A DNA stretch of 64,000 nt, taken from the NCBI GenBank assembly GCA_001643675.2, contig LSRY02000066.1:124001-188000 (forward strand). The letters run 5' to 3'. The notes under the pieces are model-generated. The model saw only the letters and a list, made by a program, of their open reading frames with translations, was not told the DNA's origin and made no database searches. Shown piece after piece: positions 1 through 64,000 of the stretch (its first letter is position 1; each line of letters begins with the position of its first letter). A program made the translations under genes and the position numbers. This DNA is from Monocercomonoides exilis PA203 (taxonomy: Eukaryota; Protista; Preaxostyla).

Positions 1-1
1 T

Positions 2-2230
2 ATTGCCTCTCCTTCTCCTTCTCCTTTCCCTCTTCTTTCACCCACCCCTTTCCCATTCCAATCAGCTGCCTTGTCTTCAAACACTCCAATTCAGAACAAA
101 ACATTCTCACCAACTGTCTTCTCACCTCCTCCTTCTCCTTCTTCTGTCTCTTTTTCGTTCTCTGGCATTCACATGTCATCTGACTCAGAAATCAAACAGA
201 ACTTGTCTGATGCTTCTTCTCATTCAACTACAAAACAGGGTGATTTAATGGCATTTGATACACTTTCTGCAAATCAGTCTGCTTTTCAACAGCTTTCTTC
301 GTTTTTGAATTCTTCCACAACACAAACATCGACAGATGCAACTTCTTCTTCTTCTTCGTCTTCATCTTCTGTATCAAATGCTGATTTATCAACTTCTCCT
401 CAATCAGCAACCACTACAACCAACCAAACAACTGATTCATCATCATCATCATCATCATCATCATCTTCTTCTTCTTCATTCAAACCTCATTCTGGTTTTA
501 TGTGTCTGTCGTCGTCTGATCGGCTGTTTTTGCTTCGCCTTGCGTTGCAAATGGCACTCTCAACAGAGACATTCAGAGAAGAACAAGCAAAAACAACAGA
601 GAAAGCAGCAGTGAAGGAAAAAGAAAGGAAAGAAAGAGAGAAAGACATCAGAAATGCATACAATGAAATAGAAAAGGAGAGAAAAGAACTGGTAAGGAAT
701 ATATTTGAGATAGAGAAAGCATTGATCAACGAGAAATACACGAAAAATGCGGATGATATCAAAGCACACTTTGAAAAAGAAGGATTGACAGCACCGAAAA
801 AGCTGCTGAGCATCGCATTTACACCACAGAAACAGGAAGAGAAAGGAGGCAAGAAAAAAGATGAGGGCAAAAAATCGAATAAAAAAGGAGGAAAAGAAAA
901 GAAGACTCAATCAAAGAATTCGAATAAAGCAGGCAAAAAACAAGAGAAAGGTGCAGAGAAAGAGAAGAAATCGGAAGAACAAAAAAGTGACGAGAAAAAT
1001 TCAGATGCAACTGAAGCAATAAATCAGAAAACACCACAAAAATCACAAAGTGCACAAAAGGAAGCAAAAGAAAAAGAACAAAAAGCACAAAATGAAAGTC
1101 AGATTTCCTCTTTGATTGAAGCAGCAGTCAAGAAAGGAGGACAAACAAAGACAAACAAGATTCCTTTACAGGAGCATCCATTGTATTTATTGCTTGTTGA
1201 GAACTTGAAAGGGATGAAGAAAAAATTGGCGAAGAAGAACGAATTGAAGCAAGCAATTGAGATGATGAATGACAAATATGGATTTGATCAAGAATTATCA
1301 GAAGCGTTGAGAACAAAAATCTTTGGAGAAAAGAAGGATTCAAAAGAAAAGAGTGAAAAAAGCGACAAGAATGAAAAGAATGAAAAGAATGAGAAGAACG
1401 AAAAGAATACCAAAAATGAAAAGAACGAGAAAAACAGCAAGAAAAGCGAAGAAGAAAAAGAAAAATCTGACAAGTCAGAATCTTCAATGCCTACTGTGTG
1501 TTTGCCAGCAAAAGCGCTATCTTCTTTCTATTCACTCTTTTTGTCTTTTCCTTCTTTGTTGGTTGGGCCAAATGTTGTTCCATTGTCAATAACATTGCTT
1601 GGCTATGACAGAATGTTCAGAGAATATTTCGTCTTTTCGGGTGAAAAGGGAAGAATATGGATCAGAGACAAGATGAACAGAATAAGAGAATTCTCAATCG
1701 AAAAGGAAAAAGACGAAAGTGCGAAAAAGAGCGAGCAAAATAAGATACATATCCAAAACTATCCCAGTCTTTCTTATTCAAATTCTCCATCTTTCCCAGC
1801 ACTTTCTCCAATTTTGTCTTCTTCTCATTGCTCAGACACAACAATTCCATCATCATCATCTTTATCTTCATCTCATTTAATCACATCTTTGTATCCAACA
1901 GACTCTGTTCCCATCCATTCATCTTCTCTTCTTCCGTTTTCCTCTTTTTATGACAAGAATATTCCACAACATTATTCTTCACCTTTTTCACAACCTTCTT
2001 CGCAAGAATCGCAATCCATTTGGGGTTGGATGGACACAACAAAAGAGAACATTGCCAATTTGCTGTCTCTTCTAGATGCCAGAGGAATAAGAGAACACAG
2101 CTTATTTATCTCAATATGGATACACAAAAAGAAACTGATTAGAGAGTGGGAAGAAAAAGTTAGAGAAAAAGAGAAGGAGATAAAAAGAATGATTTATTTG
2201 GAGCAGCGAAGCATCAGAACTCGAAATTGA
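2..2230 (+). CDS. WHIM/WSD-motif protein (BAZ1/ACF1/Itc1-like ISWI partner), 5' partial
   Basis: The frame is open from position 2. LGYDRMFREYFVFSGEKGRIWI resembles WHIM2 (LGxDRxxRxYWxF), and WGWMDT..IANLLSLLDARGIREHSL resembles WHIM3 (LxxRGxRExxL). Ser-rich and Lys/Glu-rich linkers; ends at TGA 2228-2230. Confidence 0.7.
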   Translation: MASPSPSPFPLLSPTPFPFQSAALSSNTPIQNKTFSPTVFSPPPSPSSVSFSFSGIHMSSDSEIKQNLSDASSHSTTKQGDLMAFDTLSANQSAFQQLSSFLNSSTTQTSTDATSSSSSSSSSVSNADLSTSPQSATTTTNQTTDSSSSSSSSSSSSSSFKPHSGFMCLSSSDRLFLLRLALQMALSTETFREEQAKTTEKAAVKEKERKEREKDIRNAYNEIEKERKELVRNIFEIEKALINEKYTKNADDIKAHFEKEGLTAPKKLLSIAFTPQKQEEKGGKKKDEGKKSNKKGGKEKKTQSKNSNKAGKKQEKGAEKEKKSEEQKSDEKNSDATEAINQKTPQKSQSAQKEAKEKEQKAQNESQISSLIEAAVKKGGQTKTNKIPLQEHPLYLLLVENLKGMKKKLAKKNELKQAIEMMNDKYGFDQELSEALRTKIFGEKKDSKEKSEKSDKNEKNEKNEKNEKNTKNEKNEKNSKKSEEEKEKSDKSESSMPTVCLPAKALSSFYSLFLSFPSLLVGPNVVPLSITLLGYDRMFREYFVFSGEKGRIWIRDKMNRIREFSIEKEKDESAKKSEQNKIHIQNYPSLSYSNSPSFPALSPILSSSHCSDTTIPSSSSLSSSHLITSLYPTDSVPIHSSSLLPFSSFYDKNIPQHYSSPFSQPSSQESQSIWGWMDTTKENIANLLSLLDARGIREHSLFISIWIHKKKLIREWEEKVREKEKEIKRMIYLEQRSIRTRN
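1366..1432 (+). repeat. Coding 9-nt tandem repeat (AAGAATGAA-like) encoding (KNE)n
   Basis: About 7 imperfect copies, giving KNEKNEKNEKNEKNTKNEKNEKN. Confidence 0.8.
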
Positions 2231-2520
2231 AGCATTTTCAGTTAGTAATTTAACATAAATCACTATGATTTGTTGAGTTTTTGTATATCGGGATTTTGAA
2301 CAAGAAATAACATTTCAAATATTTGTGCAAAGAAATCTCAAATAGAATAAATACACATTTCGTTTCTTTACTTTTCTTACTAACTTTAAAAGTACTAAAT
2401 ACAATTTTGAAGCAATATCAATCGCAAAAATGACAGATCATTTTGTTTTTTATTTTTACCCTTAATATAATTATTTATCATTTCAAATAGGTAAATATTC
2501 GATTTGTTTTTTCATAAGGA

Positions 2521-5500
2521 ATGCATCCTGCAAATCCTTTTCAGCAGGTATTAAAATATTTATTCTTAGGAAATTTGTGGTTATTTATTTATTTATTTTT
2601 AACTTGTCATTAAGACTGAAAGGAAATTTAGTTTTCCAATTAAATTCACAGTAAACAAATGCTTGATTTCAAATGATTTAATGTTTATAATTGGAAGTAA
2701 AGCGATATGCGCTTATGATACATCAACACAATCAATTCTCCAATCATTTCTACACAACGATCAAATTATTTCCTCATCTCTAATTGAGAAATTGGAATCT
2801 CTTTGGATTGCAGATGACAAAGGGCAAATAACAGTGCTTTCTATAAATGTTTGCATTTTGATTATTTTGTTTTAACGATTCAAATTATAATTTTCATTTT
2901 GACATCAATAATTTTCAGAAACAAAGCCTGTTGACAATTACGCATCAGCTGTTTGAACCTATTTTTCATTTCATTTTGTTTAATTTTAGATAATTTCCCA
3001 CGAAATGTATCTTTGATTTTACAATATTTTTAGTAACGTTACAGGGAATATAATCACAAGCTTAACACATTCCGATATAGAACCTTTCACTATTTGGGGC
3101 TGTGGGGCAGATGGTAACGTGTATCAATGGGACGGGGAAACATATGAGATGCTCCATAATATAAAAGTTGCGTCTTGTTCATTGAATGTGATCCATGAAT
3201 CCTTCCGTCATGTATGGGTCGGTGGGCAAAATGGGGATGTTTACTGCTGCGACGAAAATGTGCTTGACGAAGAAGATTTGAATCTTTCTCTTACAGACAG
3301 CTTTGATTCTGAAATGAGTTTGGAAAAAACAAACAAAGAAATGGGGACAGTGCAATTCTTTAAAAAAATTGAATGTAGAAGTGCAAATGACACTGTAATA
3401 TCAATTCTTTCTGCTGGAGAAGTCGCATTTGTCGGATTTCAGTCTGGCATTGTGAAGAAAGTGGCTTCCGATTCAATCTCTTCTCATTCATCTGCTTCAG
3501 CATCTGTTGCACCTTCATCTTCAATGGAGAAAGATTTGGCTTTGACTGAGTCACATGTTCTCACACAATTTCACTTTCCTCGTCCCATAAAAGACATTTT
3601 AAACTGTGGCGATTCAATAATTGTCCTTACAAGTCCACTTCGTCCAACTGCAGATAACCTTTCGACTATTTTCGTTTTGTATCGAAATTTGTCGGATAAA
3701 TCGACTGTATTCAGAAGAAGAATTCATTTGGGCCAAGGAGAAGTTCCCTTGACAATAGTCGCAGAAAATAAAGAAGAAGAAGAAGAAAGTGAGAGACCAA
3801 AAGCTGAAGATCTTGCAGAAAAATGCGAAAATAAACATGTGAATGAAAAAGAAGTGCAACCAACAAAGAAAAATCGTTTATACGTAATTTTATCATCGAA
3901 TCAATGCATTGAATTCGAAGAAAAAGAAGAAGCAAAAGAGAGCACACCTTCTAAACAAGAAAAGACCGAATCAATGAAAACACCATCACCATCTCAAAAA
4001 TTGAATGAAACAAAGGATTCATTATCATCCCCAGTTTCAGCCCTTCAGTCTTCAACCTTAACTTCAGCTTCTCAAATGTCATCTATTTCGCCAATGTTCA
4101 CGCCCGTCTCACAACGTTTACCATCTTCTGTGAACACATCGACTTCTCTTTCATCGCCAAATATTTCTCCTTCTTTGTCTTCTATTTCTGAGGAAGAGGT
4201 GAGGACGATTATTCCTCCGACACGCTTCCTACAGCCGAAAATGAAAGAAGAGAAAAATGAAGAAGCAGAAGAGGAGAGGAGAAAAGAGATGCAAAGAGAA
4301 AATGAAATGGAAGAATACAAAATGAGAATTAAACGATTGGAGGAAGAGATGAAGAAAGCAAAGCGAATTTTTGAAGAAAAACAGCAAATAGAAGACGAGA
4401 AAAACGAAATTGAGGACAAATATTTTGAATTAAGAGACGAAATTGCAGAAGAACGAAGGAAAAATGAAGAAAAAACAAAAGAAATTGAAAGAGAAAAAGA
4501 ATATTGGGCAGATGAAGTCAAAGAATACGACTTGCAAATTGCAAAATTGAAGGAAGAAAACAAAAAGTTGAATGCTGATTATTTGAGTGAGAAAAATAAC
4601 AGCGAAAGAATCACAGCTCAAATGAATGAACTGAAATCAGACTTGAAAAGAGAAATTGAAGCTGTCAAAGAAAAAGAAGAGAAAGAAAGAAAAGCTTCAG
4701 AAGAAGAGTTGGAGCAAGAAAGAAAAAAGAAGGAAGAAGCCGAAGCAAACGTGAAAGAACTACAAAAACAGTTGAATGAGAAGGAAGAAGAGATGGAAAG
4801 AAGAGAAAGAGAAAATGAAAGCACAATCCAAAAAATGGAAGAGATGATAAAGCAAAAAGAAGAGAAAGAAATGGAAGAGGAGAAGCAGAATGAAGAGAAC
4901 AAACAGATTTTGATAGAAAAAGAAGCTGAACTGAAAAGCGCTAAAAATGAATATGAATTAATGAAGAATTTAAAAGAAGAGGAAATCAAGAATTTGACAG
5001 ATGAATTGCAAAAATGGAAAGAAATAAAAGAAAACGAACAAAAAGACGAAAACGAAGCAATAAAGAAACTGGAACAAATAATTCAAGAGAAAAATGATAT
5101 TATTGACAAAAATGCGGATGAGATGAAAGAGAAAGAAGAAGAATTGAAAAACAGGGAAACATTAATTGAAGAACATGAAGCGGAAATTCAGAGATTGAAA
5201 AGTGAAATTGAACAAAAGAAAGAAACGGAAGAAAGAGAGAGGAGAGGAAGAGAGGAAGAGAATGAAGAAAGAGAGAAAGAACACAAAGAGAAAATGGAAG
5301 AATTGAGAAAGCAATTAATGCAGAAAGATGAAGAGTTATTAAGAAAAGCACAAGAGATGGAAGAGAAAGAAAGAGAGTTAGAAGAGAAAGCAAAGGAAAT
5401 TGAAGAAAAGACAAATGAAGTTGATGAGAAAACAAAAGAGATTGAAGAGAAAGCAAAAGAAGAAGAAGAAAGAAACAATGATTTGGCAGAAAGAATTGAG

Positions 5501-6454
5501 AAAGAAAAAGAAATGAAAATGAAAATTGAGGAATTGGAGGAGCAAATAAAGACCTTTGAGAGAAAACAACAAGAACAAGAACAAGAGAAGGCAACAGAGA
5601 ACATGGAACAAAGCGAAGAAAATGCTCCAAAGAAAGAAGCTGACAATACACACACGACGCCAATTGTGCCTAAGTTTAATCTCACTCCTCAGTTTGTCCC
5701 TCTTTCTTATTCGAGTCAGCTGCCCACGTCATCTCCTTCGCGATTCAACCACACTTCATCTGCCTCTTCCAGTTCTTCTGCTTCGAATCCTTATTCTGAT
5801 TTGACGGCACCTCCGTCTTCTATTTCACCTCCTCTGTTTAATTCTCCAGCTGGTTCTGCTGCTCGTCAGAATCATCTCATGTCTCTCTCAAATCTGCACA
5901 CGTCTCCATCGTCTTCAGCTTCAGCTCAGCTTCTTCCTCCGCTTCCTTCATCCTCAGCACTCACACCAAGAAGAGCTAAAAAGGCATCTGAAATGCCTTC
6001 AGTTGTATCAGCTGTTACTCCAATTCATCAATATTCTCTTTCGTATTCACCTTCTTCATCATCCTCGTCTTCATCATCACCTCCCTCACAGTCTCCCATC
6101 ACTCCACGCTCCTCCCTTTCCTCTTCTATCTCCACTCCATTTTTCGAGTCCACTGCCTCTCTTCTTTCGTCGCTGGCGACTCTGTCTGAGATTAATGCCA
6201 CGCTTCAGCTGTCGACAGATCAGATGCTGGCGTCTCTTGTTCTCTATTGGTCAGCACACAAAGAAGACGAGATGCTCATTGGAGACATGTCTTCTGCACT
6301 GGGCGAGCTGATCTTGAAGAGCGAAGTGGAAGCGGTGGAGAGGGAGAAGGAAATGGTGGAGTTTCAGGTGAAGCTGGAAGAAAAGGAGAAGGAAATCGAA
6401 AGATTGGAAGAAGGAAGCATGAGAAAAACATTATCAGGAAAATCAAAAAAATAA
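2521..6454 (+). CDS. N-terminal WD40/beta-propeller-like domain plus long coiled coil; spliced
   Basis: Exons about 2521-2547, 2615-2848, 2919-2950 and 3034-6454 join in frame across GT-AG introns. Blade-like motifs LWIADDKGQITV, IWGCGADGNVYQWD, VWVGGQNGDVY and AFVGFQSGIV are followed by ~450 aa of E/K coiled coil. Confidence 0.65.
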
Positions 6455-7231
6455 AAGAAACGAAAATCTATCAGGAGAAAGCATCAAATACTTTGAAAAA
6501 GCAGAAAGCTTTTTGAGAAAGAAATTGTTCAGGATGATTCATTAATCACAAAAAACAAATATGAAACATTTGCAACTGATTAATCTGTTATTTTGAGTCA
6601 AAGAAAATTTTATTGAATATAGTTATGAATTCAGTAAACACTTTTCATCTTCGAAGTTTTTTGTTTATTTGTCAAAGTTTCAAATATTTTTTATTGTTCA
6701 CTTCAACATTTCAGAAAAAACATGTGTTTGAAATTCTTAGCTTCATTTTGATAAAAAAATTTTAAAAAGAATGATTCGAATTCTTCCAAAAATTGAAATC
6801 CTTGGAGATAAAAAAAAAAGAAATAAACAAAGTTCCTTCATTTTTTGCAATAACCTGAAAGAAAACTGAAAATCTGAATATTCACAATGAGTTCCTTACA
6901 CACGAAAAACGAACTTAAAAATAATCCTGAGTTCACAAATTCACTCACTCACAAAGTAGAAAAGAAATGAAAAAGATAAGAAAAGAAAAAGAAAACGAAT
7001 AAGTCTTTTATAATCAATCGAAATAAAAGGCAAATCGCTTAAAAACAAACAAAAGTTTCAAAAAACATTGTATTTTAAAAAAATTTCAATGACATTTCAG
7101 TAAATGCTACTGATAGTTAATATGATTTACAACGTAATGCATATAAGAATAAAAGATAGTGAGATAATCATGACAAAAAACTTTGTTATTTAAATGTGAA
7201 AGGTTAAGCTTAACAAAAATCTGAAAAGAAT

Positions 7232-10200
7232 TCATCCTCCTTGAAAATTCTTTGAGCAAGCAGGATGAGAAACATATCTTTTATGAGAATGAGAAGAGAC
7301 AACTGAAAAGGGACTTTGAAAGGGGCTTGAAAAAGGAGGGGCAAAAGGAGAGGCAAAAGGAGATGAAGTGAACGGGAAAGAAGAAGCAGAGAAAGTGTAA
7401 GCAGAAGACGAAGGCGGAAAATGGAAAGCAGAACGAGGCGAAGAAGCATTGGAATTACTTCGAGCGGAAGAAGGTTTTGTTTGGTGGGTATCAAAATTGA
7501 ATGAGACACTCTTTGAAGGAAAAGATTGTCTCATTGAAGACAACACTGAAGCAGATGGAGAAGATGCAGCAGAACGAGAGCTAAAAGGAATATTTCTGTC
7601 TTTTTGTTCTCTTTCACTGTTAATTTGGTCATCATCTTCAATGTTTAACAGCATCGCCTGCAAATCTTTGTCTTCTTGTATCACTTTCCTTTCTGGATGG
7701 AGTAGAGTTGGTGAAAAAGCTAATGATTGCACCGGAGAATAATGTTTGCGTGTTTCATCTGCTTCATCTTCAAAGGAAGAAGGTTGAATTTCCATTGGGG
7801 GATTCTTCAATGCAATTGGGATGACAGATGAAGATGTGATGGATGAAGGAGAAGACGAAGACGAAGAGGAAGACGAAGGAGGAGGAGATGGAGAAGATGG
7901 AGAAGTGGCAGGAGAGACATTCAGAGTAGAGACAAAATAAGGAGAAGGAGAAGGAGAAGAAGAAGTCTGAGGGGAATATGAAGAATGTGAAGAGGAAGAA
8001 GAAGAAGCAGCAGCAGCAGAAGAAGATGATGATGAATGAACAGAAGGAACAGCAGGAGCAGAAGGAGGAGCAGTAATTCTGAGAGATCTGAAAGGGAAAG
8101 CGCTTGCAGAAAGCTGATGGAAAAGTGGCTGTTGTGATGAAGAGGAAGAGGAAGAGGAAGAGAAGGAGAAAGAAGCAGATTTGTCGTGTTTGTGTTGTCT
8201 TGGCGTTGGTCTACCGAAAGAAGCGAAGGAAGAATTGGGAGAAAGAATGAGTGGATTGGAAGGGGGTTTGGGATTGATGGTGAAAGGAGGAGGGAAAAAG
8301 GAGGGGATGGCTAAAGGAGACTGGTTGGAAGAGGGAAATGCAGATGAGGGAGAAGGAGAAGGAGAAGGAGAAGAGAAAGAGAAAGAGAAAGAGGAAGATG
8401 AAGATGAAATAGCAAAGGGAGAAGAAGCAGAAGAATTAGTTGGACGAAGAAAAGCAGAAGAAGGCGGACGAGGGAAAACAAGGGTTTCTGTTGAAATTGA
8501 AGTACTTTGAGGTAAAGGCAACTGGCTGAATGATCTTTTTTGGAGTTTGTTTGACTCATCTGCTTTGAAAACAAAAGGCGTATAATTCATTTGTGGCTGA
8601 ATGAGCGATGAAGTCGGAGGAGAAAGAGAAAAGGCATTTGGCACAGAAGAATGTGGAGATGCATTTGAAATGGGTTTCTTTCCTTCGAAAGAGAAAGATG
8701 CTCTTTGAAATGAAGGAGGATGAGAGGGAAACATTGAGCGATAGTAAGAAGGCATCGGACGAGCTCTGAAGGTTGGAGATTGAGAAGGCAAATGAGATGA
8801 AGAAGGATTCGGAGAAATAGGAGCCTTTGAATCGGAGGAGCGCGGAGAAATTACTGGATGATTCTCCGAAGAAGGAGAAAGGGAAGGAGTGGAGGAAGAA
8901 GGAGAAGAGGAAGGTGAGGAAGAAGTGGATGGAGAAGAAGGATTGGCTGAAATGGAAGAAGGAACTGAGGATTTATTCAGCGAAATTGAAGAAGGCGAAT
9001 TCTGATCAGACAAAACAGTCTGGGCAGCAGAGAAAGGAGAAGGAAAGGAGGAAGCAGAAGACAAGGCAGACGAGGAACGAGGGGTGAGAATACGAGGAGA
9101 ACAGCTGTTTGATGGGATGAGAAGAGGAGAGGATGAAGGAGGAGGAGGAGAATGAGAAGAAGAATGAGAAGAAGAAGAACGAGAGGGGATGAGAGTGTTG
9201 GGTGTTGAGAATAATGTCTGAATGTGTTGGCTGTCTGCGTTTGAATCTTTTTTCACTTCTGCTTTTGTTTCTTCATTTTCTCTTTCTTCAAACAGCTCTT
9301 TGTTGACATTCACATCTTTCTGCTTTCCGCAATTCTGTTCATTCTCTTTCTCTAAGTGCTTCTCTTCTTCTCTTCCATCCATCTCATTCATTTCTTCCTC
9401 TTTCTCTTCTTCTTCTTCTTCTTCTTCTTCTTCATTGCTGTTGTCAAATGAATACAGAAGAGAAGGAAACAGCAGAAGAGGAATGAATGGCTGGTGCGGA
9501 TTCGTCAAATACTCCATCAGATCAGAAGAATACTCAAATTGGCTGCTTTTTGACTGCTGCTTAATTTTTGGGGTAGTTTTGATTGAGATCGGAGAAGAAA
9601 GAGAAGGCGAAGGAAAAGAAATGGAAAACGTTTGTGCAGATGTCAAATGCAGTTTTTCATTCGATTTTAAATCTTCTCTCGTTTTGCTGCTTTTCCTATC
9701 TGCAACTTCCTTTCCACTTCTGCTGAGAAACCCATCAGCCACATCAGCATTGTCCAAATAATTTGATGTTCCTTTCTTTTTCCTTCTGCCATCAACTGAA
9801 TGTGCTCTCCTGTCATTCACATTGCTTTTGCCTTCTCCTTCTTTTGCTCCTTTTGTTCGTGAAGCTTTTCTTCGCCTTTTGTTTATTTCTTGTGAATGAG
9901 AACGTCGAAATGGTTCGTTCTTTTGAAAGCGACTTGGCCGCCTGAATGAAATTGAGCGTCTTGTTATCTCTTTCTCTTTCTCTTTCTCTTTGAACTTCTC
10001 TTTCTCTTTATCTTGCTTGTCAAATAACAGTGAAGGAGATTGAGGTTTTAAGGAAAAGGAAGATAAAGTTTCTGAAGTTGCATTCTGTTTGAATGATGTT
10101 TTATTTGGAGCAACAGCTGAAGAATAAGAAGAAGATGATGATGAAATGGAATTTGTGAATGCCATTGCTGAAGAAGAAGATGCACCTGAACAATTTGTTT

Positions 10201-11686
10201 TCTGCTCTCTTCCACTTTCATTGGCAACTTCATTGGAGATGCCAAAAGTTAAGCGAGTGACCTCTTCCTTCACTGTCTGAGGCACAATTCCATCGAGCAC
10301 CCCTATTCGCCTCACTTCTGATAGATGTGACTGAGATTGATGAGGCAAAGATGCTGCTGAGGGCGAAGCAGAAATACGATTGGCTTTTGACTTTTTCTCT
10401 TTTGTTTTTCTTTTCTTTTCTTCTTTTTGAGATTTTTGTTTGATGGCTTTTTTCTCCTCTTTTTCTTTATTATTCTCTTCCTCTTTTTCAAAAACATTAT
10501 CTTCATTTTCATCATCATCATCATCAACACATCTGTCAAACACACCCTCCAGCACTTCTTTGATAGCTGGCCTGTTTCGCTCATCTTTCTCGAGGCATTT
10601 CATCACCATTCGTCCCAAAGACGACGGAACTCTTTCACTTATGATACGTAAGTAAAGTTGCTTTTCTTGCTCCCACAATGCCTTCTTGATTTCCTTTGAT
10701 GAATTGCGAGTTGGCTGCTTTTGTTCTTCTGGATGCTTACTCGTGGATTGGATAGAATTCGCTTTGCTTTCTGACAGTTTATCATTTTGCTTTCTTTCGG
10801 AAAGCTTTTCTAATTTCTTTGTTGAGCAATTAAAGCCTCCATAGTTTGTTCTAAAAGCATAGTGTTCAATTAAACTCCTTGGGACAGTGTGAAATACCCT
10901 GTCCAGCAGCATCGAGTAGTTTGTGCTGGCGAATGGATGCTCTAACACACTTAGCAAATACAGCAGGCACCCAACAGACCACACATCGCATTTGCATGTG
11001 TATTTCTCCTTCACCAGCACTTCAGGGGCCATGTACAGCGGAGTTCCTGCATGAGTTGTCATGAGTGAATCACTACTGCTTATCGCTCTTGAGGATCCAA
11101 AGTCACCTATTTTCACTGTCAAATTTTTACTCAAGAGGATATTTGACGATTTTAAATCTCGATGAACTATATTGTTCTGGTGCAAATAAGCAACACCACT
11201 ACAAATTTCCCAAGAAATCCGTAGGAGTTCCCCACGAGAGAGCAAATTTCTTTTTTCTTTTCGTTTTAACACGAATTGTTCGAGATTTCCTTCTTCCACA
11301 TACTCCATTATTAAAAATAAATCACTTTTCTCAATAAATGCTCCAAAGCACGCAACAAGAAACGGATGTCTTAATTTTAGCATAATTGATGCTTCCTTTT
11401 GAGCTCTTGCAACATCCTTGATTTTGTCTAAATTCATATGTATTTTTTTGACTGCGTAAATATTTCCAGGAAACAAATCTTCCCAAGAAGATTTACGACA
11501 CCAAGAAACATTGACAGATTCATGCATTACATGTTCAGGGGAATACAAGGCCTTCAGCACAGTTCCATACGCTCCATGTCCGATTTCATCTAAAAATGTG
11601 AAGGCCTCTAAAAAGAAAGTTCAATCAAAATCGAATAGAGACTTGAAAGCTGAAAACATTAAATGTTACAAACCTGAACATAGCAT
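7232..11686 (-). CDS. NEK (NIMA-related) Ser/Thr protein kinase with ~1,100-aa low-complexity C-terminal tail
   Basis: IGHGAYGTV lies just upstream of the listed ORF, after intron 11608-11673. Also AVKKI, HRDLKSSNILL, KIGDFG, GTPLYMAPE and KCDVWSVGC. The true start is uncertain: ATG at 11686, or further 5' exons. Confidence 0.88.
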
Positions 11687-12041
11687 AAATGCTGTTTTCC
11701 TTTCTGTGGCACAATACTTGATGTTATCTGATCTAAAAGTTAATATATTTTTCACAATTTTCCTTTTCTGCAAATAATGAATATCAAAATCTTCAATGAA
11801 TTTCCAAATTTCTCATGAACTTCACTATCATCAAAAACATCGGTCCCTTTACTACATTTTTTTCTTGAGATTCATATTTTAAAAAAAGAGCTGATATCTT
11901 CTTTTCAAATTATTATAATAAAAAGTTATGTGATATGTTCAAAATGTTTCGCTTTCGTAAAAAGAAAGATTACTGAATTGTACAAAAAGCCATCAATAAC
12001 AAAAAAAACACTCAGATTTCCATTATTAATTATTTTAGTTA

Positions 12042-12964
12042 ATGTCCATGGAAATATCGTCGACTCCCTCGGCGAAGGCTGTTAAGTTAGCTATACATTG
12101 TCGATTTTTAAGATTTCTTGTAAAATATGTTTACTATTATCGTGTATCATTTTTGTTTACAACAGAAAAAGCCCCGGAGTCGTCATCATTCCTGGATCTA
12201 TGCGTCCTGATGGAACTTATCGTAAAGAAACGAGAATGAAAGCTGGATATTTACCACCTGAATTTGCATGATAACATTATTTATTAATTTAATAATATGC
12301 CTTTCTAACTTGGCTTTTTATTTTAAGATACCAAAATATTCTTCAGCTTCACGGAATTTATCATCTTGCAGTAACCAACGGATTTCCACTGGATCCCCAA
12401 TAAGTTCGTTACAGCAAAAGCGTCCGAAAGTTTGGTTTGAAAAGCTATTTATTACACGATCTAATTTCAAAAATAAAAAATAAAAATTCTATTAGTGGTC
12501 TTACTCAGGAAACTTACAACGAAGTTATAGCTTCCATGATTAAATCCTCACAAGAAGCGACGAAAAAAAGCAAGGAAATTCAGCAAGCAAAAGCAAAACA
12601 AGCAGCAAAACAATCTGCAAAGCAGGTTGCAAAAGAAGCTGCAAAAGAAACGACAAAAGAGACTGTCAAAGACACAATCAAAGAAACAGTTACAAAGAGC
12701 ACTCAACCAGAGACAGCAATCGAAACAAAGACTGAAGGAACCGCTGATATCGAACAATATTCCGATGCTGATTCAATCCAAAGGAGAATTCGAAATTTGA
12801 AGAAAAAAGTTCGAAAAAACCAAGAAAAGCTTCAGTCAACTGAAGACCAGAACGAAGAAGAACGATCTTTGAAGGAAACAAGGATTTCTGATGCAAAAGA
12901 TGAGATTTCTGCATTAGAAGCGAAGTTGGCAAGCATTTCATCTGAACCAGAAAAGAAGTCTTGA
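12042..12964 (+). CDS. PYM1: PYM/WIBG (partner of Y14-Mago, exon junction complex recycling factor); 4 exons
   Basis: The spliced product reads ...IIPGSMRPDGTYRKETRMKAGYLPPEF|IPKYSS..., matching the Mago-binding motif (RPDGTWRKxRRVKxGYVPQEEVPxY). C-terminal IQRRIRNLKKKVR coiled coil. Introns 12086-12165, 12266-12327 (GC-AG) and about 12430/12435-12495/12508. Confidence 0.88.
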
Positions 12965-13296
12965 ATATCAGTGTGTTGATTTTTATTTGGGAAATTACAT
13001 TTAAATAAATAATTTTTGTTATCAATTTCAAAACAGCCTCTACATGTATATCACAATCATCGATTCATTTCACACATTTCCTCACATTCTTAATTATTTA
13101 TATGTTCTTAATAGTTTTTTGAAGACAATTGACTTCAAATCTTAAATGAAAAAAAAATTATTAATTATTTATGAATAACGTTTATTTTTTGTTTAATTGT
13201 TTTCTGCAGAAAAGATAAAAAAAAGAAAGGATAAAACAGAACGAAAAAATTATTTTATCTTAAAATATGGAGTAATTGACATCTCCTATTTGTCGT

Positions 13297-16200
13297 TCAT
13301 TTTCTGATTGGAGTGGCAGTCAACTGTCTCATTTCATTAATGTGCTGGTTGATTCGTTGCAGATGGAGCTCACATTCGCTCATAATTCTGATCGGAGTTG
13401 AAAGAGAATTCTGAGAAGATGAAAGAAAAGAAGAAGGAGAGTTGGCAATTGACATGCAGCTGAGAGGAGCAGAAGTTAAATGAGAAGCTCTTCGTGATTT
13501 CAATGTTGATGGTTCATTTTTGGTTGATGGAGTTGTTTTTTCAGAAAAGTCTTTGAAAGCAATTGGAGTTCGAAACGATTGTTTCAAGGACGATGAGCAA
13601 GAAGTTAGAGGACTACTGTTTGATAGAGGTGCTGGGGTCTTTAATGGATTGTTGGAGAGCTTTGAAGGTGCTTCAGTTGATGGCAGAATCTTCGAAGAAT
13701 TCAAAGGAGAATGCGAATGAGATAAAGATGTTTGAGTGTGAACAGAAACTTGTGGCGAATTTTCTGTAGGTGAATGTGCTTCATCTTGTAGGGTTCTATT
13801 TGTAGTGGCTGTTTTGTTAATTGGAAAGATTGTTGAAGTAATTGATGAAGGAGTTGTTGGTTCGCTTGTAGAAGATTTGAAAGGAGAATGCGTTTTGGGA
13901 GAAATGCTGCTTTTTTCATTAAGAGAAATTGGAAGAGCCATAGGTGAAGTCAAAGATGAGGATGAAAGAAGGTCTGATGGTCGCTTTTCTTTTGCAATGG
14001 AAATTGAAGAAGATGGATTCTCTGAAGGAACATCTGATGTTAATTGCTCAATTTTTGGCTGAGGCGGTAAAGAGGAAAAAACAGAAGGAGAAGACGAAGA
14101 TGAAGAAAAAATTTGAGAAGAAGAAAGAGGAGAAGCGTCGGAGCATGTACAAATATTTGAAGAATCCAAAGGAGATCTCTTGTTTGTTGTTAAAGCCGAT
14201 GATGGCGATGAAATCAACGAAGCTGGAAGCGATGGAGGAGAAAAATAAGAAATGCCTTCATTCAAAGACTGTTGTTGCAATGAGTCAATTTCTGGTAAAT
14301 CAGAAAAAAAGAGAACTGGAGATGAAGATGAAGGAGAATGAGAATGAGAAGGAGAAGCCAAAGAGGCAGGAGAAGTGGAAGATGAAGATGATAAAGAAGA
14401 TGATGATGAAGATGATGATGAAGATGATGATGAAGATGATGATGAAGATGATGATGAATATGATGAAGATTGAAAAGAGGCAATTGGAGAAATGGACGTT
14501 GTTGTATTCTCACTCTGAAGTGGTGCTTGTTTAACTGGAAGAGCAGATGATACCAAATTGCAATGAGAAGAAACCGAAAGTGATTCATTCTTATTTTCAG
14601 TCTGTTCGGATGATGAAGACTCCAGTGTTGGCTTTTGTTCTGCTGCAATTGCAGAAGAGGAATGATCAGAGCAATAAGAAGGCTGCAATTTTGATGCAAA
14701 TGAAACTGTTGATGGACAAAACGAAAATTCATAAGGAAATGAATGCTGAGCAACATGATGCTGAAATTGTCGAGGAGGAAGTGAATCAGAACATTTGACA
14801 GAAGATTTTCCATCAAAAGAAGACGATGAAGCAGAAGCAGAAAAAGTTGAATCAGAAGTCACTGACACAATATGCAATGCACTTGAAGGTATATTTGTAG
14901 AACTCAAGTGAATATCACCAGAAATATTTGAAGAGATGTCTTGTTGAATCGGAGCAACTTGAGCTTTTTGATTCTTCTTTGCCTTTTCACAGTGCTTTTT
15001 TCCTTTTTTGCGAAGAGTTTTACGTTTGTGAGTATCTGAAGTCTTTTCTTTCAACAATTTTTGGCAATCTTCAATGTGATGATAAAGATGGAGATGAAGC
15101 TGATCATCATTTGCTTCTTTCTCCAACTGTTTCGATTCTGTTTGCTGATCTTCCTTTTTCACTTGATTTGATTGAGTGCTTTGATCCTGCTTAATGCATT
15201 GAATATCCACAGTTTGTGTTTCTTGTGTTGCTGACAATTCTGGTGACAGAGGAGAAGGAGACAGAGGAGGTGAATGCGATGGAGATGGAGGAGGAGTTAA
15301 CTGTGAAACAGAAAATGTTGATGTATTCAACTCTGCTGGAGCAGAATCAAATGATTTTAATTGCGCTGAATCACATTCTTTTGTATGTTCTTCATCATTT
15401 CTCTTTTCGTCGGACTCTGGAATTATTGTATTTGCTATCTCTCCCTCATCTTTTTCATGTATTCCTTCACAGTTTTCGAAATCTTTCACATTTTTTTCTG
15501 TTTCCAATAATTTGTTGATATTTTCTTCTTCCTCCCGCTTTTTTTGGCTTCTTTCTTCATCAGCCATCAAATGTCTTTCTTCTTCTTCGCCTTTTTGTCT
15601 TTCTTCTTGCTCAATCATCTTTTTATATTCCTCTTCCTCTTTAATTTTTCTTTCCTCTTCAATTCTTTTCTGTTCTTTCATAAATCTCATTTCTTCTTCT
15701 TTTTCTTTTCTCATTCTTTCTTCTTCAATTTTCATTTCTTCTTCTCTTCTCTTTATTTCTTCTTCGTGCTTTAATCGAATTTCATTGAAAACAATCTTCA
15801 TGCAGCTAATACTTTTTTTCAAAGTTCTCATTCTTTTGATCGTTAAGCTTATCAAAGTTAGCTCCTTTTTCTGCTTTTTCCAATTTTTCATTTCATCTTT
15901 TATTCTCATCCATTCAAAAAAGAGTAAATATTTTCTTTCTCTTTCTCTTTTTTGTGCAAAAATCGACAATCTGTGTCTGATCAGTTTTTCTTTCTCACCT
16001 ACAGCCTTCCACATTTTCAGTGTTTTGCTCATAACTTTCTGCTTCATCCAGAGCAAAGCAAGAGAATTTTCTGTTTTCAGTTTTCTTTTTTCATCTGCCC
16101 AACTTTTCAATCCTAAAAAGGCTTTTTTCTTCATATTCTTTTCATAAAACTCTGCAGACACACTTAGTTCATGCCATGATTCAAATATCATTGAAACTTT

Positions 16201-19200
16201 TTCTTCTGTTCTTCGAGCAACCAATTCAGCCATCACTTCGCAATTCTCTCGTTTTCTCCTTTTCATCTCAACAAATCTGACTTTCCAAGCAAAAAACACT
16301 TTTCTCACAACAACAGTTTTCATCTTCCACTCTCTGATCATATTTATCATCAAAATCCGATCTTTAATCAAAATGAACAATTCTTGTTTCCTGCGGATCT
16401 TTCTTGTCTGCTGATATGTCTGTTTCCAACAATCAAAATATGTTCTCAAAAGCAAAGTCAGATCATTATCATTGACTCGACGATGAAATTGGCTTATTTT
16501 AACTTCATTTTCGAATGCTTGTTTCCACTCATGAAATATCACTTCCTTCCTTTTCATAATTCTTTCGTTGCTGAAACATTTCGCTATTTTATTCAGCTTC
16601 TTTCTTTTCTCAAATCCTTCTCTCCAAAACTTCAACCAATTTCGTTTTTGTTTATCTTTCTGTTTCATTCTGAATGACTGCACAATTTCTCTTTCTCTCT
16701 TTCTCTCTTTGCAGACTTCCTTCCATCCCTGCAGCACTTTCCATTCCGTCCATTTTCTATGTAAAGTCAAAGTTTCATTGTATTTCATTATTATTGCCTT
16801 TCTTTCCTTTGTAGCTTTAAACCACGTTTCAAACACACGTCTTGCAAGCCGTGTTGCATAGCATCTTCTGGACGCCCAATATCTCCGAGCAAGCTGAAGC
16901 CATCCCGAAAATGCACAAAGTTTGACTCCAAAAGCAGAACTCCTCGCGAACGGTGGAATTGTCTGCCTGTCTTTTCTTAAGACAACATCGTGTGCTGCAA
17001 ATCTGGCTGCAGAATAAACAGCCACTTCGTCTTGGAAGTAAAGGCACCGCTTCCTTAGCTGGCTCATCTCTTCTGCATGTTCCAGCCATTTGTGGAACAC
17101 AGCTTGCTTCGTGCAGAACTGATGGCGTTCAGAATAGAACTTTGCTGCCTGCTGTGCCCGTGATGCGTTCAGCCAGCTGCGAAAGTAAAAATTCAGAATG
17201 GACGATCTCTGAATGTTCTGCTGTTTGTAATGCAGCAAGCGACGTAGTTGGACTTTGTAGTGAAATGGGGTGAAAAGTGACAGATGAAAAGGAGAGTGCG
17301 ACGTGTTAAATCTTGTTGAAGTGAATGTTTGACTTGATTGTGAATTGAATTGAGAACGAAGAACAGGATCAGATTTTTGTGATGCGGACAGAAGAATTAA
17401 CTCTTCTTCTTTCAGCCTTTCGTTGTGCTTATGCTTCGTGTATGCTCTCCATTTGAAGAAGAATTGTTGCAAAGTTGAAGAGTCACAAAACTGGTCAGCA
17501 GTTTTGTTTCTGTGCTTCTTCATTTGTTTCTTTCCTTCATCTATATTTTTGCCTAAACTTCGAGTTAAAATTGGTGATTCACTTTCAAATTCATTGAAAT
17601 CTGAAATACTTCTTTTCTTTCTCCTTTTCTTTTTTGACGATGACTTTTCTAAAATACAGTTATCAACTGTGTCAAAATCGTAATTGTCTTTATCATATTC
17701 ATATGCATCTAAATCAGACATATGAATTGAAGATTCTGATCTTAATGTGCTATTCTGTTTTACGTCATTTTCCTGTTGTTCATTTTCGAGACAATGTTCG
17801 TAATCATCCACACATGTTTTTTCATAACTTATTTGCTTTTTTTCTGATGTTTCAGATTTTTCTTTCTCCAGAAAGAGTTTTTGTTCATTTTCCTCGTTTC
17901 TTTGCGTTTCTGTTGGAATAACATAATCTTTCTCATTTCTTTCTTCATTGTTGAACTTCTTTTCAATAATTGTCACCTGTTTCCATTTGTTAAAACATTC
18001 TCGAAGTTGATGATTTTTGTGAATAAACGAAAGTGGAATAATGCTTGTCGAAATGTCTTCTTGTTCATTCATCTGTTCAGAGTCATCTTCTATTCTTTCT
18101 TCTCTTTTGTCTTTCTCATCTGTTTTTTGAGGTTTATGCTGTTCTATCTCTTTCTTATGTGATGGCGACAATTCATTTATTTCACTTTTCGATTCGCAAT
18201 CATTATCAAATTGTAATATCATTTGAGAGTTATCAATTTTTTTCTTTTTAACTTTGTCTTCTTCTTTTCTTTCATCGGTTTTCTCTTCGTCACTTTCATC
18301 TCCAGGCTTCAAAGAATACTTTTCTAGCAAAGGCGAATGCGGCCGAGGCAAAGTGAATGGCGAAGAGATTTGAGGCAGCGGTGAAATTGTGCGTGAAGTG
18401 AGTGAAGGAGACGGTGAAGATGCGAATGTTGGTGAAATGGGTGAGAAAGGATTGGAAGCAGTTGATCTGTGAGGTGTGCTATTTGAAGAGTTTGCTGTTG
18501 ATGAAATGTCATCCATATATGAAAATATGCTTGAACGTTTGGCTTCTGAAGATGGAGTGCTTTCAGAAGAATGCGCTAGTAATGGACTTGACACTTTTTG
18601 TGACTGAAAAGAAGAAGACAATGAAAAATCTGTTGAAGTGAGCAAAGAGTGGTTTGAAGATTGAGGAGAAGTGTTTTGTTGATTTATCTCTGAAGGTGTG
18701 AGAGTGTTGTTTGGGGGCGTTTGTAAAGCAAGAGAAGTTGGCGGAGACTGAGAGGAGTTGAAACGAGGACTTGAATGATTTATTAACAAAGCAGCTGGGG
18801 ATTGCGATTTCATAGATGGCGAGCTTTGAATGAATGAAGAGGATAAAGGGGAAGATATAGAAGACTGCACTTGATTTGAATTTTCTGTTTTGGATGAAGT
18901 TGGGGTTGCGCTTTGATTCAGTGAGGACGACGAAATCAACTTTGTGGATGTTCTGCTAATTGTTGATGATGGTGATGATGATGGATAAGGTGAAAGAGTA
19001 ATTTCGTTTTCTTCTAGAGGTGGAAGTGGTGAATGAAATGAAAAGTTATGTGGAGTGCGAAGTGTAGGAGATAATGTTAAAGAAGAAAGAGAGCTAAGTG
19101 AAGTTTCCATTTGATTTGATTCTGTGGAAAGTGTAGAAGTGTGCAATTCTCCTTTTTTTGGTGTAAAGGCATCAGGTTGAGGCGATTCTGAATTACAGAT

Positions 19201-19755
19201 TGAATCCTTGTTAACTTGTAATTTTTTTTCTTTTTGCACAGGGGTTGAATAGTTGGACTTTTGTTTTATTGAAGACCGTTCGCGAATAGAAGTTTGGTTA
19301 AAAGGTTGTTTTGATGATGTTTTCTTGTTTGAACGAGGTCTCAACGACGAAAGATTTTTTCGCTTCTCGATAGCTGCCTCATCTTTTTCATGAAAATGAA
19401 AAGCTTTTGAAGTTTTTGGAATATGCATAATTTCAGAGTACCTCAATGACCGCCTTGAACTAGAATTTGATGATACCGAGCGAGAAGACAACTTTGATCG
19501 CACAAATCTATCTTCTTCAGATAAGTCAATAGAGGCAAAAGAGTCTTCATCATCTCGTGAATTGTTTTGCGAAGAATCAACTTTAGGTGAACAAAGAAAA
19601 GAAAGTAATTTGTTTTCTTTTTTCAATTTTTTATGTTCATCTAATATTCGTGGTGTAATATCTTTATCGTTATGTAATGTAAGTTTTGATGTTGAAATAT
19701 TTCGAGATAATAATGAAGAAGTTAAAACTGAAGATGATTTGTTTTTTTGTTGCAT
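13297..19755 (-). CDS. Sfi1-like centrin-binding repeat protein (2152 aa)
   Basis: More than 15 periodic (F/L)xxW(K/R)-type repeats in helical basic sequence (FFKWRAY, FRSWLNA, FHKWLEH, FETWFK, LQGWKE, FHEWKQ, FDCWKQ, FFAWKV, FESWHE), at about 15800-17480. Flanked by Ser-rich low-complexity termini. Confidence 0.7.
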   Translation of the reverse strand: MQQKNKSSSVLTSSLLSRNISTSKLTLHNDKDITPRILDEHKKLKKENKLLSFLCSPKVDSSQNNSRDDEDSFASIDLSEEDRFVRSKLSSRSVSSNSSSRRSLRYSEIMHIPKTSKAFHFHEKDEAAIEKRKNLSSLRPRSNKKTSSKQPFNQTSIRERSSIKQKSNYSTPVQKEKKLQVNKDSICNSESPQPDAFTPKKGELHTSTLSTESNQMETSLSSLSSLTLSPTLRTPHNFSFHSPLPPLEENEITLSPYPSSSPSSTISRTSTKLISSSSLNQSATPTSSKTENSNQVQSSISSPLSSSFIQSSPSMKSQSPAALLINHSSPRFNSSQSPPTSLALQTPPNNTLTPSEINQQNTSPQSSNHSLLTSTDFSLSSSFQSQKVSSPLLAHSSESTPSSEAKRSSIFSYMDDISSTANSSNSTPHRSTASNPFSPISPTFASSPSPSLTSRTISPLPQISSPFTLPRPHSPLLEKYSLKPGDESDEEKTDERKEEDKVKKKKIDNSQMILQFDNDCESKSEINELSPSHKKEIEQHKPQKTDEKDKREERIEDDSEQMNEQEDISTSIIPLSFIHKNHQLRECFNKWKQVTIIEKKFNNEERNEKDYVIPTETQRNEENEQKLFLEKEKSETSEKKQISYEKTCVDDYEHCLENEQQENDVKQNSTLRSESSIHMSDLDAYEYDKDNYDFDTVDNCILEKSSSKKKRRKKRSISDFNEFESESPILTRSLGKNIDEGKKQMKKHRNKTADQFCDSSTLQQFFFKWRAYTKHKHNERLKEEELILLSASQKSDPVLRSQFNSQSSQTFTSTRFNTSHSPFHLSLFTPFHYKVQLRRLLHYKQQNIQRSSILNFYFRSWLNASRAQQAAKFYSERHQFCTKQAVFHKWLEHAEEMSQLRKRCLYFQDEVAVYSAARFAAHDVVLRKDRQTIPPFARSSAFGVKLCAFSGWLQLARRYWASRRCYATRLARRVFETWFKATKERKAIIMKYNETLTLHRKWTEWKVLQGWKEVCKERKREREIVQSFRMKQKDKQKRNWLKFWREGFEKRKKLNKIAKCFSNERIMKRKEVIFHEWKQAFENEVKISQFHRRVNDNDLTLLLRTYFDCWKQTYQQTRKIRRKQELFILIKDRILMINMIREWKMKTVVVRKVFFAWKVRFVEMKRRKRENCEVMAELVARRTEEKVSMIFESWHELSVSAEFYEKNMKKKAFLGLKSWADEKRKLKTENSLALLWMKQKVMSKTLKMWKAVGEKEKLIRHRLSIFAQKRERERKYLLFFEWMRIKDEMKNWKKQKKELTLISLTIKRMRTLKKSISCMKIVFNEIRLKHEEEIKRREEEMKIEEERMRKEKEEEMRFMKEQKRIEEERKIKEEEEYKKMIEQEERQKGEEEERHLMADEERSQKKREEEENINKLLETEKNVKDFENCEGIHEKDEGEIANTIIPESDEKRNDEEHTKECDSAQLKSFDSAPAELNTSTFSVSQLTPPPSPSHSPPLSPSPLSPELSATQETQTVDIQCIKQDQSTQSNQVKKEDQQTESKQLEKEANDDQLHLHLYHHIEDCQKLLKEKTSDTHKRKTLRKKGKKHCEKAKKNQKAQVAPIQQDISSNISGDIHLSSTNIPSSALHIVSVTSDSTFSASASSSSFDGKSSVKCSDSLPPRQFQHHVAQHSFPYEFSFCPSTVSFASKLQPSYCSDHSSSAIAAEQKPTLESSSSEQTENKNESLSVSSHCNLVSSALPVKQAPLQSENTTTSISPIASFQSSSYSSSSSSSSSSSSSSSSSSSSSLSSSSSTSPASLASPSHSHSPSSSSPVLFFSDLPEIDSLQQQSLNEGISYFSPPSLPASLISSPSSALTTNKRSPLDSSNICTCSDASPLSSSQIFSSSSSSPSVFSSLPPQPKIEQLTSDVPSENPSSSISIAKEKRPSDLLSSSSLTSPMALPISLNEKSSISPKTHSPFKSSTSEPTTPSSITSTIFPINKTATTNRTLQDEAHSPTENSPQVSVHTQTSLSHSHSPLNSSKILPSTEAPSKLSNNPLKTPAPLSNSSPLTSCSSSLKQSFRTPIAFKDFSEKTTPSTKNEPSTLKSRRASHLTSAPLSCMSIANSPSSFLSSSQNSLSTPIRIMSECELHLQRINQHINEMRQLTATPIRK
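14376..14470 (-). repeat. Coding (GATGATGATGAA)n 12-mer repeat encoding poly-Ser
   Basis: About 5 near-perfect 12-nt units visible on the + strand within the Sfi1-like ORF. Confidence 0.8.
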
Positions 19756-20398
19756 TCTTTTCTTAGTAACAATGCTAGAATAAACTTCCCTTGATTATCC
19801 GCTGCTCAATAATAATTCTTACAATGTAAAGAAAATTGCTCTTTTTATCAGCTTATATAAAGCCAATAATTGAAATTTTTAATTTATTATTCAATTAATA
19901 AATATATGTTTAAGGTTACGATCATTAGAATATTTTTGAAAGTTTATGAAGAACAATTATTTTTTCCTTGATTTTTATTATTTCAAATACTCATTAAACT
20001 CAAAAATCAATTTCATTCCATTTTGCTGAAACTATCTTTACAAAATTGAGAAATACGAATTTATGCATTCCTTAAACAAAATTTATATTGACTTATTTGA
20101 TATCTGAACAGTTTTTGAAGCAAAGATAAAATAGTTGATAAAAAAAAAACAGTTATATGTATATATTATAATTATATTTGACCAATTTCAGTATCTATTT
20201 TACGGAAGCCAAAAAGAATATATTTTTCAAACTGTCAAATAATGATTAATCTCCGATTTTCCAATGAATAAAAAACAGATATCGAGAAACAAATATGAAA
20301 CATAAATATTAAATATTAAAAAAGGAGTTAAAAATTTATTTTAAAAATTTATGTTTTTGAAGAAAAATGATTATTCCCATAAAAAATAATGGAAACAA

Positions 20399-23300
20399 AT
20401 GCAAACTAGAGTCATCAAGGAGCTAAGTAAAGAAGTTGCGAGTAAAATTACATCAGGACAGGTTTGCATATAATTATTTTTGCGTTTTATTTACCGTTGT
20501 AAATTTTGCAATTTGTTTGTATTTGGGATGTTAAAAAAAAACAATTATTTATTACTTTGTTTCGATTTGAATCACTTTCGAATACAATATATTTTAACAA
20601 AAGCTTATAACAAATCCATCACAAATTGTCAAGGAATTGATTGAAAATGTGTGCTCCTTTAAAATTTTGAATATTGTTGATATTTTATTTTTTTAAAAAA
20701 AGGCTTTGGACAGTGGTTGTACCTCAATTGAGATCACGGTTTCAGGAAATGGATTAGATCTTATACGTGTAAAGGATAATGGGGTTGGCATAGGAAAGGA
20801 AGATCTTTTTGAATGTTGCAAAAGATATACGACATCAAAAATTAGAGTTTTGCAGTTATTTTACAGACAACCATTTAACCTTCGCATAACTTTTATTTTT
20901 CATTAATTAATAAAAGGATTTTGATGACATAACAAAATGTAAAAGGTATTTATTTTAAGCTGTTTTCTTCAAATGAGTAAATTATATATCTATTTTTAAT
21001 CTTTTAAACAGCTTTGGATTTCGAGGAGAAGCACTTAGTTCTATTTGCGAAATTGGATTTGTAAAAATTATTTCGGCACAAGAAAAAATCAATACTTCAT
21101 CGACATCCGTTGGATGGAGTTGCGAATATCGAAGAGATGGATCAGTAATTGGGTTTGAATATTTTACGCGGTTGTTTTAATGTGAATCTTTTGAAAATGG
21201 GTAGAGAACCAACACCGATTGCGCATCCAAAAGGAACGACTGTTGAAGTTAGAAATCTTTTCGAAAAATATCCTGTTCGAAAAAAAGTATGTTTTATCAT
21301 AAAAAAGTTGCAAAAAATTAACAAATTAATTAATTAATATTATATCTTTAAAATGCCTTTTCTTTTCATTTCATTTCTTTTATTTCTTTTCCTACGCCAA
21401 ATCAATGAAATCATTTTTTGATTGTTTTATGCTTCTTCTTCTCTCAGTATCAAACTGAACATATAGCAGATGTGCCACCAGCCATCTACAAAGTTGTTAC
21501 TCACACTGCTTTGTTGCATCCACATCTTCGAATTTCGCTCTCTTTTTTGGCCTCTGCAACGTCTTCATCGTCGGCTTCATCTTCATCGGCCTCTCCTTCT
21601 TCTCCTTCTCGGTCTCTTTCCCCTTCACGTTCTCTTTCACCTTCTCCGTCTCCTTCTCCGTCTTCTCCTTCTACTTCTACTTCTTCAACATCAACATTAT
21701 CACAATATTCGTTTTTAAAGCCACCATCGCAGTCTGTGATTGTATGTTATTCAAACATTTATTCATTCAATGGATTATTTCGAACATTTTTCTGGTTGAA
21801 TTTTTCAATTGTTTTGCGTTGATTATTTGTTCATTTATAAATTCAAAAGGATGCCGTATCTTCTATTTTTGGCTATTCTGTGTCAAAAGTGCTGCAAAAG
21901 ATATCTTATCACTCAGACGGAGCAAACGAGGCATTCTCATCTGCCCAGCCATCGTCTCAGCAGACTGCTTCGATCGATCCTTCTTCTTTTTCGGTTCAAA
22001 CATCTTTTGACAGATTTGCTTATGATCCTCTGGCAAATGGCATATCTTCAGCCAACTCTTCTTTGATGAATGTGAAATATTCATTGTCGCAGCAGCAGTC
22101 AACTTTGGAACCGAAGAAAGTTTTGTCTGGATTTTCTTGGTCGGTTGATGGATGCATTCCGAATATCGATGCTAGTTTGTGTTTTTGATTTAAGTGAAAG
22201 TCAATAAATATCGAAAATATGTTGTTTTTTTGATTCATTTGAACGTATATTCCTATAAATTTTCTGGTTCAAAAATTTATTCAAAATTAACTGCCAATCA
22301 CAGAGCCGGGCAATGCCATGTCAGCAGTATTTCGAAATCTGCCTGACAGAATGTTCATTTCAGTCAACAAAAAGCCTGTTGTGTGGAAGCCTTTTCTCAA
22401 TTCTTTTGTTCGGCTCATTCGGCGCAATTTTCCAGGTGTGTTTGAGTGGCAATGAATCATTTGCATTTTCTTTTCGATTCGGTTTTCATTTTTTTTTTAT
22501 CAGATAAATACGATTTTTTTTTTATTGTTATTTCATTAATAATATAATGCTTTCATGAATTTCTATTTGATTGTTATAAATGCATATGAATTATCCTTAT
22601 TAGACACTGACAGAAAATATCCATTTTGTGTGTTGAATGTGACACTTCCACCAGAGATATGCAACTGTATGGTTATTCTTCACTATTTCTGTTTTTTCTA
22701 TAAAACTATTATTTATTAATAATAACATTATCAATCATATTTTTGAATGGATTGAAGTGAATGCATCACCAGGCAAGTGCACAGTCCAAATGAATGACGA
22801 AAGAGAGGTTATAAGAGTAATTGTATCACGTCTTTCTTCTTGTTTAGGAAGTGTAGAACATGATGACGAAGAGAATGCAAACGATGAAGAAGGAAATACC
22901 AACAAAAATGAAGCAGTGAAAGAAGGAAGCCCAGAAATAAGTAGAAGTTCAGTAAATTTGGAGAAAGCGAAAAGAAAAGACGAAAACAGCGAAGATTCAG
23001 ATGAAGACATCTTATTCAGCATGTCTTTCAATTACTTCTTGGAACACAGAAAAAAGAAGAAGGCGAGTGAAGACGGAGACAAAAGCGAAGAACAAGCAAT
23101 TTCTGTGGACTCCTTTTGTGATGCGCCTTTCCCTCTGTTTCCAGGGGACGAGATGAAAGACAAGACGAACTGCTTCAAATATGTGAAGATGTCGAGAGAA
23201 GAAGCGAAAGATGAAGAAAGCAATCAATCAGATGAACAGAACAAACAAACGCAAAGTGAAGGCATCCAGAATGACAAGAGAGAGACCAGAGTTTCATTGA

Positions 23301-26037
23301 ATTCGATTGAAGAAGAAAGAAGGCGGATAAACGAGCATATTAATGTGTTTGATGTACCGATTGAAGGGTTTGATGAGGAGGATAATGTTGATGTGACGCA
23401 GATGTTTGGGACAGCCAAGAGAAGTTCACGCGGAAGAGAGGGCAAAAAAAGGATGAGGATTGAATTTGACGATGATCCGGGTGAAGAAAGCGGAGGAGGA
23501 AGAATGAGAGAGAAGGGGCAGCTGATGAATGTGGGGAGGATGCTGAATGAGTTGGGTGGCACAGATGTCTTGTCAAACAACAGCAGAAATGAAAAGAGAG
23601 GAAGCATGGAATTCTTCAGTGGAAGATTAAATGAAGAGAATGGAAGGATAAACAGAAAAGGAGTAGATATTTCTGTTGGAATGGCGGATGAAAGAGACGT
23701 TCGAAATGAAGAGTTCAGCAGTGATTTGAGAAAGGCCATCAAAAAAGACAGAAAAGAGCGTGAAGAAGAAGAGGGAGAAGGATATTGCAGGCTTAAAAGA
23801 ACGATTCTCAATGATACTCCACATTTCACAGAAGAACAAATAACATCTCCTCAGAAAAAGTCACCCACTTCAGTTTTGTATACAGCACTTAACCACTCAC
23901 CACACACACCACACACACCACATAGACTCATATCACGAACATCATCTTCTTCATCTTCTTCATCTTCTTCTCCTTTCTTTTCTTCTTCCTCTTCATCTTC
24001 GTCCTTATCCTTGTCCACCTCCTCCACATCGTCGTCATCTTCATCTTCTGCTTTGAAATCGCAAACATCTCCTCTTTCTCATCGCAGTCTGTTTCGTTCT
24101 TCTTCTTCTTCTTCTTCTATTTCTGGCAATTCGGTTTCTTCTCCTCTCTCCCCTTCGAATGAGAGTGGAATTTCATTAGCTTTTTCTCCAGGAATAGCAG
24201 AAAACCAAACAACCCAACCATTTTTCAAGAACTATTCCTTTTCGCCTTTGAAACAGTCTCAGGAAAGTGCAGTGAGTTTCTCTCAAACACAAAAAGGGCA
24301 AGTGAAAGAGCAAAAAACATCAAAAACGTCAGAATCTCACATTGAATCTCGCTTTGTGTCATCAAAGAGCATAGGGAAAGAAGGGTTTTCAATGTCATTG
24401 GGGCGATTGTTCAGAGATCTGAAGAAGGAAGATGATGTTTCAGCGATGTACAAGCAGAAGAGCATGCGATGGGACAAAGTGGCATCGTTTTGTGGACATG
24501 AGCCGCCCTTCCAGCTGATCATGACTGAGAATGAAAAGGCCTTCCAATCGTATTTCTCTCAATTGAGCTCTCAATCTGCATCCATTCCTGTTTCTCAGCA
24601 ACAGCAACATCAGCAGCAGCATCAGCAGCCGTCCTCCTCTGCTCTTCTGTCGCCCATCCGATCAGACATTTCTGTGTCTCCCTCGTGTAACTCCCCTCCA
24701 CCCGCACAGCATCCCACAAGCACTCTGAACAGCTCTTCTCCCTTTCGCCTTGTTGGAAGCGTGCTCCACAACTCCATTCGGCTTCCGCTGTTTTTCTTTG
24801 ATTCTGCCACTCATTCTGCTGGAGGTGCATCTCAGCCAGTTGCTTTGTCTGCTCCTGCTGCGACTTTTGCTCAGCCTTCTGCTTCTTCTTCTGCTTCATC
24901 TTCAGCTTCGTCTTCGGATGGAACTGAAAATGGATCAGAGAACTTGTCCACTCCGCCACCAACACAGCAAGAATGCCTTCCATTTGACTTGCCTAGCAAA
25001 TCAGTTACCTCAGTCTCTCTTGTCACATCTCAAAATTTCAATCTATCTTCAAAAAGTATATCATCTGCTTCTTCTTCCTCTGCTTCTTCTTCTTCTTCTT
25101 CTTCTTCTTCTTCTTCTTCTTCTTCCCCATTAACTTCCTCCCCATTGTCATCTTCATCAACTTCTCCTGATTCTGTTCCTTTGACTCAGCCAACAGAACA
25201 AACAAGTTTTCATTCATTGTTCTTTTTCAACCCCTTCCGATGCAAAGAAAGACTTCTGTTTGATAAAAGAATTGCTGATATTCAAAAAAGAAAGCAAGAA
25301 CAATGTGATTCTGGCAATCAAAATAGACAACAGGAGAATTCTTCGTTTGAGAATGCAGACAAGGAAAATGATGCAAATTGCTTGAATTTGGGGAATTCTG
25401 AGCAAAAAGATGAAAAGACAGGACAAGAAAGTTCACGTGGCACAAGAGAGGAAGGCAAGAATGCACGAAGAGTTGAACCAGATATCGATTTTGATTTGTT
25501 AAAGAAGGAGATTAAACGGTATGCCTTTTAAATAAAGAGTATTTGTCATGAAATCTGCCAATGAATTCTTTATTGAAAGCAATCTTTTTAATGTTAAAGG
25601 ATTTATGCACAGCATAACTTTAAAATTATTCAGAAATATTTGTGATTTTTTTTTTTTTTGAACTATTTTTCTTGTCTTTTTTTGAATGTCTTTATTCTCC
25701 AACAATTTGTATCTAATCATTTTATCTTTCTCCCGCTATTCAATATTTGCTCATTCTTCTCTTTGTGTCAATTTTAGTGCGGCTCGTTCAAGTGGACCTG
25801 TGATGACAACTGAAGCAATTTCTCTTTTATCTCAACTAAGTGTAGATGTAGGGCCAATCGTTTGTTATTCTTATTTGTTTTTATCATTATATTTGATATA
25901 ATTTTCGAATAAACTTAAAAATAATATTTTTTTCCTGTTAATTTCGCTGATGAATTATCCAGTTGACAAACCATCTGTGCCCTCACGAACTACCGATTGT
26001 TTATGTCTTTTCTTTGCTTCCTTCAAATCTTTTCTGA
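20399..26037 (+). CDS. MutL homolog of the PMS1/MLH2 type (endonuclease motifs degenerate); multi-exon
   Basis: Spliced GHKL motifs: IKELSKEVASKITSGQ|LITNPSQIVKELIEN|ALDSG, VKDNGVGI, RYTTSKI, FGFRGEALSSI and GTTVEVRNLFEKYPVRKK. Transducer motifs DRMFISVNKKPV and VNASPGK. C-terminus NPFRCKERLLFDKR, then AAR..EAISLLSQL|LTNHLCPHELP, ending at TGA 26035-26037. Confidence 0.85.
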
Positions 26038-26684
26038 ACGTATGTAGAATTATTAGTAGATATTTGAATAGTATTTTTGACTCTTTGTATTCCTTTTATT
26101 CGGGTGTTTGACAGTTAACATGATATTTAGATGAAATAATGTTTAACTGGTTTTAATTTCGTTTTTGGTAATTTCATTTTTACGAATGAATACTATTTTT
26201 TTAACGGGTTATTATCAGATTTATGATGCTGTATTGATTTTTTTAACAGGTGATTTTCAATGACTTGCATTTGTTTATATTTTTTTCAAAAAAAAGTTGA
26301 ATCTTGTTCGATAATATAAAGAAAATATCAACAATATGTGAGCGCATCGTATGCACTTCGAAAGCAATATTCGAAACAGATTTGAATGGATACCAGGGTA
26401 ATCTTTTTTCTGGTAATTATTTCTTTATTGGCACTTAAATTCTTTAATAAAAAATAATCTGACCCACAAATTATATTTTAAAATTATATTTTTGGTATGT
26501 GTTCAAATGTGAAGCATTCTCATATTTGAATTTTGAAAAAAAAAACCCGAGTTAACATGTGTGGGAGATATGTGTGTTCAAATCCTACCATTGAAGTTTT
26601 ATGAAAAATTGGATTGTACAAAGGTTTGAAAATCTTTCATATTCATTCAAAAATTTGAATATTAATCAAAAATTCTTCAATGAG

Positions 26685-26686
26685 AA

Positions 26687-26733
<47 letters not shown>

Positions 26734-26770
26734 AAAATAAAAATAAAAAAATAAAAATAAAAAAAAAAAA
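26685..26770 (+). repeat. (AAAT)n microsatellite grading into an A-rich tract
   Basis: About 12 perfect TAAA units, then degenerate A4-7T units and a terminal A run, ~20 nt upstream of the transposase ATG. Confidence 0.9.
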
Positions 26771-26788
26771 CTTTTCCGTAATATATAT

Positions 26789-28389
26789 ATGAAATTTACA
26801 GTGTAAAAGAAAGCTGAAGCGGAGCAGAAGCGGCTGAAGGAAGCAATGTCTTCATTGCATTACAGAAAATATAGTTCAAGATTGGAAAGGAAGCACACAT
26901 TGTTAATGACAATGTTGTCAGGTTTGTCGACAGGGTAAAATACTGTGGAATCAGCAAAAAATCTTTGGAGCACGCTGTTAAAGCAATAAAAAACGGCAGG
27001 CCTATTGCAAAAGTTGGGCACCCACCAATTATTTGCGGTGAAAAAGAAAAGCAATTCTTGGAAGAAGTTACAATAGAATCTCGATCTGGGACAAGCCACA
27101 CGTTACGAAAAGTGCGTGATCTGGTTTGCAATTGATATTTGAATTGTATATTAATTGGTATTAAGATGGAAAACATCATTAACGATAGTGAAGAAGAAGG
27201 AGAAAATGAAGAAAAGATAAAAAAGATAGTTACTCTAAAGACAGTTTACGCCTTCATAAAGCGCCATCCGGAATTGAAGTCTTCGCTGCCAAAGCAAGTT
27301 GATATTAACAGACTTGCAGCATCTTGTCAGAAAGTCCTAAAGCCGTGGTATACGGAATTGCAAGCATTACACGAAGAAAATAAATATCCAGAGGAATTAA
27401 TCTTCAATATCGATGAATCTTCGATTCGCATCCCAATTTCTTCACGCGGTGTTGTTGTTCATCCCGCAGATGAGCAAGCTGGATTCAAAAAGACTGCCGA
27501 ACGGATGCCGAATCCAACTCTCGTTGCTGGAATCGCTGCTGATGGCTTCTCGCTTCCCTCCATCGTGCTGTGGCCCAGCGCAACTCTTCCGAAAGAACAG
27601 ACAACACTGATAACTCCGTCTCTTGACATTTGGCCAAACACAAACGGCTGGATGGACAAAACATCATTCAAAAAATCCGCCTAAACAGTTCTTCTTTCTA
27701 CCATCGTTGATATAAGCAAACGAATTTCAAAAGAATCTCATCGTTGCATTTCTCTCCTGGACTTGCACTCATCATGGGCGGATCAAACGATATGGAGACA
27801 GTTCAATGAAGCTGAAATAAACGTCATCGCCTTCGTTCCACACGCGATGCTCAAATCACAACCACTTGGCAGATGTTAATTTGCAGTGTTGAAGTTGGAG
27901 CTATCAAACAATTACAGCTCTCCAACATCCACCTTCTCATCTTCAAAAAGAACAGCCATCGCTGATGAGTTTCCACAAGCCCTTTTCACAGCATTCACCC
28001 CATCCGTTATCAAAAAAGCCTTTATTAACTGCAGAATCCTCAGAAATGGATCTGGGTCTGTGTTGATGAAACTTCCTCAGTTTTCTCAATACTCCATTCC
28101 TTCTCATTCACATTGTTTCAACTTCTTCGGAAAAGAAATAACAAAAGAAAAGCTTCTTGATGAATGGGATGAATATCATGAAAAACACAAGATGAAAATT
28201 GAAGAACTTGAAGAAAAAGAAAAGAAAATTGAAGAAAAAGAATTGCCTTTGGAGAAATAAGTTAAAAGAAGATTCAGAAAAGTGACGAATGATGACGATG
28301 AAACAAGTGATGAATTTGAACCCTTTGAACGTGAAAATGGATAAAGAAAAGTTAGAAGAGTAATTGATTCGAGTTTTGTATTTTTTTGA
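26789..28389 (+). mobile_element. Decayed pogo/Tigger/Fot1-like (Tc1/mariner superfamily, DDE_1) transposase gene
   Basis: HTH/CENP-B-like segment (GHPPIICGEKEKQFL..TLRKVRDL) and DDE_1 motifs IFNIDES, NGWMD, LLDLHSS and VPHAMLKSQPLG (third Asp replaced by Gly). 42-nt GT-AG intron at 27124-27165, a frameshift near 26848, and in-frame stops at 26804, 26872, 27682, 27877, 28258 and 28342. Confidence 0.85.
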
Positions 28390-28865
28390 TGTGTTTTTAC
28401 CTTTTTTTCATTGCAAAAAAATTTTGTTCCAATGAAGGAAAAAGTTCCAATAAAAAGATGAATTAACATTTCCATTTTAGAAAAATACTATTAATAACAA
28501 AGCTTTTATTTCATGATGAAATAATAAAATATCACTGAGTATTGTTTTATAAACTTTTCCACTTGTACGTACAACATTTGTCACTGGTTAAAAAAAATGA
28601 GCGAGTAAATTGTATCCAAATAAGCTTAGATGCATATTATCGTGAAAGAAAAAGTGATTTTTCTCAATTTCGATCCACTTTTGTTTGCACAAAATCCCCA
28701 TATCAGCTTTTATCTTTCGTGTTATCAGCAGACTTTTTGCAGTTCCATTTTCTAATTCATCAATCCTTCTGCCGAGCCAACAAAGACATATCAAAGACAT
28801 TCTAGTGCTTTTATAAAAATGGCACACCAACAGAATTATGCAAATACTTTGTAAAACAGTCAAAC

Positions 28866-29160
28866 ACAATTGGTGCAAATCCATTACTCCTTCAGGCAGT
28901 TGATGCTTTGCTATCTTTCTTGTGATTACTTAGAATGCATCCATTTGCTCAACTGGCACAGAGCTTTTCCACCTGAACACAATTTCCCCGAAATACGGCA
29001 AACGACGAAGCTTAAGCTCATCAGATGCTACACCTGCAAATAAACTTGAAAATCTTAATTTTTTAGGAAAAACAAAAGCAAAAAACCCTGATAAATGATC
29101 CGCGTGCAGCAGTATACTCCCGCACGTTCACGATACTCCTCATGTAGATAATCAATCAAC
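28866..29160 (-). pseudogene. Degenerate PHD-finger-like coding remnant
   Basis: Minus-strand fragments GVYCC.., FVVCRISGKLCSGGKALCQLSKWMHSK* and WICTNC resemble the PHD pattern (WxHxxC...WxCxxC). Interrupted by stops, with an intron-like AT-rich gap ending TTTGCAG. Confidence 0.3.
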
Positions 29161-29924
29161 GTTTGCCATCGGAGATCCTTTGCATTCAAAGTGCTTTTCA
29201 AATAAAAACTTCATTCAATAGATTTGCTTCTTTGAAGCCTCTGCTCACGTTCAAAGGCTCTCTTTTCTGAATATTGCTCCAAATGTTTCTGCTCCAATGA
29301 TTTTGCGCAGCATGTCATGAATTGGGAATTTCCAAAAAACGTGAAGTCGTTTGTACCCTTTATGCCTTAAAAAATGCTTTGTTCTCAAAAAAGCATGATT
29401 TCCACCTGAATTCTGGTCTGGCTTCGCTTCAGAGCAAAACGTAAGATTGAAACATTTTTAAGAGTCAATTGAAGCACGTGCCACTTTTACTTGCAAATGA
29501 GCGAGAAATCTCCAGTTCAAATAATCAAGCACAATTGGAAGACGGGCAACATCTAAAATCCATTAACCCTTCTGATTATCAGATTGCCTTCATTTTCTTT
29601 CGAGATCATCCACTCCGTCATCTTCGTCAAAAGTATTATCCAATCGATAGCAGAATTGTTATGTTCAAAGCACCTTTCATGCGAATTTGAGAAACTTTTG
29701 ATGCCATTATAAAACAAAGATTCATAGAAATTGAAGAGTATATTCCCATCAGCCATAAGTTAACCTCGTTATCCTCGACATTATCGATTTATCTGCGAAT
29801 TACGATTTTTGAGAAAAGTGCGTCGAATATTATAATGGTTTGAATGACTATTATTATGGCTGAGTAGATCTTTCATTTTTATTTGATTTCCATTTTATTC
29901 ATTGTTTTTTGACTGCTCAAAGAA

Positions 29925-32900
29925 ATGATGATGCTTGGTCGATGCCATTTGATTTCATTTGCTATTGCTGTGCTGCTTATGCGTGAAAAGGATGCAGAAA
30001 TTGTTTCAAAAGAAAATGAGGATTTATTATTAAATGAGGAGTTGAAAACAGATTCATTAAAAGAAAAAGACAGATACATTGATAGAAAATACAATTGCAA
30101 GTCTGATATCACGAATTATCAGAAACAGAGAGGAAAAGATGATGGTGGTAACAAAAATCAAGAAATTGTTGAAAAGGCAAACCTAAAGAATGGAATCAAC
30201 GCAATGATTGACTATTTTGTACGCGAAGGGGTGATTGAACGCAGTATTTTGAATTCACATTTTGTGGTGATTAATTCGACATTAGAGGAATGCAATGTGC
30301 TATTTGTGCAGAGAACATGGAATGGGATGATTGAGATGAGTGGAAATTCAGTTCTAAAAATGAAATCGGATTTGATCGATTTTGACTCGCAATCTGAAGA
30401 ATCAGCATTTTTAGCAAGAAGCGGAGAAATCTATTTTGAAAATATAAGTGCTTTGCCAACTGGCCTTTCTCGACCAATCCAAGCATTTGTGGACAATGCA
30501 CAAGATGGAGATGAAAGCACTCTTAAAGTGTCTTTTGTAAAGAGCACATTGAGGCAGATAAGCATTGCTTCTTCTTCATCGTGCTTAGTTCAGGGCTTGG
30601 CGGGGAACGTCAACATTCATGAATGCTGTTTCATGAATGTGTCTCAATGTGTGAAACAAAAAAGAAAATCTTCACTTTCCCACAGCCAGATGAAATGGGT
30701 GAAAAGTGAAGTTGACAACAGTGAATTCGTTGGATGCAACAATCCGCAATATGGAACAGTGATTGTTACCACAGAAGAAACATTGACAATGAAGAATTCG
30801 TCATTTGAGCATTGCACAATAACACACACACCAGTGAACGGATCAAGAAACTCTTATTCGTCTGGCGATGTTGTTGCTTCGTCTATCGTTTTTTCTGATA
30901 TGACAAGCAAAATCGAACCATGTTTGGCTATATATGCAGAGAAAACAGCAACATTAGTAATTGACAAATGTGTATTTAGAAATATCAGTTCGAATATTGA
31001 TGAAAATATATATGGCGGAGCAGTGCACCATGAAGGAAATGGTTATCACAAGTCCAGAGGATGTAATTACACAAATTGCTCATCAATATATGCAAGTGGT
31101 GCTCTTGATGTCGAGGCGAAAGGAGATAAATTCATTCAAAATTGTAAAATTATTGGATGCAGTAGCATGCATTATTCAGGCATTTTTCTATTTTTTGATA
31201 CGAACAATTCAATATTTAGCAACAATCTAATTCGAGAATGCATTGCAAGTGGTTATGGTGCTGGCGCTGGTGTATATGTTGGAAATAACACAGCAATATT
31301 ATCTGAATGCAGATTTTCTTCATGCGTATCCAGCAATTATTGTGGAACTTTGTCGTTTGTCTGGGGAGTGGAAGGTTTTACAAAAGGATTTGTTTGGATC
31401 CGTTTCTGCACGTTTGATAACAACACGGTTGATATGGAGGATGGGGGATGCGATATTGGATCGTGGAATGATACTTTTTATAACAACAAAGTTGTGAAGG
31501 ATTCTTTTATATCATCGTTTTCATTGAGCACACAATCAATTCGGGTGATGATTGGACGAGTCAATCACACCGAATGGCTTCCAAATCCACCTATTGAAAA
31601 TCTTTTTGTGCATGTTTCATCGGTGCTTGGAGATGACAGTCGGAGTGGTTGTGGATGTGAAGTGATTCCTTGCCAGTCGATTGGAAAAGGAGTGCTTCAG
31701 AGAAAGGATGGTCAGTGGCTGATTGTGAGTGAGGGGGCATATTCACATGATTGTCTTCCTGTGCTTAACATGAATGTGAACATGAATGGAGGGAATGTGG
31801 AAATATCAACGCTAACCTCTTGTGGAACAGGCAATGGAAAGGCGCTGTTTGAAGTGACAACAGGAACTTTGGCGATTGAACATTTCGCAATTGTCCACTC
31901 GAGTTCAGAGTCAGACCCTAGCTCGTCAGTTACTGCGATGAGTGGAAATGGAAAAATGGAGCTGAGCGATTGCGAGGTGTGCTCGAAAGAGGAGGATTCC
32001 GTCCCATTTACAAAATCGATGATTGTTGTGGAACATGGTTTGGCAACTTTCCGCTTTGTCAGATTCAGTAATTTCAGGAGCACAAAGCAACTGATATCAT
32101 TTTCATCACCATCAGTGATATCTGTTGAATCAGTCAAATTTCATTCGATTACTCGGACAATTGGGGATGGTGCAGTGCTTGAGGTGAGTGTGAAGGGCGG
32201 AGAGGAGCTGTCGCTGAACAACATTTCATTTGACAAATGCAAGAGCTACGGAGGAAATGGGGGAGGTATTTGGGTGGAATTGGAGAGAGGAGGATTGTTT
32301 GGGATGGGGAATACAAGTGATGTGAGCAAGGGAGTGAGGATGAGGGAGTGTGAGACAATGGTGAATGAGAGTACAGGGAAAGGTGGATGTGGAGGAGGGG
32401 TTTATATTAATGTTGGGGATGGGGTAGATTCGTTTGTGTTGAAGAGGGTCCAGTTCGTTGGATGCATAGCAGCAAAAGGGAAAAGCTTGTTTGTGAATGC
32501 AGAGCAGCTGAGTGGGCTGATCAACAGAAATTCGATTGGGTTTGATCTTGTGCAATCTGATTTGGAAGAGCTGAGAGGGCGAGAGAGCTCGATAATGGTT
32601 GAGGGAGCGAGTGTTCCGCTTGTGGTGTTTCTGTGGACAAACACAAATAGTTTTGGGCATGTTGGGGGAGAAGATGGAGTGGATTTCAGCAGGTGTGGAT
32701 TTGAGGAGGTACCATGCTCATCGATAAAACAGGCGATAAACGTGTGGTTTCCTGAGAAGAATCGATTCATCAAGATCCACTCACTGTTTGTTTTGAGTGA
32801 GGAGCTGAGTGTGAACAGCTACGAATGGAACATCACAGGAAGCGAACCAGAAGCACAAGTGGAAGTGTGGAGCAGTGGAAGTGTGGAGCAGTGGAAGTGG

Positions 32901-35900
32901 GGAGCAGGAAGGAGTTGTGGAGACGAGTGTGAAAGCATGGATTGGGGATTTGAGTGTGCGGGTGGGGGATGGAATAGGGGTGTATCAGGCAGTGGTGGTG
33001 TGTCGAAGTGGGGTTCTGAGTATGAGCAAGTGTGGGATGAAGGGAAGCGTTGGTGTGGTTGGGCTGAGCTTTGTGAAAGTGGTTGGAGGGAATGTGGAAA
33101 TATCAGAGATGGGGATATCAGCAATTGAATTTGGGGAAGCATCTACGCTGGTTGCTGGAGGAGGGAGTAGAAGCAAGAGCGAGAGCAAGAGCAGCGATGA
33201 TGGAAGTTGCTGTTTGAAAGTGAATGACTCGGTGTTTGAGCAGATAAGGATGAGAGACTGGAGTGTTGTGAGGTGTGGAGATGGGGCTGATGTGAATATA
33301 AAGAACTGCACATTTACGAGGGTGAGCCGCACAAGCGGAAGCGGAGGGAGTGTTTGTGTAGAGGATGGTCAGAGCACAAGAGAGACAGCTGTTGTTGTTT
33401 CAGAAAGTGAATTTGAGGAGAGTGCTGTTGAGGAGGATGGAGCAGGAGGAGGAGGAATCTGGGGGAGGCTTACTGCAACAAGAAAGGTGGAAGTTGGATC
33501 TTGCACATTGAAGGGGTGCAGAGCACCGAGTGGAGAGAAAAGGGGGTATGGAGGAGGAATGTATCTGGACGTTGTGGAAGCGAGTGCTCCCTTTGTGGTT
33601 GCAGCACCACAGTTCATAGGAGAGAATCCGAATACTGCGAAGGAAGGAAATGATTTGTTTGTTGTGTCACCAAATCTGATGGTGAGCATGAGAAACAGCA
33701 CGCTTCCGTTTGCAGCAGAAATGGAAGGGATGGATTTGGATTCGATTCGAGGATTCAATGGATCTGACAGGAGCGAAAGTATCCCACTGATCTTGTATTT
33801 CAAAGAGGTGGGATCGAAGATATATGTATCAGGGGAGAGAGGAAAGGATATTGCAGTGTGCGGGTTTGATGAGTATCCGTGCAAGAGTGCTGATTATTGT
33901 CTGGTGAGGCTGGAATCAAAGGAAGAGAAACAAGTGGTTGTGAAAGGGGGTGTAACAATGGGAAGGGAAATTGATCTGAGCGATGTGGATATTCGGGGAG
34001 AAGGTGAAAGGAGAGCAGAGATGGATGTGATTGGTGCTGTGGAAAGGGTGAGCGGGAAGATGATGAGATCTCAGAGAGTGACAAGAATTTGCAAGCTGGA
34101 TATTAAGTTGCCTGCTCAACTTGGGAATGAGATGAGTGCTGCCTTCCATTCATGGACTGCGGGAGGAGAGTTGAGGATTGAGAACTGCTTGATGGGAATG
34201 AAAAGTGGAGAGACGGAAAAGATTGGGTATTATTTGATCTGTGCTGAAGGGAAAGTGCTGAGCTTGAATTGGGTGAGGATTGAAGGTATGAAATCATCTC
34301 AGTCGTTATTCAGCGTGAGCTTAATTGCCTTGGATGCAGATGAAGAGAGAGGAAATAGTCGGTCTATTGATATCAGAAACAGCTCATTTACGAGTGTGAC
34401 AATACCTGCAAATGATTGTGCAGCACTTTTTGGATCGAGGATAGGAGTTGGCTTTGAGATGGAAGAATGCAACATTTCTGATGTTGTGTCTGAGGGGAGT
34501 GGTGAAGGAGGGGCAATGAAGTTTGTTGTCGAGGGATCAGGATGGGTTGAAATGATGAGGTGCATGATTGATGGATGCAAGGCAGAGACAACAGGTTTTG
34601 GGAAAGGAGGAGGGATATATGTTGAGTGTGGAAGAGGATTTCCAGTTTCTTTTTCAGAGATAGTGCTTGAGAGTTGTGATGCTTATTGTGGGAAAAACAT
34701 TTTTGTTAAGGGATACAAGTTGTGGAGTGATATTGAGAAATCAAAGTTGAATGTGGAGATACCATTTGAAAAGGAGATGTTGAATGAGTTTGTTGGATAT
34801 GATGAGGAAGAATCAGTGTATATTCCATTGGCAGCGTTTGTGGCTACGTTGGAAGGGAAGGGATATGTGGGAGGAGAAAGTGGGATTGATTATCCGATGT
34901 GCGGGTATGAGTGGTTTGCATGCAAGACAATTGGATATATGGGGGAATGGCGGTTCAGAGGCGAGAAGGCGAATGTATTACTGCAGAATACGTTCAGTTT
35001 CAGAGACCGGATTGTGCTTGATGGACAAAGTTTTGAGATTTGTGCTCAAAATGAGGGAGGCGAAGTGAGAGTTGAAGGAGGAGGCGGTGGAGAAGGAAGT
35101 GGGCTGATTGAAATTCAGGGCAATGTGCAGCTGGAAAAGATGACTCTCGTGCTTCCATCGGTGTTTGAGCCTTTATCGAGGGAGTGCTTGTTTTTGAGCA
35201 AGTCAGCATCTCTGACGCTTGAAGAGATGGAGATAAAGATGGAGGCTTCTGGACAGGGATGCAGATATTGGATGGTGAAGAGTATGGGAGGGAGTGTGAA
35301 AGTAAGAGGGATGGTGATGAGAAGGACTGAGTTTACTGGGGCAGGAGTGATCGAGATGAGTGGAGCAGAGGTTCTTGGAAATGTGAATGGGCTTGTGATG
35401 GAAGAAATAAAGATGAAAGGTGTGGGAGGGCTGGTGGTGATAAAAGGTGGTGCGAAAGTGGAAGTGATGAACTCTTCTGTGAAGGAGGCTACGTTTGAAA
35501 ACCATTGTGGAATGAGCTTGGAAAGAGGAAGTGGATTGGTGATGACAGGGTGCAACATGAGTAGAGTCAAGAGAGAGGGTGGAGATGGAGGAGGGGTGGC
35601 TGGAGTGGTTGGAAGCTGGCAAAGAGTGGAGATGAAGGGATGTGAACTCAAGACGATGGGATGCTCTTCATCTGGATCTGGGGGAGGAAGCGTGAAGATG
35701 GTTGTGGAAAAAGGAGGAGAGTTTGTGTTTGACTCAAACGAGGTGCGTGAGAGCAAGGTTCCAGCACTTGAAGGAAATGGAGGAGGGGTGCATCTGACAC
35801 TGGAAGGCAAGGATCTGAAATATTCGATGAAGGGATTGATGCTTGAAGAGAACGATGCACAATATGGGAAGGATGTGTATCTTGTTTGTCCATCACCGAG

Positions 35901-38900
35901 AGAAATGGTTGATCCTCTGTTGTGGAGCGGGAGCGCATCAAAGGAAGAAGAGGAGAGACGAAAGTGGGTAGTGGATCCAGGGGATGAACGGATGAACATG
36001 ACTCTGTTGAGATTTCTGTTTCCGCTTGATGAGGATATTATTTATGTGGATGAAGAATTGGGAAGAGAGGTTGATGGATGCGGATCGAGTGTGAACCCCT
36101 GCAACGAACTGGGATATGGATATGGGAAGCTGGGAGATGCGAAAACAATCCTGCACGTCCAGAACAAGGCGAAACTTGTGAGCTTGATTGAGAGAGCAGA
36201 TGCAAAGTTGACTATTCGAGGGGAAGAGTTGAAATCTGAGCTTATTGTTGAAGAAGCAGGGCGTGTGGTGCTTAAATCTGGAACACAGTCAACGTGGTTG
36301 ACTTTCCAGAACATTATGTTCACATTGCATGGAAGTGGAGGAAAATACAATGATGTGATTGTGGGAAATGTGGGGAGAGTGTGGATCGTGGGATGTGAAT
36401 TTGGGAGCAAGAATGGAACTCAAGCTGAGTGTTCGAGGTGGATTGTTTGTGGGGGAGGGAGCAGTGTGCAGATAGAGAACTCGACTGTGGGAGCGATTGA
36501 GTTTGTTGGAAGAGGAGGACTGTGCAAGATAACATCGGGAAGTGTGGTGATGGTGGGATGTTTCGTAGAAGATGTGAAGGGTGAAGAGAACAGTATGATT
36601 TTGTGCGAAGAAGGAGCAAGCGTGTGCGTGAATAGAACAACGATAACAAGATGTGAAATGGGGAGCGGAGGGATGATAGAGGCAAGAAACGCATCTACTG
36701 TGGAAATTTTGGAAGGAACAAAATTTGAAGGATGCTCATCTGATTCAGGAGATGGAGCATGCCTTCACTGTGAGGTTGTGGGGAGCAGGAGAGTTGCAAT
36801 AAAGAATGCAGGATTTAAAAGGTGCTTTGTGGATGAAAGATGTGGAAGAGGAGGAGGAATTTATCTGAGGTTGAAGGAAGATGTAGAGAGTGACATAGAA
36901 CTGTCTGGTCTCGAATTTGGAGAGAACATGGCATTTGCAGGAAGAGATGCGTTTGTGGAGTGCGAAGAGCTGAACAAGTCAATGAAAAAGGAGAGGCTGC
37001 AGATTGAGATGTTTGATGCAGATGGGAGGCAGATTGCGTTTATGGAAGGAACCGAGAAGGGAGCATTTGACGGGCATGTGGTGGATCTTGGAATGTTTTT
37101 ATTTGAGTATTGCTCAGAAACAGTTGCCGTGTGTAGTCAGACAGGCATTGATATTGTAGGGTGTGGAAGAGCAGAGATGCCATGCAACACTTTCTGGTCT
37201 GGGTTTCAGCATGTGAATTGGTCAGCTTCAGGGATGAAGCAGATGGTACTTGAGGGGACAATGAGTGTCCGCGACACGTTTTGTGTGTCTTTGCTGAGAA
37301 TCGTTTCGTCAAGCGATGAAAAAAACTGTGTTATCCACTTTGAGGCAGATCTGGAGACAGCCAAGGGAGATGAAGTATTTTTGGCATCAGCAGATGTTTC
37401 TTTCAGCGGCATTTCATTTGTTATTCCCTCGGCATTTGCACCAGAGAGATTCTGCTTGGTTTTACTGGATCCAAATGCAGAATCCTTTGCAGAGTTTAGT
37501 TTCACAAACTGTTCATTCCAGTGTGTTGAATCCGTGAATGCAAATTTAGCAATTGGGTATTGCTTGATTGAAGCAAAAGGAGGGATGGTTGGGATAGAGA
37601 ACTGCACATTTGGAAACTTTTTATTTAGCACACCTCCACTCGTATTTTTGTCAACCGCAACCATCGATGGATGCACATTTGAGTCGATGGAAACACCAAA
37701 TAGCAAACGTGGAGGAGCAATAAAAGTGAATTTTGGTTCAAATGATCAGCTCATCGTAAAGAAGACGAAATTGATAGGATGTGGATGTTCAATAGAGAAA
37801 GGAAAGGGAGGAGGAATGTATGTGGACTGCGCGAAATCAACAGCTGATGAGCCATTTGTGCTTGAAAACATGATATTTGAGAAGAACAAGGCGTTTGCAG
37901 GAGAAAACGTTTTTGTTGTGAGTTCGTGTTTGAACAGTTCAGTAACAGAGCATTCGTTTCTGTTTAGCTATGAGCAAATGAGCACCAATGGAAAGGAGTT
38001 TATGGGGAGTGATGATCAGTTTGTCGATACAGATCTGCTGCGTTTCTTGGTGTTGTACAAGAGCAGTGCGATCCATGTGTCATCGAGTGGAGCAGATGTG
38101 AAGCGCTGTGGAAGTGAGGCTGAACCATGCCAGTCATTCTGGAGCGGGATGAGTAATATTGAGAGAAATGAAAGTGGGATGGAGATTGTTATTTGTGGAG
38201 AAACAACAGTTGCTGACGAATATGATGTTTTAATGCTCAGGATTGGATCATATGGAAGTGATGCAGGAGAACAATTGAAAGGGAAAATGATAATTGTCGG
38301 AAAACAGAGTGGCAGGACAGGAGCGTATTTTGTGAACAGAGAAAGATTGGAAGTGGAATTGATTCACTTTGTGATAAGAGCGCAATTTGACAGTTTGTCA
38401 AACTATGTGATTGTGAACGAGGAAGGGAGATTAGAAGTAAAGAAGTGTGGAGTTGAGATGAGGGATGTGAACGGTGAGGCGGCTGGATGCAGTTTTGCGG
38501 AGATGAGGAAGGGATAATTGAATGTGGAAAGTTTGGAAATGGAAGCATCGGTGATCGAAAAGAGTGTATTTGTGATTTTTGAAGAGTGCCAATGTAAGTG
38601 CGAAGGGTTGAGCCTTCTTGCAACAGAGATAAGGAGAGGGTGTCTGTTTGAGATTGCTGATGGGTTGGGCAGAGCAAACGAAAGAGGCAAACTGGAATTG
38701 AATGAATCTTCGTTGAGCATGATATCGAGAGGAGACAATGGAGGAAGCGTTATCCGTGTTGGTGCAACAGGAGGAGGAGCAGGAGAGGAGAATGTAAATG
38801 GGGTGAATGTGGAAGTGAGTGGATGCGAATTTGTTGATTGCAAGGCAGAAGCAAGCATGGGTGGGGGAGTGATGTTTGTGTGGCTGAGGGATGGAGGAGC

Positions 38901-41900
38901 GCTGAGAGTGAGAGACACAACAATGATGAGGTGCAGCTGTTCGAATCAGGGGAGAGGAGGAGGGGTGTATATTGGAACAGATTTAGGAGGGAAGCTGGAC
39001 TTTGTGTTTGAGAGGATGGTGTTGAAGGGGAACACGGCTGGGGTGGGGAATGATATATATGTGCGGTGTGTGAACATCAGTCAGCAGATCAATGAGACTC
39101 AGTTCAGATTCTCTCTGAGAGAGAGCGATTACTCGAGAAGGAATGCGATCTTCGGATGCGACACGACAGACCATGTGCTGGACACGGATCTGATGGATTT
39201 CATCACGATATATGAGAGCGACATGATTGTGGTGTCTTTGTTGGAGGAAAAAAAAGGGAAGGATGCTCGACAGTGTGGAACAGCAAAATTGCCGTGTGTG
39301 AGTGTGGGATATGGAGTGCAGCATCTGACGAATGAGTTGATGAGTGTGATGCTTGTTGATGAGGTATCAGTGATAGAGGGAGAAGTGAATCTGAAGAACA
39401 TGACTCTTGAATCGCGATCAAAGAGCACAGCAAGAGTGGAGGTGGTGAATGGGATGGAGCAGACAAGGGAGTGTGTGATTGAGGTTACAGAGCATGTGGT
39501 TCTGTCATTGGTGAGATTTGAATATGGAGAAGAGATCTCGAATGGGTACTCTGCGTTTATATCTGTTGTGAATGACAGTGTGAGTGTGGAAAATTGTGTC
39601 TTTGGAGTGTTGGAAGCTTCGGCAATATTGTGTGTTGTTCCATTCTGCTTAATCCATATAACAACAGGAGAAGGATTCATCGGTGGATGCAGTATTTGTG
39701 GGCTGTCATTTTCTGAAGCAATATTTGAAATTGAGCACAGTTCATTCACAATTTCATCTTGCGATTTCACAGAAATGGAATGCAGGAATTATGTTGTGAG
39801 GCAATGCAAGGGGAATCTGGCTGTGAGGAACAGCTCGATATCGATAAAGGATGAAGAAGGAACTTGTGAGGCGGGAGTGAGTTGTTCATCAGTTTCGTCA
39901 GTTCAGATGGAGTCATGCAAGATTAGACGGAGATCCGTGGAGAATGAGAAGGGGAGTGTTGTGACTCTGGTGAAGTGTGGAAATGTGAAGATTGATTCGT
40001 GTTCATTTCTGGAAAGCACAACTGCAAGTGAAAAGGAGAATGGTTTCAAGGAAGATGCAGACATCTGCATGTGGAATGGCTCCATTGTCAGTGTTGATAA
40101 TTGTGAGGTGTTGATGAAGGATACAACAATTTCCAATTCATCAGAAGGTGGAATAACAATGAGTGGAGGAATTGCGAATATTGAGAAAGGAGAGTTTTTG
40201 AATAACAATCCATCAATTGAAGGATATACATCATTGAGAAGAAACATCATATGTTCGGATTGTGGAACATTGAATATTTTGAGTTTGAAAGGAGGAGATG
40301 GAGTTTTGCCAAACACATCACTCTGGATGTTGGATGATGGGTGCAGTTTTGAAGGGATTGCTTCAGAGAGATCGTCACCTTTGTTTATTCCTGTATTGGA
40401 GAGTGTGTCAAGTGAGGAAGATGAAGGAGAGATGAAGCTGACATTCACTGGGTCTCTGCTTCTGCCGTGCAACTTGTCATTTAAGATAACATCGAAAGTG
40501 GGAGATGTGGATGTGATTGACAGATACACGTTTTGTTCAGATGAGCATGGAAATGAGAGCAGTGCAGTTGGAAGGATTCCATCAAATGTGGTGAAATCAG
40601 CTGCAGAGGAAGCAGAGGTGTCAGCGTGCATCTTGCTTGGAAAGGCAGATTCTCCTTCGTCAACGCAATCTTTCATTCTTAAGAACAGAAGTGAGCCCAA
40701 GGCAAATAGAGATGAAAGGATTGTTGAAGGAAAAAACGAAGGAAAATCATGGGCTTTTATAATTGCAATTATATTTGTTGTTTTGTTTTTGATTGCACTT
40801 ATTGTTTCCATTGCTGTGACAATTAGATGGAAGAAGGCAAAGGATGAGAACAAAGACCTGAGAGAGATAGTGAATGATAACATCAGAAAGGATCCGAAGG
40901 CATTTGAGATGGTGACGATGGAAATGTCACCTGAGGCACAATGGAGAAGAGCTGAGAGAGAGGCAGAGAAGAAGAATGAGGAGAGGATGAAGAAGAGGAT
41001 GTATGATAAGACACTGGAACATTCAGAGTCATCAGAACATCTTCTATCTGAGAGTGGATCGACTGAATACATCCTGGGAAGAGACTCAGACAAGATCCCT
41101 CAATGGGTTCTGGAGAAGGTTGAAGAAGATGATATTTCAAGGAAGCGTACTCCTTCACCATCCATCTCATCCACCTCAACCACTTCAACGACTGATTCAG
41201 ATTCAACATTTGTTCGTGGAGAGGATCCGTGTCCAACCACCTCGTCGATGTCGAATCTTGTCGATGCAATTGCCTGTTCATCGCCTCACGAAAAATTGAT
41301 TGTGGACTTGAGGGATTCTTTGTTCATGTTGTTGCATGGGATGAATAAGACAAAGGAAATGGCGATTGGTACTCTGCAAGAGAGGGAGCAGACAGCATCC
41401 CAAATCCTGTTCTGGGTGGCTAATCTCGCACTCCATTCATTTGATGAGATGGAAAACCCGCTTCAATCGCTGGCCAATCTGAGTCCACTCATTGTCCTAT
41501 TCTCTGAACATATGGTTATTTGTGTTGCAATTCTCTCCGACTGCTCTTCTTCAGGTTCAGACACTTCTTCCATCTCTTCATCAACTGTTGTTACATCCTC
41601 AAGTGATGATGATAACCGAGATTCTCTGCCATCATCAGCGTTTGAAGATGAAGAGGATAACAGGAATGAGTGTTTGAGGTGGAAGGCACCAGAGCTGTTG
41701 AATGGCACAAAGAATAATGCGACGAAGAAAACGGTTGTGTTCTCGATTGGGATGATGTTGTGGGAGTGTCTGACACTCAAAGTTCCGTTTGGGGAGTATG
41801 AGGCGGAGGTGGCAGGACAGAAGATAGTGAATGGGGAAAGACCGTGTGGAGGGGAGAGTGAGGCAAGTGGGATGCATGAGATGGTGAAGGGATGCTGGAG

Positions 41901-42060
41901 GGCAGAACGTGGGGAAAGGGTGACATTGATGTGGGTGAAGCGGGAATTGTTTGGGCATTTCCCAGGAGAAGCAGCGGTGATGACGATGACGGATGCAGTG
42001 CTATATGAGGAGAGCAAAGATAACATCTCAAGCTGCGAGAGTCTTGTGGAATATTTTTAA
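29925..42060 (+). pseudogene. Giant intronless receptor-like gene (~4,040 codons when repaired): signal peptide, 8 beta-helix/Pmp-like modules, single TM, TKL-like pseudokinase C-lobe; disrupted by one frameshift and one stop
   Basis: Three listed ORFs (29925-33128, 32875-38517, 38518-42060) are one continuous gene. A 16-nt duplication at 32859-32890 shifts the frame by +1, and TAA 38515-38517 is in frame with the last ORF. Repeated GGG(I/V)Y, FxxNxA and CGxxxxPCxS motifs; TM WAFIIAIIFVVLFLIALIVSIAVTIRWKK; C-terminal RWKAPELL and VFSIGMMLWECLTLKVPF. Confidence 0.85.
32859..32906 (+). repeat. 16-nt tandem repeat GTGGAAGTGTGGAGCA x2 perfect plus 1 copy with one mismatch
   Basis: Units at 32859-32874, 32875-32890 and 32891-32906 (GTGGAAGTGGGGAGCA). 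Confidence 0.95.
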
Positions 42061-43053
42061 AGAAGCAGATGAGGAAATATCCAGAAAAGGAATTCAAAAC
42101 AAATTGTGAATCTGCTTCTGAAAGATTGAATATTTAAATGCAAAGCAGGTGGAAGAAAAAAAGACAATCATTATTCATTGCGGATCATAGACAGGACAAG
42201 AATGGATTGAAATATGCATTTGTGTTCATCGGGTAAAATTATTGAAAATTTTGTCTTTTTCTGTTTTATTTGTTGAAAATTTGAGGCAGTTAACTTCAAT
42301 AAAATGGTGATAGATTTTGAAAAGGAGCGTTGGATTCAATGAAGAGTTTGATGAAATTGCGAAATGATTGAATTTTCTTTTTCAAGTAATGTTAATATTT
42401 TTTTTAGTGAAAATACTTTTTCAATGAGAGAGTGTTGTGATTGATGGATGCAATAAACGATAAAAAAGAATATGTTTTAAGAGCTTTAGGCAAAAGGATC
42501 ATTTGAGTGAAATGTGGAGTATTTTGTTTTGTTGCACAAGCTTTTGTATGTATTCAAAATATCATTTGATTTCAAATATTTATCTCACAATTAAATATGT
42601 TTTTAAACTTCGTATTTTGTTATAAAGAAACTTTCTTGTTATTTTGTTTTTATAAATGTTTATGTTAATACATATATTTATTTATGCATTTATATATGTT
42701 TTTTCATTTCGATTGATTTTGTTATTTGCATTTGAATTAAATTATTTCCGAAATGATGTGGGACGAAATTTTTTTCTTTATGAATTTTGTTTCACTCCGT
42801 TTTCACTTTTATTTTTCCCAATTTTACTTATTTTTCGGAATATTCTGTATTTTTATGTCATATTTATTGTGATTTGATTTCAGAAAAAATTTGTAACAAA
42901 TCGTTGAATTTTTCAAAATTCAAAAAATTTGCCTCAAATACTTATTTATAAATTTTTATTCGCTTTTAATATTTCAAAAAAGACAAATAAGTGGAAATAA
43001 TATATATAATCAAAAATTGTAAAACAAAAAGTTATTTCTTTAATTATTCACAA

Positions 43054-44508
43054 TTAATATTTCTTTTTTGGAGGAGGAGGCGGAGGAGGAGGTGCTTGTC
43101 TAACTGTCGAAGTATTATCAGGCGATGCTGATGAAGGCAGGGAACTTCTGGTTGATTGAGATATGGATGCTGTGATTGGATGCTTTTGTGCTTCTGAAGT
43201 CTTCTGAAACTCAGAAGAAAAAGTGGATGACTCAGATGGAGTTGAAGATGAGGATGTAAATGTGGATGAATCAGCAGAGTCGATTGAATTTGTGGGTGTG
43301 GGTGTGGATGGAAATGAAGGTGACATGGAAATGCTGTATGTCTGAGGCGATGGAGCTGGTCGAGGCAGCAAATCGGGATTGGCAGACTAGAAATTGTATG
43401 AAATGATGATAACATTAAAAAAATTCGAATTAGTAGGATAGAGTATTAATAATATTAGTAATGACAAACTCTATTTTCTTCGAGAAGTCTCATGAGCTCA
43501 CCCATAAAAGGATCAGTCGGGTTTTTCATCGTTCTGTATCCCAGATTAATGGCATCAGTAAATAGCTGCGAAATCATATTCCAACATAAGCACACATAAA
43601 TCCATTTGAATTATATAAAGCAGAAAAATACGTCAAATTGTTGTGAAAGAAAAAAACATCGTTATTTGTGTTAATTATCTCGTTTTTGTAAATAGCACAT
43701 ACCTTTACGACATTCACTCCAGTGGATGCTGAACAGTAATACAACGGAAGTCCATGCTTTTTGGCGAATGCAAATTCCTTTGTTGTTGCAGAAGGATCAA
43801 CTTAAAGAAAATAAAAATTATGATTCTATGATTTTCAAAAGCTCAAGTTAAACCATCAATTTTATTTGCAACTACAACAGATGGAATATTTGGACTGTAT
43901 TTTTGGAGTTCATCCCACCATTTTTGCATGTTTGTGTAGGTAATTTTTCTTGTAACATCAAAACACTAAAACAAGTTTAAATCATCTCAAAACAAATTAT
44001 ATTGCAAACCAATATGCACGAATGTGCTCCATAATAATAGCTTTGATGCTAAAATCGCGAATTTTAGATTTAAAACATAAATTTCGTTTTTAATCATTTT
44101 AAATATTTAAATGTTGTATACTATTTCTTCAAAAATATCTTGACCAGCTGTATCCCAAAACTCCACTTTCACTTCTCCAACATCCTGCAAATGTGCAGTG
44201 TAAGGAAAAATTGTTAGGGCATAAGTTGAAAGTTGTTGCTTATGACTTTATCATAAAATATTTATAAAATTTCAATATGCAGAAGTATATTTGTTTCATG
44301 CATTTATAAATGTGCAAAAGTTAAATAACAGAATGTAAAATAATCAAAAAGATATAACAATTTGCTAATCATCATTAATTTCACACAATTTGTCAAGAAG
44401 AAATCTTTCCATCAATTTTGTCTTACCAACTGCGGAATCTCCAAGAATTATAACCTTTATTGCTGATCCACTAGCTGAAATATGTTCGTCATTACTCTCA
44501 TCCGACAT
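43054..44508 (-). CDS. RABL2: Rab-like GTPase RABL2 (ciliary/IFT-B entry GTPase); 7 exons; Ser/Pro-rich C-terminal extension
   Basis: Spliced: KVIILGDSAVGKTKLMERFLLDKFHKQQLSTYALT...FWDTAGQDIFEEIHQSYYYGAHSCILCFDVTRKITY...VVANKIDV...FAFAKKHGLPLYYCSASTGVNVVKLFTDAI. The LMERF and QQLSTYALT motifs are diagnostic, there is no prenylation Cys, and all six GT-AG introns keep frame. Confidence 0.93.
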
Positions 44509-44656
44509 AGGTTGCTGTAAGTTAAATAAACTCAAAAAGTTTATTGATCTTAACCTAAATAATATCACTTTTTCCATAATACTTTAATTAATTATTTGCG
44601 AAATGTTTTAATCCTAGTTTTGCGAAGCAAATGTATTTTATAATTGAAATATCACC
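44509..44656. promoter_or_regulatory. Putative bidirectional promoter (RABL2 / PH-domain gene)
   Basis: Divergent ATGs at 44508 (-) and 44657 (+) are separated by only 148 AT-rich nt. Confidence 0.5.
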
Positions 44657-46614
44657 ATGTCGGACCTCAATTCATTCCGTTTGATTATATCCTCTTTGCT
44701 TAAAAAATCAGAAAGACCAACAACGCACAAGAAAAAAACTCAACAACTTCGCTCAATCGTTTTTGAATTCACGGCTCATTTGAAACGTGTGCAAAATATT
44801 TATGCTTTTTAAAACTTACTGTTTAATGTTAATAGATCAGGATGTTGTTTCACGAAACTCGAATCATTTAAAAGCTGTTTTGTTACAAGATGATTGCATT
44901 TTTTCTCATTTCTGTCATCAAACCACATTCCAAAAACTCTACACACGCGAGCTCTCAAAAAGATTGTTTTCTGAAGCAAAACAAAGTACATTAACTCTTT
45001 TACATCACATTATCAATGGTTTGAGATAAATTTTTTTTTCAAGAGAAATAATGCTTTTGAAGAGAATATCAGGTTTGAAGAAAACGTTGCACATGCTACC
45101 AACCAATCTTCTTTTGCGGAACAACCTTCAAATTTACATGAAGAAGTTCAAACAGAATCAGACACGAACAATTTTAACAATGGAAATTCATCTGCTGATG
45201 AAATGGAATCGTGTCTAACACGTCCTCCACTTTGTGCAACTGACTTTTCTTGTTCTACGCCTCCACCGTCTCCAGAAAATGGAGTTAGTATTCCACGCTC
45301 ACCTTTCACATTTGATCAATCAACAACTGAAGCAGATGGGCAGATGAGTGAATCATCTTCATCTTCCTCGCCTGCTTCTGTATCAACGCCAGAATCTCCA
45401 AATTCCCCATCCTCATCTTCTTTGCCGTTGTCAACAGCATCTGCGTCAGATTCAGTGTCGGATACTTCTCGCACTTCCATTCAATCTCCTTGTTCTTCTT
45501 CACCTTGTTCTTCGTCTTCCTCTCCTCCTTTAACTATTTCATCAGCTGTTCCATCGGAATCTTCTTCTTCTTCTTCTTCTTTAGAATGTCCAGAATCTTC
45601 AGAATCATCGGAGTATTCATCGTCGTCGTCATCTTCTTCTCCTTCAATGACTAATTCTTCTCCATTAGTAGCAGAAAGGTCTTGTCTTTCTTCAGCCGAC
45701 AATGATTCTGCAAATAAGCAGACATTTTCAATGTGTTCGATTCCTTCGATTCAGACTGAGGTTGTTCAGCTGCTTTCTTCGACAAATTCAGAAGCAGAAA
45801 ACAGAAAAGAGCTGAAACGAATGATTGATGTCATCGATGCAGTGAGGCGCGAAGTGAAGCGGTTTGACTGAAAAAATGTTATTTTCTGAGACCTAATTGA
45901 TTTTTTGTTCAATGTTGTTGACGACTTTTCCATTTAATTGCATTTTTAGTGTGTGCAATGAAGTTCCTCTTCACGAAGGTTTATTGTATTTCAAACGTAT
46001 GCACTCAACATTTCAAAAAAATACCTTTATATTTTTATGATGTTTGTAAATTTGCATTTCATTCATATCATCATTTTGACACCCATTTTGATCAACGATT
46101 TTTAATTTTTTATTTTTATTTTATTTATTCGTGCGTTTTAATTTCTGACTACGTATTTTATTTTCAGGGCAATTCTTCAGAGAATTCCGTCCACGCTGGG
46201 CAATTTTGACCCAAACGCGTTTGATTTATTTCCCGCTTGATGAGGTTTGTATTTTAAGAAGATAATTTCAAAGTAATTTAAATTGTTACAATAATCTTCT
46301 TTAGATTATTTCTCCTACACTTGTTCGAGTAATTCCTTTGAGAGGAGGATCATTGCCTTTGCCATTACCAGAACAATGTGCTTCTCATTCCATTCCATTT
46401 GTGTTTTATCTTGCCACTCCAAATGCAATGCATTCTTCATATTTCATCCATGCTGTAAACGAAGACAGTTTCAAAACTTGGTACGCAATTCATTTTATGT
46501 TTTATAAAGATTTTTATAACATTTTCATCTGAAAAACTTTATTCATTTAAATTATTTTACTCTAGGGTAACTACAATTCAGGATACTTTGCACAACTACC
46601 CGATAGACAAATAA
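44657..46614 (+). CDS. Ser-rich protein with C-terminal PH domain; multi-exon
   Basis: The 3' exons splice in frame to ...EGQFFREFRPRWAILTQTRLIYFPLDE|IISPTLVRVIPLRGG...FVFYLATPNAMHSSYFIHAVNEDSFKTW|VTTIQDTL, giving PH beta2/beta3 strands and the C-terminal helix Trp. TAA at 46612-46614. The 5' exon junction near 44960-45060 is uncertain. Confidence 0.75.
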
Positions 46615-46823
46615 AATCTGAATAAAGACTTATAAACGCGAGTTTATGTTATCAACGGATCATTTTGTATTATTTTTGTAAATCTTTGCTTATTATTATA
46701 TTATCGTTTTAAAAATCAAAACATCAAATAAAAAAACCTCATTTAATGAAATATGTAAAGGGTAGATCACTATTTAAACTTGAAACCTTTTTCTTTCGTG
46801 GATAAAGTGCAGTTATCGAATAA

Positions 46824-49800
46824 ATGTCCGGGAAAGGAAGGCTATCCGCTGAATTATTTCAGTTAATCGGAGAATTGAATCGAGGTTCTCGTCCGATACG
46901 CCTTGAAGATGTAACTTCTCCTTATGTCCGTATTCAAAGAACGCTGAAAGAAATATTGGCGTATCTTAGGAGTGACACGAAAGATAGAGAAGTTTGGCAA
47001 GCGTTTGCAAATAGTAAAGCAATATCTATCAACCTCTTGCCTCTGTTTAAAGAATCAATGGAACTTTTTGAACAAGAAAAAAGGAAGGGAGAATTTTCAA
47101 ATGAAAAAAAACTTAATGCATTAAAATCTGTTCAACTAACAATTCTGAAAATTCTTGTATTTGCTACCATGCCCATCCACAGTGACCTGACATTGCAGAC
47201 TCACTCAACAAAGAATACTGATGAAGCTGCTTTAAAAGATGCATATGAACTTCCACTAAAATACGGGCAAACATTTTTTAAATTTGAAGAAGCTCTTTTT
47301 ACAGATTCATTATTTTTTATGACTCTTGTCCATTTGTATATGTCAATCATTCCTTCTGAAGAAGAAATTACAGAAATCTTTGCAGCAACGAAGCAAAATA
47401 GCAATGATGAAGTTCATATTATTCAAATTTCGTATGTTTCTAGAAAATATTTAACTTTGTAATCATTTAAATTTTGTTTTTTTATTGTTGCTCATTTTTC
47501 AAGTCAAGCTGATGCGCAAACGATGGAACTTATTCTGACATTAATTCGAAATATCATGTTTGTAAGTGGGCCTCGTAACGAAGGAATGATAAAAGTTATG
47601 GCTGCGAATGGGGTTTTTGACATGCTTGCATTCACAGCAGAAATATTTCCAATTTGTCCCGCACTGAATCCTTTAACAAAGTTTGTTTCGAAAGAGCCAT
47701 CAATGGTTGCTCAGCTTATCATTGAATGTTTCGCACTGCTGTTCCGCGATGTGCAGCCTGACGCGCTTTGGAGATCCAAAGTGAAAGCTCCAATTCAATT
47801 CAAGAAAACGGCAGAAATCGACCAAAAAATGTCATCTCAACAAATGCCTGCATCTTTATCTGCTCCTTCTTCTCCTCATATTTCTGCATCGTCCTCTTCT
47901 TCATTACCTCTTACGCCACCAAATTCTCCAATGCCCCCAGCTTTACCAAAGGAAGTCACACAAATCCAGCCCATTCGAACAGAAGCTGACAATATTTTGA
48001 GGCAATATCGGCTGAAACATGAGAATACTGCACCACTTCTGAGACATCATCGCATAGATGAGTCGTTTCCAAAGGGGAAAGGTGCAGAAGTTGTTGCTGC
48101 TCTGTACCAGTCATCGTCCCAAGCACGCAATCAAGTTTCAGCTGCTTCCGCCTCTGCATCTGCCTCTGCTTCCGCTTCCGCTTCTTCTTCTTCTTCGTTG
48201 GTTTCTGAAAGTTCATCGACAATGATACAATCAATTTTGAATAAGAAGGTTAATGGTGGAGAATCATTTCCTTCAACAGCAATTGCTCCACTCATTTCGC
48301 CTAATCAGCCCAGTTGCTATTTTCCTTCTTCTTCCAATCGCCTTTTATCATCTTCTGCATCTTCTTCATCCTCTCCACTTTTCACATCCACTCCCTCATA
48401 CATTTCACGAAGATATCCATCTGGTCTTCCATTCCTTTCTGAACCTCCACTTCAGCTATTCCGCTTCGAAGATCCCTTTTCCCATCCAGTCGCTCCTCAG
48501 CGCAATTTCAGTGTTAAATCAATTAAAGTTGATTCTCGCCCTCTTCCTGGCAAAAGTAGCTTGCTCAAGTTTGACACAACCACACTCTCTCTTCTGTTTG
48601 ATGTGGCACAGCTTTTGGTATCACGATCTACAGAGCTGGTGTCTGTGACTGTGCAAGAGATGATTCAGGGCTTTGGAAACGAGAAGCTGGAGATTGATGC
48701 TGTCTATTGGATGCGTGTGTTTGCAATGGCGCTGGGTACAGAGCGCATTCTGTATGACGATGCAATGCGGAAGTGGTGGACAGGATGGATGGAGATATCA
48801 TTTCTGATGGACGAGCAGGAGAAGAACGAGCAAAAGAAGAACAGAGAAAGCAGCAATGACTCGGCAGTCAAGCCCAATTCATTTGAATCAGCTCTGCTTT
48901 TCTCCTCTTCTCTTCCCAGTAAGTCACATACGTCTATTGTGCTTCCTCGAGTACCTGCTGGAACGCCTTTTCTTCCTGCTCTTTCCAGCAGCGTGACTCC
49001 TCTGCCAAATCTTCCGCCTTCACTTGCTCTGCGGCTGGTTGCTGCTGCTGATGCAGTTGCTTCTCAACTCAAAGGAATGGAGATGAGCGGTCCATATGGC
49101 TATCTACAGGCATTTTCAGAGAAAGAGAACAAAAATGAAAAAGAAATGCAGAGTTCATCTGAAATGGACAAAGAAAGTGAAGATGCGTTCAACATGCAAG
49201 AGAAGATAACACAGGGCATGATTGAAGGAGAAATCCCCAGTGATTTACATGAAAACGAAAAGCAGAATGCTGAGATGTATGCCTCTTCTTTGTCCTCTTC
49301 GGCAAGTGCATCTGCTTCAGGAGCTCATTGCTTATCAGACCCAATGGATTCGATCCAGTCAAGCCTTGTAATGGGCAATCCATCACCGTTTCCTTCTTTC
49401 CCGTCTGATTCGTCACAGCAATTAGAGCTAGATAATTTTATTGATTCGTCTTCGTCGCAAACGAAAATTCTTCCAATGTCATCTCTAAATAGCCAATCTT
49501 CTGATTTCTCTTCAACAGAGTTACTTTCTTTGCGTCCTCTTCCATTCTTCCTCCCTCTTTCTCCACCTCGTTACAACTCTTTCCTCTTCATTCCTCTTCT
49601 CCAACCTTCTGTTTTCCGCTTTCTTTTCACCCGTATCACAGACTGGATATCAACACCAGAGAAATACGTTGAACTGTCTTCGGGTGTGAGGTTACTGGTT
49701 GAGTTGTGTTGGTGTTTGCATCTGATTCTGCTGATGGAGAACACAGCTCAGATCAAAGCAGACATGATTGTGGAGGAGATGAAGAAGGAGGACGATAACA

Positions 49801-52800
49801 TGCTCCGTCAAAAGATGAAGGAAGAAAGCAAAGAAAGCGAAAACGAAGACTCAGAAACAGAAAAAGAAGAGACAAAAGATCCCTTCCGCTCCAATCTTTC
49901 TCTCACTCAACTGACAACACCGCCAGTTCTGCCGCTCCTTCTTCCTGTGCGACGTTTGGTGGAGAAGCTGCTCGCCGAAAATCAGCTGCTGGACATCTGC
50001 CTTCTGCTGCTGAGGAAGTTCCAGCTGAGATCGTGGGGATACGATGTGCTGACTGACATTGTGCAGTTGTGCTCGCTCACTCTGTCGCTGCACAGATGGA
50101 GCGACATGCGCGATGAAGGAGAAGATCTGATGGAAGACGACGAGCCTGAGCTGAGGGTGAATGAAGACGGAGAGCCAGAATGGTGGGAAGAGATGGAAGA
50201 GTATGCAGAATGGGGCAATGAAGAGGAAGAGATTGAGGATATTTTTGATGGAGGAGATGTGGATCAGCAGGAGGGGCTGCATAAGCTGTTGATGATGGCA
50301 AAGGACAAAGAAGGGAAAGATGAAGATGGAAAGATGAAAGGAGAAAGCAACGACACAGTTGAAGAACTTAATGATGATGTGAAAGAAGTTATTGTTGTGA
50401 ATGAGAAAGAGAACAAGAAAAGCATAACGAAAAATGGTTTGGGAATGAAAATGGAAGAGATAATGATGAAAAAGAAGGAAGAAGAGGAAAGAAAGAAAAG
50501 AAAAGAAGAAGAAAGAAGAAGGAGATTTGAGGAGGAAGAAGACGAAGACGATCTATTTGACGAAGAAGAAGAGGAGGAGGAGGCAGAAGAGGAAGAGAAA
50601 GATGAAGAGGAAGAAAAAGAAGAAAAAGAAGAGAAAGAAGAGAAAGGGGAAGAAGAGAAAGAAGATAAAGACAAAGAAAATCAGGAAAAAGATATTGAAA
50701 ATCACATTGACAGCAGTAACATAGATGACAAAAAAGAGGAAACGGAAGACAAAAAGAAAGATGAAAATGATATCCATTGGCTGGAAGAAGAAGAAAAGAC
50801 GACTGAAACAAGAGAAGAAGTAAGAAGAAAAGAACAAGAAGAAGCGCCAGAACCATTGAGAATGGAATTTGAAGTATCTTCCACGCCTTTCACAACAGTC
50901 TCAGAATCAAATGATACTACTGCTTCTGCATCTGCATCTGCATCGTCTTCTATTTCAACTTCAGATTCTGCATCATCCTCTGCTTCAGCTTCAGCTTCAG
51001 CTTCAGTATCATCATCTGCATTGTCTGAAGCATCCAATGTAAATGCTTCAAATGATGTAACAAGCGAGGGAATAGAAGCAAATGAACCTGATTTGGAGGA
51101 GATATTAAAGTCTGAAGATGAAGAAAACGCTGCTCAAAAAGAAATCTCTGAAAAATCGTCTGTTGTTAACAATGCAAATGCTGTTGAACTTGAAGATAAT
51201 GAAACAATTGAAGTCTCAGCAGACAAGCTGAAAGAGATCGAAGAAGAGCGACAACTTCGACTGGAGTTGGAGGAAGAGAATGAACGTCTTGGAAACAAGT
51301 TAGATGTGTTTGGAATGGAAGCTATTGGAAGCAATGCAGGTGGGCCAAGAGGAGCAAAGAACAGGAGGAAGAAGAAAATGATGAAGGGAAAGAAATGGAG
51401 GAGAGGAAAAGGAGGCAAAAGAATGAACAAGGGAGCCTTCGGAACAGCCGAAGAGGAAGAAGAGGAAGACGAGGAAGACGAAAGCGGATTGAGTCATCCA
51501 GATTACTCCACACGCCATTCTGATTTCGTTCATGCTGCACGCAGGTTCTCCATTCAGTCATTTGTGAAGCTGTTTGTGTTTGTCCTGTCGAATGAGGATG
51601 AGAACACGCCAGCTGTGAATGACGCAGTTGCTGCTCTTTTGTGTGTCGTTGCTGATCCACAAGAGCAGGGGCTGTCACTGTTTGCGTCTGACTTGTCTGT
51701 TTCGTGCTGCGAGGCGAGAAACAGATTGGAAGGATGGAGAGAAGGGAAGACTGCACTAAGTGTGGTGTCGCGTGGGATGAAGAAATGGATGAGAGAAAAG
51801 AGAGAAAAGAAAGAGAGGGAAGAGAAGAAAGAACAGCAAAAAGGAGATAACATTGAATTCAATTTGATAGCTGATCCAGAATTCAAAACAGAGAATAACA
51901 GAACGACTGAGCTTCTGCTTGCATCGCGAATGTCCCACCGAACTTCCCCGTTTTTCGGTATTTTATATCAAATTCAATATCTCTACTCATTTGCATCGGC
52001 ACTTAATAAGCAGAAGCAAAGAGAAGATCTGCATTGCAGAAACATCATGGAAATTATCTCAAAAATGAAGGAAGAAGAAAAGAATGCAAAGCTCAAAGAA
52101 CAGAAAATGCTGCTTTCTCCAAAATCTTCCTCAAAATCTTCCTCAAAATCAATTGTGAATCGATATGTAGCAATGAAAAAATCAAGACAAATAAGTTCTG
52201 CTTCAGCATCAGCTTCTGCATCGAGCTCTGCTTCTGCTTCTGTTTCTGCTTCATCTGCAGCTTCAGGAAAGCCCTCTTCTCAATCAAACATGTCTCTTCT
52301 GCTCTCTACTCCTTCTTCGCTTCTTTCGCGCATGCCTCCTTTGTACACACCATCGATTGCTCATCTGTCGCGATGTGTTGTCTCCTGCTTTGCAAAAGAA
52401 AGTGCTGATAATCCGAAGCTGTATTTAGAATCTCTTTGGAAGATCAACCCAATGGATGAGCGTGCAGCATTGATTAGAGAACATCACGGTGTGCTGCAAG
52501 TGGAGAAGAAGGAGAGGAAGAAGCGGGCAGGAGAGATGGGTGGATACTACAGTGAGGACGAGAGCGATGGATGGGGCGGTGGAGGGAGAAGGAGAGGAAG
52601 GAGAGCAAAGATCAATTCATTTGGTTTAGATGATGACGATCTGCTGTCAAATGATGGGCTGATTCGAAGAAGAAGAATGCTTGCTGGCAGAGGTGGAGAT
52701 GGAAATGCAAATGAAAGCAGCAGCGAGAAGGAAGAAGAAGACTTGGAATGGATTAAATCACTTGGGAAGGAGAAATCCGGAAAGAAGAAGAAGAGAGAGA

Positions 52801-54743
52801 GAAGGAAAAGAAAGGCAAGGATTGAAGACGAGGACGATGAAGAAGAGTCAGGCAGTGAAGAAGAGTGGGGAAGCGATATGGACGACGAGATCCTTAAGAA
52901 AATCGGAAGTGGCAGAGAATATGAAAAGAGAGAGAAAAAGCAAAGAAAGATTGAAGATGACATGGTTGATCTTGACGAACTTATCAAAAAGAATAAGAGA
53001 AGAAGGAGAAGAGAAGAAAAAGAAGAAGGAAAAGGAGATGAAAGCTCCGAAGAGGAAAGTGATTTAGATGTTCTATTTGACAAGTCATTGCTTGTATGGG
53101 ATGATAACAAGACGAGAAAAGTGCAGGAGATTATTGGGTATGTTATGGAGATTGTGGATTATGCGGAAGCAGCTGCAACAGCCGAAGAGAAAGTGGATGA
53201 AATGATGAAGACTGAACAAGAAGAGGAAGGAAAAATGGAATCAGAAGATAAAGAGAAAGAAGGAGAAGAAAAGGAAGAGTCGACTTTAAGCAAGGAAGAC
53301 AGAATTCGACAGATGATTGAAGACAAAGAAAAGCAAATAAGCGTTGAGAATCCGTTTGCGAAAGAGCAGATTCCAACAAAGCAGCTAATTTTGCGCACAC
53401 TCAGCCGAAAGCTGTCTGATGTGTTTACACAGAAAGTTTTGAAAGGCAAAGTTGAAGCAATATTCGGTGAAACTTTCTTTGAAAACTTGGATCAAGTTCG
53501 AAAGTTGTATGGAAAAGCGAAGCCAAAGGCAAAAGAAAGAAAGGCAAAGAAGAACGAAACTGGAGAAACAAAGAGAAGAAAGAAGAAGGAACAGAAAGGA
53601 AGTGAAGAGAGTGAGTTTGGTGTTGGCAGCGATGCAGACAGCATATTTGGAGATGAATCCGAGAGTGAAAGAGAAAAGAAAGCAGGGTCAGACGAAGAAA
53701 GCGAGAAAGAACGTGTTTCAAAAGCCAGAAAAGCAGCTAAGTTGGAAGTGAAGAAGAAGAACATGCTGAAGCAATGGCCAAAACGCAAGCTGCAGGAATT
53801 GATTGATCAGTACAACGATATGAAGACCCTCTTTACGTCTTCTTCTCTTATTGAATCTCAGCCATCTTCACTTGACTCTTCTCAGACTTCTGGTTCAATT
53901 GAAAGCCCTCTGTTTTCATCAGAGTCAGCTGCTCTGCCAATATACGATCTGATATTCAGTGCGCTTGAAGAGAAAGGAAAGGAAAGAGAAGGAGAAAGAA
54001 AAGGAGACGAGCCGCCGCTTAGGAAAGTGGATGTGAGGGCGCAGCTTGTGCTTGCTGGTCTGCCTTTGCTTGGAGAAGGGAAAGGGTATTTGGAGACTGG
54101 ATTCAATGAAGGGGAGAGAGAAGAGATTGAGATGCTGGAGAAGATGATGGAGAAGAAGAGAGAGAGAATGAAGGGAAAGAAAGGAAAGAAAGAAGCAGAA
54201 GAAGAAAAGGAAGATGAAGAAGAAGCAGAAAATGATGAATCAGAAGAGAACAAACAATCAAAATCAAAAGCACGAAAAGAAGGAGGAGAAGGAAAGGAAG
54301 AAGAAGAAAAGGAAGAAAATGAAGATTCTGAGAAAAAGAAGCATCATAAACATCATCACAAAAAAGACAAACACAAAAAAGATAAAAAAGACAAGAAGAA
54401 GAAGCACAATCATAGCTCTGTCAATACAAACAAAGGTAAATCCTCGTTAATGACGAAATTGGAGCGTTTAAGACGATGGAGCGGAGATACAAGTGAAGAC
54501 AATGCAAACATTGAGCTGAATGAAGAAGGAAAGATGAAAGCAGATGAAGAAGGAGAAGATGAAGAAGCATCGATTGAGCTGAAGTCACTAAGTCAATTGA
54601 AAAGAGTGAAGAGGCAATCATATGGTGATGATGCAGGAGATGATGAAGGAGATGGAACAATTTCAAGTCAGCCTTTGCCTTCTTCTCAACCATCAGAATC
54701 AAGTGAATATAGAATCCCATCTATCGACTCCCTTTATGAATAA
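46824..54743 (+). CDS. TIMELESS: Timeless/Tof1/Swi1 replication-fork protection protein (~2,615 aa); one intron
   Basis: N-terminal TIMELESS domain motifs LKEILAYLRSDTKDREVWQAFANSKAISINLLPLF, ILKILVFATMPI, FEEALF and MELILTLIRNIMFV. Later conserved blocks RRFSIQSFVKLFVFVL..NDAV and GILYQIQYL. Intron 47432-47503 joins ORFs 46824 and 47523 in frame. Confidence 0.82.
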
Positions 54744-54986
54744 ACATTTCATTAATCTGAATTGCGGGAGGAAACTTTTTTTTTCCAATTCTTTTGAATC
54801 TTTATCACTTATTCTTCATTTCCATTTTTAATGACATTTCACATTTATCAAATCTTTATTAAAATAGAATACCTTTCAGGTTTCGTTGATAGAATTGATG
54901 GCAGTGGAAGATATTATTCAATAAAGAAAATTTAATGTTAAAAAAATGTTGTATGTTGTCAAATAAAATATTAATTAAAACTTCGT

Positions 54987-56528
54987 TCACAAAGTTGCAT
55001 TCATCTTTGTTGCTGATTTGACAGAGAGCTGAAGCGGGGCAAATCCATCTTTTGCATAAAGAGAGAACTCAACATAAAACCTACGCCAAAGGAGTTCAGA
55101 TCGAATCTCTTCGCGTTTGTCAGTGTCAAATGAAGAGAGCTGATCTGCTGTATATCCAATGAGCGTGGCAGCAACTTCGCTGAATAGCGTAGTGGATAGA
55201 GAGCCTGTATGATCCACAAAACAGCAAGTGACTTTCAAAGCAAGCGAAGGAGATGCACCACAAGAAGAACACGGCGGAAGAGAAGATAAATCAGGAAGCG
55301 ATGTCAACGAATCAGAAGATGATAAAGTTGCTGAAATTGATGAATGATGTATTGTTTTTTTGCAACTAGCACATCGAAGAAAAAACGGACGAGTCAGATC
55401 GATATCTTCAAGACAAACCATCACGGCTCCTTGTTGAGATCCAGATGTTGGGGTGGCCGAATGACCAACAAGTGGTGCAAGATATTCCTGAATTCCTTGA
55501 ATGGTAGTTAATTGCGCTGAAGCAGCAGAAGACTTTGATGGATAAGAAGATGAAGAAGATGCATACGAAGAACTTTGTGATGAAAAAGGTAATGATCGTG
55601 CAGCAATTGAATCTTGTCCTTTCATCTGTTCGTTTCCCATAAACATTTCTTTTGAAAACCCGCTTGGATTCAATGTTATAATGGAATTCATGCTCGTGTT
55701 GCATCGGACTTTTCCTGCAAAAACGCTAACGCCAACATTTGTTACATGCACAATTGATTCTCCCGCGTGCAATCCTCTCATCACTGTGCCTTTTTCTCCC
55801 CAACAAGATAAAACTATTTGCATCCCTTTTTCTTGTAATGTTACATCTTGCTTCTCAACGCCCCTTCCTCTTTTTGTTTTAATCATTGTAGGCTTGGATA
55901 CTGCTTCCACAAGTCCGACTATTGAAACATCTCTTTTTCCCTTAAATCAAAAATGTCAAAATTCAAGCAATGAAAGAAACAAAAATCATACCACATGTGC
56001 AAACAGATCTTCAAACGGTACAGTTTGATAAACTTCATTTATGCCAGGAGTCACATTGATTCCTGTTTTGAAAAATAATTAATACTTGAATAGTTTTTCC
56101 AAAAAAAGGTTATTGAGCAAACTCTTGAGCAAAAAAAGTCCAACTTTTCCCCCATCGGGATAGGTTGTTTGGTATGTATCATCTAGTACAAGAATATACA
56201 TTTTCTCCCCTGAAGCCTCAGTCTCCCATTTGATATAGGATGGATGAACATCTATTGAATCATAAGCTTCAAAAGAGTATTCATTTTCCTCTGCAAATGA
56301 TCCAAGACATAAAACTTGACACCTATGCGAATTTGATTCCGAATCAGCAAGAACAAATCGCAGTTCAGAACGATCTGAAAAGAAAGAAAAATAAATAGTT
56401 CAATTCTAATATATAATTAACGAACGAGTTGTGGTGTTCAGTTCCAATTTAGGTTTTTGCACAATAGTTCCAGTTATTGATGGACTTGAACAATCCCTAA
56501 TATTGCAGATATTTCTCACCGAAAACAT
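54987..56528 (-). CDS. Triple OB-fold ssDNA-binding protein with C4 zinc ribbon, MEIOB-like (alternatively an RPA1 paralog); spliced
   Basis: OB2 motifs DVSIVGLVEAVSKPTMIKTKRGR..KQDVTL..IVLSCWGE and SIITLNPS. OB3 has RCASCKK..CSSC and FVDHTGSL..VAATLIGYTADQL..LLWRRFYV. ATG at 56528 is preceded by an in-frame TGA; there is no RPA70N domain. Confidence 0.65.
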
Positions 56529-56628
56529 GATTCATTCATCTTGCCTGATTTTCATTGAGTAGTTATGGTTGAACCATTTTTCTGTAAATAATAAAGGTCA
56601 AGATCTAACAAGCTTTGAAAGTTGTTCA
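56529..56628. promoter_or_regulatory. Putative bidirectional promoter (OB-fold gene / mucolipin)
   Basis: Only 100 nt separate the divergent start codons at 56528 (-) and 56629 (+). Confidence 0.45.
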
Positions 56629-58662
56629 ATGTCAGAAGGAAAAAGTCATTGGCTGAATTTTCGAGAGCAATCATTGGAAGATAAATTAAAATTAGGACCG
56701 ATTGAAAAGTGGAGAAAATACAGAATCTTTCCAACTAAACTTGTTCTTCAATTTCTCACATCAATATTTATTCTTGTTCAATTCTCACTTCTTAATTTTT
56801 CAAAAGACAATGAAATAACTTCATCAAAGGAAATGATGTTAGCCTTTTTTATGCCAGCTGAATTTGATCATTATGAACGGAAATATCAAACATATCACTT
56901 TTTTCGCTCTTCTGAGTTTCTGGATCATTTAAAAGACGTTACAACTCGATTTTTCAATTGGAAACAAACAACTGTTGGAGATTATTCAGTAAACATTGAT
57001 GATTCACCACCACTTTCCAAATTTTCATTTTATGAAGGATGGCCAAAAGATGGGCAGCCCCCGAAAATATCTAGGATTAGCGAAAAAACATTCACTCTCA
57101 CTGAAGATAACCCGTTAGGACCATTTAATGAAGATGAAAATAAGCAAAAACTTTCAATTAGAATGATGAAGCAATACAAAATAACTTTTAAATTTTCAAC
57201 GCATAGACATAACTGGGCTGAAGGGAAAAACAGTAGCCATTTGAAACATAACTTTGATAAATGGGAAGTTGAGCTAACTTATGATTTTACAAACCGAGGT
57301 GTTATTTCGTTGGGATATGATCTTACAAGAAAAGTTGAGTCAATCACTGTTGGAGACTATATTAGAGTAGCAATAAATATAGCCTTATTGATTTTATCGA
57401 TCATTCAACTTGTTCTCACTTGGAAGTCTCTCACAGAGTCGTATTTCATTTTGTCTGAGGTTCGAAAAATCTACGAAGATCTTCTGAAACGAGGCGAATT
57501 CCATCTGCCTTGGTCAGCCATTCCCAGCAGACAAAAGAGGATGTTTTTCAACACTTCAAACGTTTTGACGTTCATTTCATCGCTTTCGTGTCTGATTGGA
57601 AGCGTCATCGAGATCTTGACGCTGGTGGGCGTGATGGGCCAGTCGCGGCTGGGTGACTTTCTGAGAGGAATAACAGCGCTGTTAGTGTTCACGAACTTCC
57701 TCCGCTTCTTCCTCTTCTCCAAAAACTATTCGATGTCTGTTAAAGTCACCGGAGCGTCTCTGCCAGTGATCTGGCGAATGACCGTGGGTGCGTTTCCGTT
57801 TTTCTTTGGGTGCATGCTGATGGCGTGCTCGTTGTACAGCGACCATCACGAATGGTTTGACGGCTTTGGGCAGACAACACTGACGTTGTGGGGAGTAATG
57901 AATGGCGATGTCATTCTGGATCTGTGGAGCGGTATATTTTCTGTTTCTCCGCTGTTTGGGCTGGTTTTTGAGATCGGCTTTGTGTTTTTCTTCATCTACA
58001 TCATTGTCAATCTCTATTACTCAATCATTGAGGAAGCATATTTTCAGACAAAGCGGCAACTTTATTCTGATTGGGAATGGAACGAAGCAGCTGGAGTGAC
58101 TGATGAAGAGTGGGAAAGATTGATTGGTGTGCTTTGGACTCGGCAAAAGGAAGAGCAAAGAGAAAGAAAGAGAAGGGAAAGAATAGAAAGGAAGAAGCGC
58201 AGAATTGAAAGAAGAGAAAGAGTACTGAAAATGAAGGAGGAAGAAAACGAAAGAAAAAAGCAAACGGAAGAAGATGATCAAAATAAAAGAGAAGGGCAAA
58301 AAGAGGGAAATGAAGAAAAAGATCAGCAGAAATGCTTTGATGGGAGCGCAGATGAGCAGATAGACACATCCGCTTTGATTCCTGTGCAACCATCAATTAA
58401 TTCTGCAGCGACGCTGATGAATCTGCCATCATCGCTTCCTTATTCTTCATCTGCTTCATTGACACATAATGATTCGTCATTTAATGTGCTTATTGGAAGA
58501 AAGCACAGCAGAGACAGCCGAGCTGATATTTCAGAGGGCTTTGAAGACAAAAATGGAAGAGAAGAAAAAGAAAAGGAGAAAGATAGCAATGGCTACATTG
58601 CAGCATCTGTTATGTCGATCAATAGCGATGAAATGGGCTCTTTAAGATCAGAAGACGGCTGA
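56629..58662 (+). CDS. MCOLN: Mucolipin / TRPML lysosomal cation channel, single exon
   Basis: N-terminal GPIEKWRKYRIFPTKLVLQ (TRPML PxxKxxxxxxxPxKLxLQ), large S1-S2 luminal loop, 6 TM segments, pore TLWGVMNGDVILD, and S6 FFFIYIIVNLYYSIIEEAY. First in-frame ATG is at 56629. Confidence 0.88.
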   Translation: MSEGKSHWLNFREQSLEDKLKLGPIEKWRKYRIFPTKLVLQFLTSIFILVQFSLLNFSKDNEITSSKEMMLAFFMPAEFDHYERKYQTYHFFRSSEFLDHLKDVTTRFFNWKQTTVGDYSVNIDDSPPLSKFSFYEGWPKDGQPPKISRISEKTFTLTEDNPLGPFNEDENKQKLSIRMMKQYKITFKFSTHRHNWAEGKNSSHLKHNFDKWEVELTYDFTNRGVISLGYDLTRKVESITVGDYIRVAINIALLILSIIQLVLTWKSLTESYFILSEVRKIYEDLLKRGEFHLPWSAIPSRQKRMFFNTSNVLTFISSLSCLIGSVIEILTLVGVMGQSRLGDFLRGITALLVFTNFLRFFLFSKNYSMSVKVTGASLPVIWRMTVGAFPFFFGCMLMACSLYSDHHEWFDGFGQTTLTLWGVMNGDVILDLWSGIFSVSPLFGLVFEIGFVFFFIYIIVNLYYSIIEEAYFQTKRQLYSDWEWNEAAGVTDEEWERLIGVLWTRQKEEQRERKRRERIERKKRRIERRERVLKMKEEENERKKQTEEDDQNKREGQKEGNEEKDQQKCFDGSADEQIDTSALIPVQPSINSAATLMNLPSSLPYSSSASLTHNDSSFNVLIGRKHSRDSRADISEGFEDKNGREEKEKEKDSNGYIAASVMSINSDEMGSLRSEDG

Positions 58663-59500
58663 AAAAATGTATCACGTTATTTCTTGAAATTTCTGATATT
58701 AAGCTTTTAAAGTTTCGCTTTGAAACAGCAGCAATTCTTCTGTTTATGTATTGAAATTACGCTATTTATATTTAAATGAAGCAGTTGTAAATTTGCCTGA
58801 ATATCTTTTCCATTCATTAGAGAACATGGGTGACCCTTCATCAATCTTTGCTATGCCCAAATCAAAAGAGGCTCTTTCTTCTTTAAATCTTCCATTTCAT
58901 AACATTAAAGAGAATTGATTTTTATTTTTTTTTTGTTAATCTCATATTATAAATGGAGTGTATCTTTCTTGTTTTATTTATAAATTGAGCTTTTGTACCA
59001 ATTGTTTATGAAGTATTTCCAGATCAATTGTTTTGTTAATTCTTTTTTGTTGAAATTTTTCGGTCATTTCAATGTTTTTGACATGTTGTCTTTTCTTCTT
59101 TCTCTAAAAAAAACAAGCAATGTTCATTATTTACAACTCTTTAATTCAACGACTCAATCAAAATAGGAGTCGGAATACTATTCAGAATAATACAAATTTG
59201 AGTGAAATGGGCAGGAATGGATTCGAATGGGGTGTGATGTCAAAGTGGGGTGATTTGGGTCTGCATTGTGTGCTGTGATGATACGCAATAAATAAAAGTG
59301 TAATAATATAAAATTCACAAATATAACAACAACTTTACATTATGGATTGGATGGCTTCTCAAATAAATACCTTTATATCTCATAAACAAGAAGACAGATC
59401 CATCCATATTATTAGTGAATGATGAAAATTAAGAGCGAAAGATTTCAAATGAAGTCTTTCAATTAGAAAATAATACATTGTAATAAAAAAATAACAATAA

Positions 59501-59556
59501 TACGTGAGTTTGTTTGTTTACGTGTGTACGTGTGTGTGCGTGTACGTGTGTGTTTG
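59501..59556 (+). repeat. Degenerate (GT)n/(TACGTGTG)n microsatellite in the intergenic/3' region
   Basis: Sequence tacgtgagtttgtttgtttacgtgtgtacgtgtgtgtgcgtgtacgtgtgtgtttg. Confidence 0.6.
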
Positions 59557-59971
59557 CTTCAGTTGTTAATCACATGGTTGTCACAGCATTTCCTCCTTCT
59601 AACCTTTCTTGATTCAAACTCATAAGAACAACAGACAATTCAATATTTTTTTTTTGCCTTTTTTTCATCAAACATATGCAGACACAATCATTAGATGGGG
59701 AGAGAAGCGTAACTGATGTGACAATAAGAACAAAAGTGTCTGCTGCTGAATAGAAAATATTGCAAAAATGACGCTGTGAAATATTTATTTTTATTCGCTT
59801 TCTTTCTCAACTTCATCCAACTTCTCCTCTTTTCCTTCTTCTTTTCTATACTTCATTTTTCATTTTTCATTTTTCTCTTTGTAAACTTCACTCATTTGGC
59901 TTTCTGTGTTTATATTTTCATTTTTATCTATCTCTCATTCTTCTCCCTTTTATTCCTCATTCTTTTTCTCT

Positions 59972-62900
59972 CTAAGTTTTTATCTTTTCAGTTACAACTC
60001 GATTTTCATCGCCTTCTTCCTCTGCCACTTCTTCTTCCTCCTCCTCCTCCTCTTCTTCCTCCTCAATTTCTTCTTCGCATTCTTCTCCCTCATCTTCCTC
60101 TTCCTCTTCCTCCTCATTCTCTTCTTCATTATCATTCTCCTCTTCCTTCTCTTCCTCTTCCTCTTCCTCGCTTTCTTCTTCTTCTTCCTCTTCCTCCTCC
60201 TCCTCCTCTTCTTCTTCTTCTTCTTCCATCTTCTCTTCCGCATCTTCTCTTAAAGTATCCAATGCAATTTCTTCAATGAATTTCTTCGCTTCACTTTCTC
60301 CCAACGAAGAAAATAGGATTTCCAAATCTCCCTTACGAAACAGCGGAGCCAGACGAGAAAATAATGGAAGTGATTGATTGGATGATGATGATGGAGAGCC
60401 TTCATGTTGAGCATGTTTATCTCCAGACTTTGGCGAAGTGAAGGGCGAGAATGGCCAATTAGATAGTTTTATCTCTTCATCTGAGTCACTTTCTATTTGC
60501 ATTCTTTCACCTTCCTCCATTTCCTTTGCTTTTTCTCTTGCCTTCCGTCTTTCGTCGTCTTCGGGCAGACGCCACTCCGACTGCCTCGACAGGAGCGTTC
60601 TTCTGACAATATCTTCCCATCTGTCTCTTCTTCTGCTGAAGGCAGCTGCGATGTGCCTCTCTCTTTCGAGCACAAACTGGCACAGACAGAGCTGGAAGTG
60701 CAGAGAAAGACTCAGAAACGACTGCGGAAGAGGAGGGGCAGTGAACACAGTGGGGCGTGAGTCGATGTATTCCTCGTTTCTCTTCTGCTCAAATGACAGA
60801 AGCGTCTTCAGCAGAGCAATGGAGCTGAAGAGGAGCACAATCGGGTGAGGAAAGATTTCTCTCGCATGTGGTATATTCGGATCCTGCTTTAATTCTTCTG
60901 CTGTGAGAATGGCGTGAGGACGAGAGAGCACACGAGCAAACAGCCTCTTCAGAAGAAGCGTGCCGAAGAGAAGAGAAGACGACGAATGAAGCATTGGGTC
61001 AAAGATTGGATCGGCGGGGGATGGGAAGTGATGGTCTATCACTTCTTTCTCTTTACTATTGTCTTCTTTCTCTTTCTCTTTCTCTTTCTCTTTCTCTTTC
61101 TCTTTCTCTTTCTCTTTCTCTTTCTCTTTCTCTTTCTCTTTCTCTTTTTCTTTTTCTTTCTCTTTCTCTTTTTCTTTCTCTTTCTCTTTTTCTTTCTCTT
61201 TTTCTTTTTCTTTTTCTTTTTCTTTTTCTTTTTCTTTTTCTTTTTCTTTTTCTTTTTCTTTTTCTTTTTCTTTTGGCAAAGACTCTTGACAAATTTTCTT
61301 CTCCTCATCCTCTTCCTCTTCCTCCTCTTCTTTCTTCTTCTTATTCCTCAGGTAAGCAGAGCACGGTTTTTCAAGAGCCTCGTCCATCATCGCAGCCAGT
61401 TTGATGTTCTTCTGTTTGACAATCCACTCCACCAGCTGCTCTTTTGCTCTGAACATGTTGCTTTTCAGGGCATCCTGTGTGTCATAAAAGAGATGCCTCA
61501 TCGTCCGCTTTGAGAGCAGATCAAACACACTCGCCGGCTGAAGCAGTGTCTTCCGATGTGAAAGAAGAGCTGAGATCAGATTAGATTCTTTCGCTTCTTC
61601 CTCTTTCCTCTCTTCCCCTTCCACTTCTCTTTCTCTTTCTTCATTTCCTCTCTCCATCTCTTCTTTCTTCTCTTCCTTCTTCTCTCCTTCTTCTTCTTTC
61701 TCCGTCTTCTTCTTCCAAATCCCACAAAACTGCACCCATCCCATCTCCAGCTCTATCTCTCCTGTCTCAAACACCTTCCTGATCATCCTCTGGAACTCCC
61801 TCTTCTGCTTCCTCATCTCCTTCTCCTTCTCCATCGCCTCTTTCCTCTTTCGGATGGCTTCTTTCTCTTTTGTCTGTGCTATCAGTGAATAAATGATCTC
61901 CTGCTGCTCTTCTGCCGAGAATGACTGCCAATCTTCTTGTAATCTGTTGAACACTTTGGGAGCTTCCGGTTTTGACAATGTTGTTCTGTTAATATTGTTA
62001 TTGTTATTGCTTCTGATTGAAGAAGGAGCAGATGAAGGAGAAGAAGAAGATGATGATGATGATGATGCTTTAGACGGAGATGAGGGAGTGGCAGATGTTG
62101 CAGGAGATGCAGCAGGAGATGATGACAAAGCAGAAGGAGAAGAGGCAGGGGCAGAAGCTGGATACATTTCAGCCACTGACAGCATTGTTTGTGGTGGGAG
62201 CGTTTCAATCATTGCATAAGACACGTCTGAATCCATCGGAGAAATATAATAAGCAGGAAACAGAGATGAAGAGGGATACATTGAAGCACTCAAATAGTCA
62301 GCATTTGAATGTCTGTGAAGGCTTCTGCTTCTGTGATGGCTGTGCCGATGCGATTGCCGATCAAAAGAAGAAGAAGAAGAAGGTGAAGAGGAGGAGGAAT
62401 AAAAGGAATAAGAAGAGGAAGATGAAGAAGATGAAGAAGAAGGAGAAGGAGAATATGAAGAAGAATGTCTGCGCCATTCAGATGAGCTGCTGCGAGAGTG
62501 CGAAAAGAAGTGAGCATCAGTCGAATGACTGAAGTGACTGTGTCTGTGTTTGTGCCCCTGTTTCTGTCTCTGTCCATTTCTGCTTCCACTTCTATTTCTA
62601 TTTCTATTTCCTCTTTTGTGTCTGTGACTGTGTTTGTGTTTGTGTTTGTGAGTGTAATCTTCATCACTACAGCTGCTGATGCTGTGAGAGTGATACTTCG
62701 ATTGTGCAAAGAATGAAAATGCCTCTCTGTCTGAAGAGAGGGATGACAAAGAAGGACTTCGCAAATGTCTGTTTGAATGAGAATGGTGATGATGAGTGTG
62801 TCTTCTCTGATGTTTTCTGCCTTTGTGTTTGTTGTTGTGATGTCTGTGAGAAGAGGATGGATGAGGCGGAATGAATGGAACAGACTCAGATTCTGATGAG

Positions 62901-64000
62901 GACCCACTGACGTGGGCAAAATGGCGTCTTGATAACACATTCACAGGAGAAAGAGAAGAAGATGATGAGGAAGAGGAGGAGGAGGAGGAAGAGGAAGAAG
63001 ATGAAGAAGCAGAATGTGGAGTGATATTCGAAGACAATGCCTTGATGATCGACATGTCTGCTGCCTCCAGCACTTTCAGCATTCTCTCTTTCCTTTCGAG
63101 GCTGCTTTGTGTCTGCTCTTCTTTCTCTTTCACATACAACTTCGCACAAAACTCGCTGAAAAGATCCATCAAAATAGAATCTCCTAATTCTTCATCACTT
63201 TCACTACTGTCGAGGCTGTCTTTCTCCTCTTTGCATTCTTCTTCTGATGACTCTTCCTTCTGCTCTTTATCATCTTCATCCTTGGCTTCTGTTGCTTTCT
63301 CTTTCTCTTTCTCTTTCTCTTTCTCTTCGTTATTTCCTCTGTCATTTCCTTTTCTTTTCTCGCTTTTTGCTCCTCTGCTTTCCTTCTTTTTTTGATCTTT
63401 TTGTTTCTTCTCATCCTTCTTGCCCTTCCTCTTTCCTTTCCCATGGCGGTTCTTGATGTATGCCAATATCTTTCTATTGCTCCACCCAGCTGTCTTCCAT
63501 CTGCTGTCCTCTTTCATCAGCCTTTTCGCCTCTTCAAACAGAGTCCCCGACGAAATCTGCCCTTTGCCTGCATATTCGCTGCACATCTTGTAGAAGCGAG
63601 CATAGATCACGCTCTTCCACGCATACAGCTTGTTTTGTGCTGACTTCTTTGTGTGTGTGATGTGCATGTTGTACAGCATCTGCCTCTCCTTCATCGTCCG
63701 CACCTGAACATACCGCTTGTCAGACACAACAAGCGGAATCAGCTCTTCAAACGGAGGCGCCTCAAACAAGACATCGATTTCGTCTTCTTCTGCAGGAGAT
63801 CTCTGCATTTTGGGGTGAATGGAATAATACTGCTCAATCGCTTCAGCAAGAAGCTCAGTGAAATCATTGTACTTTTCATACTGCTGCTTCTTATGTTCGC
63901 TTTTTGATTTTTCTGACGAGGAAGATGAACTGCTGCGGCGTGCTGCAGAAGATGTAGGAGGAAGAGGGGGAGGGGCAGAAGAAGAGGCATGTGAGTCAGT
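59972..64000 (-). CDS. Prp40/PRPF40-like FF-domain splicing factor, 5' partial
   Basis: The frame is open from 64000. FF-like repeats: NDFTELL..PFEELIPLVVSDKRYVQV..ERQMLYNMHI; TLFEEAKRLMKEDSRW..MDLFSEFCAKL; REFQRMIRKVFETGEIELEMGWVQF..MRHLFYD; LGESEAKKFIEE. Large His/Ser/Arg-rich, KE and poly-Glu insertions. Confidence 0.68.
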   Translation of the reverse strand, partial: TDSHASSSAPPPLPPTSSAARRSSSSSSSEKSKSEHKKQQYEKYNDFTELLAEAIEQYYSIHPKMQRSPAEEDEIDVLFEAPPFEELIPLVVSDKRYVQVRTMKERQMLYNMHITHTKKSAQNKLYAWKSVIYARFYKMCSEYAGKGQISSGTLFEEAKRLMKEDSRWKTAGWSNRKILAYIKNRHGKGKRKGKKDEKKQKDQKKKESRGAKSEKRKGNDRGNNEEKEKEKEKEKATEAKDEDDKEQKEESSEEECKEEKDSLDSSESDEELGDSILMDLFSEFCAKLYVKEKEEQTQSSLERKERMLKVLEAADMSIIKALSSNITPHSASSSSSSSSSSSSSSSSSSLSPVNVLSRRHFAHVSGSSSESESVPFIPPHPSSSHRHHNNKHKGRKHQRRHTHHHHSHSNRHLRSPSLSSLSSDREAFSFFAQSKYHSHSISSCSDEDYTHKHKHKHSHRHKRGNRNRNRSGSRNGQRQKQGHKHRHSHFSHSTDAHFFSHSRSSSSEWRRHSSSYSPSPSSSSSSSSSSYSFYSSSSSPSSSSSFDRQSHRHSHHRSRSLHRHSNADYLSASMYPSSSLFPAYYISPMDSDVSYAMIETLPPQTMLSVAEMYPASAPASSPSALSSSPAASPATSATPSSPSKASSSSSSSSSPSSAPSSIRSNNNNNINRTTLSKPEAPKVFNRLQEDWQSFSAEEQQEIIYSLIAQTKEKEAIRKRKEAMEKEKEMRKQKREFQRMIRKVFETGEIELEMGWVQFCGIWKKKTEKEEEGEKKEEKKEEMERGNEEREREVEGEERKEEEAKESNLISALLSHRKTLLQPASVFDLLSKRTMRHLFYDTQDALKSNMFRAKEQLVEWIVKQKNIKLAAMMDEALEKPCSAYLRNKKKKEEEEEEEDEEKKICQESLPKEKEKEKEKEKEKEKEKEKEKEKEKEKEKEKEKEKEKEKEKEKEKEKEKEKEKEKEKEKEKEKEKEKEKEDNSKEKEVIDHHFPSPADPIFDPMLHSSSSLLFGTLLLKRLFARVLSRPHAILTAEELKQDPNIPHAREIFPHPIVLLFSSIALLKTLLSFEQKRNEEYIDSRPTVFTAPPLPQSFLSLSLHFQLCLCQFVLERERHIAAAFSRRRDRWEDIVRRTLLSRQSEWRLPEDDERRKAREKAKEMEEGERMQIESDSDEEIKLSNWPFSPFTSPKSGDKHAQHEGSPSSSSNQSLPLFSRLAPLFRKGDLEILFSSLGESEAKKFIEEIALDTLREDAEEKMEEEEEEEEEEEEEEEEEESEEEEEEEKEEENDNEEENEEEEEEEDEGEECEEEIEEEEEEEEEEEEVAEEEGDENRVVTEKIKT
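61062..61273 (-). repeat. Coding hexamer microsatellite (AAAGAA/AAAGAG)x~35 encoding (KE)n
   Basis: About 210 nt of pure pyrimidine on the + strand: a (TCTTTC)n block, a mixed block, then a (TCTTTT)n block. Confidence 0.95.

Follow-up and report, generated by a model that had tools for sequence, protein, structure and literature searches.

A probable young pseudogene from a large Monocercomonoides exilis family of beta-helix surface proteins with a kinase-derived tail lacking catalytic motifs

The receptor pseudokinases HER3, PTK7, ROR and RYK cross the membrane once, have lost catalytic residues and are thought to act as scaffolds (PMC13259870), all features with counterparts in the M. exilis family described here. 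They nonetheless retain a complete two-lobed kinase fold, whereas in the M. exilis tail nothing beyond the part from beta5/alphaD to alphaI can be recognised, and the family further differs from animal and plant receptor pseudokinases in having an ectodomain of beta-helix modules and hundreds of copies. The Entamoeba histolytica TMKs, likewise an expanded single-pass, kinase-tailed family in an anaerobic gut protist with many truncated members, may be an analogous case (PMC2880585), but their ectodomains are CXXC-rich and not beta-helical, their kinase domains are whole and in many cases active, and they number ~90 compared with ~900 in M. exilis. For the ectodomain, the nearest described systems are the chlamydial Pmp, DUF1565 and NosD surface proteins of bacteria and methanogens, which share with it the right-handed beta-helix, the GG[AG][IVLM] turn and FxxN. 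In Pmp-type proteins, however, this motif pair is repeated many times and the anchor is an autotransporter barrel, whereas each M. exilis module has the pair once and the host is a eukaryote that anchors the protein by a TM helix.

Monocercomonoides exilis is a mitochondrion-less gut protist and the model eukaryote without mitochondria. In the window (the whole 64,000-nucleotide stretch analysed, on whose plus strand all features below lie), three ORFs at 29925–33128, 32875–38517 and 38518–42060 are pieces of one gene of ~4,040 codons (29925–42060), an intronless member of a seven-module subfamily that is interrupted twice: the first two ORFs overlap in different frames, and the second and third share a frame and are separated only by a TAA at 38515–38517. 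Searches were run with the separate ORF pieces or with intact paralogs as queries. An earlier note on this DNA had rejoined the ORFs into a single intronless gene and had made its reading depend on an intact paralog, and we found three in the same genome (4,035–4,039 aa, ~90.5% nucleotide identity), all without either lesion, that support the rejoined length. As read from its sequence, the encoded product is a type-I membrane protein with a signal-peptide-like start, an ectodomain, a variable stalk, one TM helix and a cytoplasmic tail. The signal-peptide-like segment MMMLGRCHLISFAIAVLLM (29925–29981, hydrophobic at residues 7–19) is conserved in the intact paralogs, and the membrane-proximal stalk (40048–40749) includes a part, 40419–40713, with 58–60% nucleotide identity to paralogs that are otherwise 92–97% identical. 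The sole strong hydrophobic helix, AFIIAIIFVVLFLIALIVSIAVTI (40750–40824; ORF3 residues 745–769, Kyte-Doolittle 3.5), agrees with the single TM segment placed earlier at ~40747–40830, as the N-terminal segment does with the hydrophobic start noted then.

The ectodomain measures 3,582 aa, with 3.8% Cys, 11.2% Gly and 48 NxS/T sites, close to the ~3,600-aa Cys/Gly-rich region first described, and is built from ~350-aa modules, seven full and an eighth partial. After a weakly module-like N-terminal region (29982–31694; residues 76–307, E 2e-5), a module HMM delimits module 1 at 31695–32747 (E 2e-42), module 2 at 32875–33921 (E 1e-50), module 3 at 33910–34950 (E 2e-72), module 4 at 34951–36141 (E 2e-59), module 5 at 36154–37224 (E 1e-43) and module 6 at 37219–38169 (two matches, E 3e-22 and 4e-60). 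Module 7 (38161–39336) holds the in-frame stop, with HMM positions 7–119 running up to it and 121–369 continuing straight after it, and is followed by the degenerate module 8 (39337–40047; E 4e-14, positions 9–245). An AlphaFold model covering 33826–34974 predicts module 3 to be a right-handed parallel beta-helix (pLDDT 90.8, pTM 0.90). All top Foldseek rows for this model are parallel beta-helices, including pectate lyase 7bbv at probability 1.00, and VIA aligns it with pectin-lyase-like proteins (lyases and hydrolases of polysaccharides, tailspikes of phages and the pneumococcal adhesin PfbA) at Z 18–21 and rmsd ~3–4 Å over 250–290 residues (best match 5gkq, Z 21.4, 3.1 Å over 252 residues), consistent with the beta-helical ectodomain proposed in the earlier note. 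This likeness was found in fold and not in sequence, a PDB profile search with the module alignment giving no match, and no catalytic residues were identified in the modules.

The Pmp-type assignment made earlier fared less well. The nearest ESM Atlas clusters, by language-model features and shape, are DUF1565, Chlam_PMP, Beta_helix and NosD surface proteins, and the module consensus has a single G.GGG..L ... F..N.A..G.D.F motif per module. Pfam Chlam_PMP (PF02415) matches just one of 74 family modules, at E 0.0012, and Beta_helix (PF13229) four of the 74 (best E 1.8e-7), with E 0.57 for window ORF3 and no match for the modelled window module. Pfam likewise gave no Autotransporter match, the C-terminus being the TM helix and cytoplasmic tail. 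A fold held in common with lyases, tailspikes and PfbA is no proof of function; we infer that the beta-helix arrays of intact members may bind glycans or bacteria, and an enzymatic ectodomain is possible because the fold neighbours include many lyases and hydrolases.

The window gene shares with its family the module array, the single TM helix and a conserved 400–440-aa tail with RWKAPE, and the expansion suspected earlier is large: RWKAPE sites in the genome number 459 + 466, or ~925 tails, against none in the control. All 131 tails that were scored fall at E <1e-128, and 85 of them (~65%) lie in frames that stay open for 2,500 aa or more, which supplies the paralog count and intact fraction that the earlier note had called for. 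The best 120 protein matches are all MONOS_ proteins, some of them named 'putative Protein tyrosine and serine/threonine kinase', and members carry PF07714; the genome also encodes genuine, full-length kinases in long open frames. Values of dN/dS are 0.23–0.42 for the ectodomain and 0.09–0.18 for the tail, with the window copy no different from intact pairs, and the mosaic divergence among copies suggests segmental exchange.

Taken together, we consider it probable that the locus is a young broken copy from a ~900-member family of beta-helix surface proteins with a dead, kinase-derived docking tail, whose intact members bind glycans. The beta-helix array of those members would contact glycans on bacteria or mucus, and the kinase remnant would serve as a docking scaffold that relays binding to active kinases or to uptake machinery. 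A rather unlikely alternative takes intact members for a variable surface coat that protects the cell or evades immunity, rather than for signalling receptors, with the tail used for sorting and anchoring only. The family is very large and many copies are pseudogenes, ectodomain and stalk vary while TM helix and tail are conserved, and the mosaic divergence would also suit a coat; these traits recur in the variant surface families of other metamonads, such as Giardia VSPs and the BspA and Pmp-like proteins of Trichomonas. Against this, a 411-aa tail evolving at dN/dS ~0.1, with a kinase-derived domain kept in distant relatives, far exceeds what sorting needs, and the ectodomain values reveal no overall positive selection.

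The pseudogene reading of this locus depends on the two lesions. In the alignment with the three intact paralogs, every indel has a length divisible by three except a 16-nt insertion at 32858/32859, which adds a third copy of GTGGAAGTGKGGAGCA; the window thus has three tandem 16-nt units at 32859–32906, of which units 1 and 2 are identical, and the extra unit shifts the frame, whereas the intact paralogs have two imperfect units. The in-frame TAA is GAA (Glu) in the same three paralogs, a G-to-T change at 38515. These lesions appear to be young, because dN/dS between the window copy and its paralogs equals that among the paralogs themselves, and we infer that they are real and that the locus is a fresh pseudogene. 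A search found no contig record encoding the window ORF3 product. The window copy, broken in the assembly and probably a young pseudogene, would yield at most a secreted N-terminal fragment of ~1,070 aa, and therefore does not encode a 'hidden' working receptor.

It is unlikely that M. exilis carries an unbroken gene here and that both lesions stem from errors of nanopore assembly or Pilon polishing. The assembly is ONT-based and short-read polished, according to passages of PMC8767320, and ~900 similar family copies could favour such errors, as could a dN/dS for the window copy that is the same as among intact copies; but nanopore errors do not typically take the form of a perfect 16-nt tandem duplication or a G-to-T substitution, and neither change could come from the three nearest paralogs. 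Truncation is moreover seen in about one-third of the copies scored, which makes decay a common fate of family members. Very improbable is a programmed slipped-strand ON/OFF switch of the window gene: the frameshift does sit in a short tandem repeat, with three units where the paralogs have two, but the independent TAA at 38515 would keep the gene broken at any repeat number, the two units in the three intact paralogs (the only copies compared) are imperfect, and the single event seen is what one replication slip would produce.

The 411-aa cytoplasmic tail (40825–42057) comprises a kinase-derived domain together with a long juxtamembrane helix and linkers rich in Ser/Thr and acidic residues, and over 56 aligned tails has 67% mean column identity and 59 invariant columns. 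Kinase homology, from about beta5/alphaD to alphaI, spans 41233–41955, and within it the Pfam-detectable core (41650–41946) aligns ORF3 residues 1045–1143 with positions 160–257 of the 258 in PF07714 (34.9 bits, cut-off 23.1). The tail matches ZAK, TAK1, CTR1 and ILK at E ~3e-7 and, with hhalign, a profile of nine true kinases at 99% probability (E 5e-18); this profile was used in place of a single neighbouring kinase, against which only 38 columns aligned. RWKAPE, VFSIGMMLWE..PF and CW..ER, picked out at first reading, are all present in the window tail. By contrast, GxGxxG, the VAIK lysine, HRD and DFG occur in none of the 56 aligned tails: the catalytic-loop place reads LANLSPLIVLF in the window and LxNLSPHI in the family consensus, so that HRD corresponds to L-x-N (L-A-N in the window) and DFG to S-D-x (S-D-C). 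In the hhalign alignment, catalytic Asp becomes Asn, catalytic-loop Lys becomes Ser and DFG Asp becomes Ser, and no N-lobe is alignable, the posterior being near zero upstream of about residue 140 of the tail. These alignments trace the distal ~240 tail residues to a protein kinase of TKL type, with all catalytic motifs and the N-lobe missing. The dead kinase C-lobe of the earlier note holds as homology; its fold was not confirmed by structure prediction, since the AlphaFold tail model (pLDDT 51.6, pTM 0.30) contains helices only, with residues 63–156 predicted to be disordered, and Foldseek with this poor model returned nothing significant (best E 0.14, to kinases, TM ~0.1). Kinase activity of these proteins, as receptor tyrosine or TKL kinases, is scarcely credible, for although Pfam kinase models score above the gathering cut-off and passages of the genome papers count the family as protein tyrosine kinases (PMC6759080, PMC8767320), the Pfam match stops short of everything before model position 160 and the residues needed for catalysis are replaced.

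In those passages of PMC6759080 and PMC8767320, these genes make up the largest 'protein tyrosine kinase' family recorded for M. exilis, at 332 genes compared with the ~925 tails found here, and their overlap with unclassified repeats is noted; the family is therefore less uncharacterised a system than the earlier note took it to be. The searched passages give no description of the ectodomain, the protein size or the loss of catalytic motifs, and our literature search found no proteomic data on the family. The biggest gene family of M. exilis, now read as "tyrosine kinases", would consist of giant surface proteins that combine beta-helix arrays with a conserved, dead half of a kinase; its members cannot be kinases, which changes the picture of the M. 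exilis kinome, and they account for much of what is listed as "unclassified repeats" in the genome. M. exilis needs bacteria in culture, and family members are the likeliest mediators of contact with gut bacteria. The window locus itself, as a young broken copy, is a more modest result.

The family, which the earlier note took to be lineage-specific, extends beyond M. exilis: P0215, from the SRR13490893 assembly, has the same layout, and metagenome proteins with the TM helix and tail were also found. We raise only tentatively the broader idea of an oxymonad-wide system for prey or glycan recognition, in which ~900 mosaic receptors, diversified by segmental exchange and occupying at least 5% of the genome, would share one invariant non-catalytic docking domain; if true, this would be a protist equivalent of the large receptor repertoires of innate immunity. 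HRD and DFG are missing in relatives from other sources that are only 23–29% identical, as in M. exilis, and these relatives keep PTTSS..LVD, IVD(L/I)RD, LSP, RWKAPE and GERP; a one-lobe kinase remnant conserved at such distance is a useful natural case in which to study the role of non-catalytic kinase domains.

The three open frames at 29925–42060 on the forward strand form one intronless gene of ~4,040 aa with exactly two lesions. ORF1 (29925–33128) overlaps ORF2 (32875–38517) in a different frame, the overlap containing three tandem 16-nt units (32859–32906; GTGGAAGTGTGGAGCA twice, then GTGGAAGTGGGGAGCA), and ORF2 shares its frame with ORF3 (38518–42060, also +), the boundary between them being a single TAA (38515–38517). 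Close paralogs turned up in the window's own genome (82,301,135 bases, 101 contigs) when the last 301 residues served as query; their frames run without interruption for 4,035, 4,039 and 4,037 aa, and the three that were aligned match the window gene at both the hydrophobic N-terminus and the C-terminus. In a four-way DNA alignment (~90.5% identity), the extra 16-nt unit is the sole frame-shifting indel of the window copy, and the TAA is GAA in the paralogs; hence the single gene and the count of two lesions. The rejoining of three ORFs proposed in the earlier note is thus borne out by intact paralogs of 4,035–4,039 aa.

For the ectodomain, dN/dS is 0.23–0.42 (dS 0.09–0.28), and for the transmembrane (TM) segment plus tail 0.09–0.18 (dS 0.4–0.85). 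The window copy shows the same values as intact copies do among themselves; it was therefore a functional gene during almost the whole of its independent evolution. The higher tail dS results from block-wise divergence, as revealed by sliding-window comparison: most of the ectodomain is 92–97% identical to paralogs at the nucleotide level, with patches of 80–87% at 31122–31421 and 34122–34421, and identity drops to only 58–82% at 40119–41600 (stalk, TM and first tail half) before returning to 92–94% in the final 450 nt. This pattern suggests segmental exchange among family members. The most variable part of the gene is the membrane-proximal stalk, at 40419–40713.

We consider the locus most likely, and with fair confidence, to be a young pseudogene, its two lesions being best read as a duplication caused by replication slippage and a nonsense mutation; truncation affects about a third of the scored family copies. 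That the frame-breaking unit and the TAA are instead errors of assembly or polishing seems rather unlikely. The idea that the 16-nt repeat acts as an ON/OFF switch is weakened, since the second lesion, the TAA, would leave the gene off regardless.

Self-comparison of the ectodomain gave a repeat period of ~350–390 aa, each repeat being bounded by a CGxxxxPC landmark (eight occurrences), and a profile built from family modules detected seven complete modules and an incomplete eighth, besides matching the N-terminal region weakly. Module 7 contains the TAA: the match to profile positions 7–119 stops there and that to 121–369 resumes right after it. Across 74 aligned modules pairwise identity is ~20%, with the consensus CG....PC ... 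GG ... C......G.GGG..L.........F......F..N.A..G.D.F ... CG....PC.S...G. The modules are almost invisible at the sequence level: Pfam gave no match on ORF1 or ORF2, only 4 of the 74 reached PF13229, and no PDB sequence was hit when the whole set was searched with the profile. The AlphaFold2 model of module 3 (33826–34974), for which the 74-module alignment served as input, consists of stacked short strands (mean pLDDT 90.8, pTM 0.90), and its top Foldseek matches are, every one, right-handed parallel beta-helix proteins, pectate lyase 7bbv among them (probability 1.00, E 7.5e-3). VIA-align matched the model (Z 18–21, rmsd ~3–4 Å over 250–290 residues) to PL6 alginate lyases, BT_1002, rhamnogalacturonan lyase, polygalacturonases, Rhombotarget A, the adhesin PfbA, and phage tailspikes and depolymerases. 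The closest ESM Atlas clusters, once the Preaxostyla one is set aside, bear DUF1565, Chlam_PMP, Beta_helix or NosD; these neighbours, methanogen adhesin-like proteins among them, agree by sequence features and by shape. The modules are thus predicted by modelling to adopt the right-handed parallel beta-helix fold. Of the Pmp/pectin-lyase-like beta-helix first proposed, the fold holds but Pmp membership does not, Chlam_PMP being reached by a single module of the 74 (E 0.0012). The ectodomain coding strand shows a very strong GC skew (0.4–0.56) at 32000–40000, where GC content is 44–48% versus 30–37% in the flanks.

One strong hydrophobic helix (40750–40824) follows, in agreement with the single TM segment originally placed at ~40747–40830, and leads into the 411-aa cytoplasmic tail (40825–42057). 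A tail of 380–460 aa occurs after the TM helix in 111 family proteins; in 56 aligned sequences mean column identity is 67%, and 59 columns, from the juxtamembrane helix through the C-lobe, are invariant. Pfam PF07714 matches the tail at model positions 160–257 only, and a PDB profile search hit the TKL-type kinases ZAK/MLT, TAK1, CTR1, TNNI3K and ILK (E ~3e-7) over the same part. Against a profile made from nine genuine kinase domains, all carrying GxGxxG, HRD, DFG and APE, hhalign gave a probability of 99% and E 5e-18, with moderate to high posteriors from tail residue ~140 (beta5/alphaD) through alphaE and the places of the catalytic loop and DFG, and high ones from APE to alphaI. The tail did not align to this profile upstream of residue 140, where it consists of a long helix and then linkers rich in Ser/Thr and acidic residues. 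HRDLKxxN pairs with L-A-N-L-S-P-L-I and DFG with S-D-C, so that the earlier note assigned LANLSPLIVLFSE correctly to the catalytic-loop position and, judging from these alignments, kinase activity is excluded for every family member. For the tail, AlphaFold gave a poor model (pLDDT 51.6, pTM 0.30), whose Foldseek rows were all kinases, none significant.

The family is indeed an expanded one, as first supposed: the genome contains 459 + 466 occurrences of the back-translated hexapeptide RWKAPE versus 0 of a reversed control pattern, giving ~925 copies, only one of them in the window. Regarding intactness, 85 of 131 scored tails (all E <1e-128) lie in open frames spanning 2,500 aa or more, 11 of these reaching at least 3,900 aa, and 46 lie in shorter frames. 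If two thirds of the ~925 copies span at least 7.5 kb, the family would occupy at least 5% of the genome. Its genes are often arranged as convergent inverted duplicates: on contig C75, 1–3860 is the reverse complement of 6352–10233 (99.46% identity, 3.88 kb), and on C1 RWKAPE sites occur in +/− pairs ~4.43 kb apart (2704/7151, 75999/80428, 189973/194397). Two inverted pairs are at contig starts, and such pairs could reflect either genuine palindromic amplification or fold-back artefacts of nanopore sequencing. Full-length true kinase-domain matches also occur in open frames of 4,100–6,900 aa (C52:244016, C23:935922, C47:332771, C28:950606, C67:94142).

The best 120 database matches to the tail are all MONOS_ proteins of M. 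exilis, mostly named "uncharacterized protein" and in a few cases "putative Protein tyrosine and serine/threonine kinase". In the published genome papers, protein tyrosine kinases are the largest M. exilis gene family, with 332 genes, of which 320 belong to the TKL group (PMC6759080), and overlap abundant unclassified repeats (PMC8767320, which presents the PA203 ONT assembly); the searched passages of both papers do not describe the ectodomain, protein size or missing catalytic motifs. The family is not discussed in a comparative paper on Preaxostyla.

An exhaustive HMMER search with the tail (1.84 billion representatives) yielded 97 proteins at E ≤1e-30, and the three looked up (P0177, P0184 and P0198; 39–65% identity, E <1e-30) are all from M. 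exilis. Weaker matches, which also supplied the nine kinase domains, include proteins from other sources. P0215 (1,792 aa), encoded at 1391–6769 of a 6.9-kb contig (GC 22–34%) in Logan assembly SRR13490893, has an ectodomain matching the module profile (E 1e-31 and 2e-17). A single TM helix leads into its tail, which is 29% identical to that of the window gene, matches PF07714 positions 150–258 and lacks HRD and DFG. The JGI metagenome proteins P0212 and P0230 likewise combine a TM helix with the tail. Aligned non-M. exilis tails, 23–29% identical to the window tail, keep PTTSS..LVD, IVD(L/I)RD, LSP, RWKAPE, GM, PF and GERP, which indicates that the dead half-kinase is of old origin and has been maintained, and that the family extends beyond M. 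exilis, contrary to the lineage restriction initially assumed.

In intact members, the seven or eight repeated modules would form a long rigid rod projecting from the membrane, whose beta-helix array may offer the type of surface that binds or cuts polysaccharides. The invariant tail, with its juxtamembrane helix, runs of phosphorylatable Ser/Thr and putative docking lobe of kinase origin, would link such binding either to uptake or to active TKL kinases. The main functional rival is a role as a variable surface coat.

Elsewhere in the window, the 1,442-aa ORF at 7232–11560 (−) encodes a protein kinase domain that is complete and normal (Pkinase, 181.9 bits, residues 32–338), in a layout unrelated to the receptor gene. 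The 212-aa ORF at 46824–47462 (+) weakly matches the N-terminal part of TIMELESS; together with the 2,406-aa ORF immediately downstream, without Pfam matches (47523–54743, +), it may represent a single Timeless-like gene whose exons are separated by a short intron or a frame change. Other, ordinary neighbours encode a WSD/DDT-type protein (71–2230, +; PF15613), a replication factor A C-terminal domain protein (54987–55910, −; PF08646, slightly below cut-off) and a polycystin-type cation channel (56569–58662, +; PF08016).
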